A stretch of DNA of 64,000 bases from Obrimoposthia wandeli (taxonomy: Eukaryota): NCBI GenBank assembly GCA_977020255.1, contig CDROCS010000681.1, positions 186,001 through 250,000 of the forward strand. The letters are read 5' to 3'. Shown here in pieces: positions 1 through 64,000 of the stretch (positions within the stretch are counted from its first letter, which is position 1; every line of letters begins with the position of its first letter). The notes beneath the pieces were generated by a model. The model was not told where the DNA came from and did not search any database. It worked only from the letters and a program-made list of their open reading frames with translations. The position numbers and the translations under genes were made by a program.

Positions 1-261
1 GATGTTGAGAATTATGAATAGTAATTTCAATTAATTCATTTTTGTTACTGTTTATTTTATAGTGCTCACATATTGTTTTTAAGATATATAACTACTGAAT
101 TATATTTTTCGTATATTATCTTATTCATTATATAATTTAGTATTTTTCACAAAAAGCCACAAAAGGGCTATGAGGGCTATATTCATCGTTAATTGTTTGC
201 AATCTCTAGACACGTACTTTAACAAACATCTCAATACTTTATGGGGTGATCGTGAGTAAGT

Positions 262-477
262 AGAAGGATGGAGTCTAGATCACTTGACCCACCCCCTTGT
301 GCGCACACAATGTTAAGGATTTTACAACATAAGGGTGTCACACCATAAAGGTATATGTTGACTCACCATAGGGGTGTCACACCATAAGGGTGTCTTGCCA
401 CACCATAAGGGTCTGGCTCAGAAAGGTTAAGATAGAGGGAGGGGGGAAGGGTCAATTGATTTAGTCTCCACCCTTCT
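262..477. repeat. MITE-like element: 29-bp imperfect inverted repeats enclosing short CACCATAAGGGTGTC-type repeats
   Basis: 262-290 AGAAGGATGGAGTCTAGATCACTTGACCC is the reverse complement of 449-477 at 25/29 positions; no clear target-site duplication. Confidence 0.45.
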
Positions 478-490
478 TTTTGTCAACCAC

Positions 491-698
491 TAAAGGGTTG
501 TGGTCGTCCATAATTTAAAGGGTCAGACTCAGTTTTGACTTGAAGATTTGAAGATATGATTGGCTATGGTTGGCCATCACATCTAAAGGGTTGTGGTCGT
601 CCATAATTTAAAGGGTCAGACTCAGTTTTGACTTGAAGATTTGAAGATATGATTGGCTATGGTTGGCCATCACATCTAAATGGTTGTGGTCGCCCATA
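491..698. repeat. 93-bp tandem repeat, about 2.2 copies
   Basis: Unit TAAAGGGTTGTGGTCGTCC...GGCCATCACATC starts at 491, 584 and (partial) 677. Confidence 0.9.
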
Positions 699-1719
699 AA
701 TCAATTTATTAATGTATTTGAATATTTGAATGATAGTTTGAATAAATGAGAGTTAGATTGAATGTAAATGAATACAATTATGAATGCAAATGAATGCAAA
801 TACAAGTAAGAGTCTTAGCAAGTGAATGTAATTTAAAAATAAGAGTGTCGAGAGTATGATTGAATGTGAGTATAATTTAGACTATAAGTAAATTAATATC
901 GAGTTTTCGTAAGCAACTATAAGAAGCAGTGATACTGAGTTATGTTAAAAGTTAGAATGACTAAGTTAGAGCAATATTAATAGAAAACAATACTATGTTT
1001 GACAATATAAGTGAAACGTGGAAAAATATTAATGAATTTGAATGCTACTTAGAATGATTGTAAGTGAATAATAAGTGAATTATAATAATTCAAATGTCAA
1101 AAGGTTTATTTTCTACAAAAAATATTTATATTTATGTTGCTGGAATTTCTAAATATCTGGGATTTCCAAAGTTATTAGTGTTATTTATGGAATACAAATT
1201 GTTTCTGCATAATTTATCGAATGTTAATTTTAATTTATATTTTTAAAATTTTATTTTCTATAATTAAGCGCTGAAATATTATTTAACATAAAGTAATTTC
1301 TTGGTTATTGAATTTTTAAAGTTATGGATCGTTAAAGATACTCTTGGTTTTTCAGTACGGCTCAACATCCTTCATAAATAATTTTTAAATTCATTGAGTT
1401 TTTAAAAAAATTGATTTGGATGACTTTCATTTAGGGTAAAATGGTGGAAAACATACATGCTACCATGAAATATAATATGTTTATATTTTTTCAAATGAAA
1501 AATATCACTCTTTCAAGAGTTTTTTTCAAAGTTTAGATATAGAAAATATAAGTATAGTAGCTAAAACCTTTTTAATTTTTGATATATTAAAATCTGTTCA
1601 ATCTAGAATAGAAAACATTATGTTAATAATATATTTCAAATAAATCTATATTAATCAGTAAAAGAAACAATAAGAAAAGATAAACCATGTGAATAAATAT
1701 AAAAGTATCAGCAATAGCA

Positions 1720-4700
1720 TCAGTATAACTTATCTAAAAGTTTTATTGAAACTTCATAACCTAAAAAGCATATCTAAATAAAAATTTTAATAATTATTCC
1801 TTTTATAATAAAACTTCATTACAAATAAGTTTATTTCAAGTAAAATATTATATTTATAAAAGCCTTTTGATTATTGAACACTGTATAGGACTCAAAAATT
1901 TTCGATTTTATTAACAGAATATTGATTATTTACATTTAAAAAATAATTTATCCTTTTTATTTGATATGAAAATAATAAATGCTTTTAATAAAACGATTTT
2001 TGGGTTAAAGCTAACAATTCAATATTTTATTATTTCACACTTTAAGAAATATATATTGGGTAATATTTCCTTTTTCTTTTGTAATTTCAAGGGGCTGAAA
2101 CTTGTATTTCTATAATCGAATGAAATGGTGAAAATTGTGACTGCATTTTCTGATTATTTCTATATACATCCACTTTTCAATCCTCTCCAACTTGCAGCAG
2201 TCAGGGCATCTACTCGATCAGGTATTGTATCCACAGTTTCTGAAACTCCACGTAGTCTAAAGCAAGTCCACTGGACACAAGTATGTTATATGACTTTACT
2301 TGAGATTCGTATTTTAATCTTCTTTCTTTCTGCAGCTGAATATTTGTAAGCTTGAAAAAGTTGATTGTTGTCGGTATTCCAGAACCCAAGGGTCCCTACT
2401 CTAATGACATATAGTTCTACCATTTTTTTACTATTATCTTTCCGCATAGTCTCGACTAGATTCTGATATTTGTCCATTGTTTTGCTGTAACTATTATTTT
2501 GACTCATATTACTGTGAAAGGGAACTTTTATTTTTACATAGTGGATGTAGGTTCTACCTTTTATCGTAATATCTGGTCTTGTTCGCTGAATATTGCCACT
2601 GTCATCCATTACCATAGTCGTTTCCTCCATGGCAATAGCATCTCCGTTATTTAGGGCAAGTTTAAGTAAGGCATATACTTCTCGAACTACCATATCGTGC
2701 CTCTGTACTTTCCAGTGATGGATTTTATAGCATTCTACTATAGCATGGTATACAGTCTCGGGTGATGATTTGTTGTTTCTTTTACACTCATATCGGCAAT
2801 AGTTAACTTTACGCTTACTATATAGTGCTTTAACATCCAAGCGTCTTATTAGGGATTTGTGTATAACGTACCATGCTTTATGAGTGAGTTTACACTTTAG
2901 GATAAACCTGTTAATGTCCGTATCAGATGTAGCATTTCCATAAATCACCTATCTTGGTTTATCATTAATTCTTACATGTTCAGTCCTAGCAATTGCGATC
3001 TGGTTGTGGATATTGGCACTTATTCCTTTGTTATTGTCGCTTGTGAGTACGGTATTAACATTACCCTTCTTAATTCAAATTACTAATTCATCATTTTCAC
3101 GATATGTAGCCCCTTTAGAGATTATAATTTCAAGATTCAACTCCTTCTTGATTTTCTTGTGAGCCTCAGTATACCTTGCTCACTCATTTATGTATGTTGC
3201 TTGAATGACTTTTTCATTTACGGCTTGGGCCAGCAACTCCAAAAGTCTCCACATTCCAGGATTCATTTACTTACTAAGGAGATTAGTTCAAGTCTAAAGG
3301 CTTGTTGTAATCATCCACGGTCTGCATTCACCATTCGGAAGACCTGGATTATGGCCTGGATATTTTACTCCTCCGTGAAACTTGGTATACCGAATCCTCC
3401 ATGATCTTTGTGACCATGGAAGGTTCCAAGATAGGTGTTTTTAGGCAGTCTTGCAATTCTTCGTAGTTGTTTCCTCACTTGCCGGTCATTGGCGTTTTTT
3501 GTTACTCCTTTAGTAAATCTATCATTGGTGAATCTCTCGTTAGAGATGTTGTTTTGCCTGCAACTGAATACAAATTTGGAGTGTACTAAGCTTTTGTACG
3601 CCGAGATTTTCTGGTGAGAATACAGTCTACTGTTCATGATCTTCATAGTCATGTGAAAATTCCCCTGAAATAGATCCTCGCATTTGTGTTTTGTATCTGC
3701 ATTCCTGTTCATACCTAGGTATCTGTAGGCACTATCTGTAGTTACTGCAGGTATAGAGTCTCCATTGAGTAAGATCTCCTTGATTTCTTTCTTTACATCT
3801 CTATTATTGCTGCACCTAAAAGGAATTCTGAGTATTCCACATTTGCTAGGTTCGAATCTTAATTGAATCCTGGCTGCAGTATCTGCTGCAGTATCCACCA
3901 TCATCTTCAGTACAGATTTGTCCTCAGCGAGTAAGGCAAGATCATCTGCATATGCTAGGGTAGCAAAATGTGTAGAACCACGTAGGAACCCAGCGTTGGG
4001 TACTTTCTTTACTGCCTCAATGGCGGGATTAATACAGAGATTAAATATAATCATGGACAATGGACAACTTTGGCGTACACCTATTTTAATGGGTATATCT
4101 TTAATATTAGTTTCTCCACGTTGTATGTCGGTTTTGTTCTCTTCGTAGATACTGTATACAAGTTTATATATCTTCTCAGAAATGTAAACTTTCAAAATCA
4201 TGCTTACGATGAAGTCTATGGGCACTGACCCAAAGGCATCAGCGATATCTAGGAATGCAACATGACAGGATCTTTTGTTTCTGTGACACTCATTGGTGAC
4301 TAGATTGAGTACTGTATTGTGCTCAAAACAGCCCTCAAACCTGCCAATGCTCTTTTGGAAGTTTTTCTTTCCATGATCAGTTTTGTAGATCAGAAGCAAT
4401 AACACTTGCTAGTACTTTATAAAGGCAACTCATAACCGCAATTGATCTCCACACAGAAATGTCATATAAGAATATTTTCTGGCTTTTGGAATAAACTTGG
4501 TTTTGAAGGTTCTTCATGCAGTAGGCTTTCAGAACTTGTTAAACAAGGACGTTATCTCATTGTAATTTGAGTCTTAATTCCTGATGTCGGAGTATGTTAT
4601 CCCATCAGGCCCTGGTACACTAGCAGGAGCTTTCCTGAGAGAAACACTTACCATCTTGGCAGTAACAAAATCACATGGATAGGTACTTTATCCTCTCCGA

Positions 4701-7700
4701 AAAAGGTCGGGCAATATACTCCAGTCCGTCGGCATAGACTCTGACATCTTAGTCTCAAAGAAACTAAGTATGTTTCTCCTGTCTGGCGTACTATGAATAT
4801 CAATTTTGTCGATCATAATCTGATTGATTGCTTTTTTGGGGTTTGCACGATACAATTTGGCAAGATCGTGGTTCTTAACTACGCCTGTATTTCGGAGTTT
4901 GTAATGTTTGTCTTTAGCATTCTCATGCTTTAATGCAAACTGTTTCTTCACAAATTTACGTTCGATGCAGTTGATCTCGATCCCGATTGAGGGGTTCACG
5001 GTCCTCTCACTAATGGAGAGGTTACTATTCAGCACATTGGGATGTCAACAAGGACAACAGCATCCCTAATCCTCTCCGATGCATACTGCTGGTATCACTC
5101 TTTCAAAATTTGGTGGTTGTTATTTCAAGTTCAGATCAATGCATAGTTTAAGCTGCACTTGTTTAGCATGTGAAACGCAATCTTTCTAAGAAAATTTCAC
5201 GCAAACATTCGATACATTCCCAGCATCTTCATTCGAGTCTCTGTTCGTATTTTCCGATATTTGTAACGCCCTAGACAATTCTATCGGGAGACTGTCTACA
5301 AAAGCAAGCCACACAGCTTCATTAGACAGCCCAGGATATTTGGCCTGATATTTGAGGTCAGATAATTATGCATCGACTGTTTCTCCATCAACCTACCGTC
5401 GCTCACGGAATCTTCGTTCAAAACGCTCAAATTTCTGATTACTGCCAAAATAGTTTGCTTTATAATAAAAATCAAAGATTTCGATAAGAATCCACTTTTA
5501 TTCAACTTTCCAACATCTACTACTACAATTCCGAATATTTAACAAATTATCACAGAATCAAATGACAGTTTTGAACAAATTATTTGGGTATAACTAAACA
5601 AGCTTAATTAACGATTATTATTTTTAAAAGATTTTTAAAACTGTAACATATTAGCCGATCAATGAAATCTTATTATGGATTCGTAATGTTTATAATTTTT
5701 TCCCATTTAAATTATGCGTTAATAATTTAAAAATTATACATTTAAAATTCTTGTTATAAAAATATCTTTATTTAAATATTATTTTACTACTTAAAATAAA
5801 TTTAAATTTCATATATTATTAATAATTTCCTAACCCAGTATTTCTATAAAAAATTAATTTAGGGCGATTAGTTTAAATAAAAAATTATTTAGCAAATACT
5901 TCTGTATACCCTAATTATCTCTTTTGATAAGAAAACTGAAAACAAAGATCACGTGTATCTGAAAATAAGTTTTGGTATCGTACCGAATTGGCTGGGAAAG
6001 CTCTGAGTAGAATGGGAAGATATCCTCTATAGAAACTAAGAACTCCTTCATGTTTTATCATCTCTTTGAAAACTGATCGGATACCATTGGGATATCTTTC
6101 TTCTGGCGCTAAAAAGATAGTAATTAGTAAATCTTGCAGTTTATGGTACTAAACTGTTTACTTTTACTAACTTTTAACCTTTTATTTCAAAATCCTAAAA
6201 TATATTATAAAATTTTATGAAATAAATTGCCTTTTCTACTTTTAAAACTGCAGCATTTCTTTTATTATGACAAGTTTTGAATTAATTTTCTTTCAAAAAA
6301 AGACACTACCCCACAGATTTGATAGATTTGTTGATATAATATAGTGATTAGTTTGGAAGATAAAATTATCTCATGAATTTGATAACCTACATGTAAAATG
6401 CTAATATAGCGAAGAATTTACCTTTATCTTTTTGAAAGTAGTATGGGTAATCCTTTTTGTAAAGAACATATTCTATAAGAAAAATTGAATTAGTTAATGA
6501 ATTTTAAAGTTAAAGAAGAAAGCTCAGAGACTTTGAAAAAAAAAAGTCAAGAAATTTTATCCTTTATATTAATTTTTAAAAAAAATATTTAATTTTAAAA
6601 AGGATTGTTTTAGCCATTATAAAGGCTAAATTCTTATTATTCTTACATTCTTTATTAATCAATTGACAACTGGTATACATTTTGACTCTATAACTCTGTC
6701 GATAACCCATTCATGCCTGGTTCTTATATAGCTGAACATATACAAGCTTGTGTGATTACAAACACACATAAAAGTACATAACAAACATTTTAAAATGTTT
6801 ACCTCTTATTTAAAATTTTATTCAAAAACGAATTGCTAACTAAGAATTAGTCATCAACCTACCCCAAAATCAGACCTAATCATAAGCGAAAACAACACAA
6901 ACCAATATTGACCTCAACAAACCTACCAAAGCTCTCAACTAAGCACAAAATCTAATAACAATCGCCAGACTCGGGGTCAACTTATTACTTCCAAAGTACA
7001 AGAAAACAATAAAAAACCTCTACTACGACAACTGACACAAACAATATATTGATCTTATCATCTTCTTTACTTCCACAAACACTTTAGCCACTCGTATAAC
7101 CGTCTTTACCAAAACATAATTAAGTAATTCTTTCCAATGACAATTTTCTTGATTTTTTAAATTAAGAATTTAGACTCTTTCCACCATAGTTTACTGTCAG
7201 CACATTCTACTGCTCCTATTTTCATGACAACACATTTCCAAGATCTTCCTTTGTTGGAACATATTTATACTGATTTTTTTTCTCATCCCTGAATGATTCC
7301 CACTTTATGTGCTACAAATGGTTTATAATATCTCCTGGGTTATTTGATCCGAAAATATCTCACCCTTGGTTGATCCCTTTCATCAACTTGTACTTGGAGA
7401 TAAGATAATATTATCACTACAATAGCCTAATAGCGAAGCTGCTTCGTTAAAAATGCTATTATATTTTAATGTCATTAAGGAACACTTACCCGATTGTAGT
7501 CGCGACTTCATTGTGTCTGGAGGAATACAAACAAACCAATTACTCAATACTCCAGCCAGTCCACCGGCTAATAGAGTTCGACTCACGCTAAGCTTGGTCT
7601 GACTGAAATAATATTTTAATTTTTTTTTAATTATAAGATACAACTTTTATTAACGTAATTAATTTTTTCATATGTTTTTCAATGATTTTGTTGAATTAAA

Positions 7701-10700
7701 AATAAAACAAGGAGTAAAAAAAGCTTATATATCATATAATTTTTAATACTATGTGAAATATATACTTTATTTCGTTTAAGCTTACATTACCCTAAACGTT
7801 TGGGTATAGTCCGCATCCCTGTATAGCCTGCAGTTAAATAAATCAGTAAATGTTTGAAACACATTTTATATATCCCACACCCATAATATCATAATATATA
7901 TTTAAAAAGATTTTTATTAAACATGAACAGAATAAATTCGTAAAAGAAACTGAAAATAATTGAATATACCAAGGCTTGTCATAACAGAACCACGACAAGA
8001 TTTTATGAGGTCAATGGAAAGGCGTCAGATAGTGGAGAAACAAGAAATATATGCTTAAGGCCCTAAATCCTTCACAAAGAGCACAGCGACACTCTAGACC
8101 CTGGTGGCCACAATTATAAAGTGTGCTAAAAGAACGGATAGTTGCTTTAAGAAACGAATGTATGGGAGTATCCACTACCTTTATTAAATTAAGAGCTCAC
8201 GCATTTTCCAAAAAATATATAAATTGCCAGTTTCAAAGTCAGTGGAAAGTTGTATTTTAATTTTACGCACTTCAATAGACTTTAATTATATGCAGTGACG
8301 TCAACTGGAAAGACAAGTTTGAATATTTTAAAATTTATTTAAAGAAGAAGAATAAAAACGTTGATCCAAAGTCCATAGCTAAAAACGTATAGTGTTGAAT
8401 CAGTGAGAGAAAATAACATTAAAATTACAACCATAGGATCAGAAAAACAGTTTTACTGTTAAAATATGTATTACCAGGGACGGAAATTAACTTCCCCCTA
8501 TAATAATTTTTAAGACTAAAACTGTTTCAAATAGTCGTGGAATAGTCGTATATTCAGATGAGGAGGAATAGGTAAATGAAGATGTATTCAAGAAATTCTA
8601 AACTTAAATTTGTTCTAATTTTAGATTCGGTACCTGATTATTTGACAGAGTCGGCGAAGGACAACGTCCAGAAAATAACTTATTTTGCTGTAATTCCAGG
8701 TGGTATGGCCAAATTGTTTCAATCACTGGATAATTCGGCTAACAATACTTTTAAAACTAACATCAAACAGAAATGAGATAAGTGTTATTATAGAACTAGA
8801 TCAAAAGAATTGAAGCAGAAATTTTTTTTTAATGAAAAAAAAATTATGTAACTTACTTTGCATTTTCTGGAGTCAGTGCCTCCTGAAGCCATTCATATAC
8901 CATAAAGTATGCACCAGAAGATGGGATATCTGAAAGAAAGTTATAATAGAATGCAACATAAAATATAAAATGTCAAAATAACTAAAAATGGAAGAAATTC
9001 AAATAAACAAAAGCTACAAACTAACTTTAGCTTACATTCGGAAAGATATTTAGGATAAATTTTTGTCAAAGTTAATAATAATTGTTAAGAATTTCAGTAA
9101 AAGCTAAATATATTTATCATTTATTTTGAGCTGGCACAGAAAAGTCTTTGTAGTGTATTTTATCATTTTCTCTCTATCTGTAAAATGTCGCGCTTCCAAG
9201 TAGAAATCTTTTTTCTTTTAGTTCACTCTTTCAAATTACATCCAATTTGTAACCACAGGGTTTTTTGTGCCATATAAGACAAAATGTGCAAAAATATCAC
9301 TAGTTAAACATTCAAAATTTTAACAGCGCAAATAAATCCTTTAAACTATCCAGAATATTGAATTTTTGAGCATTCATAAATTATATTAAAGTCTTGGTTA
9401 ATAATATTTCTTAGCCAGTGTTTAAATGATATTTATATCGAAATGGATGAAAATGAATAGAAGAAGTACCGTATAAAAATGTTTATAAAATATATTATAA
9501 TTGTTGTATGTGACCTAAACGACACAAATAGTTCAATACCTTTAATTTAGTCAGTCAGCTGTAAATTAAGATATTTATTATGTAGTATTTGTATGTCTAA
9601 CTTAAATTTTATTTTTCAATAATTTGTATCAAAATTACAAATATGCTAGACAAAAAAATGATAAGTTATTTTAGTGAAATTTTAGAATGACTGAAAATTG
9701 AACAATCGAATATAACTTTTTCCACCTTATTTATAATCATTCATTTTTATTTCTTCAATGTTTACATTTATTTATATATAATTGAATACATTCTATTTAA
9801 CTGGATATTTTCTGCCATTTTAGATCATAATTTAGTACATATTATTGAATAGATAAGAAATATGTATTTCGATGTTTTATGTCAATTTTAATTATACGAT
9901 GATTATGACACATTTATGGGTTTAAAGTACAAACTTGAGTTTGATGTATAAAAACGCAAAATCTAAATGAAACTTACCTCTGAGTAAAGTGGCAGCAGTG
10001 CCTCTGTATATACTCCGAATACCACCGTTTCTGTATAATTTCCTCGCTACATCAACAGGACCATAATATTTTTTCGATTTTTGGGAAACTCCTTGTGCCT
10101 AATTTGAGAACATTGCATTAAAGGTACTCAATTTAATATTCACACAAAATGTTCCAAATAGATTATTTTTTTTTAGTTCATTAAATTATTAATTCATATT
10201 TTTAAAAAATCATATTGACATTCACAGACATATTCACACGAAAGGGAATATCTAGCTCAAACGATACAAAATAAAATAAAAAAATATTTCAAATAGAAAC
10301 ATAATAATATCTTTAAGCGTGAAAATTACGAAAAATCACCAATCACATTCATCATAATTTAATATAGGTAATATTAGTTTAATTATGGCAAAAGCTCAGC
10401 TACAAAATGACACATCATTATTAACAAAAACAATAATATATTTATATTTTTGTTTCATATTTTATCAATAAAAAATATGGATAACTCATTTTTACCTGTA
10501 TGGAAAAATAAATATAGTTTTAAAAATAAAATATTATCTAGTTATTTCATATTGTTAATTATAGGATCTTCTGAATGTGGTAAAAATTCATAATTATTAA
10601 ATATGTTGCTAACTGATAATTTCTTATATAATTTGATATTTTCAGTATCGAAAAGAATTGCAAATTGTAAAAAAAGGTTTTGAATAAGGTGTAACGAAAA

Positions 10701-13700
10701 AAGCTATTAGAAATATTTTTGATGAATGTGAAACTGTTAAACGAATAATAGAATATTATAAATCTAATACTATTTCTGGTTTTAAAAAGGGTATAATATC
10801 AAACTTCTCGAATTTTATATATATGTGGAAGAACCGAAAAGTGAATCCGGTAATGACAATAGAAATCATATAAATCTTTTTAGGGAATTAAATAAATTTC
10901 TAACGGCTAAAAAAGTCGGTCATAACAATGATGAGAAAAAAATAAAATACATTCATAAAAAAATATTAGTCTTGATAAATATAACAAAAATATATGAATA
11001 AAAAGGAATTTTAATATTTTAAAAAATATTTGACATTGGTACTAAAACTAATTTTGATCTCAAAGAATATGCAGACAAAATAAATTTGGATATAAAAATC
11101 TTAATGAATGACGAAATTATTAAAACTAAAAATGATAACATTATCATAAATATTCAAAACTTTGATTAAAATGGAAGTCATTGGGTTTGTATAAAAGATA
11201 GAAAAGTCTACTTTGATTCGAATATTATAAATTCTACAAAGAAATTGAAAATTTTCTTAAAGATTATGACAATAATACTTTACAATTTTAACCAAATGAT
11301 ACAAAAATATGTGGTATTCTATTTTTATATGTTTTATATAATCTTTTTGGATATATTTTTGATGATGTTATAAAGGAGATTTATGAAGATTTAGAAAGTT
11401 TATTAATTGTTTAGAAATTAATTTTCAATAACTCATTTTCATAAAATTAATCTATATTATCTTTGTGTTGAAGATAGTTTAGAATTATTCATTTCAGATT
11501 CTGTAAAATTCATCATCATTTTCATTTTAGAATATTTATGAATTAAATTCGTATCAAAATATTTAACCTTTTAAATGTTATCGATATCCATTATTTTATA
11601 TATATATATATATGAGTGAAAATGTGAAAGCATTACAAAAAATAAACAATTTATTCTCATCTAAACTATCTACAACGATGACTACTCAAAGTAAAGAATC
11701 GAAATTTGAAATTAATTTTCCATATCATATAAAATTAAATAAGAATTTTATTTTGATTTAGACTGTTGTGGTTTTCATGTTAAAACACAATTTATAATGT
11801 TGATAAAACCAATAATACATTTAATTTTTCTTATATTGGTATAAAATATAATACTGTAACTATAGAACTTAATACATATTACATACAAGATTTATCTATG
11901 ATATTGAATTCAATATTACTTCCAAGTACTAAAATTACTTAAAATATTATAGAAACTAAACATGGTTTATCAAATAGTAAATGAATCTTTTTGTAAATAT
12001 TGTCTTTGAAGATGGTTAATATGAAACAGATATTAATAAACATATAGCATCTCATAACCTTGCACATATCACAAATATAAATACAATCGTATAATGATGG
12101 AAAAGTTTCAAATATTTTATATTCATTTCCATTTAACACTTTTCCAATGGGTAATAAACCATTGAGAGAATGTCCTCAGTTATTTTTCACCTATAAACAA
12201 AATTATATCAATAAAAAAATATTTAAAATAGTTTATGAGGACAGAGAATTAATAAATTTCAATAAGGAAAAATGTATTAAATTTTTATACTATTTATTTT
12301 TATACATTTTTAATAAATATATTATTAGTCCCACCCTTTTGAAAATAAATATGTTAATGAGCATGGAGATAAAATAAAATATTTAAAAGTTGAAGACGAT
12401 CCAGTAGATAATTCTGATGCTATAAATAAAATATATTTTACTAAAGAAATTTTTACAGTTCTTAAAGAATTTAGATTCTTCTGTTAGTGAAAAAATTATA
12501 AAATTAGATGAAAAAATATGATTGCATTAAGATAATTAAATTCTTATGTTAAAAATACGATTTTAAAAGTTCAAACAGACATAGATGAAAAGAGTTTAAA
12601 TTATTTCAAAATTTAAAACCACTAACAAAATTCCTTTAGACTTTAATATTTTTTTTTTTGGTATGGAAAATGTAAACTTTTTGGTTACAACATTCAATTT
12701 TCTGTAGTCAACACACACTCGAATTGTATTGTCTTCTTTTTTCACAATGACCAATGGTGAGTTCCAAGAACTTTCACAACACCTAATTACGTTTACTTTG
12801 AGTAAATTTTCAATCATTTTATCAACTTGATTTCTAAATTTATTGGTTGTCATATAGGATTTTGACAAATTGGGTTGATAATAGTCTCAATTTTATGAAA
12901 CACAATTTTAGTATATCTGGTATTTTATCTATTCTTTCTTTCGAGAAGAACCTTTTCATCGTGCAAGACGAGTCCAAATTACATGCTTCTTGCAGCTGTA
13001 TCCCGAATGTTTTCATTGTATTGATTCCACCAATAAAATCCAGTTTAATTTCTTCTACAACGATATTTCCAAAACTTTCTCCTTTCCATTCCCTAACATT
13101 TTAGTATTGAACCTACCTAAAGGTTGTTGATGACTACTTCAGAAAACATCACTCAAATATAAATTACTCGTTCCTTCATTTTTTACATATTACTTTCTTC
13201 CAACAATCCTTACTCATTACAGAATCCTTACTCACAGAATTTCAACATATACATCATTAATCCTCATTTTACTCCCTTCACGACCATCATTCTTCATATA
13301 CATATTTTCATTCCGTTTTGGTTTTATATTCTCGATCCCACCAACGAAATATGAGTAATGGGATTGCTCACGTTTCACTGATTAACATCATGTATTAACA
13401 TTTTGTCATTTTCATAATCTTCTAAATCTTCTAAATCTTCTTTGTTTTCTCCGACTTCTTCTGTTATACAAAGTAGTCTTATAGTTATATGTGGGTTTTT
13501 TAAAAGATAGCAGCTGTTGAAATTGTGGCCTTCTTTTATGCAAATCAGAAATTTATGATTGAGAGTACATTGGATTCAAAAATGACCATTTTCACCACAA
13601 CAAAAACATGCATCTGGCTGGAGTTTTTCACTCTGTATAACAGGTAGTCCCTTAGCTAATTTATATTTAGTTTTAGATATTTTCTTTCAGGAAACTTTTG

Positions 13701-16700
13701 GTATATGTTTTTTTGTGAATCACTATTTATGTGTATTTTTTCTTCATTAACATATCTTCTTTCTGCATGATGTACTGGTACTGGTACTGAGTTTTTCTTC
13801 GTATTGTTTGAGACATGAGAACGGTTGTATTATCTTTTTAATGCATTAGCATATATATTCTGAACTTATGCAATCACGGTTCTATTTTTCTCAATTTTGC
13901 TATAAACCTTTACCAATGTCTCTATTTCTTCTTTTGGCATATGCAGTTTTAATAAAAACTGTTCATTCAGCTCATCTTTGCTAACGTTATTTTTCATCAT
14001 GGTTTCGACGAGTTTTCTAACTATAATACTGAACGCTGAGAAACGTTTGCCTGCTAATTGCTTCACCTTGCTTCAATATGGTCTGAAAAATATAAAGTAA
14101 TTTTTCATTACAATTAAAGCGTCAAAGATTATATGTAAAGAAGTAACATAACGAGAATAGGACATAAAATCAAATAACATAAATTCAAAGTTACCAACTT
14201 GAAGCACACATTTTATTCGTTCAACAGGAGCAACAATGACAGTAGAAAACAGTCCAGAAATCATTCCTGCTATGAAAACCTGCGATGTTCTAAGAAAACT
14301 GTTAAACTTACATAATACTCAAAATTTCTAACGTCAGAACCTGATTATCATTATTTATCTGCAACTTTCTGCCTATATTGTAACCGAAAAAGAAAGCAGC
14401 ATATATCGGTGTTGCTGCAAATAAAGGAGATGCCATTCCTTTGTAGAACCCATGCGTGCCTTCGCTTTTAAAAATTTTGAAAACACAATCCACGGTTCCT
14501 TTGTATGTAGCAATTTGACCAGGTTTAGGATTCTTCATTGTTTGTAAATGAACCTGTATAAATAGTATTTGGTAAATTGTGTACTATAACTACTTTGTAT
14601 CATTACTTATACAAGTTTGTTTACGTGTTGTAGCTACTTAGATGTGTAAATGTCTGGTTAAACTAAATGCATTTGAATTACAAGAAGCCATGATTATTCC
14701 TCATGGTTGATCATGAGCTCCAAATAAAAACGTAAATGAAAACAAAAATATACATGTTTTGTTCTTTTTACATTTTATTTTTATTAGAATATTACACAAC
14801 TTTCTATAAAATCTAATTATCTTAATCAACAATACCGGAATACATTATATTTAAATAAAACAGAAGACTGAGTTTCCAACGAGGTTTAGAGTCCACTAAA
14901 TTATTTAAAGTATTTTTTATGTTATTATATCTAGTTTATATTTTTAAGATGATGGTAGCTTATGATCATTTACAAGAACTCACTTTAGTAATCCTGACTA
15001 GATTTAACAAAAAATTTAAAATACAATGTTTTTTTAAATTAATCTCAAACAAATGTTTGAGATAAAGCTTGTATTTTTAAAAAACCTGATTTTTCCCGAA
15101 TTTACTCAACATTTTAAAATATTTTGTCAATGATGGTTCTTGTCAGGGGTAATAAAAGTTTTAGTGTAGCAACATACTAATCTACATTGTTTTAATGCTT
15201 TTATTAAATAATTGATAAATATTTGTTTCAATACAAACTTTAAGAGATTGTTTAAAGAAATAACTTCAGCATAAATATGTGATCATAAATATATTTTAAA
15301 ATAATTGTTATTTGATTGTAGCAACGTGTTAATTTGAGATATTTAGGTATAACTTTAGTCATTGGGAACGTATGCAACAAAGTTTCTATAAAAGAACAGT
15401 TTATACTCAGGCATACATGTTAATAAATCATGCATTCGTAATGTTTCTACCCATCCTTGTTTTATAGGCCATAAAGATGACCGGGATCGTTCTCATGGTG
15501 TGTGTGTTTGTACTCAAGCCCACCTAGGGCTACTCCGGATGATTGGTGCACCCAGAGACCAGTGGCAGAAACCCTGGAATCTCTTCAACTTCAAGGCTCT
15601 CAGAATATAATGATGTCATCAGAATTAATCTCGCTTTGAATTTCCATTTTTATGAATTAAAAGTAAAATTAGATTCTATTTGTAGTTTTCTTAAGCTAAT
15701 TAATTTATTAATTTGGTAAAAGACAATTCCTTTAATTTAATGAAATAATATTATAACCTAATTGATGTTCCTTAAGTAGTTAAAAATTTCTAAATTAAAT
15801 TACCAAAACAATCTATTTACAAAACAAGTTACTTATAAATCTAATAACAAGTAAATCTTTCAATATACATAATGTAAAGATCTTTATAAACATAAACAGT
15901 CATTATGTTTGTATGTATGTGTATATTAAACCAATTAAAGGTAATAATATTTTGATTATTTTAACCAATAAGAATGATCTAGTTGTAGTATATATACATA
16001 CTATGTTCTTTAGATTTCAAATGACTTCGTTACAAAAAATTTAAGAAACTAAAAAAGATTTTGGAGTACTTTGAGAAAATTTGGTTTGTTTTAACTTGCA
16101 GTATTAACAACCTAATCAAAATGAATATTGCCGATAGCAATATGAATAGTGCCACTGGCTCGTAAGTATATAATATTACTTTTTTTTAAATAATTTTAAA
16201 ACTAAATTGGATTATTGTACGTGAAAAAAAACAAGAAATCGTGATTATTTTATTAAAAGTATACTAAAAATACACTCTGTCACCAAAAATGTCATCTGTA
16301 TCCAAACATTTATGGAAAAATCGTGCCTTAGGTACATTTGAAACTGTTCAATTTCCCATTCAGGAAATTGGAGACCGTCATTGGTGTACAAATCACATTG
16401 TGAGATCAGAGAAATTGAGCTATATCTTTCAGTGTCGTGTACGGATTTTGATACAACTTCTCCAATAAAATTAATTCACCGACGTCTTCGAAAATTTTGC
16501 ATTTTGATACTTCTCTGGAGCCCCTGCTGATAATATTAGGTAGTTTATATCTCAAATGATTGCTTTGGCTGTGTACCCATTTATTTGTAGTTGTCGATAA
16601 AGAAGATTCGTGTCTTCTCCTCTTTCGTATGCTCAAGTCAAGGCATATTTGAGCTTAGAGGATATTCTAAATTATTTGTTAAAAGTTAGTAATCTGAAAA

Positions 16701-19700
16701 AAACGACATTCTCCTATGACGTTTTCTGAAAGACAACGTCTTTGCACTAACATCAGAATAACGGTCAATCCTATGATTTGTTTTTAATATAATATCATAT
16801 AAAATAACCTATCCAAATCTTCAAAAACATTTAATAGTTCTTAACTACCATCCTTTCATCGATACTGTGAACATTTTCTATGCATTTTAATCAAATGAGC
16901 AGCACTAATGACTTTTCACGGTACCATTAAATTTTATAGCACACACTATAGAAAACAATCGCAAACAATTGATTCCTGCCCTTTGGGTATGTGACTGTAT
17001 GCCTACTACAGCAAGTAATTATTCGGTTTTTATGGCATCATTCATTTATGATAGATGCTGTTTTCATTGGTAAGTTGTACTATGTATTATTATTAATTTC
17101 ATTCTTATACTACAAGACTGTATGTTGGTATTTTACAATGCCACAATTAATTTGGATTAGGTGTATGCACTTTAGATTTCAAATGACTCTGTTACAAAAA
17201 TTTAAGGAACTAAAATTGTTCTTGGAGTACTTTGAGAATTTTTTGTTTATTTTACCTTGCAATCTCGAAAAAAGACTAAACTTTAAATTTGTATCATGAT
17301 TGCGGTCCGATAATACAGGACAGTTTAGCTCGAGTTAGGTCATTACCACATCAAATTATATGAGGGTAATATCTTTTATTTGTGTGTTCTGAAAAACAAA
17401 TATAAAAAAGAACGGTAAAATATGCAGGTTGATAAATATGCAGTTTTTAAAAAATTGAAATAAATGAATAAATTTTTTAAAAATTAAATAAAGAAATAAC
17501 GTACATACATAAACAAAAAAACATGTGTAGAAAATGTACTCACAAAACAAAATGGGAACTTTAACAAAATAATTCCAGTAAGAAAAAAAAATGAGAAAAA
17601 AATTTGGAAAATCATTTTTGGGTTAAAAATGTTTGAAGTAAAAAATCTTGAAATTCGGTTTTTCCTGAGTAGATGTATAAAGAAACATCACAAAAAGGTT
17701 CAGCTCAATATCTCTACGCCATAAAATTTATGTTTCTCTTCAGTATATCTCATCAAAGTAAAGTGTCAGTTCAAGCTCGTCATCTCAAACCCTTCAACCT
17801 TTGAAACCCAACTGAGCTTGACCTGTTTTGGTTGTCCAGGGATTTCCAAGACAGACATTTCAGGGGCTTCCAACGTCTCTCTAGAGTTTATTGATGATTA
17901 ATGGTCACATAGATGGGGTCAAACATCTTCTAGATGTATCAGCAAAATATTGACGATAGGATACGTTTTTAACGTATCGATGGTGTTATGCAAAAACCTC
18001 GTAAGTAATAAATAAACAATTTTACAGTAAACACAAAACCGGAATATTTCTAAAAAAATGAATTAATCTTGAACTTTGAGTGAAGATATTTTTTCTGTAA
18101 CTTTAAGCTTTATCTTTAACTTTAAACTTTTATAATTATAAAATAAAAAACACTCACGTGGTTTTTGCATAACACCTTCGATATGTGTACCATCAAATGA
18201 TAGTCTAGTCTAATTCATATCCACACATTGCCCAAGCGGCTAGGTGATCGAATGATTGCACTACATCGAACACATTATGAGACGACAACCTTGACCTGAG
18301 TATAAATTGTTTGCAGCTGCAGATGATATCGACAAAATCATCATCCAATCAATTTCAGGTGATGCACATTGGGCTCAGTCACAATCTTATCTTAATATTC
18401 AAGGACCATAGTAAATATATTGTCCAGGTTATGAAGTCATGTTTGAACTCTTGCCAACTCATCAACCTTTTTTAATGTTCAGATTTCACAATCACGACAT
18501 GTTTTTCAATATCTCTGAACAAACATAGTCAACTATTCGCAAACGCTTTACCCATTCTATGACACGCTTGTTACCCGTCAGAAGCAAAACCATTAACCCA
18601 TTTACATGGTTGAGTTTACATATGAGCAAGTATGAGCTGCAGTTCAGGGGTATGAAGACTAGATGGACTCATTGACCCTCTAGTCTTATAGTCCTGATAA
18701 AAATAAAGGTCTAAGAACAGATGAGATTTGTTAAATTTCTTAATTAATGTGGTTTCTATGAACTAATTTGAAAACATTTCAAGTAAATAACACCTGTAGT
18801 TGGAGTGAATTCAATGAGCCTAGTTTAGATTTTGGTACACATTTTTCATACAGAGGAAAGTTGTGTAATTAGGCCCATAGGATAACTAGGCCCGTGATAT
18901 TATTATAAAAAGTATAGGCTTCGTGCATGTAATTATTATGAATATAGATTCATTTTATTCCCTTTGTTTATTCAGAGTAAATTTAATTATTGTCATTTCC
19001 ACAGTCTATGCGCCACGTTTAAAATTAAAAAGTGTGTATATATATCGTAAATAGTTCGTTCAACTAATATAAGACTGGATATAGTGTGCAGGGTATAGTT
19101 AGTGGAGTCATGAATAGTGAACTGAATTTGGGTCTATATGCTGCTCTGCTGCCTATTATTGTGACTTTTACTGTTAAATGAATAATTATGCAGGTTTTCA
19201 ATTTATTCTGATATTTTTATTAACTGGGTCTATTTCTCCACACGTTCATGCATTGTGAAACTTTTCATATTTAGCATAAAGAATTGTTATTATCCTACAT
19301 TATACTGTTTAAATATGTATCTGTAATACATTTTCAATGCCTTTTAAATCATAGATAATATACCAAAACGTTTGCACATTAGGATTTTTAAAAATAATCC
19401 CTCTAATATGGTCTAATTACCCCTTTCTTCCTACATATAAATTTTTTACTATTTTTTCATAATTTAAAGTACTTTACTCAAAGTACACCCACATTATATG
19501 AGCCAAGAAATCTCTTAAAGCCTAAACTTCGGTCCTGCTCATCAACAGAGTTTGAATCTGTTATAACCTTTTTAACCGCCTGTTCGTATGCTCTCGGTAC
19601 CTCATTAATCCCCCTACTGGATTTCAGCTAGGGTGTAAAAGCAAGAGTCGTCTTTATCGCGCAACGAGCTGTCATCTTCTACAATGTGTCTACTGATATC

Positions 19701-21557
19701 AACGACTCCAATTGTCAAAATACTAGCATTACAACCAATAACTCTTATTTGTGTATTACAAATCCTACATATCAACTGGGGCATGACGTTGAAAAAGGTC
19801 ATAAATCTCTCACACCATGTAAAATACGTTCTCTTCAACTGATTGGTATCCCTTCAGTCGATTTGAATCGTATTTCGCATAACTACTCACTGTATGCAGA
19901 CAATATGCTCTGGGAAAATGACCAACAAGATGTCCTTAGTATTATTAAAGTTGAATTATTGTTCTAAGGCTGGAAAGATATGGAATTATTTCTATGTTAA
20001 AATAATTCACCATTATCTTTCGGGCATAGTCTGAGAGCCTAACTATTACACTGGTTACACGACCGTTGACAATTATATCTTTCACGAAAAAAGCTTTTCC
20101 ACTCCTGCATATTGCTTATTATAATATTGGGTTCCTCATTCAGTTCTTAATAATATTGACGCTCAATAAAATAAAGTACAGAATATTATACAGTAAAATT
20201 TATCAATATATTAAAAAATATGAATACAACAAAACCGTAGTTCTACAAGGATAAACTAAGAGTATAAACTACACGAAGTCAGTACGTTTATTTCAATCGT
20301 GAGTGTCATTATTGCATATGTAATTGATTGTGATATCTCAATCCAGCAATACTAACTTTTCGTAATCATGTTTCACATTCACTACCAGTTTCGATATATC
20401 ATTAATATTTGACTAATTTTTTGTCATATTTTGGTCAAAGGTGTGTAATTTCTGCTATTTTGTTCAAATTATATACAGCGATGCTTTGTGATAAACCCTT
20501 TGTGATTACAGTATTTTTCTTGAACACATTTCTTTACAATATAGTTATCAAGCAAAATTGACAAGCCTTTCCAGTTCCCCTCAAATCAACCTCTATTCAC
20601 TTTTCTTAACAACTCGCATTGGTAAATGTCACGAGCAGCCTTTCCCTTCAAGCATGTATTCTCACATTTTCCTTAAAATTTCGATAAAGTTTAAAGTAGA
20701 TATAACACGAAATAGTTTTTAGAATAAAAGGATAAAGTATCCGCTGTTAAACTTAGGATTACTGAAACAAATATTTTAAAAAAATTTCTTATGAAACAAA
20801 TACGCAAAGTATAAAATAAAATGGTGCAAAGAGTTCGAGCTAAATTTTTCGAAAGTTAAAGATCAGTTTGAGGAACAGCCAAATTTATTTTTCACTAAAG
20901 CCTCAGAAAATCAAAAATTAGAAGAAAATGAAACTATAATATATAGCTTATTAGCAGACAAAGTGAATCCATAATTTATATTAAAAAAGGTTATATATTG
21001 GTGAATAAATTAGAAAATATGGCCAAACTGTAATTATTCTGATAAAAGGGTTATGGGAAAAATATCAAAAGTCGCAATCAGTTATAGATTTAATAATCCG
21101 TGTCCAAAAACTTCCAATTGGAAAGCTTTATTCATCCAAACTAAGACAAATTAACCAACATATGTTATAACAAATTTCTATTATATCAATAATATGAAAG
21201 AACATATTATAACTCATGAGATATCAATTGAATTTGCAAACAAGTGCACTACAATAGTTCATATATAACATTATCGTTGTAGACTCCTCAAATAAGAACT
21301 CAAAATTAATTCAACAAAATCGCACTCATTTGTAAACATAATCAAATTCTAAATTTCCATGAACCAGAAGCCATTCGATTTCACAAATAAAAATTGATTT
21401 GTCATTAAACAATTATGCATTAAATTGATTCTTAATTGAAATTTTACTAAACCCATACCTTTATAGTATCAAAGGGATGTCCCAAAATAACTGAACAGGC
21501 ACCTCCAACACCACCAGCTAAAAAGCTTTTTATACTAGCTGTTTCATTATCTGTCAT
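1720..21557 (-). CDS. SLC25A20: Mitochondrial carnitine/acylcarnitine carrier (SLC25A20/colt/dif-1 family), 8 exons, 298 aa
   Basis: Hand-assembled exons on minus: 21557-21459 ([27 protein letters not shown]), 14553-14333, 14289-14199 ([11 protein letters not shown]), 10098-9978, 8929-8857 ([15 protein letters not shown]), 7602-7490 ([12 protein letters not shown]), 6108-5984 (RAFPANS), 1773-1720 ([17 protein letters not shown]). All introns are GT-AG, phases are consistent, the total is 897 nt, and three carrier-signature repeats are present. Confidence 0.93.
2170..5500 (-). mobile_element. Disrupted non-LTR retrotransposon of the restriction-like-endonuclease type (R2/NeSL/R4-like) in the last intron of the carrier gene
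   Basis: ORF 3365-4405 has RT motifs ([28 protein letters not shown]). ORF 2286-2948 has a CCHC finger ([15 protein letters not shown]), RHD and RPDIT endonuclease motifs. A degenerate N-terminal C2H2 lies near 5150-5220. The coding region is broken by stops and frameshifts; element boundaries are approximate. Confidence 0.88.
8000..8790 (+). pseudogene. pogo-family DDE transposase remnant
   Basis: Broken frames read [34 protein letters not shown] and [23 protein letters not shown], matching pogo/DDE_1 motifs (VIPGGLT..LQPLD.SVNKPFK). Confidence 0.75.
10477..12320 (+). mobile_element. Old, decayed Polinton/Maverick fragment (packaging ATPase, cysteine protease, minor capsid) in carrier intron 3
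   Basis: 10477-10620 [25 protein letters not shown] (Walker A). 11040-11340 [22 protein letters not shown] (adenain-like H/D/C). About 11690-12320 [13 protein letters not shown].. and [36 protein letters not shown] (penton-like). Confidence 0.72.
12590..13860 (-). mobile_element. Ty3/gypsy LTR-retrotransposon remnant (gag zinc knuckles and RT N-terminus)
   Basis: ORF 12596-12868 has [27 protein letters not shown]. About 13500-13620 reads [13 protein letters not shown] and [14 protein letters not shown] (two degenerate CCHC knuckles). Confidence 0.85.
16011..17260. repeat. Diverged direct repeat of about 90 bp (16011-16100 and 17171-17260)
   Basis: TTAGATTTCAAATGACT..TTACAAAAA..TTGGAGTACTTTGAGAA occurs at both positions. 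Confidence 0.7.
16290..16640 (-). pseudogene. Tc1/IS630-like transposase N-terminal (HTH) remnant
   Basis: ORF 16406-16636 ends [19 protein letters not shown] and continues after a stop as ..[10 protein letters not shown]..; the pattern is typical of Tc1 HTH regions, but no catalytic core was found. Confidence 0.4.
17975..18183. mobile_element. MITE-like element with 32-bp inverted repeats
   Basis: 17975-18006 TATCGATGGTGTTATGCAAAAACCTCGTAAGT is the reverse complement of 18152-18183 with 3 mismatches; TA at both outer ends. Confidence 0.6.
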
Positions 21558-23079
21558 CTTAAAATAGTAAAAATATAATTAACTTAAAATAATATTTAAA
21601 ATATTGCTATTCCATTAACAGATTAACAAGTTAAATTCGTCCTAGTAAAACAATATGATTATCGACAATATCATTAACGAATTATTGAAATAAAATAAAT
21701 ATTTTTGACTACCAAAGTGATAGTATACAATTTATTTATCAGAGCTTGAGTTAATGGGATTTCAACAAAGAATATGACAAGCAGATGAAAACTGGCTTCG
21801 AACCTTCAATATTACATTCTAATGATCATTTTAGTTTTGGTTTGTATGTGCTTTTACAAAATGTATATCTTGTAATTTCATGTATGCATCTATTACAACC
21901 CAATCGATTGAATTACTATCTTTGATTTCCATCACCTCACCTCTATCAAGGCACAATGTGATTGGGAAAAAATTAAATTTTTTAGAAATAAATTTACAAC
22001 AAATTCTGAGGATATTTATATCATTAATAAAGACATTCAAGAAAATTATTTCGCATTTAATAATTTAATTTTATAAATATTTTTTAAATGTATATTTTCA
22101 AATTATTTTATTTTTATATTCTACTTTTTAAAATTAACTATTTTAGGACATGAATTCATTTTTATGTTATACATTTCTATGAAAGTACTGAAATGTAAGA
22201 AAATTATTAGAAATAAATGTTAATGTGCAATGTCGAATATAAAAGACTTTATATTTTACTTATATATATATATATAGATATATAAGTTTGATTCAAAAAT
22301 AAGGTTGAGTATTTCAGAAATGTTTAATTATGAAATATGCAACAACAAAAAGCTACTCGCGTACCTTGGTAAATCAAGTCATTTTCAGTAAATTTTTAAG
22401 CCATATCTCGAGTCGTGAATTTTTACTATCTTGGACTGGAATTTCATTGAATAATCAGTTGATGTACCCAGTCTAATTATTATCTTCACATACTCTGGTA
22501 GGAGAAAACCACCTTCCAATAAAACTCTACATATGAGTCTGGTTTTAAAATTCGTAGATGCTTATCTTCTCAGTGTATGTGTGTAAAATTCCATTTAAAC
22601 ATGTCTACAAAATTTCAAAAATAGACAGAGATACACAGATTTTTTAACGACACAGGCTTAACTACTTATCTGTCAAAATTAATTTGTATATATTTTAATT
22701 AAGGCTTATGATATACTAAAACTGAAATATCAGTTTATACATCAATTTAAAAGTAATTATCTACATTTAAATGTTTGGTTTAAAGAAAATATTAAATTAA
22801 AAAAAATAATGTTATTTATTTATACCTTTCATTCATGATTTGTTATAAAATGCATGGGAAGATGAAGCACCATCACTAGAAACCATTTACAAACATTTTA
22901 AAAGACAATAAACACGTTTCACATATACAGAAAGGGTTGATCGACCTTGAACATCCTTTACTGACGAAAAAGTAACAAATATTCAAAATGTAATAAAGAA
23001 ATTATAGAAGAAATAAATATTAATCATGGTACAATATATATTATATTTTAACGAAATAACTTAAATTACGATATAAATG

Positions 23080-23560
23080 TAATACATGGATTCCAAAGGA
23101 AATGACAGAGAACAAATGGAAACTGGTATTGAAGTTGGTAAACTTTAGTTGTCCAAAAAATCAGGAATGAACAAGAAAAAATTGGTTATTGCACAATATA
23201 AAACAACAAAACATAGGCAACACTGAACGAATCGTGCGAAAGAATTTACAAGACAGACACAATCTGATGAAAAAAATCAAATGTATCAAAACTGTGTATT
23301 TATAAAGTTTATTTTTGAATTATTACTACATATAGAAAGAATCAAAAGTCGTTTGATTATTGTTTTTAAATCTTCATGAAAAAATGGGTTATCGTCGTCT
23401 TGATAGGTTTTTCAACGATGAAATTGATGCATGATAATGCTTGACCTCATAAGTCAAAAGAAACAAATAACTTTTTACATAATTAATATGTTTGAACCAC
23501 CCCCATATAGTTCAGATTTTAATTTGTGCGAAAAGTGGCTATTTAATTTTTTTTTAAATC
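23080..23560 (+). pseudogene. mariner transposase pseudogene
   Basis: WIPKEMT (WVPHEL-like) at 23087, HDNA*PH at 23430, PPYSSDFNLCEKWLF (YSPDLAP-like) near 23500. Confidence 0.85.
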
Positions 23561-25700
23561 TAAGCACCGTCACAGAAATTTCGATAGTTATGACGACTAA
23601 AAAAACTTCTTTCATGACTCATACATGGCAATTTAAAACGATCGCTTTTTATGGTAGAAACAAACTTTTCGTGGATTTAAAATATTCACCTGCATAAATT
23701 TATTATGATTATTATAGCTGAAAGTTATATTGTATTTTCAATAAATTTTCTTTGTTTTATGATATTTTTCCAAACATTTTGACAGACCCAAGTATTTAAG
23801 AATAGTTTTGTATTGCTCAATGTTAATGTGGTCAAAGTCATAAACTATGAAACCTACCCAACGAAAGTCGGTTATTTAACTTAGTTTCGAGCATATTGAT
23901 ATGTTGTGAATAGGTTCTTGAACTATAGACCTAAGCAGACGGAAACTTCATCACATGCGATTAATTTCTAGATAGTAAGAAGATATGGTGATTGAACAAT
24001 ATGCATCTACCTAACACCAAGGTTAAGGGTTGGTGAGTGATCTACTATATGTAATTTTAATTTTGTTGGCCATCATATTAGATTTGTTTGTGGGTTTTGT
24101 ATCATCTTTAATATTAATGCGTCTGATCTAATCCACCCATTTTCGGTTGCTAATGAGTATTATAAAACTGTGTATGAGTGTTTAGTCTGAACATTTGTAT
24201 ATGATTGTATATGACAGATACATGGTCTCTGTTGTACACAAATTGGTGAAAAGGTCAAAGTGTTGAAGAAGGAATAATGTAACAATAGTGAAAGGGATAG
24301 GAAACATCTAGGGTGTGAAGGTGTAGAGTGTTTTGGATTATTACTGTCATTGGGGATGAGTAAGGATGAATATTATTCATGTGAATATGTCTTGAATGCT
24401 GGGGAAAGGTTCTGGGTTGTAAATTTCCTTTGAATTAAGTTCTGGCACATTCTTTTTTAGTTTTTATTTTCAGCCTTAGGATATCCAACTGTTACTGTGG
24501 TTCTCGGAAACGAAAAAGTTGCACAAATATTTTTTGAGGATTCAGTCTCCATTCTTATCAACTCTTTGTCACATTTTTAGTACTATGTCGTCACTTTGAA
24601 ACGTTGCGTTTTTCACCCTTTTTATCCTACATTGGCCACTTTTGGTAGGAATTTGAATTTTTCAGAATTTTGAATTTGTGGATTTAATGTTATATTTTAA
24701 AATATTTCTATATGTACAGGGAAGATAGTTAGTAAAAATAGTTAGATAGAATAGTTAATAGTCAGTAAGTTAAGATTAAATCACACATATATATATTGTT
24801 CCTATTAACCCTTGGTTACGACACGGTACACATATATTTTTGCCTTTTCTTTTTATTCTACGGTACAATTATTTTTATTTTTCATTTACTTCAAATTTAT
24901 AACATACAGTTTATAATTATCGTTACATATACAACAATTTATTATTTACATTTTCAACAGTCAAACTGTAGGCTTTTCATGTGGTTGGATATCGAGTTAA
25001 CTCGATTCTACCTTGGATTATTCCAGGTACATTATGGTTACGCAGACTTGATTGAATTTGTTGAAATTATACCATTATACTTCGACTCCAGTATATAATG
25101 TTACCGATTTTACAATGTTCTAGGAGTATTATAGTCATTAATATTGTGATACAAGGAGCTACCACTATTAAGAAAATTACTAGATATTGAATAAGGTGGA
25201 AAACATCGGAAAATTCATTGATTCTAACAAATTCATTGATTCTAACAAATTCATTTATATGGGATTATTTACATCAGCTATTATCTTTCTTTGTATAGCT
25301 TTATCGTCGGTGACTTGTTTTAGTAGTTTCAATAATGGGATATATATTTGCCAATTTTTAAAGGTATGTTAAATCATAAATACTCGCAATATAACGTAGA
25401 CTGGTACATCTATTCGTTTGCTTTAGGGAATTTTATGATTGCAGCTCGATGTGGAAGTCAATATCCACGCAAATAGCTTTTATTTAGTTCTCATGTTAAA
25501 TCTTTCTCTTATTTGTATCTTATCAGTGGCATATTTTATACCGTTTTTGTAACAGTTTGGTTGCCTCGGTTATATGATTTCTGTATGTTAGCTTATCGTT
25601 GAAGACTTTCTTGGTGAATTTCTTACATTCCACACACTAAATGTCTCAACAATTAAAATCACCACGTGATATGGTTCTATGTTTGATATGCTTATCTTAA

Positions 25701-27161
25701 CCCTTTCGTTACCAATGTTTCCTATTGGATACACAGAGTTTATGTATAATAAAGCGTATGATACAATTTATCTAATACATTATTTTAAATCATAATAATA
25801 AGAAATATATACTTTATATATAACTTTATTTGAATAAATTATTTTGTCATTATATTTATATACTGGTACGTTGAAAAATAGTTATTTTTTTATAATATTT
25901 CTTTTTTATTAAATGAATATATAACATATTTAATTATTCATTATTAATCAAAAAATCATAATATTATGAAGCATTTACATCCTAGTTTTTAATAATTTAA
26001 AAATTTAGCATTAAAAAGTATTATAATGTTGTATAATGTACATTTAAAGCATGTATCCTATTGGATACACTGGTACTCAAAGGGTATGTAATTATATAAT
26101 TATTATATAATATATATTACATCTTTTAAATGCCTATGGATTTTAATATGGAGACAAAGTGAAATAGATATGATCGGCATGTACAAACTATAATTGTATT
26201 ACCGGACCCTGATATATCTGATTTAGGGCAAGATTATGATATGTTATCGTAAAATGAAGAGTATGACAACGAATTAGTGTCTGAAAAAGAGTTGTAAAAG
26301 AAAGGGAGAGGATCGATGGATTATAAATCAGATATAAAGTCTGGTATTTGCGTTTTGCGATAGTTAGACAGTAAATGTGTTCAATTGGCGTCAACCCATC
26401 TTGGAGTAGATCATGTGTCAAAGATTAAAAGATATGATCGTTCAAAAAAAATGATTGAAGTAAATTGTCCTGAAATTATAAAATAATATAATAAACATAT
26501 GGGCAGTTGATCTTTATGACATACTCATGAGTCTTTATAGAGTATATCATAAATCAATGAAATGGTACAGACCAGTATTTCTATGGTGCCTTAATTTGAG
26601 TGTTGTATATTCATGGTTAAAATATAAACATGATTGCGATGAATTAAAAATCAATGTAAGGGATAGAATGGATTTGTTAAATTTTATGATAAATCTTAGT
26701 GGAGCTCTTATATCAAAAAATAAGCCTCTGGACAAGCGAAAATTTATTATTCAGGGAAGCATTGACGATACAAGGCCAAGTAAAAAACAATGTTCAACTA
26801 CAAGTAATAGTACAGATCATAATAAAACTGATCAATTGGTCATTTTCTGTCCATGACTGAACATAAATACCGTAAGAGATGTAAACAATTTCTAATCCTA
26901 ACCCAAACGAATTGTCTTAAATGTGATCTTCATTTGTGTATTCGTCCTAAACGAAATTGTTTTCTGGAGTATCATGTATAAATTAATTCACGTATACCCA
27001 TTGAGTACCAGTGTATCCAATAGAATAAATGCTAGATAAGGGTGTTCTTAATATATTTTTGAAATCTTTTTATTCTTTTGTTATTTATTTAGTTTTAAAT
27101 AAAATATTTAAGTGAATATTTAAAATAATTTTTATTTTTTATATAACTGGTAACGAATAGG
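25701..27161 (+). mobile_element. Internally deleted piggyBac element with TTAA target duplication
   Basis: TTAA at 25697-25700 and 27162-27165. Ends CCCTTTCGTTACCA / TGGTAACGAATAGG. Subterminal inverted repeat CTATTGGATACACTGGTACTCAAAGGGTAT near 26058 and 26995. Transposase C-terminus YNKHMG-VDL, KWYRPVFLWCLNLSVVYSW and a Cys-rich tail. Confidence 0.88.
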
Positions 27162-27221
27162 TTAAAGTTCCTTATTTTCAAAATACATATGTACTCGGGT
27201 TTGGCTTGTAAATTTATAAAA

Positions 27222-27432
27222 TTCGTGTGGTAACAGGATTATTGGCTTTACCGTAATTTTAACTTCCCTAACGTCTTACAAACTATTGAAAATTGCTGAT
27301 TAAGGGAATATGGTTGGTTCCGTATTGGTTCGTGTGATAACAGGATTATTGGCTTTACCGTAATTTTAACTTCCCTAACGTCTTACAAACTATTGAAAAT
27401 TGCTGATTAAGGGAATATGGTTGGTTCCGTAT
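27222..27432. repeat. Near-perfect tandem duplication of about 104 bp (period 107)
   Basis: TTCGTGTG.TAACAGGATT...GGTTCCGTAT at 27222 and 27329. Confidence 0.9.
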
Positions 27433-28099
27433 GTAGTCATACGATGCAGATTGATAGTATACACGGACTTGTTTAAAATTGTTTGTGGAAGTAGGTTACG
27501 GTTGTATTCACTGGGTGCACGTTATCGTCATTTAAAAGTTTACACATTTTTTTTATTTCTGTTACAATTTCAACATATTAATATGCAAATACTCAATACT
27601 ATAACAGTAGTTATCGCTAAATAGAATATGTTTGTTATTGAGGACTGATTGGTTTTTTCGTCGTTCTTAAGAACACTAATGCTTTACGATCTGTTTTTGC
27701 CAAAAAATTCAGTTCCATATAAATATTGTTTGAAATTTATAATAAATTCGTATTCTTATAAAAGTTATTTTTTGGTAACACAATTTCCTATCTCATGGGA
27801 AGTCAAATGTCTTGAAGCGTATGTAATCACATTTTCGTTTATCATTTCATCTATCGTAGACCTAATTCAAAAGAGTTAGATTCCACAAACACAGTTTATA
27901 TTATAAATACATAGGAATTTATAAATAAATATTGCCGGTAGGATATTTTGGTTTCTGATTACATAGCTGTGCATACAGGCGTGGGATTTTTAAACGCTGG
28001 AACAATGAAACAGCATGCAAACTCTACACAGTAGGTGATGTACTATGCCATAACCAACATATCTCCCTACTTACATATAGATCCAAAAAATTGAAATAA

Positions 28100-28400
28100 A
28101 AATCTTCACGTGGTATAATGGTGTGGGCGCTTTATCCTCAAATGGCTTAAGAGTATTGGTATTTGTCGAAGAGAACATTAACGACATGGTGTATACTAAT
28201 ATTTTAACCAATATTTGCCACTAATAGAAATTAGTTTAGGTATGACAGTGCGTCATCTTATACTGCCAGACGTTCAAAAGAACGGTTCAACAGAAATGAC
28301 ATTCGAATTTTGGAATGGTCTGCCAATTTATCAAATTTAAATTTGATTGAAATCGTTTGGGGAATATTAGCAAGACAAATTTTTCGCAATAGATTATAAT
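28100..28400 (+). pseudogene. Tc1 transposase pseudogene (catalytic region)
   Basis: GIMVW, YDSASSYTAR (QDNAPCH-like) and LEWSANLSNLNLIEIVWGILARQI (WPSQSPDLNPIEN.W-like). Confidence 0.8.
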
Positions 28401-30099
28401 TTAAAAATATTTATGAGCTTGAAGAAGTTAATTTGTAAAAAAATAGAATATTTAGAGTTCAGTGTGTTTTAAAATTCGTATGCATATTTAAATGAGAAAA
28501 ATATTTTAATTAAATTTATTCAAAAAAGCTGATTAATATATCAAATTTTGTTAACGTTTTAATTTCTTAAATAATGAAGATAGAATATATGGTTTAACGT
28601 TTATATACAGCTAAAATATTCAATATTCAATAAAATATAATTTAAAAAATGTAACTGAAAATAAAGATAAGATTATTATTCGATATTGCAATAATCATAA
28701 TAATTTGATATTTTAAACTGATTAATTAGAAATCACTTTTTCTGTTATGATTAAACGTGCTTGGTTTCTTTTCAAAATTAGAGATTTTGTGTGCAGTTCT
28801 GTATCTTTTTGTCTAATCAAGATTTTTCAGATTTATATTGCACAATAGATTAAAAAATCATTTAGTTGCTTTTTACCTACCATGATTATCTCGTTTCGCC
28901 TAAATATTATAAATGAAAATAATGTCAATTTCTAATCATAAATTAATAATAAATAAATAATTTAAATAACTGTGATAAATGTTTCGATTCAATAGTCATT
29001 ACACGAAAGATAAAGCTTTGGAGCGCGTGGTTCAGCATGCATCTACTTTACTTTTGATCCAATCAGAGTCGATTCATAAAGTCTGGATGACTATATCTAT
29101 GAAATAGTTGATGCAGAGGTTCTTCGTTTCTTTGATTAAGAGTTTATTTAAAAAGTTTTTTATAAGATTAGTAATAGTCAAAATTAGATGATAAATAATT
29201 CTTAATAATGGTGGTAGTGAAATGGGAATTAAACAAAAAGGGAGTAGGCAAAATGAGTATACGCAAAATAGAAAGACACCGTGTATGCTCATTTGTGTAC
29301 TTCTGGGCTATATAATTTTCAGATATGTTAGTCTATTTCAGATTATACAAGTGTTCTTGAGTTGTTTTAAGATAGTTTAATTAAGAAAAGAATAATGAAG
29401 ATGATGAGCTTATGGTATTTAAAAGATCATTTAACTCTTTCACACCGATCAGGTCGATTTTGACTCCCTTTAAAAAATACAATTTTTAACTGAAATTTTT
29501 ATTAAACTTATTTTATTGATTTGTCGGAAAGAAATGGTTAAATTTTTAGAAACATCTTCCGAAAAGTAGTCTTAGTTGTTGATAATTAGTTGCTGATTAA
29601 GTAAATTAATTTGAATTGGCAACAAGAGACCAGTGTGATGACATGTACATGAAGTGCTCTGTATTTGTTTGTTATCATACACGTTAGTTTGTAATGTTGG
29701 CTGAGATATTTAATTAATGTAATGGTGTCATTAGTTACTGAGTTCGAATGTATTGATGATTTGTAGTCAGCTGCTTGTAAATCAAGGAAATTTATATTCG
29801 AAGTAAAAATTGTATGTTAATATCAATTGATGAATAAAGTTAGAAAGAAGAAATATGAGGTTAACATATTAAAGTTGTCAAAATAGAAACAACGTAAAAG
29901 TGTAAACCTATCTTATTGTGGTAAGGAGATTTCTACTAAATTTCTTTGCTGTCATGGAAGGGACTTTAAGATATTGAAATTGCTTGAATATTATCAGTAA
30001 ACCGCCTCTGTAAGTTCGATGATTGATGAGTGTCTGTTTTAAATCACAATTTTGAATTTTCATGAATAAAATAAATGCTCAGGTAGTGATAGTTCTCTT

Positions 30100-30451
30100 G
30101 GAGAACCAATTTTAAATACACAGAAAATATTTGATGTACAATTGTTCAATCTAATTGGTAACATTTCCATTTCCCTAAAATATTAATTAGATTGATGAAT
30201 TTGATAAGCACTTTGGGTTGCTAGTTAATCTTCCACAGGTAAGCTATCTGTATTCTGAGTTACAGAGTCGAAACAGCAACGTCTCGCCTCTTGTGACAAT
30301 GTTCTCCAATATGAACGTGGTATTAGCGAAGAATAAAACAAAGAAAGTGTGCACTGAACTCCAAATCAGACTTCGTAATCTTTCTAAGCGCAAGTTCATC
30401 ACTGATTTCCTTCGAGGCGTTAACCACAACTTGAGAGGTGAACAGCCATAA
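30100..30451 (+). pseudogene. Possible MULE-type transposase C-terminal remnant
   Basis: ORF 30218-30451 ends ..KFITDFLRGVNHNL, resembling the C-terminus of invertebrate Mutator-like transposases; judged by eye only. Confidence 0.35.
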
Positions 30452-31289
30452 ATCTGATTGATTAATTGCTGTAAATATTGTTAATAAAAAAATGAATGAA
30501 CTGTGATATTTTGTTTCAATATTTTCTATAAAAAAATGACATTTTCCGAATTGACTTAATTCTAAAATTTGTTCTTATAAATTGACTTAATTCTAAAATT
30601 TGTTCTTATAAATTGACCCAAAAGCTATAATAGAAAAAACAACAATTTCTACGTAGAATCTGGAAAGTCCTAAATGTCCTACATTAAAAAGGCCAGTCCG
30701 GAACTTCCGTACACCGTATATTCTAGTTATTTACAAGCTAGAACTTGTATGCAAATCTAAATTATTGGATAAAGCTTTAACAAGATTCCGAGAAATTGAT
30801 GGCGAATGTATGAAATAGTTCAATTATTCCAAAAAATTCAGATGGTTAACGATTTTTAAAAAAATATTTGCATACACATAAACTAGTTAAAGTTTTATCC
30901 AATAATAATGCTGAATTAATAATAATGGTAACAATACATTTTTCAGTGACTGTTATGGAAAGAACCTTATCGAAGTTTAAGCCAATTAAAATCTTTATTC
31001 ATTCTACTTAGTTACAATCTCACTGAATTGGTTATTTATCAACAGAAAATGATATGACTGATAAATTCAGAAACTAAAACTGATTAAGGTATTTGCTTGT
31101 ATTAAATCAAGAAATACAGATTTATAAAAAATTATATTATTTTAATTTTTATGGTTTATTTTGTTACTTAATGAACAAAGTTTTCTGTACTGTTGAATCA
31201 AAATCAAGCATCGTTTGAATAGGCCTTTTGTTTGTCTCAAACTACTTTAAGATTGAAAAAGAGCGATTCTGATTATACAAAGGTATTTT

Positions 31290-31560
31290 TAGACATCACA
31301 AGTGTGTATGAAAAAAAGGAAGATGTGGAAAGTAGATAGTAATTAAAATAATTATAGCCAATAAATATATTCAAGGCTTCATAATCGATGAAATGTTGAA
31401 TCGATTGGAAAGTTTAGATAATTTCTCAACTTTGAACCTTCAAAGTGAATTCTGGCATACAGAAAATAATAACATTTTCTACTGGAAATGAACTATGAGT
31501 TTAATGTTATGCAGCCTGCTTTAACAGATGCACCATCAAAATTCTTAATATGTTTGAAGT
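31290..31560 (+). pseudogene. Ty3/gypsy reverse-transcriptase remnant
   Basis: IDEMLNRLESLDNFSTLNLQSEFWH at 31384, then ..EFNVMQPALTDAPSKF (F.VMPFGL.NAP.TF-like). Confidence 0.75.
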
Positions 31561-32137
31561 TAGTGTTAATTCAGCATGAAATTAAATACGATTATATTCT
31601 CGACATTCTATATATGTGACATAGATCAAATTAGCAGGCTAAAAGTGAGAATTGGTAGTGGATTTTACATTTGATCATATTTATGCTATAAAATAACTGA
31701 AACACAACTAAAAAGATAATCCAGTTGCAAAAATCACGAAAATAATTATATAACTTTTTAAAAAAGCTCTTAGACATTAGAAAGATTGGTTAAAGGAAGT
31801 ATTTTACTATATTTTATTAAGATTTATTTGATTGTTGGTTTTTCATTATGTATTAGGCATTAACTTGGAATTTTGTAATAGTTCTTCAAACATTGCATCT
31901 TACCATAATCATATTTAGTAGATTTAATGAAAACATATATAAAATAATATTCAAAGATATTGAAAAAAAATTCAAAATCCCTTACAATAAATTATTTAAA
32001 TATAAATTAAAAAGTTCCATAACTTGTCAAAAATATAATTAACATGCATAAAATGTTTTGCATAAAAATCAAAGAGATTATAAAGAGTAATCAAGATCAG
32101 AAAAAAATATAAAAAATACTTTATTTTATCTGATGTA

Positions 32138-33340
32138 TTATATTCCGGGACTCGCTTTCATTTGTTGGAAAAGTCGCCGTAATTCTTCAATATGCGGATT
32201 TTGACGACCATTTTGATTAAAACTTTGAAATATAGGCATTTGAGTTAGGAACAAAGGTGGGGGCATAATATTTCCATGAGCAAGGACATTCTTTACTATA
32301 AGTGGACTAACAATAGCTATATCACGTTCTTCCTTAGACATAAAATATTGCACAGTGATATTTCTTCCGTATAATACAAAACCATTTAGATTTATGATGG
32401 CTGTATGGGCATTTTCTAATGTGTCAAATAACACATATCCCACTGTAAAAGGAATTTTAGGATTCCTGGGTTTATGCAACTTTAAGCTCAGAATTTTACC
32501 GTAAACTATTAGTTTTGATCTTAATTCTTTCTCGGATATACATACAGGAACATTACCAATGAACACATTCCTACCTCGGTAGTAAGCTTCTTTATCAGTT
32601 TTATTAATTCCCAAATCGGGTTCCACAAGCACATAAGAATCATTAATGAGTTCCCCACAAAATTTTTTAATGGCTTTTTCAACATGTTCGTGTGATTTGA
32701 AGTGTATAAAAGCCTGGCTGGATATTTCATTGTTGCTTAATTCAATTTCTTCTATTTCACCAACTTCCTCAAATATCGCCTTAACTTCTTCTTCAGTTAT
32801 TTCAGCATTGAGATTTGATACACAAACTCTGCTACTGTCTTCATACTTTTTCTTATTAGCACAACGAAAATCAAGTTTCTTTTCATAAACAATTGTTTTA
32901 TTCATCGTTTTAATGCATGAATCTACATCATTGTCATTTCTTAGTGTCAACCATCCAAATTTTGCACTCTGACATTTATTGTTCATTATCACTGATATCT
33001 GAGCTATTGGGAAATCTGGATTTATCAGTGTAAAAAGGGTTTCTGCAGTGGCCTGTGAAGGTAGAACTGCCATTTTTATCTGGGCTTTTACAGAATCATA
33101 GTCGTCACGAAATACAGAAATCTGACAAGGATAGTTCATGACAGAAGTAAACTGAGCTTCGTTGAGTAATCTTGTTGCTATGTCTTCTGCAACATTTGTC
33201 AAGTTAGCAATACTCGGTTTACCCGCATTGTGCACTAACGTAAAGATGACATCAGACAAATCAAATTCGACAAAGACGCTACGAAGCAACTCTTCCGTAA
33301 CTTCTCCATTTAAGTCGCTGATGACAAGTTTACGTGTCAT
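32138..33340 (-). CDS. Intronless, divergent polyadenylate-binding-protein-like protein with four RRMs and no MLLE domain, 400 aa
   Basis: Uninterrupted ORF. RRM starts KLVISDLNGEVTEELL, VCVSNLNAEITEEEV and GRNVFIGNVP. RRM4 ends LNGFVLYGRNITVQYFMSKEER (compare PABP ..MNG..V..KPLYVALAQRKEER), followed by a short P/Q-rich tail. Confidence 0.8.
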   Translation of the reverse strand: MTRKLVISDLNGEVTEELLRSVFVEFDLSDVIFTLVHNAGKPSIANLTNVAEDIATRLLNEAQFTSVMNYPCQISVFRDDYDSVKAQIKMAVLPSQATAETLFTLINPDFPIAQISVIMNNKCQSAKFGWLTLRNDNDVDSCIKTMNKTIVYEKKLDFRCANKKKYEDSSRVCVSNLNAEITEEEVKAIFEEVGEIEEIELSNNEISSQAFIHFKSHEHVEKAIKKFCGELINDSYVLVEPDLGINKTDKEAYYRGRNVFIGNVPVCISEKELRSKLIVYGKILSLKLHKPRNPKIPFTVGYVLFDTLENAHTAIINLNGFVLYGRNITVQYFMSKEERDIAIVSPLIVKNVLAHGNIMPPPLFLTQMPIFQSFNQNGRQNPHIEELRRLFQQMKASPGI

Positions 33341-34559
33341 AATTAATTGTCGAATTATTTTTATGTTTTAAACAAAAAATTTAAGATTTTTTAGTTTTAT
33401 TTTAAAATATGTTACACATTCCTACATGTATTTCATAAGTATTAAACTGTATTGATTATATGTTGAAAATTCTGAATAGTCTTAAGTAAATAAATCTAAT
33501 CTAATAATATATTTTGGATTTTTTAATTAAAAACCTTCATTAAAATATGATATTTTAGGATACATTAATTAGTTTATTTTTTAATATTTAAAATGAATTT
33601 TCTAGAATAAAAATTATTTATCGATATTGTAATAAATTTTGTATTGGAGAAAAATATTTAATTAAAACTTTAAAAGCTAAATATAGTATTTTAAAAAATC
33701 CATAGAAAAATAAATTGTTACAAATTACATAAAATTTTCGAGATATTTCTTAAATTATTTATAAAGATTCGTAACATCCGTATAATATTTTTTATTTTTA
33801 AATATAATATTATTTAGATTAATCGTTACAAAAAAAAATCTTAATTCAAAAATAAATCGAAAAAAGTTAAAATAAATGTATGAAGCAAAATGAAAAGCAG
33901 AACTTTTAAAAAAATGTTTATAACTTTTAGGCGGTCAATTTAAATTGATAAAAATATAATGTCTGTATAACATTTTTATTACATTTATTTTGTAAATTAT
34001 TAGAAAAACTGGTATAATGAAAAAACAAACAAATTAACTTAAATATACAAATGGCAAATTATAAAATTATAAATATATAATTTATATTACTTCTTATTAA
34101 CTTAAAACGGCTTACTATTATGTAATTATTTACATTTTTTTTAAAATTTTAAACTTTTATTAATCCAATATAGATTTATTTTTTATTCTTAAGTTCATTT
34201 GATATTTATTTTAAAATATATATAATTAAAATCCCGGTTTTTCACGTTTCTTGTCATTTTTATAAATAATGTTTTCAATTATATGGACCGCAAAGATATT
34301 TTTTAATTATTTTCATTAATACCATTTAAAAAGTTAATTTAATTTAATATCATAAAATTTCAAAGTTTTATTTTATTGTTGGAGAAATTTAGCTAAAATA
34401 TCAAGTCTGATTTTAAAGTGTTAGTCAAATAAAAAATGTTGTATATTAAAAAATCAATTCAAAAAACTTTTAATAAAATAATTATTTTGAATAGATTTTT
34501 GAGAAACTGTTGGAAACTTTAGTTGTCTTTAAGATAAACTATTGTGTGACATTCTATGT

Positions 34560-34625
34560 CAGGCATGTCAAACACGCAGCCTGCGGGCCACATGCAGCTT
34601 TTCAAAAGTTTATTTGTGACCTGCG
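34560..34625 (+). mobile_element. hAT (Charlie-like) left terminal sequence
   Basis: CAGGCATGTCAAACACGCAGCCTGCGGGCCACATGCAGC resembles the CAGGGGTGTCAAAC.CGCGGCCCGCGGGCC hAT end; the partner end was not found. Confidence 0.5.
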
Positions 34626-35844
34626 ACCGATGACAATTAAAATATTAAGAAGATCATGAAAGGATCTATGATCTTTTTTGTGTTGATATAACTGGACATT
34701 TCTCATCTGAAAAAAAGCAGAAACAAAATAATAACTGATGAGATCAAATGCTTCAAAATCAAAATAAATCTATGGAAATCTAATTTTTTAAAAATTATGT
34801 TTCATAACTTTTTAAATTGTAAAAAATATTGGTAAAGTAGGAACCTTGCTTAATCGACGTGGAAATTTATATTAATAGCAAGAAGCTCTTAGATATTAAC
34901 ATGTCGTATGATAAGGACCACGGATAAGTTTATCTTTAGACTCTTAACATAAATAACAATATTTAGCTGCTTTAAATTCCCTCCAATTTGAAGCAGTCAT
35001 TTTTATTTATTTATGAGTTTTAGCACCAAACCAAAATAAATAATGTAATGTATGTTAGAAATTTTCAATACAAGACTTACCTACATTATGATGATAGCTA
35101 TTTCTTACGGGAGGTGTAAATACAAAACCTGATGCAGCAGGTCAATGAGTTTGTTTGTAAATATTATATGGTATCAACAATGATTCAAAATTTGCATATA
35201 TAACATATTAAGATCTTTAAATTTCGCAAATTCTTGCTCAGGCATATTATATAGCAATTCTCCTTGTTTACTCAATGAACATAATTAAAATTATTTGTCA
35301 TATGCACTTTGTAATCTAAAACTTTGCATACATTTATGACACCACTTACTTTGAATCCTGCTTTTACGAAAATTCAAGACGATCTAAATTTTATACTTTT
35401 ATTTAGTTAAATGTATTTTATTTACTAACAGTAGTAGATTAACAAGTTCATTATTGGTATTTCAAGTCATGTATATGATATTTACAAACAAATGCTTGAA
35501 AATGTCAACCTTTATCTCATCAAAATCCTCATCATCATAATCATATGTTGAGAATATTTTAAGCATTTGAAAAAAAAAAAAAAGATTAAAATTATAAAAT
35601 AAAATTAAGAAATTTCCTTAATTAGGGAAATTTTTGAAGTTATAATCTTTATACACTTTTGCATTTTTATTATCTATTGATCAATCCCCGACCGGCTTAA
35701 CCGGTTTTGCCCTGCCGGGCTCATTGGGGGTATGGCAGACTTATATCTGACTTCGCGATGGGCAATTGCCCGCGAAGTCAGAGATAAGAAGGGAAGATTC
35801 TTTTTTTATCGTGTGCTGACGAACATCGTGGACACATGGTATTA

Positions 35845-36021
35845 CAGTAATTATTCACCTATAAGGGGTCCCACCTATAAGGGTGTCCGGTCACCGAAAA
35901 TTTCACGCTTCACCTATAAGGGTGCCCGGTGACATCTATAAGTGATTCATCTATAAGGGATTCGGTGTCGGTCTCTCAAAAACATGTTTTAATGAATACC
36001 CTTACAGGTGAATAATTACTG
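35845..36021. mobile_element. Tc1/mariner-type MITE, 177 bp, TA duplication
   Basis: TA|CAGTAATTATTCACCTATAAGGG ... CCCTTACAGGTGAATAATTACTG|TA; internal CACCTATAAGGGTG repeats. Confidence 0.85.
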
Positions 36022-36286
36022 TAATGTGCACAAATAAAATCGAAACGCACACATGCACAAATAAAATAAAAATCACATACATACACAAATAAAATCACAC
36101 ACACACATTCATACTTACTGACTCATTTCTCACTCTTCTCTTTCATTCTCACTACTCACTCACTCGCTACTGTTGTATGTGTGTATAATTAGACTACCAC
36201 ACTCTCTTTGATAATGTGGCCCGATCAATCATTACAATCCTCATTTATTATTGTATGTGTGTATAATTTTTTCAATTTCCCATCTA

Positions 36287-36501
36287 CAGTCAGACCTCTA
36301 CATAACGAACACTCTACATAACGAACACTTTTTTTTAACGAACGGTAAACCAAAATTCCCTGGATTTTTATTGCTTTTTATTGGTTAGGAAAAAATAAAT
36401 ACATGTCTTATTGTAAAAGTTTATTAAATTGTTCGTTCCTTTTTTTTAACGAACATGGAATTTTTTGAAAAGTTGGTGTTCGTTATGTAGAGGTCTGACT
36501 G
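36287..36501. mobile_element. pogo/Tigger-type MITE, 215 bp, TA duplication
   Basis: TA|CAGTCAGACCTCTACATAACGAACAC ... GTGTTCGTTATGTAGAGGTCTGACTG|TA, perfect 26-bp TIRs. Confidence 0.92.
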
Positions 36502-36684
36502 TACCTTGTTTACCACACTCTCTTTGATGATGTGCCCCATTCAATCGTTGCAGTCCTCGCTTTCCCGATCCGACTGCAGTGCTGTATCCAGCATCCCTCC
36601 ACTACATCCTATCCCATCAGCCATCATTCTCATCTCATAATTTTGGAGCCACATAAATGCACACACAAAAAATGACTGTTATTA

Positions 36685-37420
36685 CCAGCTATTTCCATTT
36701 TCAGTCTCTCTATCTTATCTGACCGGTCCAACAATGTGACAATCTCTAGCGGTTGCTGTTTTCTTCTGCCCGCGTTGTATCAGTTGCTACCGACATTTGT
36801 GATTGCTATAAATAGCAACCATGGAACAAATTATGATCAACAATTTGAAACGATAATTTGATCAACAATTTGAAACAATTTGAAACGATAATTTGATCAA
36901 CAATTTGAAACAATAATTGGATAAACAATTTGAAACGATAATTTGATCAACAATTTGAAACAATTTGAAACGACAATTTGATCAAGATAACATTGTGTTT
37001 ATTATCTATATATGACCAACTATTTCCATTTTCAGTCTCTATCTTATCTGACCGGTCCAACAATGTGACAATCTCTAGCGGTCGATGTTTTCTTCTGCCC
37101 GCGTTGTATCAGTTGCTACCGACATTTGTGATTGCTATAAATAGCAACCATGGAACAAATTATGATCAACAATTTGAAACGATAATTTGATCAACAATTT
37201 GAAACAATTTGATAAACAATTTGAAACGATAATTTGATCAACAATTTGATAAACAATTTGAAATGATAATTTGATCAATAATTTGAAACAATTTGAAACG
37301 ATAATTTGATCAACAATTTGAAACGATAATTGGATCAACAATTTGAAACGATAATTTGATCAACAATTTGAAACAATTTGAAACGACAATTTGATCAAGA
37401 CAACATTGTGTTTATTATCT
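36685..37420. repeat. Two-unit tandem repeat (about 330 and 400 bp) with variable-copy AATTTGAAACGATAATTTGATCAAC subrepeats
   Basis: Units begin CCA.CTATTTCCATTTTCAGTCTCT at 36685 and 37016. Confidence 0.9.
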
Positions 37421-38831
37421 ATATATCTATATATTAATTCTCAATAATTTGAGTTTTAGATTTGTCGATTGACTTATATAATTCCCAACTTAAATATTAA
37501 CACATATTTAAATTTATTATACATTTATTGATAGATTTTTTTACTTTTCAAATATTAGTAAATCTAAAAGCCTCGTTGGAATTTTAGAAGAATTATATTT
37601 AAAAGTTTTTAGTTAACATATTTCTTCTAATCAATTTCAATTTAAAAGATGGACTTAGTCCAATCAAATTCAATGGTTTAGTTATATTAACGGATGAAAT
37701 TCATGTCTTTGTTACAAATTAGTATAAAAGAACGTGCAATTTGAGAACAAATCATTATAAATGCATTCATATCAAAGACAATTATCAGTGATGGAATATA
37801 GCCAACAGATATTAAGCGATGCTGAAGATTTAGAAATGTTTGAAGAATCGTATAAGGATATGTATGAAGAAGTGAAACCATATTTCAAATACAAAATCAG
37901 ATTCTTGAAGAAGCCTCAACTGATTGCTTTAGTAAATCCTGTGACAATTGAAATAAGAAAGTTTAGCTATTATCTATCAAATATTTAAAAACCTAATTTT
38001 CAATATCTTAAACAGGAAGTTGAAAAAGCAGTTCCAAGTTTTACATTCAATAAGAACGAATTTTATATCTGAGGAGCTAATTCAGTATTTTTAGATGAAT
38101 ATGTAAGATAAATAGATGTTGATGCGATTCCTATAAAGAAGCAATGAATTGTAACAATTTTTAAATTTTAACAACATCTGATATTGATCAATTGAAAAAT
38201 ATTTTGGGATTTTACATACCTGATTATGTATATGAAGGAAATTCTTTCCAGCTTCAAACTGATCCTAGTCTGACTTTTAGAGATGACCTAGGTTATTTGA
38301 TTGTTCCAAATTTAGATGAAGAACGATGAAATATTTCAATATGACTCTATGGATATTATCCTGATGCTAATGAAAAAAATAACATATTTGGACTTTGAGT
38401 GGAGCTAATATGGTGTTTTATATATATATATATTTTTAAATGAATTATTTTAAATAAATTTTACCTTATATTTTGTTTTTCTCCTATAAATTATATAAAT
38501 CTAACCTATATATTTTGTCCTTCTAACATACATGTAGTAATTTATTCATTTAAAATCTGTTATAAGATGTCCTTCTAACAGAAATGAAATAGTTGTCATA
38601 TATTCATATAAAATTATTATCTAAAATCTCGTTTACGATAAGTCGATGGGGTCAATATGGATTCCTGTGGTTTTCTTTTATCACTTTTGAGATTGGACGA
38701 AAAATTTAATTCCAAGTAACACACAAAACAATTGGTGAGATGGATTAGACAGGACAAACAGGCATAAATTTCCCTCCACACACATGCACTAAATTTTACT
38801 CCACATACATGCACGGTTTTAAAGGACAATG

Positions 38832-39600
38832 AGTAGGTAGATGTGTGACTTCTGGAACAAAGCCCCCCCCCTGAGGACAAGTCAAAAATCTAGGTCAAAT
38901 TTTTTGATGAGGACAAAAAATTTAGGTCAAATTTTGAAATTTCCGCGGAAAATTTGAAATATCGGTCAAATTTTTTGAAATTTGCGCGAAAATTTTTGAA
39001 ATTTGCGCGAAATTTTTTGAAAATGTTTAAAATTTCCATGAAATTTTATGAAAATTTTGAAATTTGCGCAAAATTTTTGAAATCAAATATTTTATGACAG
39101 ATGTAGGTCAAATTTCTCCCGAGTACACATGACTTTTTTATTTAAAGTCATGACCTCATAAGGTCAAGGGCATGTCCTCATGAGGTCATGGGAAAAATCT
39201 AGATCATGACCTCATAAGGTCAAGGGCATGTCCTCATGAGGTCAATGTCTAGGTCATGAGCTCATGTGCTCACCATGAGCCCAAAGTTATCATCAAGGTT
39301 ATGAGCTCATGTGCTCACCATAAGCCCAAAGTTATCATCAAGGTTATGAGCTCATGTGCTCACCATGAGCCCAAAGTTATCATCAAGGTTATGAGCTCAT
39401 GTGCTCACCATGAGCCCAAAGTTATCATCAAGGTTATGAGCTCATGTGCTCACCATGAGCCCAAAGTTATCATCAAGGTTATGAGCTCATGTGCTCACCA
39501 TGAGCCCAAGGTTATCATAAGCTTCATGCTCACTATGAGCTCATGTCATGAAAGACAGACATCTAAGCACATCATCATCTAAAAGGAATTATTATTAATC
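38832..39600 (+). mobile_element. Orphan Maverick/Polinton terminus, same orientation as and related to the one at 54353
   Basis: AGTAGGTAGATGTGTG... is 27/31 identical to 54353-54383; 39090-39132 is identical to 54632-54674 (43 bp); no core genes follow. Confidence 0.75.
39256..39545. repeat. 45-bp minisatellite, 6 copies plus a partial, each containing the palindrome ATGAGCTCAT
   Basis: Units at 39256, 39301, 39346, 39391, 39436 and 39481. Confidence 0.95.
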
Positions 39601-39799
39601 AATTATAAATAGAAGATTATTCAAATAATGTTTGAAAAAACACAATAGAAGGAAAATAATCAATAGATATTTGCTCTTTTATTGTGTTTTCTAAACATAT
39701 ATAATCGAAATAATAAAACAATAAACCCTTACTCGATATCGGGAGCAGCAGCAGCAGCATAAAATATAAATAAAATAAAAATTTACCTGAATACTGCAG

Positions 39800-39980
39800 C
39801 TAAATCCAATTCAGCAGCAGCAGAACCGATGACATTTACTGCACACATAGTTCAATACAAGGCAGAGATTTTCTCTTCCCTACTGTACACTCCAATACAA
39901 GGCAGAGATTTCCTCTGCCTTGTATTGAACTATGTGTGCAGTAAATGTCATCGGTTCTGCTGCTGCTGAATTGGATTTAG
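39800..39980. repeat. Perfect 68-bp-arm inverted repeat (foldback) with a 45-bp spacer
   Basis: 39800-39867 is the exact reverse complement of 39913-39980. Confidence 0.95.
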
Positions 39981-42900
39981 TGAATTTATCATTAGTGAGA
40001 AATGTTTTAATTATTTTTATTTTTATAATCTATAGACTTAAACGGATTATGTATATGAAATATGTAATTTAAAGTAGTCATGTCAAACGTCTCGTCCACG
40101 AAGGCAAACAAAACTATTATTATTACAGATTCTGTATTTTTGCGTCTAAAGATATTTTGGTACAAAGAAATAAAAAAAATAAAATACTTTACAATTTGAA
40201 CACAAATCGATTTGTAGTTTGCCCGGAAGTTTTTTTCTTGATACACAAATTATAACAATTGAATTTAATCAATTATTATGTATTCAAAATTATTAGAATG
40301 GTTCCAACGAAATCATACTAATTATCAAATTTAAGCAACATTTTCAGCTGAAATTTAATCAAAGAACCATCAATCGAGATTGAAATCAATATTAATGAGC
40401 CAAGCCAGCAAGTAAAAAACATTGATTCCACAATACACATTGACAAAACCAGAACTACCAGATCTTCAAACAGCAAGATAAAACCGGTCTGAGAAAAAGA
40501 AACTGATCTCAGTCGATCTAGCAGACAGACAAATAATTGCACAAACATACCTGATGTCAAGGAACGGATCTCAACTGAAATATCGGAAGTAAAGAATGCA
40601 ACACAAGAAAAAACAACAGTGGATATGCCTATAAAATACTGATCAAACACACGTAAATAGTACTCTTAAGCAGTTAAATATTTGTTTCATTTAATTATCC
40701 GTTAACCCTTAAGCAATCAGTTTTGTGGTGGCTCGTTTAACAAAAATCTTTGTTCAAATTTTCAGCAAAAGTAATCAATTTTCTAGTATATTTGTTGGGT
40801 TTAAAGAAAGAGGTTCATAACAAATTTCTTAGTGTCGCTACTATAAATAAGAGTTGTGTAATTTATATTGTAATTGTTGTCATAACTGTTGAAATAAATC
40901 AATTATGAAAACGTTAACATTAACTCACTTGTTTACTTATTGAATCTGCTGTAAAAAAGTTACTCGCCCACCGAGGTAGAATAAGTTACTTAAGCAAGTA
41001 GTAATCGCTACTCATAACCGAAAACCATATTTCAACTCAACCTACACCTTCAAATTTCATTATATTAGCTAAGCCATGAAGAACCCCTACGAGTATTCTG
41101 AAATAGTTGTTAGAAAACCCAACAAATTAAATATTATGAAAATTATTGCTGATTTGAAATATGCATCATTATATTTTTACTGAAATTTTTAGAAATCGCT
41201 TTGAAATATAAGAGGATGTTACGTGGTGTAATTTCACGTTATTGGTAAACTATGTAAAATTTAATAATTAAAACGAAAGTAAAACAGTTAAGACGTAACT
41301 ACTGAAGGATGAAAATTTGCAAAGGTATAAACATATGTATGAAAAATGAAAAAAGCAAATATCACATTTTTGTCAGACAATGAGTACATGTTTTGGTGGA
41401 TCATCATAATTCAGTTCAGAAATTGAGTGAAATGAAACAATGGTGATAAGTTTCCACAAAGAAATATTCTGCAGCTATCTGATTATTTTGAATATTATAT
41501 AAATATGACCCGTTATTTCCTGATTCTATGATATATTATCTATTGAAATGTGTAAAACGTCAAAAATCTTTACATTGTAAATGTTTTAAAAATTTCCATT
41601 TTCCATTAATTTCGTTTTGTATGCACATCGGTTCTATAGTAAAAAAGTAACATTTTTTGGCTAAAATTATAATAACAAGCCAAAAGAAACATGTCAAATA
41701 ATTCTATTGTTAAAAAGTAGACATAATTCAAAAGTTAGATTCAACAACACAATTTATATTATACAGGTTTATATACGATTTTTTAAACGAATATTGTCAG
41801 AAGGATATTTCTGGTTTCTGATTTTATTACTATAAATAATTTTATATAAGCATTTCAAATAATCTCTACTTCACGACTGTTTATAGTCGCAAATTCATGA
41901 ATTAAATTTTTAAAATGTACTTGTTTTACTACGTCACTTTCAATTATAAGGAGTACCAGTTATTGTTGTCAAATGTTCGTACTCAAATAATATTATATTT
42001 ATTTAAATTTAAATGGTGAAAGTATTTTAGAAATAGGAAATAAAAATTTCATAAGGCCATAGAAATCATTAATCCACCTGCATATATATACCATCAATAA
42101 TTGAAAGGTTAAGTATATTAATAAAATAAATTATTAATATTTCACATTAAAATGAAATATGAAATTAATTTTTTTTTTTTACTTTATGTTAAAAAATATA
42201 TGTTTAACCTTTATTTAATCAAATTAAGAAATTTGATACGTTCCGACAGAAATAATGTACGGTATTTAAAGTAATAAATAATGAAATAAAAAATAATATA
42301 TCATATCTGACAATAATAATAAAGAGTAATATTATTAAAAACTTATCTGACTATAAACAGTAAAATTTATAAAAAAAGTAAATGAAGATTTTGTAAATAA
42401 AATATGCCGGAAATATTTCATGTTTCAAAATTTACATGTACAAATTTGTTGAATATTGAATTACTTATAGTGTAAAAATTTATTTCTATAAAAGAATGAA
42501 TATTTTGTAAATAAAATATTCCGGAAATATTTTATGTTTCAAAATTTACATGTACAAATTTGTTGAATATTGAATTACTTATAGTATAAAAATTAATTTC
42601 TATAAAAGAATGTTTGATGTATTAAATTATACAAACGATGATTTAAAAATAAATTTATTTGTATTGAATTACTTTATATTTTATTAAATAAACTTTTATT
42701 TGGACATTTGTTTTAATCAAGTACTGGTTTATATTTTATTGTTATAAATTTGAAAGAACGAAAAAGGTTAGTTAATTATACTTTTGTTGGGTATATTCTA
42801 TGTTTCGTAACACCTTTTATTTTACCAGATATTTAATTTTATTTAACTCACATGACATATTATATTTTTAAAAATTATACACAAATTTTAAGCATACATA

Positions 42901-43718
42901 TAATTTAATGTATTTATCATTTATTATAATTTATTAATAATAAAGTAAAGGTCAAATTGAAGATTATGTTTTTTTTACTGTCAATAGCAGGTGCTAAAAG
43001 TGTATTTTTTTAAATTTCTTAAATTTTTACGATAAAGTATAATTCTGGTTAAAAATGACAATATATATTTTTATAGAGTTTTTTAAAATTACATATATAT
43101 TTTTTTTTTTTTAAATTAAATGGATTTTGTTTTTGTTTTATACCATTGAATATTACACAAATATTAATTATTATGTATTATGTTTAGAAGCAAAATAAAA
43201 GAAAGATTTATTTTCCCGTTAAATCTAATTCTATATACTAAAATGATTCTTTTTTATTAAAAACAGTAGATTGAATTGATTCTTGATGGGTAATTATTTT
43301 TAACATTGGAACAAAATAGTTTTTGAATTTTTCAATGTTTCTTTTATTTTCCAATGTAAAACAGGCTTTATATTATATTTTTGTTGTCTAGTTATGTAAT
43401 TATTATTGAAAGTACTATATAAAAGTACTTAGATATTTTAGGTTAACTATTGATAATTACAGATATTTTGAAATTTGAAATAATTTGCAATATTTTTTAA
43501 AGTTGTATTTCAAATGAAATTATATTTTACTTTATTATTTCGTATTTTATTTCTTTAACTGAAATTTTATATACCTTAATAACATTTATAATTAAATGAA
43601 TTCGTCTTTCGAAAAATTATATTATATCCTATTTTGAAAATATTCATCTATAAATGGAAAATTTTAATAAAAATTCTGTGTAATATTTGACTATTATAAT
43701 ATTTTTCTGTTATTTTAG

Positions 43719-44299
43719 ATGTTATAGCATTGCCAATGATGGCATTACCTTCCAGCAACTCTTGTACAATAGAACCACTTAATAAATGGATAACTCTATC
43801 TTCCGACATTTCACGTATGGATTCAGATAAGGTCAAATTATTGAAGCTTGATATAGGAAGTTCAAATGGTCTGAAGCGACGTAGATCACAAAGTCAGAAT
43901 GGTCAAGAGTCCCTCACATATTTTAATGGTGAAAACAACCTAATCATAGCCTCAAAAGATGATTCACTGATGGACTCTTCGATCTTGTCGAATTCATTGC
44001 CAAATGATTCAAGTATTACTCACAATCAATGGGGTAAAACTAAAACTAAAAAGGAGACACATAATCGAGTAGAGAGAAAACGAAGAGATTTTATAAATGC
44101 TCAAATTCAGAAATTGTCAAAATTGCTACCGCAAGAATATTTTATAAATAATGATCTTAAAATGAACAAGGGCCTCACATTGAAGAATTCAGTTGAATAT
44201 ATCAGTAGTTTGAAATTTGTAGACACATTTAATCAGCACTTATTAAAAGAAACGGAATATGCAGCAAGAGTTATTAAATTACTTCTAAAATCTAATGAG
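43719..44299 (+). CDS. bHLH(-ZIP) transcription factor exon, MiT/TFE-USF group
   Basis: KKETHNRVERKRRDFINAQIQKLSKLLP...NKGLTLKNSVEYISSLK. In-frame acceptor TTTTAG at 43718 and donor GAG|GTATGT at 44300; other exons not firmly located (possible short final exon at 44378). Confidence 0.8.
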
Positions 44300-45232
44300 G
44301 TATGTCAATTTATGTTTTGATTAAGGGGACCTAGAAGGATTCACAGTTTTTTAACGTTAATGACTTCAAATTTTCAGATATCGTTGATTTTATGTGAACA
44401 AAGAAATTTTTGTTTTCAATTATCAATTATATCGGGTGATCTTCACTTCAGTACTAGATAATTTAATATATTTTTTAAATAATTTTTAAAATATCTGCTT
44501 TTGCAAGAGTATCAAAACTTTATTGAGTTACTAATTAATATCTTTTTTCTTCCTAAAAATATATTAGTAAATGTTATTAATAGAAATAAATTTATCGTTG
44601 CACAATTTTTTCAAAAATCATTACTTTTTATTTGTTGGATGAAATTGTTTCAAATTTGCAGTAAAGTTTGTTAGTGTTACTCGATTACAACCTAATTATG
44701 AGGTCTTGGGAAGCTCTAATGGTTTAGTAAACAGCGATTCTTTTAGTTAATAGCGTCACACAGAAAATGGAAATGCTCATCTGCATTATAATATTAGATT
44801 TTTTACACAAGCTTTTATTAGTACATATTGTACATTAGTAAATTAAAATCATAAAGAAAATAAATGAATACTTATGGTTAATATGCGACTTCAATAATAG
44901 ATCCTATCACTGATAGAATATCACCTAGTTTCTGGCCCTGATACTAAATTTTAAAAATAATTTGGTATGTAAAATTAAAATATCACAAACATACACGGCG
45001 AGCATAAAGAAGCATCCAATGCAAATCAATCGTGAGACACAATTTTTGATAAAATTATTTTGTTGGGGTTTCTATTGAAACTCTTTATTCAAATAGATCC
45101 CCGTAAGGAGGCCCCCAACGTGAGTTCTGTAGCGATAGGGCTTACATATGGATGTGGCCTACTTAATTCTGAAGGTTTTGTGTCTTATTGTTTTGTGGTG
45201 GTTCAATGAGTTGTGTTCACAATTAAATTCTT

Positions 45233-45390
45233 CTTTACTCAAAAATGTACTTAAAATTCAATTCGTCTTTATTCAAAATGTACTTTAAAATTAAAATTTT
45301 CTTTACTCAAAAAGTATTTAAAAAATCAATTCGTCTTTACTCAAAATGTACTTAGAAATTCAATTCTTATTTACTCAAAAATGTACTTTA
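45233..45390. repeat. Degenerate tandem repeat of about 37 bp (TTTACTCAAAAATGTACTTAAAATTCAATT..)
   Basis: 4-5 diverged copies are visible. Confidence 0.75.
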
Positions 45391-45419
45391 TGTAAGTTGT
45401 GTTTTTTGCTCACCAGTTC

Positions 45420-45602
45420 AATTTAAATATCAGTAGTTTCGAATTTTCCAATTTACTAATTTGAATATCTGTAGTTCCGAATTTTCTAGTTTGAATATCT
45501 GTAGTTCCAAATTTACTAACTTGAATATCTGTAGTTTCAATTTTACTAACTTGAATATCTGTAGTTCCAAATTTGCTAATTGGAATATCTGTAGTTCCGA
45601 AT
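45420..45602. repeat. 30-bp tandem repeat (AATTTACTAACTTGAATATCTGTAGTTCCA), about 5-6 copies
   Basis: Period-30 repeat; it produces the KFGTTDIQ.S repeats in ORF 45410-45631. Confidence 0.9.
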
Positions 45603-46701
45603 TTTTCTGCTATTCTGCTATTTTTCTGCAATAACTGAGATTTAATTTCTCTTTATATATAAAATTTACTCACTTTTTGCTTCTCGCGGCCTCTGAAGAT
45701 GGGAGATGGCGGCTGCGTCTCGAAGTATTCCTATTTGAGTGTTTCTTCACGAACTAATGGAGTTTGAGTTCCGTGACTAATAGTTTCCCGTTCTTCTTAC
45801 TTAACTAAATTTCAACTTCCTTTTCGAAATCCGTTCATCCTCCCCCACTAGATTTATCTTCCTTGGCTCCTCACTTTTCTACTCATTCTGCACACATTTC
45901 CCCACGACCTTTTCAAGGTCCTAATTTATTTTAATTCAATATTTTATTCTAAAATCAATTTATTTTTAATTTTCTATTTAAATTCATTTTGACATTTGAT
46001 TTTATGGTTAATATTTTTTAATATAAATAATTATTTTATTTATCTTATTTAATTTTCCATAATCTAACAATTTAATTAAAAGAAACTTAGTAAGTTAAAT
46101 ATTTATAGTAAAAAAATTAAATTTCGAGCATTGAATTTTAACTTGATATCCAGAATGATATTGGGTAACTTTTGGATTGAATTTATTGAAAAATTATAAT
46201 TCTTTTCCTAAATAATACTTTATTTTAATTAAAATTAAAACCTACCTATAAAGGTGGAATGTAAACATTGCTTTTATTTGAGCTTCAATTTATACTGAAA
46301 TTCAATAAAATTTACCACAATATTTTCGTTTACTTTCTGTAGTTAAATGTACTCTATAATAATGTTAACTATAATTTATTTTTAATTTTGTAAATGTCTT
46401 TATTTAAGTTACAATAGATTAACTACTTTGAAATATTTTTTTGTGATTTAAATGTAAAATTTTATTTTTAGCATTTTAATTCGCCTGACGTTTAGTTTTT
46501 AGGTATTGAATTTGCAAACCAACACGTTTTTTTGCATAACTAATTACTAATTTTTTACTACTTGATTATAAAAGGCTGTCATAATGTGTTATTATTAGAG
46601 TTTGGAAGAATAAAATATTACTAATTAGACGATTATGTTCAAGACGGATTGATATCGTTGAATTTAACATTACTGTTCACGATTATATCTTAATTGTCAC
46701 A

Positions 46702-46887
46702 GGTCAAATGTCCGCAGCTCTACACAACTGAAGAGATTCCACCTCACGAATTCCAGCACATTTTCAATGACTGGCTGACTTTGCATCAGGAAAGCCAGAA
46801 GATGATGTTGCACATCAGTAACACTATCATGCAGTGCAAAGAGACTAATCATGTTGAGAACAGGGCTGACAGTAGAGACAGTAAAGG
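46702..46887 (+). CDS. Exon-like island of an unidentified gene
   Basis: CACAG|GTC acceptor, open frame VKCPQLYTTEE..DSK, AAAG|GTGAC donor, coding-like composition; no family recognised. Confidence 0.3.
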
Positions 46888-49268
46888 TGACATTTTTAAA
46901 TCATTTTTAATAGTCCATATTTCAACTACTAATGTTTCTTTAATTCAAAATAGCCTTTTCTCCAAATATTTTCCAAATAGTTGAAATTTATGTTTTGCAT
47001 AAAGTCTCAAGAACTAAAAATAAAATTATGGAAACTCTTTACTTGGTAAAAAATCATAATAAATGAATGACTACTCGTTCAAAAATTTTGGAAATAAATC
47101 GAATTGTTTCCATACATGTATCATCTGTTTGTTCCAAAATTAGCAATAATATCTTCGTAGATACGGATTGGTTATCAGGCGTTTTGTATTATTTTGGAAC
47201 TCAACCCCTTAATGGCGGATGTTACGTTTGTGTTACATGAACAAAATCAAGTAAAATGCACTAAAAGGTATTTTTGGAAATTTTCTAATTAAATTGTCAT
47301 TAAATAATAACATCCAATCGCAATTTAGTATTATATAATATGGTGTTGGGAATTGTATGTGCTATATATATGTTATAGTAGTACTCATGTCAAACGATGC
47401 TTTAAGTGTAAAACATGAATTATTTTGTAATGTGTAACGCTTGCTTATTTATATATTGTCTAAACTATACACAAAATTGTTTCTTCATGTTCATCAAGAA
47501 ATTAAATAATATGCATTTTTGGGAATTTTTGTATATTTTTTTAAAATTATGCAAAGGTTACACATGTAACGTACCATAATTTATCCCAGACAGCATCAAA
47601 AAAAGTATTTAAACAGCTTATTTACTTAATATTTATCAAATACATATCGAAAAATAATGTAAAAATCGTTATTTTTTATATTAGTCCTTCAGGGGTTAAC
47701 ACAACACGAAATCTCGGTTGGAAAAATGGTATGAACTCGATGCTTTCTGTTGTGTTCAATTCATTATATTTACTTTAGAAGGCCAACATACTGTACACAC
47801 ATAAGTGTCTAATATAAACTACAGTATAATCATAAGATAAGATTGCAATATAAGTAGAATATTATATCATTTGTACTTGGTTGAACAAACGTTTACTGGC
47901 TTCATATGCTATCAAAATTGGTTGTACAATTATTTAAAACCTCAAACAATTATTCCTAAAAGTACAGCTCACAATATTCAATTATTTAGTGCCAGCATTC
48001 TGTATATTGTTGGATTGTCTAGAACTTAAACCACAAATGGTCTTCTTCAACTTCATAAAAGTCTCTAACAATATTTCTCGCAAAAAGGTACGTGACTAAA
48101 TGAACCAATTCATAATCAGAAAAATACATGTAGGGATTGACAAGAGAAGTCTTTCAATTTAGACACTGACTTGAACGAATTTTTTCTTACATATAGAGAG
48201 TGGTAAAATGTCAATCTCCCCAAAGGCTTTTCCGTGCGAGGTCAAAATAAATCTACTTTTACGCAAATGAAACGGTAGCAAGCTTTATATTTAAAATAAC
48301 ATATTGAAAATATTCCAAATTTTAAATTTCTTTTAGTAATTTTCTTATATATCCTAAGTATGTATGATTTAATGTTGAAATTAAGATAAATTTAATATTT
48401 ACAGAAAAAATAAATTTGTATAATTATAAATTAGCATTAAATAAAATATATAATTAAGTGATTTTGTTATAAATGTTTCATTTGAAAATTTATTATATTA
48501 TCTAAACAGAGGTTATCGTAATATTTTAAAAAAAATACATTTTCAAGTATTAGTGACATTTTTACATGATGCATAATTGTACTTAAAAATACAACTATGA
48601 CAAAATCATTTCAATAATCTATAAAAGCATGAGCCTGTAGCTTGATAATTTTAAGAATTGTGATATATACTAAAAACGTTAAATCCTACATACTGAATGA
48701 CAATTTCTTTAACAATTGGTTGTATGATTCTTTGGATTCTTAGCTTCTAATGATATCTTCAAAATGGCAAGAATTAAAAATGGTACAATTCAGGCTTTTA
48801 TTCTAAACTACACTTTATTATAATCATAATTATATGTGAATACAACCTTTTATTCGAAACGTGTCAATCAACTATACATAAATCCTATACAAAATCTACG
48901 ACAACAAAAAATGTTTGTTTTTACATAATGCCTGGCTATTATATAACACAAAACAACAAGCTATCTTAAGTGTGACATGAAAACTCAAGGCCCGATTGTC
49001 CAAATTCAAATTGAATTAACTAATTGCTGAATAAGCAAAAATTGATTTATCGGCAATTAGTCAACAACAATATTGAAAATATAATTTAGAAATAAAAAAA
49101 TCCTGGTGTGATGAAAATGGTACAACTTACAACTCTGCTATATAATTTACTGTTATATACCAAAGGAATAATTTAGTAGTTGTTAATAATTTCGATGTAA
49201 TGTTCTTAAGGTTCTGCAATTTCTTGCATCCAACGACACATTTTCTTTTGTAGCTGTTGTAAAGTTTA

Positions 49269-49525
49269 TTGACTCTACAATCACTACCGCTGACAGGCAC
49301 TGACGAAAAGTCATATATCAATGAACGTAAGCGGTATTCCTCGGTACCGTCCAATTTGGACCCGGAAGTAGTTATCGACATGAAATCCAATGACGTGCCT
49401 GAAGCTGCACCTACTTCAGCGACAACATCTACTGTGGACTTCAACACACCCCTACTGGATACTCTTTTGAGGAGCAAGTTACTGTCTAGTTCATCGGTGG
49501 AAGATACGATACGATCTTTCTACAG
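49269..49525 (+). CDS. Exon-like island of an unidentified gene
   Basis: Open frame ..SYINERKRYSSVPSNLDPEVV.., ends CTACAG|GTAAAG; no family recognised. Confidence 0.3.
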
Positions 49526-50083
49526 GTAAAGATTGCCTGAAAAATTTCCCGTGCCACAAAATCATCTTACCAAACCATTAAAAGCTCTATAATACAAAAC
49601 GTGATAACTTATAAAAAGCTTACAAAAACACTGATGATTTTCTCCATTCTACAACTTCCTCTAAAATATATAGACTAAAAGTCTTTCATTGAAATCTAAT
49701 AGATTTCATTGAGGTAAATATATTTATGAACAAATTCGTCATAACTGAAACTTGTTGATTTTATTAAAAGTGAAAAATTCCACAGAAAGTCAATACTTCA
49801 AGATTAGCTATTACCCTTAATTCATTTCTATAAGCCGGAGACGAAATATTAAAAAAATGTCAATACGATCTTTTTTTCCATTTATATTTCATTCCTTTTA
49901 TAAGCCAATATATGAGACAATAATTTAGGCTACCAAAATGTAATTTTAGTAAAAATTGTGTTTCTATATAATTTTTTAAAAGTATACATAATTTAATACT
50001 GAAATGAGATAAAATTTCAAAAATCGGTTTCGTTTTAGGTTTTCAGAAAGACTAAATAATTTAACCTTTACCTCATTACATTA

Positions 50084-50639
50084 CAGTCGAACCTCTAAAC
50101 AAAGGCACAGAAATCTCCGTAATTTAGAGGTTTTCGTAATGAATGATTATACATATTTATTCCAGTAAATCTTCACTTTAAATGTCTTTAAGTTTGTTTA
50201 CCTGCATTCTTTACTTAAGGGAGAAAATTTGTTTCGGTGTCGAGATGCAGGTCAAGCTTAATTCGTGGCTGAAAAAATGTTCTTAGCTTAGAAATACAAC
50301 TTGTTGCCACTGACAATGAAACTTCAATATTCACAATATCTTCCTTGTCAACTTCATTCAGGTTATACTTTTTATTCAGCAGCTCTTCCAAACTGTCATC
50401 TGATGTTTCACTGCTTACAACATCCACGTCAAATTCTACAAAATCATTGGCTGAAATAGGAACTCCGAACATTAGTAATGCTGCTTTGGTTATTTCTTAC
50501 ATACACAATACAAAATTTATGTTCATTAATTGGAATTTAGAAGCATCTGTAATTTAGAGCAAAGAACACATACAGTTAAATGTAAAACGTGGCAGCACAA
50601 CAAAAAAATTCCTTTATTTATTGGTTTCCGTAATGACTG
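50084..50639 (-). mobile_element. Internally deleted Tigger/pogo element
   Basis: TA|CAGTCGAACCTCTA at the left end and GACTG|TA at the right end; ORF 50215-50472 (DFVEFDVDVVSSETSDDSLEELL..SCISKLRTFF) resembles a Tigger transposase acidic C-terminus. Confidence 0.55.
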
Positions 50640-51862
50640 TACATTAAAATATATTTAAATTTTGGCGTCACATTTACGCTTAAGCGGGATAAAACTACGG
50701 TTAATTGAAGTAGTTTTAATGTTGTATTCAGACCCCAAATTATCTTTTGAATCTGTAATTGAATGCCACAATACACCATAGGAGTGACCCTGGTAGTAGT
50801 CAGGAGACTGTGCCATTTACCAATGTCCGGTACGTTGGTGACACTGGAAACTCAACACATAGTCATCAGCAAGACCTCAACACCGACAACGCTATAGTCA
50901 TGAATCTGGCCAACTTCGAAATGGGCAACAGTGGCGAGAAGATTTTGCACAACAAAGACAAAACGGTATTTTCTTTCTTGCAGCACAATATAATATTCAC
51001 ATATCCTATTTTTGGTGGGTTGCTGTTTCAGTCTACGGTTATTTCCATGTATGTGGTTTATTATTGGTTCAATTTCGTATATGTTATCTGCACATAGTCG
51101 CAAAACATTTAAATACAATATATATAATAATATACGGGTAAAATATTTTAAATATCTGTTTCATTTGATACTGTTCTTGCTTTGTCATTGTAAATTACGA
51201 TTTGACAAGTTGAAGCTTTATGGTATATATAATACGTGGCATCTATCGCGCCGATGTAATGCACCAGACTGTCGGAAAGAAACTGATTTTGTTGAATCAA
51301 CAATGCTGCACTAACATAAATATTTAAAAAATTTGCTCATGTCCGGCTTATAAAATCACTTGACAACGTAACGTTCCTTATATATATATATATATAGTCA
51401 CTCAGACATCAATACTATTACCCTATGATTGATTCATAACTATGAAATCAATAACTACAACAATTTCATTCAATCAAAATAGGATAGGAATTATTATATA
51501 AGTAAATCTGAACTTCAATACTTTTGACATTATGTCTTTCGAATTAATAATTGCTTTCCCCGACCACTGGATAATTATCCGTTTCACAAAAGAAAAATAT
51601 TGAAGATTAAAATAATTGTTTTCTTAAGTTTCCAGTTAGTTTCAATTTCATTAAAAAAGTTTGCATGTTCAAATTAAATGAATTAATTAATAATTATTTT
51701 AAACATGAATCAATAAACTTCCTCAATCACGTAATTAAGTCTATTGGTCATTGCTGATATCTTTTGTGCGTGTTGTCTAGGTTTGTGAGTTATACAGGCT
51801 GGAGTAAGTCGCTCAGAATTGTTATGATGATCAAATAAAAATATTTGGAGGAACAGGATTGA

Positions 51863-52000
51863 CAAGCCAATCCCCAGGTGATTAAGGCCTAGTGATCACT
51901 GCAATTAGAAGTTGGGAACCTGGTCAAGGGAATGGTTGGTTGCCAAACCAGGCCTTATAAATGCAGAGAGTGGCTCGGTAAGTCTGGCGGTTTTTATGTT
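51863..52000 (+). promoter_or_regulatory. Promoter-like module, copy 1
   Basis: AGCCAAT, CAGGTG, GATTAAGGCCTAG, CACTGCAATTAG, CCTTATAAA, GAGAGTGGCTCG; alignable to 53496-53636. Confidence 0.55.
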
Positions 52001-53495
52001 AAAGTTTTGAAGAACAACCATAAAAACCAATTTGATAGCAAAAGCGTGGTTATTACTTACCACTGAATGTAATAATGGAAGTGGGGAGCCTGTAACCCCT
52101 TTAGTTGTTGACTGAGGGGGAATCCGGCAAACCCGAATGAAGTGAGGTTGGAGCAGTTGGAGGCCGCCTTGGGCCTAAGTAAAGTGAGAAAGTTGTGCGG
52201 GTAAGAGCGCATGTGTGGTGCCTTAAACGGCACTATGCGATGGTCAAGAGCTCGGGATACTCTCCAGCTGCGAATGGAGTTCAGAGCGATCCTTGGAGAA
52301 CAAGGACGACGGATGGGGCTGTCTCGACCTGGACTTTGATGTCTGGGCCGATGACAAAACCAACGAGGTCTCAGCGACGTATATCGAGCGAAGCTATACG
52401 GAGAGCATGAGTAACATTTTATCCAGTTGGAGCTGGGACAACATTTTGGAGTGTGGAGTGGAGCAACTTCGGAGCTACGAGGCTGCAAGTGGTTAAACTG
52501 TGGCAGGTGATAATGATCCCAAAATTAACACTGACTTGCGGTTTATGAATACCCGCAATGGAAAAAAACTGTTTGTATAAACTCTGATAAAGAGTTGAAA
52601 GGGAGTCAACAGGGAACGTAATAAACACTTCTGTGGATGCAACAGCCATAGATCGCCCAATTGAGAAAGTTGGGAGCTGTTGCAAAATTCTAAAAGAAGT
52701 GACTGTGACGAAGTGGTTCACCTGTAGCTCAGATTTTGAAAGACAAATTCTGGAGAAAATAATCGAATACCCGAAGGAAGAAAGGCAAATTTTAACTACA
52801 CTGAAGGTGGCAAAATTATTATTTTTATATATAGATATATATAGATGATCTGTTGGCCTGGGTTCATGTTGTGGATATGGCTATGAACAAAGTTCGGCTG
52901 AAGTTTATAAGAAAGCTACAGTTGATGCCGAATATGTTTTCCACAGAAAGTAAAGCCAATATGGATTTAGTTAGAGTAAGAGCAATTGATTGGAAGGAAC
53001 GAGAAGAAGAGCTAGCGGTGATGAAGAATCGTTTGTTAGGGGAGTGGAAAGCAAAAAATCTCACGATAGACGAAGCCTAATTTTATATGATGTTGAACGG
53101 GAGATCAGTTGGAGGTCAAGTGACGTGCAATGTAATTGTGGAAGATGACTTAGTAGTGTGATTGTTGAGATTGAAGAGAGGTTTAAATGACGAGGAGATT
53201 TTAAAACAAGGAGTACGTCAGAAACGTGTAGAAAAATTAGTTTAGACGAGATTACGAAATAGAGTATTAGCTAGCTTAGAGAATCCGGTGATTAATGAAT
53301 TAAAACATGAGTACGAATATCGGTGCCTTGAACTTGTGGAGAAATGGACGGGTTTGTGGATTTAGCGAAGAGATTGGAACATGATGAGACAGTTTGAGGC
53401 TGAGTTAGCAGTGATCGAGAGTAAATATTATGAGTGGGAAGAAATAGGGGAAATGTAATCAAGGCGAGAGTTGGGAGTTTAGTAAGTTTGCACTC

Positions 53496-53636
53496 CAAGC
53501 CAACCCCCACGTGATTAAGGCCTAGTAACCACTGCAATTAGCAGTTGGGGCCTGGCCAGTAGATTGGCTTGAATTGCCCAGTCAGGCCTTATAAAAGCCG
53601 AGAGTGGCTCGATAAGTAGAGCGACTTTTTAATGTT
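53496..53636 (+). promoter_or_regulatory. Promoter-like module, copy 2
   Basis: Same motif order, with CACGTG E-box and CCTTATAAAA; ORF 53651-53992 follows. Confidence 0.55.
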
Positions 53637-53650
53637 TTAAGTATATTGTT

Positions 53651-53992
53651 TTGTATGGCAATTTTTTATGTTATTGTTTTGAAACATTTGATGATGAATT
53701 TCGTAACTCATGTCTGTATCCTGATGTTTCTGTAGCGTTTCTATACGACAGATTCCAGCAGAATGGAAATGTATTGGCTATGGGAGTATGCAGAGAGTTT
53801 ATTACGAGAAAATCTCTTGATTATGCTTATGTGAATGACAATTCTACAACTGAAGCAAATGCAGCAATATATAAAATTAATTTTGAGACCATTTTTGGTA
53901 GACAGCAATGTTGGGCAGATGAAGTAGTTAGGGGCCACTATAAACGAACCCTGAATAGTTTGAAGGATGAGCTACCGCTTTGCCCTGACTAA
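53651..53992 (+). CDS. Hypothetical 113-aa protein downstream of the promoter module
   Basis: Open frame with coding-like composition directly after a TATA-containing module; starts at TTG; no family recognised. Confidence 0.35.
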   Translation: MYGNFLCYCFETFDDEFRNSCLYPDVSVAFLYDRFQQNGNVLAMGVCREFITRKSLDYAYVNDNSTTEANAAIYKINFETIFGRQQCWADEVVRGHYKRTLNSLKDELPLCPD

Positions 53993-54420
53993 AAGCTGCA
54001 AGGTAACCCCTGTGATTCCTAGGGGATTGACCTAGACTTCGTGAAGCCAATACTCAGAAAAATGGTTAACTCTGAGCCGCCAATACAAGCAGTGTGGCGG
54101 CGCTCTGCTCAATGCCATCGGTAATGGATAGCCAAGGGTCGATGTGCGACGCCTGACAGAAGTTGTAGGGACTCGTTTGGGCGTGGTGCTGGAGGATGCA
54201 CGGTCTTCGAATTTGGTCGCAACTACCTGTCCGAACCTAACAAAATCTAATGAACATGTTAGACAGGTGAAAATTTGCGGTTTCTTACGACAGAGGATTC
54301 ATGTAATTCATTTCCAGCCTCACAAAAGCATAGCTCTGTTAATAGGTTCATGAGTAGGTGGATGTGTGTCTTTCGGAACAAAGACATTTTGACCCCCCAG
54401 GAGAAAAATTTTTATGAAGG

Positions 54421-54905
54421 TCAAAAATGTAGGTCAAAATTTTTTGAAATTTGCGCGAAAATTTCTGAAATATAGGTCAAATTTTTGAAATTTGCGCTAA
54501 ATTTTTTGAAAATTTTTGAAATTTGCGCGAAAATTTTTGAAATTTCCATGAAAATTTTGAAATTTGCGCGAAAAAATTGAAATATAGGTCAAAATTTTTG
54601 AAATTTGCGCGAAAAATTTTGAATTCAAATTTTTTATGACAGATGTAGGTCAAATTTCTCCCGAGTACACATGATTTTTATTTAAATTCATGAGGTCAAC
54701 TTAAGGTCACGGTGAGGACAAGATGTAGGTCAAGTCAACCATGTGTCTTTCGGAACAAAGACCATGAGTCATCGATGAGTCATCGATGAGTCATCGATGA
54801 GTCATCGAACAAAGACCATGAGTCATCGAACAAAGACCATGTGTCTTTCGGAACAAAGACCATGAGTCATCGATGAGTCATCGAACAAAGACCATGAGTC
54901 ACCCA
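54421..54905. promoter_or_regulatory. Subterminal motif arrays: TTTCGCGC x4 (minus), WAWNTAGGTCA x3, TGAGTCA x8
   Basis: GCGCGAAA at 54453, 54525, 54566, 54607. AAT.TAGGTCA at 54426, 54469, 54581. ATGAGTCA at 54764, 54775, 54786, 54797, 54818, 54862, 54873, 54894. Confidence 0.6.
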
Positions 54906-55128
54906 TGAGGACAACTTAAGGTCATGGTGAGGTCAAAGAGATTCTATTTTTAGTAACATACTTAAATTCTATTTTTAGTAACATACTTAAATTCTATCTA
55001 ACAAAGACAGTCACGCATCTATATTGCAAATACTTGCATCTTTATGTAATCAATAGTAACATTTATTCTTATACATGTATATATGTGTGAGTGTCTAACA
55101 AAGACACTGCATCTATATTGTAATGTAA

Positions 55129-55494
55129 TTACAAAGTTTTTGGTCGGTTTGCTAAAAAGTTTAGTTTTGGACCAAGATAAGCACTAGGATCCTTTTCAAA
55201 TGCTTTTGTAAGTTTATCTAATTTTACAAAAATATCAAGCATACCATCTCCTTTTTGTATACCATCTCCTTTTTGCACTTGTTTCTGATTTTGTATACCT
55301 CTCAAATAATCCACATTCTTTTTGTGCTTTATAGCTTTTTTATCAACTCCGCCAAACCATCTACCTAAAAGATTTGCTGCCATCATATGAATACCCAAAC
55401 CTTCCATGATTTTCTTTTTACTCATAGTCTTTTTACTCATAGTCTTTTTAACCCTAGTCTTTAATGATTTAGTAGGTTTTTTAGTCATTTTCAT
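55129..55494 (-). CDS. Small lysine-rich element protein (possible core/DNA-binding protein), about 121 aa
   Basis: Likely start MKMTKKPTKSLK at 55494; basic N-terminus; MEGLG and QKGDG x2 motifs. Confidence 0.6.
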   Translation of the reverse strand: MKMTKKPTKSLKTRVKKTMSKKTMSKKKIMEGLGIHMMAANLLGRWFGGVDKKAIKHKKNVDYLRGIQNQKQVQKGDGIQKGDGMLDIFVKLDKLTKAFEKDPSAYLGPKLNFLANRPKTL

Positions 55495-55579
55495 AATAAA
55501 TATTAAAGTATCACTATTGTTTATAATATAATAATAAATAATATATATAAAATAATACAAATAAAGACACAAAAATTTA

Positions 55580-55969
55580 TTAGTCAACTCTAACAGCATC
55601 AATTAGTTTCCATATCGGAGTTTCCAATCCACTGGGCCCGATCTTGCATCCTTGAATTCTGATTGAGATAATCCATTCTAGCTTAGGAGGAGGTGCTTCG
55701 TATATTGTTCCATTCTCATGCTTGAAAGTGGCAGTTGATCCTTTGATTACGAATTTGTTTTCCTGAAGTGCATAGTTGATTCCGAATTGAGTCAAGAGAA
55801 TATTGATTCTCTCTTTATCCACAGAAGTCAAATTTGATATTTCAAAATCAAATTTAAGCGGCTCGATGTTGATAGGAAAAATAAAATTATAGTTATGAGC
55901 TTTCTTCAAAAAGTGCATCTCATATCCAAAATATGTATGCATAGGTTGATATAGCTTTTCGAAATTCAT
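55580..55969 (-). CDS. Hypothetical 129-aa element protein, possibly an OB-fold/SSB-like protein
   Basis: Clean ATG ORF; the beta-rich C-terminus WIISIRIQGCKI..PIWKLIDAV only loosely resembles viral SSBs. Confidence 0.5.
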   Translation of the reverse strand: MNFEKLYQPMHTYFGYEMHFLKKAHNYNFIFPINIEPLKFDFEISNLTSVDKERINILLTQFGINYALQENKFVIKGSTATFKHENGTIYEAPPPKLEWIISIRIQGCKIGPSGLETPIWKLIDAVRVD

Positions 55970-56060
55970 ATTGACAATTATAAATTGAAATATTCAATTG
56001 TTTATCCTCTAAAGCTCGATTCTAATTGGTCGATTAGTCTCAATTGCTTAACATTCTTGT

Positions 56061-56267
56061 TTATCGTCTAGTATTAGTCATATCCTTAAAGGGCTCACGT
56101 TCTTCGGTTACGCGCGTAGGACTTGTTATTGTTTGACTTGATGGATTAATATTTTCTCTCTGATTATTTCTATTATAATTCATATTAGAATATAAATTAC
56201 TACTGGAACCTATGTATGTACTAGCTCTACTTTCATTATTTTGATTATTTTGATTATCCATTATCAA
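56061..56267 (-). CDS. Small N/Q/S-rich ORF divergent from the IAP
   Basis: ATG ORF beginning 107 bp from the IAP start, sharing the intergenic repeat module. Confidence 0.35.
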   Translation of the reverse strand: MIMDNQNNQNNESRASTYIGSSSNLYSNMNYNRNNQRENINPSSQTITSPTRVTEEREPFKDMTNTRR

Positions 56268-56286
56268 AATATTGTTTATACTAAGA

Positions 56287-56328
56287 CAAATAGTTGCAAA
56301 TAGTTGTAATGTGGTCTAAAAATAGATT
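56287..56328 (+). promoter_or_regulatory. 42-bp module, identical copy at 58010-58051
   Basis: CAAATAGTTGCAAATAGTTGTAATGTGGTCTAAAAATAGATT, followed by TATATAAG (56338) or TTATAAA (58061). Confidence 0.7.
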
Positions 56329-56373
56329 TTCACTTACTATATAAGCTAGACAATTTCATCATTCAATTTTGTT

Positions 56374-57370
56374 ATGACTACTAAATTTATTGCACATTAT
56401 GTTTCAGAAAACGGAGAACTCACCATTAGACGACGGCGTTTTGATAATATTTCAAGAATAAATGAAAATATGATATATGAAGAAAGAAGATTAGAATCGT
56501 TACAAGCAAAGTTTACTGGTTTAGCCCATAAGAAAGCTTTAGCAAAAGCAGGATTTTACAAGCACGATGGTTCGAAAGATAATGTAAAGTGTATTTACTG
56601 TCAGGGAGGAATATCAGGATGGGAGTACTATCTGAAACCAATGAAGCAACATCAGCTATTTTTCCCAAGATGCCCGTTTGTTTTGAAAATGAATGTTTCA
56701 AACGTACCAATAATTGATTCCAGCACCACCCAAATTGATTTTGATACAACTCCAATGGATAAAGTAGTTATTGTGCGCAATAATTATTCTAATGATATTG
56801 AAATACCTACATTATCGATTTTCGATCATGTATATATTTGGAATGATTCTTATCGATGTTGTTTCTGTCGGCCAGCAGTACCCCGACTTGACCTTATTGA
56901 TACTATGCCTGATCTTTCATACTCGAGATTGTAAAGCATCTAGTATGGGAATCAAGAACGGATGTATTGTTGAATATCATATTAGTAATGATGAAATTGA
57001 TGCCCAGATGGAAACTCGTCAAATAGTTTTGCTGAAACGTGATTACAGCCATGATAGAATCAAAGCTGTTTTAGTTAATAGGTTTAAAACATTCGGTAAT
57101 AAATATGATTCTATATATGAGTTTATAACGGATTTAAGGTCTTTAGAAATAAAATCTGAACCAAAACATCGGATAAATTATCTCGAGTACCTCTTACCAA
57201 ATCCCGAATGTGTTGTTTGCATGAGTGATGCGATTTCCGTGGCATTTTTACCATGCGGTCACTTAAACACGTGTATTAAATGTTCAGATCGTTTTATTAC
57301 ATGTCCATATTGCAAGACAATTATCATTAGACGAGTAAGAAATATTAGATTTCATAGCATAGGCAATTAA
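56374..57370 (+). CDS. iap: Inhibitor of apoptosis (BIR, degenerate second BIR-like segment, RING); one frameshift near 56860-56925
   Basis: BIR: ERRLES..LAKAGFY..DNVKCIYC..GW..KQH..FPRCPFV. RING: CVVCMSDAISVAFLPCGHLNTCIKCSDRFITCPYC. Confidence 0.9.
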
Positions 57371-57433
57371 GCAAATCTAAAAATATATGTTCAAATTGTA
57401 TAAATAGAAGAAATCAGTTTATAATAATCAGAA

Positions 57434-57970
57434 ATGCTACTTCATAATATCAAATTAGTGAATATTAATTACAAGGGAATGGTTGTAAGTAACATTCAAC
57501 ACTTACCATTTCGGACTTCGAAGCCTCATCAGTATCGACTCAAGTGTGAAGGTTACACTATTATCATTTTCAAATCTGGTAATTTATATTTACATTTATA
57601 TATAATTCTAATTTAGGTACATGCAGAATAATGGGTTGCAAAACAGTGCTGGATGAAAGCAGTCTTCCTTTTGATATAAAAATCGAAAGAATCCAATCAA
57701 TCAGTCTCAGCAGCAATCTAGAAACATCGATAAACCTAAACAAGATGAGCAAGAGTATGGGATCAGAAGCTGTTTACGAGCCAGAAATCTTCCCGGGACT
57801 TCGATACGTCAAATACAATCCCCTATGCGTGAACATTTTTTGCTAGCGGGAAGATTATGATACTCGGTGTTAAATCTTTAAACTATGAGTATCTGATTGA
57901 ATGTATTTTGTTTAATATAGATCTTCACACTTGTGTTATTTATTTCCTAAACCAAATAGTTTTAAAATAG
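57434..57970 (+). CDS. TATA-binding-protein-like protein: exons 57434-57578 and 57617-57970, 38-nt intron, one extra T at 57836-57841; about 165 aa
   Basis: Splicing gives IIIFKSGTCRIMGCK (repeat 1). YEPEIFPGLRY..VNIFASGKIMILGVK is repeat 2 (TBP consensus YEPELFPGLIY..LIF.SGK.V.TGAK). Confidence 0.8.
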
Positions 57971-58549
57971 ATTTCTCTTAGAGACAAAGACATCACATGT
58001 CATTACTTGCAAATAGTTGCAAATAGTTGTAATGTGGTCTAAAAATAGATTGTTCATGGGTTATAAACAATATTTGATTTGCTTTTTATCATAAAATGGA
58101 TGAAATTATTCAATGTACAGAGATTGAGGATACATTATAAGAACTTGCTTCAGTTATTCTCATTGCTTTAATTAAGAAAAATAATCCTAAATAATAATTA
58201 TATGTAGTTTATTTAACTCTCTTAGTTACGTCATCAACTACATTTACATGAGATGTTAAATACAATGGAAAGGTTGAATAATACTCCAATCAAATCATAT
58301 GATGAAACTGATGCTCCAATGAAATCAAACCTTGTTTAATATATAAGACTAAATTGACTCGGAATTGATAAAATGGAGAAAATCGATTCAGCACCAGAAG
58401 CAACATCATCATCAGTAACATCATCACCACCAGCAACAACAACAACAGTTATAAGAAGAGAGAAGAAACTATTGATGAAGTGACGATAGAAGAAGAAATT
58501 ATTATAGATCAATTATTGAAGATAAGAGACGGATAGATTTTTAAATGCT

Positions 58550-58984
58550 TTGGCTTTTATGGAACCCATAATAGCTCATGCTTCGAGTATGGAAATGAAC
58601 CACATGACCCATCTTTTTGATAGTTTGTTTAGTGCTAGATTTACTCAACTTAATGTAGAAAAGTTAAACAAAACCGCGATGAGTGAGATTTTAGTAAATC
58701 AATTATATATTGGTAATTATAGAGATGGGTTTGATGAAACTAATCTTTTGAATTCCAATTTCACTCATGTAATCAATACATCTATACTGGATAAAATATC
58801 TTATAAGAAATTAAAATATACTTCTGTCTTTGTAAACTCAAAATTAGGAGAAACAATAATGAAGTATTATAAACAGACATTTTTTATAGCAATAATTTTA
58901 TTTGATATTGTTTATGCTTTAACCAAAGCAGACAGAGTTGTCCACATGACTGTGTTAAAACATTTTGATAATGTTTCTTACTAA
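58550..58984 (+). pseudogene. N-terminal half of a dual-specificity-phosphatase-like protein; no HCxxGxxR motif
   Basis: MSEILVNQLYIGNYRDGFDETNLLNSNFTHVIN matches the DUSP/VH1 N-terminal pattern; the 3' part overlaps the protease end on the opposite strand. Confidence 0.6.
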
Positions 58985-59268
58985 AATGTACTTTCTTTCC
59001 AGAATCAAGTACTGTAGATACTAATTTAGAAGGGTAATATATCCCAAAGGGATCAAAAACAAAGATTTCATTTTTCTTTAACATGTATTGCAATCCAATG
59101 TTCACCACGCAAATTAGATGAATGTGTATTGATTACATATCCACCTAGTCGAGTCAAAGAGGGGATGTGATCAAGGCTGTAGACTCCATTGAAACGCGAA
59201 CCGAGTAGTTTTCTTCCGCTTTTTGTTATCTCGTCCGAACTAGAATATATATTAATTAATAAATTCAA
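58884..59268 (-). CDS. Adenain-like cysteine maturation protease, one frameshift at 59077-59079
   Basis: YVINTHSSNLRGEHWIAI / FVFDPFG / YQNVLTQSCGQLCL (His-Asp-Cys triad); start codon uncertain. Confidence 0.88.
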
Positions 59269-59318
59269 ACTGACTTACTTCATTTATATATATATCTTCT
59301 TTATTGTTTTCATTCTGT

Positions 59319-60549
59319 TTATACTAGTACTGTTCCTCCCTTGGTAATTTGAACCTCAGAATCGAATACTCCATAGATTATAATATTAGTAGGATGTTCA
59401 AGTGCTTTTGAAAACTTGATTTCTACTTTCAAATTTCCCTGTTTAGGTATTTGAGCTTGATTAATATCGAAATCAGGAGAGAGAACAAATGTGAACAGTG
59501 TATACTTGTCCTTGAAATCAGTCATTGAAATTCCAATATTAGCATCCTTATCCAAATGACCAAGATTTCTAATTAAAGATTGCACATAAGAAAACACATA
59601 ATCATCGTTTTCAAAAGTCTTTCGTATAAGATTTTTTATAACCAATTTTTGGGGAAATTTAAATTAAACTCACATTCATGTGTCCAAATTGAGAAACCTC
59701 ATTTTTAGACTCACCTCCATAGGTAGAAGTGTTTTGGAAAGCAATTAAAACAAAGTTTGGAAGTTGCATATCACCAAAAATCTGATCCTTGTAATAAGAT
59801 AGTGCTCCTGTAGGGATAGCGTGAGAAACAAGATTAGTTTTTCTAATAGGATAACATGCATTTTGCTTCTCCAACCCCATTCGATGTGCAACAAGTACAG
59901 ATGGTTCCACCTTTACTCTTCGAACCAGCAGTTTTGCTTCCGTAATCTCAATTGCGGTTTTAATAGTATCAGCGCAAACAACACTAAAACCTACTGGATT
60001 TCTCTTCATCCGAATATGTGCACTTACACCGGGTAAAAGATACTTTGGTTGCTTAAAGAAATCCAAATGGAGACTCCCACAAAGTGACAATACTTTAGAC
60101 TTTGCAATCGAAGCAATTCTTCTTTTTTCATCATTGTCAAACCCAATTGCATCAAGATTAATCAATTTCGTATCATTACCGTAATTCAACAATGTTTCAA
60201 TCATTGCTTTATGAGTGTAGCTAGTATTATTTCCCTCAACTTTCACATTATTGAGACTGAGAATCACATCCTTGAAAAGAGTATGCAACATGTAATTAGC
60301 TGATTTGATATCCATACCATCATCCAAATCACCTCCACCTTCCTTTGTAACTTTCAATTTAACGAGAAATAAACTATCATTCAAATCAAGATATTGAGTA
60401 TTGGATCCATTAATATTGAATTCTAAATCCGGAGAAGATGTCCCGTTAACCGTATTTGTCGGAAATATTTCTTCAAAACTAGCACTATCAACCACAACCT
60501 GAGGTATAGGTTTATCGAATATACACAATTCAGTTTTAGCACAACTCAT
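59319..60549 (-). CDS. Major capsid protein (double jelly roll), interrupted by TAA at 59659-59661 and a +1 shift at 59613-59616
   Basis: CAKTELCIFDKPIPQVVV, LEFNINGS..YLDLNDS, LHLDFFKQPKYLLPGV, FTFVLSPD..GNLKVEIKFSKAL..IIIYGVFD: Polinton MCP patterns. Confidence 0.9.
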
Positions 60550-60913
60550 TACTTAAAAATTGTTCCACCTAGTTTCAAACGTTTGTTTATACCCGATACT
60601 TTAGATGTTTTCTTACGTTTATAACCACTTCCCTTTTTGAGTTTTCTTTTTTCAAAAATTCAGCTAGACTTGGTGAAATTTCATTCACCTGATCCAAGGC
60701 TGCTTCCTTTAGTGTGGGAAGAAATTTCTCATCACTTGACAAGTATTTTGATCCAACATTAGCAATAAATTTCCCGAGTCGCTTGAGTAGTGGGAAAGCA
60801 AAGCGACCAAAAACCTTCATCCATCCTGATCCATACTGTTTTCCGGCAAAATAAGGCAAATCACCTCCTTGCATCGGTTTACTATATGCATCGATTATAC
60901 TTGAATCAATCAT
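60549..60913 (-). CDS. Conserved small Polinton protein with an amphipathic helix and basic tail (frameshift near 60634-60652)
   Basis: MQGGDLPYFAGKQYGSGWMKVFGRFAFPLLKRLGK. The shifted frame ends KKGSGYKRKK..GGTIFK* with TAA overlapping the MCP ATG. Confidence 0.75.
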
Positions 60914-61925
60914 AATTTACGAAAATGAACCGTTAAACTTGTTTTAGCTGTAAGCAAATGTAATTAATCTTCCAGAATCATTACGTATATTAACTTCAAT
61001 ATTGTTTATAGAAGAACTCACGGGAATATACATTGGATTTTCAATTGGAATATGTATAACATCACCATACTTGTGCTTTTCCTGTTGAACCCAAATTGCT
61101 TTAATTAGGGAAGTTTCCTTCCTCCTACGAATATTGGTTCGGTAATACTCGTGTAGATATAAATCTGATTATATGCATTAGTCATTTTAGGAATAATCTT
61201 TGCTTTGAAAACCTCATTTTTATTTTCAAATTCATTTTCATCAAAACCGATAATTGAGGCTAATGATTTATCCATGATGATTTTATCAATATTGGATTTC
61301 AATTTGAAATGAATCAATTTATTAACTAGTTTAAAGTTTTCAAATACATTTGGTAACACTGTTTTAAAATGTTTACACATACTTTTGCTATCGGCAAAAA
61401 GAAAATCATTGGGAACTGAATATATTTTCCTCTCGCGTTTAACGAATCTATTTTTATCTTGAATGTAATTATCGGATACTTGACATGATTATCCATAATT
61501 TTTGAAACTGCATGCTTACCTTTTTCAACGTTAGGCGGAAATCCATATTGTTCTGCAACAATTTCATCATTAAAAACTATTTCAAAATTATCCCCTTTTC
61601 CCATAATTTGAATTCGATTCTCTTTATTTAAAAAGATTGTGAAATCATCGCCCGCCTTAATACGAGCCAAATCCATTTGACCCTTATCAAATAGTAAAGT
61701 CACATCAGTTACTTTATCAACTTCACGTTGGGTAATATATTCAATCTCAGTTTCACTTTGAATAGATAGAGGAGAGTAATTGAAAGAAAATTCCGTAAGA
61801 GCAGCTTCCCAACCACCAGGTAAATTGATTGAGCTTTGATAATCAATACTAAAACTATTAGCAGTATTATTCGGTTGAGTTAATGGCGAACCATTACTTG
61901 GTAATACAACATACATTGAGTTCAT
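60910..61925 (-). CDS. Minor capsid (penton) protein, two frameshifts (near 61411-61413 and 61114-61122)
   Basis: MYVVLPSNGS..PNNTANSF..INLPGGWEAALTEFSF; IYIYTSITEP; NPMYIPVSSSINNIEVNIRNDSGRLITF..LTVHFRK*. ATGA overlaps with both neighbours. Confidence 0.85.
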
Positions 61926-62950
61926 TCTATTTGAGAAGCTAATATCCAACTAGGTTCAGTATATCCATGCCACTTAACATGATATTGTTTATGCTTTCCT
62001 CTACCTTTTGTCTCTAAAATTTCTTGGATTCTATATACATTCGGTTTCTCAGGCAAGACTTGTAATTCCTCATGATAAAATTTACCCGTGATTACCTTAT
62101 TGGTTTCATCCTCAATGAAATACATTACCGGCATACGTTTATTATCAATTTTAGTTATACGAAATACTTCATCACTCCAATTCTCTTTGAAATTCTTTAT
62201 AAAAGGAGTAGTACTAATTTGAGAAATACGTACATAATCACCAACTTTATACTTGGGTTTCCGCGCAACTTGACTTTGGTTACGGCGTTGCCAAATTGCC
62301 ATAGCATTCTCATCTGTAACATCAACGGGTCTCTTTCGGTCTAATGATGAGTGTTCACTATGATTGTATGCATGTATTATTTGAGGTAAAACAGTAACCC
62401 AGGACTTATTTCCCTGCTTTGTGAAATACTTTTTCAAACGATCTCTCAATGTTCGATTAAAACGTTCAACTAAAGCGGCTTTATATTGGGAAAATACTGA
62501 GTAATGATTAATATTATGTTTTTTCAATAGTGTTTCAACATGTTTATTATAAAACTCCTTTCCACTATCCGTTTGGAAATTTCTTGGTTTTATTTCTTTA
62601 ATCAAAAGCTTCATTGCGGTTAAAACATCGGTACCAGACTTAGACTTTAATGGAATAGCTCGCGCGAATCTGCTAAAGACATCAACACAAGTTAAAATAT
62701 ATCGATATCCGTTGTTAATACTCGCATACGGAATCATTTCCATCAAATCTGCTTGCCATAAATCATTCGGGCCGCTCGTTTTGTATGATCTCGTTGGGAA
62801 CCGACGTCTCATTGGTTTGTTTAAGCTGTAAGCTAATTGATTTCTCAACCACGCCTGAGTTTCCTGCTTTGTCTTCTTTGTCTCTTTTGCTAATTTTGAA
62901 ACCCCTGTGTAACCAACGGGATGACTTGGATCGAACCATATTTTCTCCAT
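61922..62950 (-). CDS. int: Retroviral-type DDE integrase with a C-terminal chromodomain-like segment, intact, 342 aa
   Basis: WQADL (D), FQTDSGKEF (D), ALVERFNRTL (E); C-terminal YRIQEIL..YHVKWHGY..SWI. Confidence 0.95.
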   Translation of the reverse strand: MEKIWFDPSHPVGYTGVSKLAKETKKTKQETQAWLRNQLAYSLNKPMRRRFPTRSYKTSGPNDLWQADLMEMIPYASINNGYRYILTCVDVFSRFARAIPLKSKSGTDVLTAMKLLIKEIKPRNFQTDSGKEFYNKHVETLLKKHNINHYSVFSQYKAALVERFNRTLRDRLKKYFTKQGNKSWVTVLPQIIHAYNHSEHSSLDRKRPVDVTDENAMAIWQRRNQSQVARKPKYKVGDYVRISQISTTPFIKNFKENWSDEVFRITKIDNKRMPVMYFIEDETNKVITGKFYHEELQVLPEKPNVYRIQEILETKGRGKHKQYHVKWHGYTEPSWILASQIE

Positions 62951-63047
62951 TGCAGCAAGACGATTTGATTTTTAAATTGAATTTAGGAATAGATGGAAGT
63001 GATCCCATATATAAATTCATATTATTGATTCGAATTTATGTTTATAA

Positions 63048-63398
63048 TCATCGGTTAATTAGTCTACTAGCAAGTGCACCAACTATTGAGCTAATAATTG
63101 GTACGAGAAATCCTAAAAATCCACCACTTTGCTTATAAAGCAACTTACGTTTACCGATTCGTGTTTTGGCATGAAACAAAGCAAGTAGAGGTTTCTTATG
63201 CCGATTCAGGTTAGCCTTGACAATTATTTTACCAGAAACTATTTTCTGTATCATATTAAGTAAATCATCAATTACAAAAGTAGGGAATGATTTAAGAATA
63301 GCTGGGCGGCGAACAGCAGGTGCACGCATGAGAGAATTGAAATAGGCAGTACTCCTAGATTTCCTAACAACAGTTCTTTTCGATTTTTGAGCAACCAT
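63048..63398 (-). CDS. Small basic Polinton protein ending in QSGGFLGFLVPIISSIVGAL (hydrophobic/amphipathic tail)
   Basis: Likely ATG at 63398 (MVAQKSKR); R/K-rich; QxGGF motif typical of this gene position in Polintons. Confidence 0.75.
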   Translation of the reverse strand: MVAQKSKRTVVRKSRSTAYFNSLMRAPAVRRPAILKSFPTFVIDDLLNMIQKIVSGKIIVKANLNRHKKPLLALFHAKTRIGKRKLLYKQSGGFLGFLVPIISSIVGALASRLINR

Positions 63399-63420
63399 TT
63401 TCCTTGCACTTAAAACTGAT

Positions 63421-64000
63421 TTAATCAATTTTTAACTTCGGGTTTAACAGTTTCCTTTTAAAATTCATCTTCTCAAAACTGGTTTCTTTTGTTTGTTTAT
63501 AGATGGTTATTCCCGATGGATTGAATACATCAGTTCTAACTCTAAAGTCATCGGGACAATCTTGAGTAAAATCAATAAAAATGTATCCATGAGGAATAGT
63601 AGTTGCATCTTGAAATGAATCAATTAAAAACTTTCTATTATTCGGGTAAGCTTGTCTTGAAACAAAATCAACAACCGTCTGATCACGTGGATTCTTGAAG
63701 AGAACAAGGTAATGTACATTTAAATTACGAGTTCTATGGTTCCCTCCTTGATGAAATAGATTTTGTGTGATGAAAATAACAGTTACTTCCCGATGTCGTG
63801 CTATTTTAGTGAATAAATTATTGAAATCACTCTCTTTATTTGCTTCTTGATATAAATCATCAATAACAATAACATCATGTCGTTGTAATCGCTCAGACCA
63901 ATTATCATCGAATCCATTAATGACTTTTATATTTTTTGATTTTCTTAAACTCTTTACTGGTTAAACCAGCTTCTCCATCTCCTCCCTGATGCCAGTATAT
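63421..64000 (-). CDS. A32/FtsK-like genome-packaging ATPase, C-terminal part (partial; +1 shift at 63932-63937)
   Basis: Hand translation, absent from the ORF track: VIVIDDLY (Walker B), KIARHR, IFITQNLF, LFKNPRD, HGYIFID, FRVRT; stop at 63423-63421. Confidence 0.92.

Follow-up and report, generated by a model that had tools for sequence, protein, structure and literature searches.

The end of a Maverick-type element in the window, i.e., the whole 64-kb stretch of DNA analysed here, carries a tandem array of composite units in which an E2F-type 8-mer, TTTCGCGC, is followed at a fixed distance by the hexamer TTCAAA. On the minus-strand reading the hexamer lies exactly 4 nt downstream of the 8-mer at all six sites, four of which belong to the array and two to a second, orphan end. 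We propose, with a confidence that stops a little short of even, that the array could be a subterminal switch of the DREAM/MuvB type, which would be held silent in resting cells and freed once they enter the cell cycle. The first-pass annotation had suggested timing to S phase via E2F; the cell-cycle part of that suggestion gains support from a CHR hexamer 4 nt from each of the six sites, whereas an array of 8-mers alone is insufficient to carry it.

Composite units in a degenerate repeat

All six occurrences of the 8-mer in the window are minus-strand ones: the main end has them at 54453, 54525, 54566 and 54607, the orphan end at 38984 and 39005; the broader pattern TTTSSCGC finds the same six positions and no others, and a variant site, TTTAGCGC, occupies 54494-54501. 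This motif count bears out the earlier report of four exact minus-strand copies with one variant in the main end and two copies in the orphan end. The surrounding DNA had also been described as CpG-poor, which has to be corrected: the window is GC-poor instead (30% G+C), with an observed/expected ratio of 0.80 for CpG against 1.00 for GpC, i.e., without CpG depletion. Under 100 dinucleotide shuffles the 8-mer had a mean count of 0.31 and a maximum of 2, against six observed; however, since the six sites are the cores of one tandem repeat in homologous ends, they represent one motif amplified, a single event, and the shuffle test therefore exaggerates their significance.

Both halves of the unit fit consensus motifs, the 8-mer the E2F-type core TTSSCGC and TTCAAA the CHR consensus TTYRAA. 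Scanning for motif and spacing placed the four exact composites of the main end (8-mer, 4-nt spacer, TTCAAA) at 54443-54460, 54515-54532, 54556-54573 and 54597-54614, and a spacing scan added a variant composite (TTTAGCGC, 4 nt, TTCAAA) at 54484-54501, all on the minus strand. In the orphan end two exact composites lie on that same strand at 38974-38991 and 38995-39012, and the palindromic unit TTTCCGCGGAAA (38933-38958) presents CGCGG, 4 nt and TTYRAA on both strands. Three variant units retain CGC or CGG at the equal distance from the hexamer. Since this geometry was defined in print beforehand, it counts for the DREAM reading. In the relevant passages of the literature, MuvB binds TTYRAA, the CHR, through its LIN54 subunit, and an E2F-DP site or CDE stands four base pairs upstream from the CHR in many DREAM-repressed promoters (PMC4974476); in S-phase genes an E2F site with the motif TTSSCGC is followed 4 nt downstream by a CHR-like element, the E2F site being tolerated in either orientation (PMC5716687, Table 1 for the motif); TTCAAA is functional as an inverse CHR (PMC4176359); and the DREAM peaks of C. 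elegans share an E2F/CHR hybrid motif (PMC5683655). A passage of PMC3874167 likewise gives the 4-nt spacer, the hexamer itself falling outside that passage.

The layout points to DREAM/MuvB rather than to plain activating E2F, by which factors of the E2F1-3 type would act on the 8-mer in S phase while TTCAAA would be incidental scaffold, an alternative that we regard as very unlikely. The adenovirus E2 early promoter carries an E2F site, and there, as in parvovirus P4, a linear DNA virus ties its early genes to proliferation via host E2F; these are one or two experimentally tested sites in a defined promoter, unlike the tandem array described here, and we know of no tandem E2F-CHR array in E2F-dependent viral promoters. 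Activation by E2F would agree with its use by the terminal promoters of other DNA viruses (the parvovirus P4 promoter is E2F-dependent, according to the part of PMC4323056 that concerns it) and with the fit of the 8-mer to the TTSSCGC of S-phase genes, but it is opposed by the consensus CHR at DREAM spacing in six of six copies. Moreover, the element ORFs from 55580 to the end of the window contain no LxCxE motif, so that no element protein is visible which could free E2F as adenovirus E1A does; LxCxE-type proteins are encoded by many adintoviruses, as stated in the relevant section of PMC8502044.

The 8-mers form the core positions in a tandem repeat, degenerate and of 21/41-bp period, which spans 54425-54623 in the main end and 38918-39083 in the orphan end. 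Repeat and phasing analysis delimited the minisatellite of the main end to 54418-54652, with A-tracts every 9-11 bp. Its variable core slot is filled by GCGCG (four times), AGGTC (four), GCGCT (once) or CCATG (once), and across the units the slot takes at least six forms, varying more than any other part of the unit. The first-pass annotation had tied its reading to conservation of the core among copies, a point that the two ends answer only in part: in the 13 anchored units of the two ends compared, CGC or CGG is retained at the site in nine, and other cores replace it in four. These units were chosen by an A/T anchor, so that the lower variability of the A/T scaffold relative to the core is partly circular and scaffold conservation is inflated. 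In units with an AGGTC core, the hexamer is broken in two of two cases in the main end and in none of one in the orphan end. The CCATG-core unit (54544 and 39034) contains TTC-N3-GAA in both ends, presumably a motif of the STAT type, which illustrates how easily a palindromic scaffold matches some motif.

Chance and the structural alternative

Shuffling the 13 letters of the unit outside the 8-mer, which itself stayed in place, put TTYRAA at a spacer of 4 in 0.94% of trials (0.0094), its background being 0.0062 per base. As all copies stem from one ancestral unit, this figure of 0.01 is that of a single trial, and since both orientations are open to the E2F site and its boundary could shift by a base, the chance of the hexamer with other geometries allowed is better put at about 0.02-0.05, again for one independent trial.

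Control searches were made in prokaryote and viral sequences. No fewer than 120 prokaryote loci, and 72 viral contigs, have three copies of TTTCGCGC clustered in about 100 bp, and such frequency in prokaryotes makes an array of 8-mers alone weak evidence. TTYRAA stood at +4 of 1 in 457 prokaryote sites (among the matches listed) and 3 in 281 viral sites, and it did so in at least half of the copies at none of the 120 prokaryote loci (again among the matches listed) and none of the 72 viral ones. The control clusters understate chance because they are mostly GC-richer, with 4 of 120 prokaryote loci (among the matches listed) and 4 of 72 viral loci below 40% G+C; no gene resembling those of the element was found within 3 kb of any of the 72 viral clusters. 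Two exact composites in tandem were matched once in 596 billion prokaryote bases, and tandem composites or exact array patterns were matched nowhere in the viral contigs, where the pattern was slightly unlike the prokaryote one. The single match is a 41-bp tandem repeat of Treponema saccharophilum (L070, 2900-3200), in which all seven visible units contain TTTCGCGC and two have TTCAAA 4 nt downstream; as this organism is without E2F, chance is able to build such an array.

The clusters of the 8-mer in prokaryotes and the full composite in a bacterial repeat thus favor a neutral or purely structural minisatellite, in which slippage and recombination would have amplified an A/T palindrome-rich unit and the E2F and CHR look-alikes would have arisen by chance. 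We consider this rather unlikely, and the same holds for its structural form, according to which bent or nucleosome-poor DNA would be what matters, if anything does. In its support, the strongest A-tract phasing of the window lies in the two arrays: at a helical period of 10-10.75 bp, the 12 highest-scoring of 3150 sliding windows all fall within them, with best scores of 13.8 and 13.4 against a median of 3.7, in a scan that excluded windows starting at 54801-55600. The many forms of the core slot point the same way, as do arrays of TTYRAA that arise elsewhere in the window, e.g., at 36700-37430, where an unrelated control array contains TTYRAA 17 times without any E2F site. Within that interval a 329-bp unit is duplicated, and its 25-bp arrays abound in TTTGAA. 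The units are, furthermore, imperfect palindromes, with a fold z of -3.6 for both ends and no dominant structure. A stable hairpin as the main explanation, i.e., a hairpin origin, was rejected (MFE frequency 0, weak centroids), and a scan for bacterial promoters, irrelevant to an animal element, was at chance level (5 vs 3.2).

What a neutral minisatellite would require in addition is a spacer coincidence of roughly 1 in 20 to 1 in 100 beyond the textbook 8-mer. It is also opposed by the motif content of the ends, in which the repeat cores fall into three motif classes: in a panel of 28 motifs, written after the motifs had been seen, seven of seven end units matched, against 3 of 26 other short-period arrays, one of those three in the element end itself. 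The seven units overlap and reduce to the three classes, the match of the 45-bp unit rests on its first copy only, and shuffled units match some panel motif in 13-38% of trials; the enrichment in the element ends is suggestive, not decisive. Finally, AGGTCA and ATGA..TCAT palindromes persist in both ends even where the alignment is lost and the repeat units differ.

The element, its ends and their other motifs

As judged from its sequence and a structure model, the element is of the Maverick type, with an rve integrase, a double-jelly-roll capsid and a conserved gene order. The first gene directed away from the tip is IAP-like (56374-57370, plus strand), with BIR and RING pieces in two frames matched by Pfam, and it is followed on the same strand by a TBP-like gene, also in pieces (57428-57846; Pfam TBP match and relatives). 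The latter was found in eight relatives as well (L002, L006, L011, L021, L025, L026, L035 and L263) and is therefore a regular accessory gene of the element group. The predicted double-jelly-roll major capsid protein is encoded in two pieces on the minus strand (59319-60549); its model (pLDDT 74) was matched by Foldseek to vaccinia D13, the PBCV-1 capsid and the mavirus capsid at E values of 2e-7 to 5e-6, while a sequence search of solved structures returned 0 matches. The integrase (61922-62950, minus) matches Pfam PF00665 with an E value of 3e-14, and a putative packaging ATPase, cut by the end of the window (63421-63960, minus), has 49-82% identity to ORFs of relatives, among them several with a P-loop of the GPSGSGKT type. 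Neither the ATPase piece nor the cysteine protease pieces in the window gave a Pfam match. Metagenome relatives repeat the succession ATPase, small ORF, integrase, minor capsid, small ORF, major capsid and protease, and several element genes to the right of the array are broken into pieces. A protein-primed DNA polymerase B is absent from the visible part of the element; in the relatives L006, L011 and L015, ORFs of 1089-1298 aa stand in the expected polymerase role, with only sub-threshold matches to endonuclease VII. Among viral contigs, relatives numbered 0 by capsid, 0 by ATPase and 1 by integrase.

The putative left tip is AGTAGG (54353-54358, plus strand), a 5/6 match to AGTAGT, which is described as the common end motif of vertebrate Mavericks in the part of PMC8097293 that deals with ends. 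The homology between the two ends sets in at about this motif (54353 and 38832) and amounts to 74% over 386 columns, with 26/31 at the tip and 78/82 directly past the array; the array is thus likely subterminal, lying 100-260 bp inside the putative tip. The word AACAAAGAC, which recurs from 54377 to 55097, joins it to the element body. The 64-kb window contains neither an opposite end, with which this one would form the terminal inverted repeats of a Maverick/Polinton, nor the 6-bp target-site duplication typical of such elements. The orphan end (38832-39560, plus strand), delimited by homology and repeats, has the same orientation as the main end and comprises the tip AGTAGG, the 21/41-bp array, AGGTCA half-sites in mixed orientation and a 45-bp array of TGAGCTCA. 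No element genes were found to its right by tblastn, and the only other remnant of the element found is a decayed polymerase-like relic 3.5 kb outside it (34821-35380, minus), to which the long polymerase-like ORFs in L006, L011 and L015 show 31-41% identity. Directly right of the orphan end lies a MITE-like 80-bp inverted repeat (39800-39980; 94%, 21-nt loop). Adjoining the tip of the main end, a pair of diverged direct repeats (80-91% identity), separated by 1633 bp, flanks decayed G-rich DNA at 51863-53629, possibly an old LTR-type insertion. Elsewhere in the window, Pfam matches mark a divergent intronless RRM gene (32138-33340), an HLH gene (43736-44320) and a piece of a reverse transcriptase (3365-4201), and exons at 5915-14583 on the minus strand, recognised from their translations, resemble what we take to be a mitochondrial carrier gene. 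The host is a eukaryote of A/T-rich DNA whose genes are spliced, and the type of the element makes an animal the most likely host. In a comparison with sequencing runs, four from a single sample contain a 0.88-0.89 share of the sequence words and may derive from the source itself; no RNA run is among those listed.

Further motifs surround the array. AGGTCA occurs 10 times in each end, out of 41 in the window, and all eight copies of WWNTAGGTCA are in the ends. In the main end motif scans found 5-nt-spaced chains of half-sites on the plus strand, one of AGGTCA/AGGACA with spacings of 5, 5 and 6 nt (54693-54732) and a second with spacings of 5 and 5 nt (54908-54935), which we take to be of the nuclear-receptor direct-repeat type, whereas in the orphan end the half-sites alternate in direction. 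Repeat and motif scans also showed an array of eight TGAGTCA, presumably AP-1-type motifs, interleaved with AACAAAGAC (54764-54901), and a 25-bp repeat (54941-54997) whose core, CTATTTTTAG, we assume to be of the MEF2 type. All four exact CTAAAAATAG/CTATTTTTAG words of the window (54944, 54969, 56316 and 58039) lie within the element, two of them in an identical 42-nt stretch at 56287 and 58010, the first of which is just upstream of the IAP-like gene. All seven copies of TGAGCTCA in the window are in the orphan end, in a repeat unit unlike that of the main end.

An array of this kind might instead be read by proteins of the element itself, such as the packaging ATPase, the integrase, a polymerase complex or the TBP-like protein, in the manner of the adenovirus packaging domain. 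In the pertinent section of PMC5033970, the adenovirus A-repeats are TTTG-N8-CG motifs 21 bp apart at nt 220-400, the CG of which is bound by the IVa2 ATPase. The resemblance is considerable, as these repeats are likewise A/T-rich and bipartite, 21 bp apart and a few hundred bases from an end, in the PRD1-adenovirus lineage. The array here, 100-260 bp inside the tip and with a 21-bp period, offers TTTG-N7-CG or TTTG-N9-CG on the plus strand in every composite, and the element carries both ATPase-like and TBP-like genes; however, TTTG-N8-CG itself is matched 0 times in either end, and spacer length matters in adenovirus, where 4 added nt reduced packaging (PMC5033970, same section). There is, further, no link from the proteins of the element to the DNA of the array, and the exact CHR geometry would be left unexplained, so that we judge this reading of the array unlikely. 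Binding by element proteins and by host factors would be compatible.

The composite array is absent from 69 + 4 related metagenome loci, none of which has a recognisable end. The stretch past the TBP-like gene of L263 is repeat-rich and without the motif. A single composite in L023 was taken as chance and not as an element-end site because the surrounding stretch looks coding rather than terminal, and weak BLAST matches of the ends to L006 were set aside as low-complexity A/T DNA. At the start of the contig of L055 (1-220) there are short repeats that contain TGAGTCATC and ACAAAGAG and bring to mind the array at 54764-54901.

Proposed action and meaning

Under the DREAM/MuvB-type reading, the repeated unit would join an E2F/CDE site to a CHR hexamer across a 4-nt spacer, recurring every two or four helical turns and set in a stiff scaffold of phased A-tracts, which together could form a docking module for host factors inside the element end; motifs, spacing and phasing are present in two diverged ends. 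Host E2F-DP and LIN54/MuvB would bind it jointly as DREAM and silence the element end in cells that rest or have differentiated. When cells enter the cycle, the pocket protein would depart and activating E2F or Myb-MuvB would take its place, and this release might make the end accessible to transcription of element genes or to the initiation of replication, with the adjoining AGGTCA and ATGA..TCAT arrays possibly adding further inputs. DREAM is argued to sit on nucleosome-free DNA, in the relevant passage of PMC4974476, which the phased A-tracts may favor. The ORFs nearest to the array point towards it, the first ORF reading away beginning only at 56374, 1.75 kb further in; for this reason the array of the main end would work from a distance, in the way of an enhancer or silencer and not of a core promoter, or else on replication. 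An inverted copy at the other end of the element may face a promoter.

The tandem E2F/CLE and CDE/CHR promoter elements to which DREAM, Myb-MuvB and FOXM1-MuvB bind share with the array the E2F-type GC core, the 4-nt spacer and TTYRAA, and TTCAAA is a documented orientation. They are mostly single and located at the transcription start site, whereas here four to five tandem copies lie in a phased A-tract repeat, at the end of a mobile element and with the nearest genes pointing towards them. Amplified E2F motifs have been described in DNA transposons before, namely in MITEs of Brassicaceae (Henaff et al. 2014, via PMC7329337); the same part of PMC7329337 holds that E2F binding in MITEs may aid transposition, not host-gene regulation, and a second study cited there is listed as retracted. 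These MITEs are plant, non-autonomous elements for which that account mentions no CHR partner, while the present element is most likely animal and encodes a capsid. With Mavericks/Polintons of the adintovirus type it has in common the rve integrase, the double-jelly-roll capsid, the ATPase-protease-capsid module and an AGTAG-type tip. The descriptions of Maverick end motifs and TIR lengths in the relevant parts of PMC8097293, PMC10748475 and PMC8502044 are without E2F, CHR or host-factor arrays, and accessory IAP-like and TBP-like genes at the array-bearing end distinguish our element from what those parts describe. Literature on E2F, terminal repeats and factor binding, considered by title and abstract and with the CHR/DREAM pairing outside its scope, yielded no host-factor arrays at Polinton/Maverick ends, and PMC6947457 mentions neither E2F nor Polintons. 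In the full texts covered, Polinton, Maverick and E2F stand together in an aphid genome report. E2F sites in viral promoters and plant MITEs are already known; to judge from the literature covered, the tandem E2F-4 nt-CHR unit at a Maverick end would be new.

The Maverick papers, in the parts relevant here, define the elements by their genes and end motifs, and the question addressed by the present finding is what switches them on and in which cell type. A tandem E2F-4 nt-CHR unit predicts selection on both half-sites and on the spacer, as well as binding by E2F-DP and LIN54. A broader view, which we put forward tentatively and think somewhat unlikely, is that Maverick/Polinton ends would be modular host-sensing switchboards, with a tandem DREAM cassette beside nuclear-receptor and bZIP arrays, such that the host quiescence complex would set latency and cell-cycle entry would lift it. 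Should the proposed switch prove false, the array would be an ordinary subterminal minisatellite. If it is true, DREAM/MuvB control would reach beyond host promoters to an endogenous DNA virus, there would be a concrete cis-mechanism for the silencing and timing of animal Mavericks, and scattered orphan ends such as 38832-39560 would constitute mobile DREAM sites within the genome of the host.

Follow-up and report, generated by a model that had tools for sequence, protein, structure and literature searches.

The closest described relatives of the element reported here are the Polintons or Mavericks, equivalent to the adintoviruses (Polintoviricetes), with which it shares an rve integrase, an A32/FtsK-like ATPase, a pX-like gene and putative capsid and protease genes, together with a 6-bp TSD and ends that start with AGT. 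IAP and Bcl2 homologs were reported from adintoviruses (Starrett et al. 2021, PMC8502044), and the legend to Fig. 5 of that paper uses the label 'TBP' for MELD viruses with an adintovirus-like PolB. TIRs of described Polintons span 100-1,500 bp in the accessible text of one source (PMC10748475) and 46-1,447 bp in that of another (PMC8097293), whereas the element described here has arms of ~4.5 kb with five genes. Polinton virions are described as unobserved (PMC8097293), and the viral cycle of animal Polintons is a long-standing open question. An apoptosis regulator on a mobile element is also known from the BIR-bearing Burro retroelements (PMC6431247). Viral TBP mimics acting with host Pol II on a TATA variant at structural genes have been described in beta- and gammaherpesviruses (vTBP; EBV BcRF1 and KSHV ORF24; PMC4893493), and giant viruses encode TBP-like factors with a TBP fold whose N-lobe has diverged, which may free them from host regulators such as BTAF1/Mot1 (Ravarani et al. 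2020, PMC7221094).

The window, by which we mean the whole stretch of 64,000 nucleotides analysed here from contig CDROCS010000681.1 (C681) of Obrimoposthia wandeli, contains the left end of a Polinton/Maverick of 15,795 bp, which extends from window position 54353 to C681:256147 (C681:240353-256147) and runs 6.1 kb past the window end. It has the TIR and 6-bp TSD by which a Polinton/Maverick is recognized. The original prediction had placed three + strand genes at 56374-58984 in a Maverick, and this context was borne out, the neighbouring - strand genes being Polinton core genes (rve, PF00665, E 3.3e-14; Pox_A32, PF04665, E 3.9e-6, above cut-off). The three genes themselves gave BIR/RING, TBP and DSPc matches, as expected, and all of them are broken in the window copy. 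The features are as follows.

54347..54352, no strand: 6-bp TSD TTCATG; its partner follows the right end at C681:256147, outside the window
54353..64000 within the window, no strand: Polinton/Maverick element, with no pPolB between its two ends
54353..58878, no strand: left inverted arm of ~4.5 kb, which mirrors the opposite end of the element and takes the place of the parent family's polymerase end
55129..55599, - strand: lysine-rich ORF, 120 aa from the second Met in sisters
55580..55969, - strand: 129-aa ORF, candidate SSB of T7 gp2.5/Enc34 type by model
56287..56328 (copy 1) and 58010-58051 (copy 2), + strand: 42-bp direct repeat with IAP and TBP between the copies
56338..56345, + strand: canonical TATA box, 36 nt above the IAP start
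56374..57370, + strand: IAP gene by Pfam (BIR, Cys/His-rich linker, RING), in frames 56374-56934 and 56792-57370
57399..57406, + strand: canonical TATA box, 35 nt above the TBP-like start
57434..57982, + strand: compact TBP-like gene with exon 1 at 57434-57578, a predicted intron of 38 nt at 57579-57616 and exon 2 beginning at 57617
58340..58347, + strand: canonical TATA box, 33 nt above the DSP-like start
58373..58878, + strand: DSP-like gene, 5' 169 codons of 240, broken and ended at 58,878 by the arm junction
58869..58878, no strand: arm/core junction with a 10-bp microhomology, shared by arm and core when each is aligned to parent copies
58909..63500, - strand: eight ATAAACA boxes, 5' bases 63500, 63045, 62547, 61992, 61009, 60590, 59322 and 58915
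58929..59300 (limits approximate), - strand: protease with a frame break in the window copy, which from a motif and the gene order we take to be adenain-like
59320..61925, - strand: putative major capsid (409 aa in sisters), 120-aa ORF and putative minor capsid, named by size and position
61922..62950, - strand: retroviral-type integrase, with a weak chromodomain match
63048..64000, - strand: pX/mu-like basic protein (weak Adeno_PX match) and A32-like packaging ATPase, the latter continuing beyond the window

From the native end, the gene order of the element is lysine-rich and SSB-like (divergent), IAP, TBP-like, full DSP-like (240 aa), 93-aa ORF, ATPase, pX-like, integrase, putative minor capsid, 120-aa ORF, putative major capsid, protease and finally the mirror arm, which holds DSP codons 1-169 only. 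In the native arm, the IAP, TBP-like and DSP-like genes lie in this order on the strand of the core operon, at its head, and the same holds for the much larger parent family with pPolB. The + strand trio in the window is the mirror duplicate of that head, and it appears to oppose the core operon because of the mirror duplication. The trio had been read as an arm of its own that runs against the core operon; what runs against the operon is the duplicate, and the native copy is co-directional with it. The ORFs taken as capsid (double and single jelly-roll) and protease had no Pfam match; relatives have conserved ORFs whose size and order would suit these proteins. For the 129-aa ORF a structure model (pLDDT 95.6) gave VIA Z scores of 7.7 and 7.3, under the tool's trust level of 8; with these moderate scores it is likely a single-stranded DNA-binding protein of the T7 gp2.5/Enc34 type. 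The ESM Atlas gave no match for it, and 20 of the 51 metagenomic loci described below have a homolog of it close to the TBP-like gene.

A DNA search with the TBP region returned 2,561 candidates, 40 of which were scored; all were 99-100% identical and many occurred as inverted pairs ~8.4 kb apart. Eighteen copies of the window's subfamily were mapped (14 full two-armed, 2 cut at a contig end and 2 deletion derivatives), and pPolB was found in none of the 18, unlike in adintoviruses. This mapping (two arms, no pPolB) also ruled out a single-arm polymerase-bearing state for the window copy. Among the copies with both ends, 13 of 15 had a perfect 6-bp TSD, which differed from copy to copy. The exact window-type junction had 37 matches, nearly all on separate contigs. 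It was also present among the contigs of four read sets, all of the same sample; these runs behave like DNA contigs. The window element is a non-autonomous Polinton derivative without pPolB, and the polymerase-less palindromic subfamily to which it belongs has gone on integrating.

The parent form is represented by the uninterrupted DSP sequence, with 1,244 exact matches as against 37 for the derivative junction, and by a motif beyond the parent's protease, with 2,359. At all 12 motif loci fetched, a pPolB match lay on the far side of the motif, its N-terminal part beginning ~0.7 kb from the motif in 8 of the 12, in a genome that is dense in pPolB and with the looser of the 12 placements weak. 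The trio and pPolB occurred within one element in 3 of 12 parent-type loci, the rest being cut, nested or deleted. One parent copy had TIRs of roughly 0.55 kb and a 6-bp TSD; in one copy of the parent family, IAP and TBP were deleted between the two 42-bp repeats. The first bases of the ends are common to the families, and parent and derivative arm differ by 2.1% (arm ~98% identical). Because the arm alignment and that of the core have 10 bp in common at 58869-58878, we infer that a template switch at this microhomology replaced the polymerase end by an inverted copy of the other end, which would have created the window subfamily. The two-armed form would have spread afterwards, presumably with pPolB supplied in trans by relatives, since its TSDs are fresh.

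The window IAP frames matched BIR (E 3.6e-15) and RING (E 2.5e-12), and the gene is broken near 56,912 into frames of 186 and 192 aa. One 333-aa sister protein matched PF00653 (E 1.8e-13) and PF13920 (E 1.2e-11), both above Pfam cut-offs. Across 28 arms, the single 333-aa frame was present in 12, the window-type split in 11 and other breaks in 5, while among 20 of the 40 scored loci the 333-aa frame was present in 6 and the window-type split in 9; a single-base indel underlies many of the frame breaks, which may stem from the assembly. Like the BIR-RING IAPs (baculovirus IAP, cIAP/XIAP), the protein keeps all Cys/His zinc ligands of the BIR and has a C-terminal RING. Unlike them, it has a single clear BIR, and most Polinton copies have Leu-Lys in place of the acidic pair before the conserved Pro (NAIP-type BIRs). 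These residues serve caspase binding by the peptide groove. To judge by the sequence, such binding is doubtful here, and our guess is that the protein probably serves as an E3 ligase and less as a caspase trap of the classical kind. A UBA-like linker was considered for its resemblance and rejected, there being no Pfam or PDB support. A protein search with the IAP gave no match at E<=0.001. Among the best 30 BIR loci in the genome, 28 are Polinton-borne, 26 adjoin a TBP-like gene and only two are host-like; the Polinton-borne loci comprise at least 3 lineages (35-60%, 77% and over 95% identity).

The ORF originally assigned to the phosphatase (58559-58984) has antisense protease sequence as its 3' end. 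The full DSP gene is found in the other arm of the window element and in the parent family, and a full-length sister protein matched DSPc with E 4.8e-13, above the Pfam cut-off. In a gap-free alignment with DUSP19 it has Gly in the position of the catalytic Cys and His in that of the Arg. The P-loop reads CGHYGSLH in the family and CSHYGTHT and CGHYGGLH in two diverged relatives, none of which fits HCx5R; all readable Polinton DSP P-loops in the genome, from three lineages, lack the catalytic Cys and Arg. A VH1-type phosphatase had been predicted, and poxvirus VH1 is an active enzyme; this assignment gives way to that of a pseudophosphatase, as read from the P-loop, which is probably a binder or decoy. 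STYX-type pseudophosphatases share the DSPc fold, STYX being among the PDB hits of the Polinton DSP, and have Gly at the catalytic Cys position. Unlike in STYX, the P-loop Arg is also replaced in the Polinton protein and the gene is on a mobile element. A protein search with the DSP domain returned nothing at E<=0.001. The nearest DSP found was a catalytically intact domain, ~32% identical, in a high-copy polyprotein element of the same genome.

The window fragment of the TBP-like gene gave a Pfam match of E 4.6e-7 and exon 2 of a sister copy one of 6e-13, above cut-off. The predicted 38-nt intron is of the GT-AG type, and intronless relatives read straight through at this position; in the four read sets named above, none of the joints displayed falls at this intron. 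Exon 2 shifts frame near 57,83x in the window; it is open in 22 of 28 arms and in 18 of 20 loci from the 40 scored. An intronless 156-aa version heads the operon in polymerase-bearing families of another layout. The compact proteins have ~150-165 aa and are 21-24% identical to cellular TBP in structure alignments. Public relatives numbered 30 at 41-57% identity, with 61 cluster representatives at E<=1e-30; the ESM Atlas gave generic TBP clusters. We located 51 metagenomic loci with the TBP-like gene, 31 of which had another gene of this element. In a tree of 52 rows, the Polinton rows fall in a 38-row group, and a 100/100 branch separates the four host rows and cellular-type rows from it. Polinton TBP-likes form a 100/99 subclade of 22 rows that includes 12 of 13 labelled rows; at the locus of one labelled metagenomic row, L256, no other Polinton gene was found. 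The gene-tree check proposed with the original prediction thus showed no nesting among host TBPs, and recent capture from the host was rejected on account of the 100/100 branch between Polinton rows and the four host rows.

All three genes were found in sister copies, a further check that had been proposed. It had also been stated that none of them is a Polinton core gene. The TBP-like gene behaves as a clade-wide core gene of this Polinton clade and not as captured cargo, because it is found in polymerase-bearing relatives and at 51 metagenomic loci. At those 51 loci, on contigs that are mostly short, the cargo slot held IAP in none and DSP in one (intact); an E2 and a RING gene were also seen there. 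From these sequence comparisons IAP and DSP appear to be variable, exchangeable cargo, and the trio no fixed set. Between lineages, dN/dS was 0.09-0.12 for the ATPase, 0.14-0.17 for TBP-like, 0.31-0.41 for DSP and 0.17-0.45 for IAP, ranges from which values of ~0.8-1.8 from near-identical or frame-shifted same-family copies were left out.

An AF2 model of a relative that is 41-45% identical to the window's gene (pLDDT 93.5) superimposed on human TBP with Z 13 and rmsd 2.5 A over 148 residues. The two-lobed saddle fold is present in this model, with only two helices, both in the C-lobe, the N-lobe helices being absent; cellular TBP has four helices (PMC10005294). In a fold search with the model, cellular TBPs (E 1e-9) came ahead of viral ones (E 4e-8 and weaker). 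With sites mapped by alignment, all 31 sequences compared retain the F, F and R of the C-lobe together with the acidic pair, and three of the four intercalating Phe sites are kept, while the first N-lobe Phe site is mostly Q/K/R, with F in at most a few rows. The N-lobe of TBP reads the 3' half of the box. The C-lobe acidic pair is a TFIIB contact that viral TBPs have mostly lost (PMC7221094).

We found ATAAACA eight times on the coding strand of the window's 5.1-kb core and never on the opposite strand. A box was counted if it lay within 20-110 nt of the ATG, in lineage sets obtained with an 80% ungapped filter, so defined that copies with indels may count twice. The ATPase has ATAAACA in 20 of 21 lineage sets, 17 of them at 31-36 nt, compared with 0.4 expected from shuffled sequence and 1 on the reverse strand; the metagenomic relatives alone gave 10/10. 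At structural genes the box is found ~34 nt above the ATG (MCP 9/11, mCP 12/14, 120-aa ORF 9/10). Other counts were pX 4/6, integrase 8/12, protease 1/4, SSB-like 7/16 and pPolB 1/5, and those for the remaining genes TBP 0/35, IAP 2/6 and 93-aa ORF 1/4. A canonical TATA box at 20-60 nt was present above TBP in 16/35 (shuffled 2.5), IAP in 3/6 and the ATPase in 3/21; 18 of the 35 TBP upstreams have no TATA core at 25-60 nt. DSP (ATAAACA 0/5, canonical TATA 5/5) and the lysine-rich ORF (ATAAACA-type box 6/6) are represented by upstream sets that are mostly one family. Position -1 of the box is T in 47 of 65 sites.

The same genome contains a second Polinton clade. In 20 long stretches of it none of its elements showed a TBP-like gene, and the two TBP HMM hits there belong to neighbouring first-clade elements. 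Here ATAAACA was found above the ATPase in 0/17 copies and above the putative minor capsid in 0/7 rows, and at the capsid it was absent in 6/7 rows and present in one at 18 nt, all in a single decayed lineage that provides one independent contrast. Scans outside this genome yielded no TBP-less control: IMG/VR had no relative when queried with the TBP alignment or with the ATPase and capsid, as single sequences and as alignments, and a prokaryote collection yielded one 3-kb fragment.

We assign a probability of about 0.68 to the reading that the trio is the mirrored head of the Polinton main operon and that the TBP-like protein is the element's late-gene switch, acting via the TATAAACA box. Host TBP would transcribe the TATA-driven genes first, namely IAP, TBP-like, DSP-like and the 93-aa ORF. 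The element's TBP, with a stripped N-lobe and with the C-lobe Phe and TFIIB-contacting acidic pair kept, would then bind TATAAACA, favouring this box (C at position 7) over TATAAATA and TATATAAG, and would recruit host TFIIB and Pol II to the genes for the ATPase, the capsid, the core protein and the integrase. IAP and the pseudophosphatase may be exchangeable early cargo that conditions the host cell. The correlation between promoter and gene class makes it likely that the late box is read by the element's own TBP. We also lean, somewhat less firmly, towards a wider picture of a widespread animal Polinton clade with two-stage, virus-type transcription, a minimal TBP on TATAAACA late promoters, and palindromic polymerase-less satellites that go on integrating with doubled early genes. 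This TBP would be the smallest two-lobed TBP-like factor among those compared here, with the contacts to host TFIIB retained and the regulated helices of the N-lobe lost.

It is possible, although unlikely, that ATAAACA is instead read by a host factor, either a forkhead protein or host TBP/TRF using it as a weak TATA box, and that the TBP-like protein acts otherwise, e.g. by TFIIB competition. ATAAACA is a forkhead-type consensus site, and the T at position -1 in only 47 of 65 sites is consistent with such a reader. Cellular TBP also keeps part of its activity on boxes with C at position 7, with 27% for TATAAACG and about 7-50% for TATATACA in the tables of PMC10005294. However, the box is strand-specific and lies at TATA-box distance (31-36 nt above the ATG), as do the canonical boxes of the early genes, it is missing from the ATPase of the TBP-less clade in the same host, and it occurs above the TBP gene in 0/35. 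More improbable still is the host-manipulation module of the original prediction, in which the TBP-like protein would shut down or redirect host transcription and the phosphatase would be an active VH1-type enzyme. Such a module would agree with the IAP next to the TBP-like gene in 26 of the best 30 BIR loci, with purifying selection on all three genes, with the retained acidic TFIIB-contact pair, which would make TFIIB sequestration possible, and with a DSP with an intact active-site motif near the TBP gene of the metagenomic relative L224. It is at odds with the loss of catalytic Cys and Arg from every readable Polinton DSP P-loop in three lineages and with the TBP-like gene occurring without IAP at 51/51 metagenomic loci (short contigs) and in polymerase-bearing families of this genome, and it leaves the promoter dichotomy unexplained. 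Control of the element's own late genes fits the TBP-like protein better than host manipulation, IAP and DSP lie in a variable cargo slot, and a fixed host-manipulation trio is not supported; the proposal that the set points to a virus-like cycle stands.

We give very little credence to the two-armed polymerase-less form being an assembly artefact or a one-off dead rearrangement with its genes as decaying passengers. Frame breaks are indeed frequent, and arms within one element are up to 1.9% apart, yet the junction has 37 exact matches on nearly all different contigs and recurs among the contigs of four read sets from a single sample, 13 of 15 copies have a different perfect TSD, and between-lineage dN/dS is well below 1.

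On the late-gene switch reading, the likeness to herpesvirus vTBP lies in a viral TBP mimic and a TATA variant at structural genes, with host Pol II use presumed for the Polinton (PMC4893493). Unlike with the herpesvirus vPIC, none of six partner proteins was noticed here, the analogy is functional only, and the Polinton box varies at position 7 (TATAAAC) whereas the herpesvirus TATT box varies at position 4. Giant-virus TBPs resemble the Polinton protein in fold and diverged N-lobe; they have mostly lost the TFIIB contacts and have a viral TFIIB partner (PMC7221094), whereas the Polinton protein has the acidic pair in 31/31 and no TFIIB-like ORF was noticed. Adintoviruses, as described in the accessible part of PMC8502044, differ in that the clade reported here has a clade-wide TBP-like gene and a matching promoter class.

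As to whether the combination is undescribed, adintovirus IAPs and the MELD 'TBP' label are already in print in PMC8502044, and a literature search turned up no description of the trio, of a Polinton TBP paired with a late promoter, or of multi-kb arms that carry genes. Subscription papers, Repbase reports and bioRxiv supplements, where one may exist, lay outside its scope; the accessible part of a 2026 PLV framework preprint does not mention TBP or TATA, and PMC11410931 does not mention Polinton or Maverick. The sequence comparisons point to a Polinton clade with its own compact TBP and matching promoter class, and to a polymerase-less palindromic subfamily.

If the late-gene switch reading is true, an element-encoded TBP and a dedicated box on the genes for capsid and packaging would together form a regulatory hallmark of a viral cycle, the box would predict start sites, timing and the tissues that make particles, and the system would parallel the TATT/vTBP switch of herpesviruses independently of it. 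A TBP of ~155 aa with shifted specificity would also be a natural probe of TBP-DNA recognition.

Derivative arms differ by 0.5%, and the two arms of a single element by up to 1.9%. The arms of one element can carry different alleles, and these differences, like the 4.5-kb arms themselves, bear on Polinton replication and recombination.

A first-look search of the whole host genome assembly revealed a very heavy Polinton load, with 24,442 candidates for pPolB, 19,768 for TBP, 14,213 for DSPc and 12,110 for BIR, all of these being candidates rather than copy numbers. Several copies were found nested within other Polintons (contigs C6785, C2673, C2062 and C1109).

Within single two-armed elements the IAP alleles of the arms can differ, one being split and the other a single frame, as we observed on C681 (the window's contig), C2408 and C2673. 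Since each arm's allele in these elements was also found in other copies, the discordant arms suggest exchange between genomes. Two shorter deletion derivatives were also mapped, one of them reduced almost to arms only, and the right part of the window's own element (L021) holds a duplication:

C2282:166080-173389, shorter deletion derivative with a perfect TSD
C1137:51011-58766, shorter deletion derivative with a perfect TSD
L021:1161-2100, 658 bp duplicated in tandem, taking in the 93-aa ORF and the 3' end of the DSP gene

The TBP-like genes of this genome carry, in some Polinton lineages, an intron of 38-40 nt at a single position and lack it in other lineages; the extracted stretches contrasted in this respect were L061, L062, L065, L068, L070 and L074 versus L033, L039, L042, L048 and L063. 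A divergent TBP-like gene without introns is present on C60 and C1092. Between the window's TBP-like and DSP-like genes lies a small acidic ORF, which in a sister copy has 32 aa.

C238:871991-875236 (L050/L051), two host TBP paralogs, back to back
window 58063-58200, small acidic ORF with an ATAAACA box above it

Among metagenomic relatives, the cargo near the TBP gene differs:

L231:222-719, E2 ubiquitin-conjugating enzyme
L248:1710-2171, RING protein
L224:4008-4319, intact DSP

The second Polinton clade (L275/L276 and L277-L324) is decayed, and no TBP-like gene of its own was found in 20 long stretches. The ATPase match falls into two parts in many of its copies, the break coming after roughly codon 35 and perhaps reflecting an intron. 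DSP domains were also identified in a high-copy element (L156-L185, for example L174:1-3384), whose open frames reach 4,633 aa and encode two DSP domains, the first intact and the second degenerate. The DSP of this element, which we would guess is possibly a giant retroelement of the Burro type, is ∼32% identical to that of the Polinton.

Elsewhere in the window we noted the following features, the repeats lying in a decayed G-rich stretch:

3365-4201, reverse-transcriptase fragment
32138-33340, three-RRM gene
43736-44320, bHLH gene
51863-53629, two direct repeats ∼1,633 bp apart, immediately left of the element

Follow-up and report, generated by a model that had tools for sequence, protein, structure and literature searches.

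Several described systems come close to the gene analysed here. Beta- and gammaherpesviruses encode a protein with a TBP fold, vTBP (KSHV ORF24, EBV BcRF1 and HCMV UL87), which is associated with a TATT late promoter (PMC12529657). TBP-like proteins are also found in large dsDNA viruses, and loss of the lobe-1 signature in viral TBPs has been read as an escape from Mot1/BTAF1. According to the same source, a patch on lobe-1 helix H2 binds TFIIA, TAF1, Mot1 and Brf1/2, and two Glu residues bind TFIIB (PMC7221094, relevant passages). A 'TBP' gene label has been given for MELD viruses and adintoviruses, so that a gene of this kind has been named in a polinton-type genome before (PMC8502044, legend of Figure 5; bioRxiv 10.1101/697771). 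Introns are known in accessory cargo genes of nematode Mavericks (10.1101/2022.07.12.499685, in part), and introners have been described in dinoflagellate elements (PMC11957031, in part).

Here, we describe a TBP-like gene in a Maverick element. The explanation that best covers all observations, and to which we give somewhat better than even chances, is that this accessory gene is spliced and encodes a miniature TBP (mini-TBP) that acts as a late-gene promoter factor.

The element and its inverted repeats

The window, by which we mean the whole stretch of 64,000 nucleotides that was analysed, belongs to contig C681; the assembly is eukaryotic, AT-rich and 1.35 Gb in size. An earlier reading of the sequence alone (the sequence-only reading) had called the TBP-like gene element-encoded, and rightly so: it sits in the inverted repeat of a Maverick of 15,795 bp, which starts at 54353 with AGTAGG and ends past the window, at contig position 256147. 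The genes of the inverted repeat are mirrored past the window's end. The window contains the following parts of the element:

54353..58878 (+): left terminal inverted repeat, about 4.5 kb, with AGTAGG end and 6-bp target duplication; carries the IAP, TBP-like, phosphatase-like and p129 genes
55580..55969 (-): p129, an unnamed conserved gene that often adjoins the TBP-like gene
56374..57370 (+): IAP gene (BIR and RING), in two frames in the window copy, 333 aa in others
58373..58984, approximate (+): dual-specificity-phosphatase-like gene, broken in the window copy; PF00782 matched on another copy
59319..60549 (-): putative major capsid protein gene, in two frames in the window copy, 409 aa in others
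61922..62950 (-): rve integrase with chromo-like C-terminus (PF00665, E 3.3e-14)

The core of the element consists of genes for the rve integrase, an A32-like ATPase, the putative capsid, core proteins and a protease. The gene at 59319..60549 has no Pfam match, and we take it to be the capsid gene from gene order and a general likeness. Throughout the family of this element (family A), the capsid and protease names are likewise our assumption, drawn from the order of the genes, such likeness and a weak match to PF00770 in a relative.

Seven family-A elements were compared. A 6-bp target duplication was seen in six of them (flanks read by eye), so that the family still integrated as a unit. Their inverted repeats measure 3.8–5.0 kb and are 96–99.8% identical, and the IAP, TBP-like, phosphatase-like and p129 genes were found in both halves of all seven. 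Because of their place in the repeats, four to five accessory genes come in two copies per element. None of the seven carries a protein-primed PolB, the sole matches lying beyond the element ends, while PolB is present in families B, C, D and E. Judged by its sequence, family A is a non-autonomous Maverick/Polinton derivative.

The TBP-like gene is highly amplified in this genome. A first look returned 2,561 candidates for the gene's DNA and 19,768 for the TBP profile, figures that are not copy numbers; 40 and 150 of these, respectively, were scored. TFIIB shows no such amplification in the genome, with 29 candidates (12 matches) as compared to those for TBP. The overall load of Mavericks appears unusually heavy: at least five families are present, and a first look returned about 24,000 candidates for protein-primed PolB.

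Some further observations concern the architecture of these elements. A family-B copy on contig C625 shows an inverted duplication of 5.9 kb (98.6% identity), suggesting that long inverted arms may arise repeatedly. Elsewhere in the window, tandem repeats like those of the element's end (38900–39600) and a family-B gene fragment (37761–37988) mark a second, decayed Maverick end. The p129 proteins form a family of 110–130 aa with the motif IQG(Y/F)K..TPIW, whose genes adjoin the TBP-like gene in many elements; a search for a Pfam family or a solved relative of p129 found neither. A 45-nt motif, consisting of CAAATAGTTG twice and then TAATGTGGTCTAAAAATAGATT, is duplicated at 56287–56345 and 58008–58052. 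It precedes the IAP gene and follows the TBP-like gene and is possibly an enhancer; loose read ends suggest that, in other subfamilies, it immediately precedes the TBP-like gene.

The probable intron of the TBP-like gene

The TBP-like gene of the window copy is organized as follows, with a candidate host intron added for size comparison:

57434..57578 (+): exon 1, 48 codons plus 1 base, whose product is homologous to the N-terminal region of relatives without the intron
57579..57616 (+): GT..AG intron of 38 nt (phase 1) that splits the Gly codon following IIIFKS
57617..57970 (+): exon 2, covering the last part of lobe 1 and all of lobe 2 (PF00352, E 4.9e-7)
57836..57841 (+): homopolymer run where the frame of the window copy is broken; open in most copies
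14290..14332 (-): host intron candidate, 43 nt (GTTAGA..TTAG), in a mitochondrial-carrier-like gene

The 38-nt insert reads GTAATT..TTCTAATTTAG. Exon 1 ends in ...IIIFKS, the split codon encodes Gly, and exon 2, which matches solved TBPs in addition to the Pfam TBP family, picks up the protein with TCRIMGCK in a different frame. Retention of the intron in the window copy gives a product of 60 aa that stops at the intron's own TAG. When the window copy is read past the homopolymer run with an X, the frame ends at 57970 and comprises 48+1+116 = 165 codons. The sequence-only reading had arrived at the same 165 aa by a homopolymer correction. This length holds for the window copy, but 26 of the 30 closest copies have an exon 2 with 120 open codons, resulting in a protein of 169 aa. 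The right-hand copy of the gene in the same element shares this intron, and its exon 2 is open. The break at 57836–57841 may be an assembly error or a sign of decay, and several further genes of this element are also split over two frames.

Pairs of GT and TTTAG at a distance of 36–40 nt occur 63 times on the two strands of the AT-rich window. The look of the insert alone is thus not evidence for an intron, but the comparative data are. If the insert were private to the window copy, other copies should lack the 38 nt; they keep it. It is present in all of the 30 closest copies (chosen for likeness), and among 30 further copies with an identical exon 1, 25 have a GT..AG insert of 38 nt, one each has 37 and 32 nt, one has lost the GT, and two are unreadable. 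Five family-A copies were picked for long frames, and no processed, insert-less copy was found among them: three carry a stop-free read-through insert of 39 nt (156–185 aa), and two do not read through. The read-through inserts look like later mutations, since one of them has lost its GT.

The same position is used in other families. Family B (seven readable loci out of eight) and family D (one locus) have GT..AG inserts of 39–40 nt and 39 nt, respectively, in the same Gly codon. Both families bear a polymerase, and their proteins are about 50% identical to that of family A. Thus, the intron position is constant in families A, B and D while the sequence of the intron diverges. In family C, all nine loci are contiguous at this site and read IFKTGKCRIMG without a gap, as are all six loci of family E. 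The metagenomic homologues comprise 34 loci, 33 of them in the TBP-like family; all 30 with a readable start, and one partial locus in addition, are contiguous, and two stop short of the site. The search patterns were taken from lobe 2, and hence the metagenomic search did not select against introns. Because these intronless homologues read the two frames contiguously, the junction is fixed.

Sequence variation points in the same direction. Of the 40 best-supported variants in four read sets from one sample, 37 are exonic; on the spliced frame, 27 are synonymous and 10 non-synonymous (expected share 0.32, p 3.7e-7), although they are not independent events. The ratio is 10:2 in exon 1 and 17:8 in exon 2, and this synonymous excess in each indicates that both exons are under selection, despite their different frames. 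Taken together, the same-codon inserts in three diverged families and the contiguous intronless homologues make it very likely that the 38-nt insert, which had been proposed to be a spliceosomal intron, is indeed one, of the U2 type. It is very likely spliced constitutively, as far as can be judged from these comparisons. The four read sets themselves behave as genomic DNA between 57380 and 58000: intron depth is about equal to exon depth, and no read joins 57578 to 57617.

Two details of the sequence-only reading need to be revised. It had argued that splicing is required since 38 is not a multiple of 3. This is true of the window copy but not general, for the 39-nt introns in families B and D hold in-frame stops instead. 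It had also pointed out CTAAT as a branch-like site. This word ends 4 nt before the intron end, but it is not conserved: the C is replaced by A at about 95% of the read depth and in 15 of 64 assembled copies (a set in which the window's subfamily is over-represented), and the word is missing from family B. Across the families, no conserved internal motif beyond AT richness was found in the intron.

These observations bear on two other explanations of the insert. According to one, already raised by the sequence-only reading, the intron is a regulated switch, in which retention holds the factor off in latency and splicing turns it on. The premature stop caused by retention in all three intron families, the position kept in them and the weak, AT-rich intron with no conserved branch word would all fit this idea. 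However, under pressure from nonsense-mediated decay, any small intron should come to carry such a stop; unproductive retention is ordinary for small introns and therefore no sign of a switch. A conserved motif beyond AT richness or an alternative splice site was not seen in the intron, and families C and E, which have long open polymerase frames, manage without it, as do all readable metagenomic homologues. We thus consider a switch improbable. Even less credible is that the gene was inactivated by the insertion of these 38 nt in a non-autonomous family, which went on to spread with it as a passenger. Family A does lack a polymerase in all seven elements, many copies are broken, and no spliced contig is present in the four DNA-like read sets. 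Nevertheless, purifying selection acts on both exons in their different frames, and GT..AG inserts occupy the same site in two polymerase-bearing families, which makes such a history very hard to sustain. Constitutive splicing of a working gene remains the preferred reading.

The intron is lineage-restricted and host-sized. The sequence-only reading had compared it to the host's 43-nt intron, and this comparison stands: the candidate at 14332–14290 exists, although two 34-nt alternatives keep its frame too, and the host TBP gene has an intron of 47 nt (counted by eye). Inheritance from host TBP was considered and rejected. The host introns lie elsewhere, before YEPELF and after VLTG, and the suggested comparison with host TBP-family genes revealed no shared position. 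Since none of the host TBP-family genes examined uses this position, the intron is not a left-over of recent capture. In two trees, the branching of families A, B and D was compatible with a single intron gain as well as with several.

With the frame split by the intron, ORF-based annotation misses the gene in some families. Five database proteins (P0005, P0045, P0050, P0051 and P0058) and about nine more begin at a Met right after the intron site. They resemble gene calls on intron-bearing copies and may be such, but a nearer start or a frameshift fits equally well. The intron alone is a modest point, given that introns in Maverick cargo genes are already known.

The protein and the promoters

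The structure prediction that had been suggested as a check gave a TBP fold for homologues of the gene. The models are of two natural homologues rather than of the window's spliced product. The first, the naturally intronless family-C protein of 144 aa (31 sequences), was modelled with a pLDDT of 93.1 and a pTM of 0.83. It superimposes on yeast TBP with a Z score of 13.5 and an rmsd of 2.5 over 144 residues, the next unrelated fold having a Z score of 6.5. Lobe 1 of this model has strands but no helix (none before residue 82). The second, a read-through copy of family A, has the same core, with the retained insert as a loop (pLDDT about 56). Feature clustering also groups the protein with TBP, but recognition was below threshold, so that this is weak evidence.

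In terms of its sequence, the protein matches the PF00352 profile and forms a two-lobed beta-saddle in the models, but it departs from canonical TBP in lobe 1. The spacer between G125 and Q158, corresponding to the helix H2 stretch, is 17–26 residues long versus 32 in host TBP. We compared the residues in the list of yeast TBP DNA contacts (Table 1 of PMC12529657), mapped by sequence alignment, in 31 rows. N69, F116, F190 and F207 are kept. V71N, F99P, V122R, T124M, I194R and L205N are invariant in every covering row (30–31 rows), and A101Q and N159S occur in 28 and 30 rows, respectively. The position of F99 is Pro in 30/30 rows, although it maps to a gappy part of the alignment. Both TFIIB-binding Glu residues of the YEPE stirrup are invariant (31/31 rows). 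Thus, the two-repeat TBP core of the sequence-only reading was correct as to the fold, but the first repeat lacks both helices (H1 and H2) as well as the first of four DNA-contacting Phe residues; the other three, which were to be checked, are there. Because the fold is kept while the lobe-1 helices and F99 are missing, the protein is a member of the TBP fold but not a canonical TBP. Intact copies very probably encode a functional TBP-fold protein. The invariant polar changes on its predicted DNA face argue for a changed specificity; alternatively, the loss of the Phe could mean weaker DNA binding.

A profile search for the family yielded 46 clusters at E 1e-30 or better (50%-identity representatives) and many more members below. 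Of the 33 metagenomic loci, 11 have a Maverick hallmark gene, nine more have p129 and 13, mostly short ones, have neither. Five TBP relatives were found in viral contigs, none of which belongs to the Maverick mini-TBP family. Among distant homologues, P0081, P0089, P0093, P0096, P0118, P0128 and P0141 have lobe-1 stretches of helix length, yet show the Pro/Gln and RxMG changes; in sequence, the distant homologues form gradual steps between a full TBP and the mini-TBP. The host genome itself contains several TBP paralogues, namely a head-to-head pair on C238 and three divergent genes, of which the one on C968 bears an intron and the two on C60 and C1092 do not.

Upstream of the genes in the window's element, we noticed two types of promoter motif:

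57399..57406 (+): canonical TATA box TATAAATA, 35 nt before the TBP-like ATG
60585..60591 (-): TATAAAC, candidate late promoter, 42 nt before the capsid-gene ATG
63495..63501 (-): TATAAAC, candidate late promoter, before a 140-aa basic core-protein-like gene

With the TATA box at 57399, the splice sites and the host-sized intron, nuclear expression by Pol II, as the sequence-only reading had it, is the natural reading. ATAAAC was found upstream of all 15 non-redundant starts of capsid (5), ATPase (7) and core (3) genes. In 14 cases it reads TATAAAC, and the distance to the ATG is 32–53 nt, 14 of the 15 lying at 32–42 nt. Within 15–60 nt of these starts, there was no such site on the other strand, and shuffling gave a mean of 0.86 and a maximum of 4 (500 shuffles). 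At 24 non-redundant TBP-like starts, by comparison, ATAAAC was found once and TATAWAWR 11 times. The starts share ancestry, and the comparison set is without TBP-less Mavericks; the p of 6e-10 is inflated since the gene groups were chosen after the motif was first seen. In the same interval, ATAAAC precedes none of three minor capsid starts, one of six integrase, one of five p120, four of nine p129 and one of two IAP starts, and not the single polymerase start. The motif of capsid and core genes lies inside the last codons of an open upstream gene in seven of eight cases and could be constrained by that protein; in six of seven cases, the ATPase motif lies outside any open frame. TATAAAC has a density of 1.2 per kb in the element versus 0.5 per kb in the host portion of the window. 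When viral contigs were scanned three times for ATPase and capsid genes, no TBP-less Mavericks were found, and the three ATPase and six polymerase neighbourhoods inspected in the genome itself were of family E with a TBP-like gene, or fragments. TATAAAC may hence be a general Maverick motif that is read by host factors.

Other features of these upstream and downstream regions deserve mention. At ten loci (L128, L130, L131, L135, L140, L149, L151–L153 and L155), the TBP-like gene is preceded by a second promoter type, with TGTTTTA, then an AT-rich non-canonical box and, close to the ATG, the initiator-like word TCA(T/C). In the window, small basic and Asn/Gln-rich ORFs at 55129–55491 (-) and 56061–56261 (-), each with TATAAAC before it, possibly encode further late core proteins. 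No AATAAA or ATTAAA is present within 400 nt below the TBP-like stop.

From these observations, the following course of events can be proposed. Host TBP and Pol II would transcribe the TBP-like gene early, from its canonical TATA box, and the host spliceosome would take out the 38-nt intron. The mini-TBP would then bind TATAAAC via its rebuilt DNA face and recruit host TFIIB, and with it Pol II, through the kept YEPE stirrup. Without the lobe-1 helix surface, it would be neither held nor evicted by TFIIA, TAF1, Mot1/BTAF1 and Brf1/2. The outcome would be that late expression of the element's virion genes (capsid, packaging) is favoured. In TBP, the 3' half of the TATA box is contacted by lobe 1; if this applies here, the most rebuilt lobe would face the differing base. 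For the late-factor role as such, we see about equal chances either way. That a broad group of Mavericks/Polintons runs an early-to-late programme through the smallest TBP yet, reading TATAAAC and plugged into host TFIIB and Pol II, is a more tentative proposal still, which may well turn out to be wrong.

It is also conceivable, if less likely, that the protein is a general TATA booster or competitor, which supplements or displaces host TBP and titrates TFIIB, and that TATAAAC is read by the host or is a weak poly(A) signal. The host reader would then be TBP itself or a forkhead protein. The forkhead consensus RYAAAYA fits ATAAACA, to which the motif extends in 14 of the 15 cases. The kept TFIIB-binding Glu and three Phe residues would fit such a booster, and its neighbours, the IAP and phosphatase genes, are host-manipulation genes. 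Host-type TBP can use such a site to some degree: in plant protoplasts, TATAAACG retains 27% of the activity of TATAAATA with the plant's own TBP (PMC10005294, that experiment), so that it is a weak but usable site for an ordinary TBP. However, the invariant polar substitutions on the DNA face imply a changed specificity, as in KSHV ORF24 (PMC12529657, Table 1), and the motif is fixed in strand and distance like a TATA box. The poly(A) version is also at odds with motifs before p129 genes that are oriented away from the adjacent gene, since no transcript ends upstream of these.

Comparison with known systems

In its domain set, the element resembles other Mavericks/Polintons, with which it shares the integrase, ATPase and capsid genes, the AG.. 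ends and the 6-bp target duplication. It differs from vertebrate Mavericks, which have intronless core genes, repeats of 46–1,447 bp and a polymerase, whereas family A has gene-bearing repeats of 3.8–5.0 kb and no polymerase (PMC8097293, as far as its relevant sections go). The comparison with the 'TBP' of MELD viruses and adintoviruses is by label only, as the legend entry gives no structure, family range, intron or promoter (PMC8502044). A term look-up in the accessible text of PMC11161782, PMC10748475, PMC11131425, PMC8097293 and 10.64898/2026.10.13.758929 found no mention of TBP or TATA. In the literature covered, with most subscription journals, Repbase and supplements outside its scope, we found no helix-less Maverick TBP family and no TATAAAC promoter.

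Like cellular TBP and TRF2/TBPL1, the mini-TBP has the saddle fold, F116, F190 and F207 and the YEPE(L/I)F stirrup. Unlike cellular TBP, to which it is about 25% identical, it is without the lobe-1 helices and F99. TRF2 keeps the full TBP fold. It has likewise lost an intercalating Phe (PMC10005294, in passing). The TBP-like proteins of large dsDNA viruses share the fold with the mini-TBP and, likewise, have not kept the lobe-1 regulatory signature; the helices are deleted in the mini-TBP but substituted in the viral proteins. Moreover, the TFIIB signature of these viruses has diverged and many encode their own TFIIB, whereas the mini-TBP keeps both Glu residues (PMC7221094, relevant passages). 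No element-encoded TFIIB was seen, and identity to viral matches in BFVD is at most 22%.

The closest working analogue is the herpesvirus vTBP. In both cases, the DNA face of a TBP fold encoded by a virus or virus-like element carries polar changes, structural genes are preceded by a variant TATA box (15/15 here, in a comparison without TBP-less Mavericks), and host Pol II is used, for the mini-TBP in our model. The pair N425/N427 of KSHV ORF24 recalls the NIN motif of the mini-TBP family. However, the mini-TBP is a stand-alone protein of 144–169 aa, while the herpesvirus vTBP is a multidomain protein of 750 aa in a six-protein complex; the TFIIB Glu is kept in the mini-TBP and missing in ORF24, and the reverse is true for F99 (PMC12529657, including its Table 1). 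A Pol II-binding N-terminal domain, ORF34-type partners and loss of the TFIIB Glu, which mark a herpesvirus-type vTBP, were all not found. The mini-TBP is therefore an analogue of the herpesvirus vTBP and not a member of its family, any kinship being visible at the level of the fold.

These comparisons bear on how Mavericks/Polintons time their capsid genes and on whether virions are made. With a candidate factor and a candidate promoter, the question becomes testable on a single small protein and a 7-base motif. The mini-TBP can be regarded as a natural deletion experiment, in which the saddle and the TFIIB stirrup were kept and the surface for TFIIA, TAF1, Mot1 and Brf1/2 was dropped, and it could serve as an orthogonal transcription tool. 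If the proposed role is true, Mavericks would possess a dedicated late factor that is convergent with the herpesvirus vTBP, and this would be evidence that they pass through a regulated phase of virion production inside the host nucleus.
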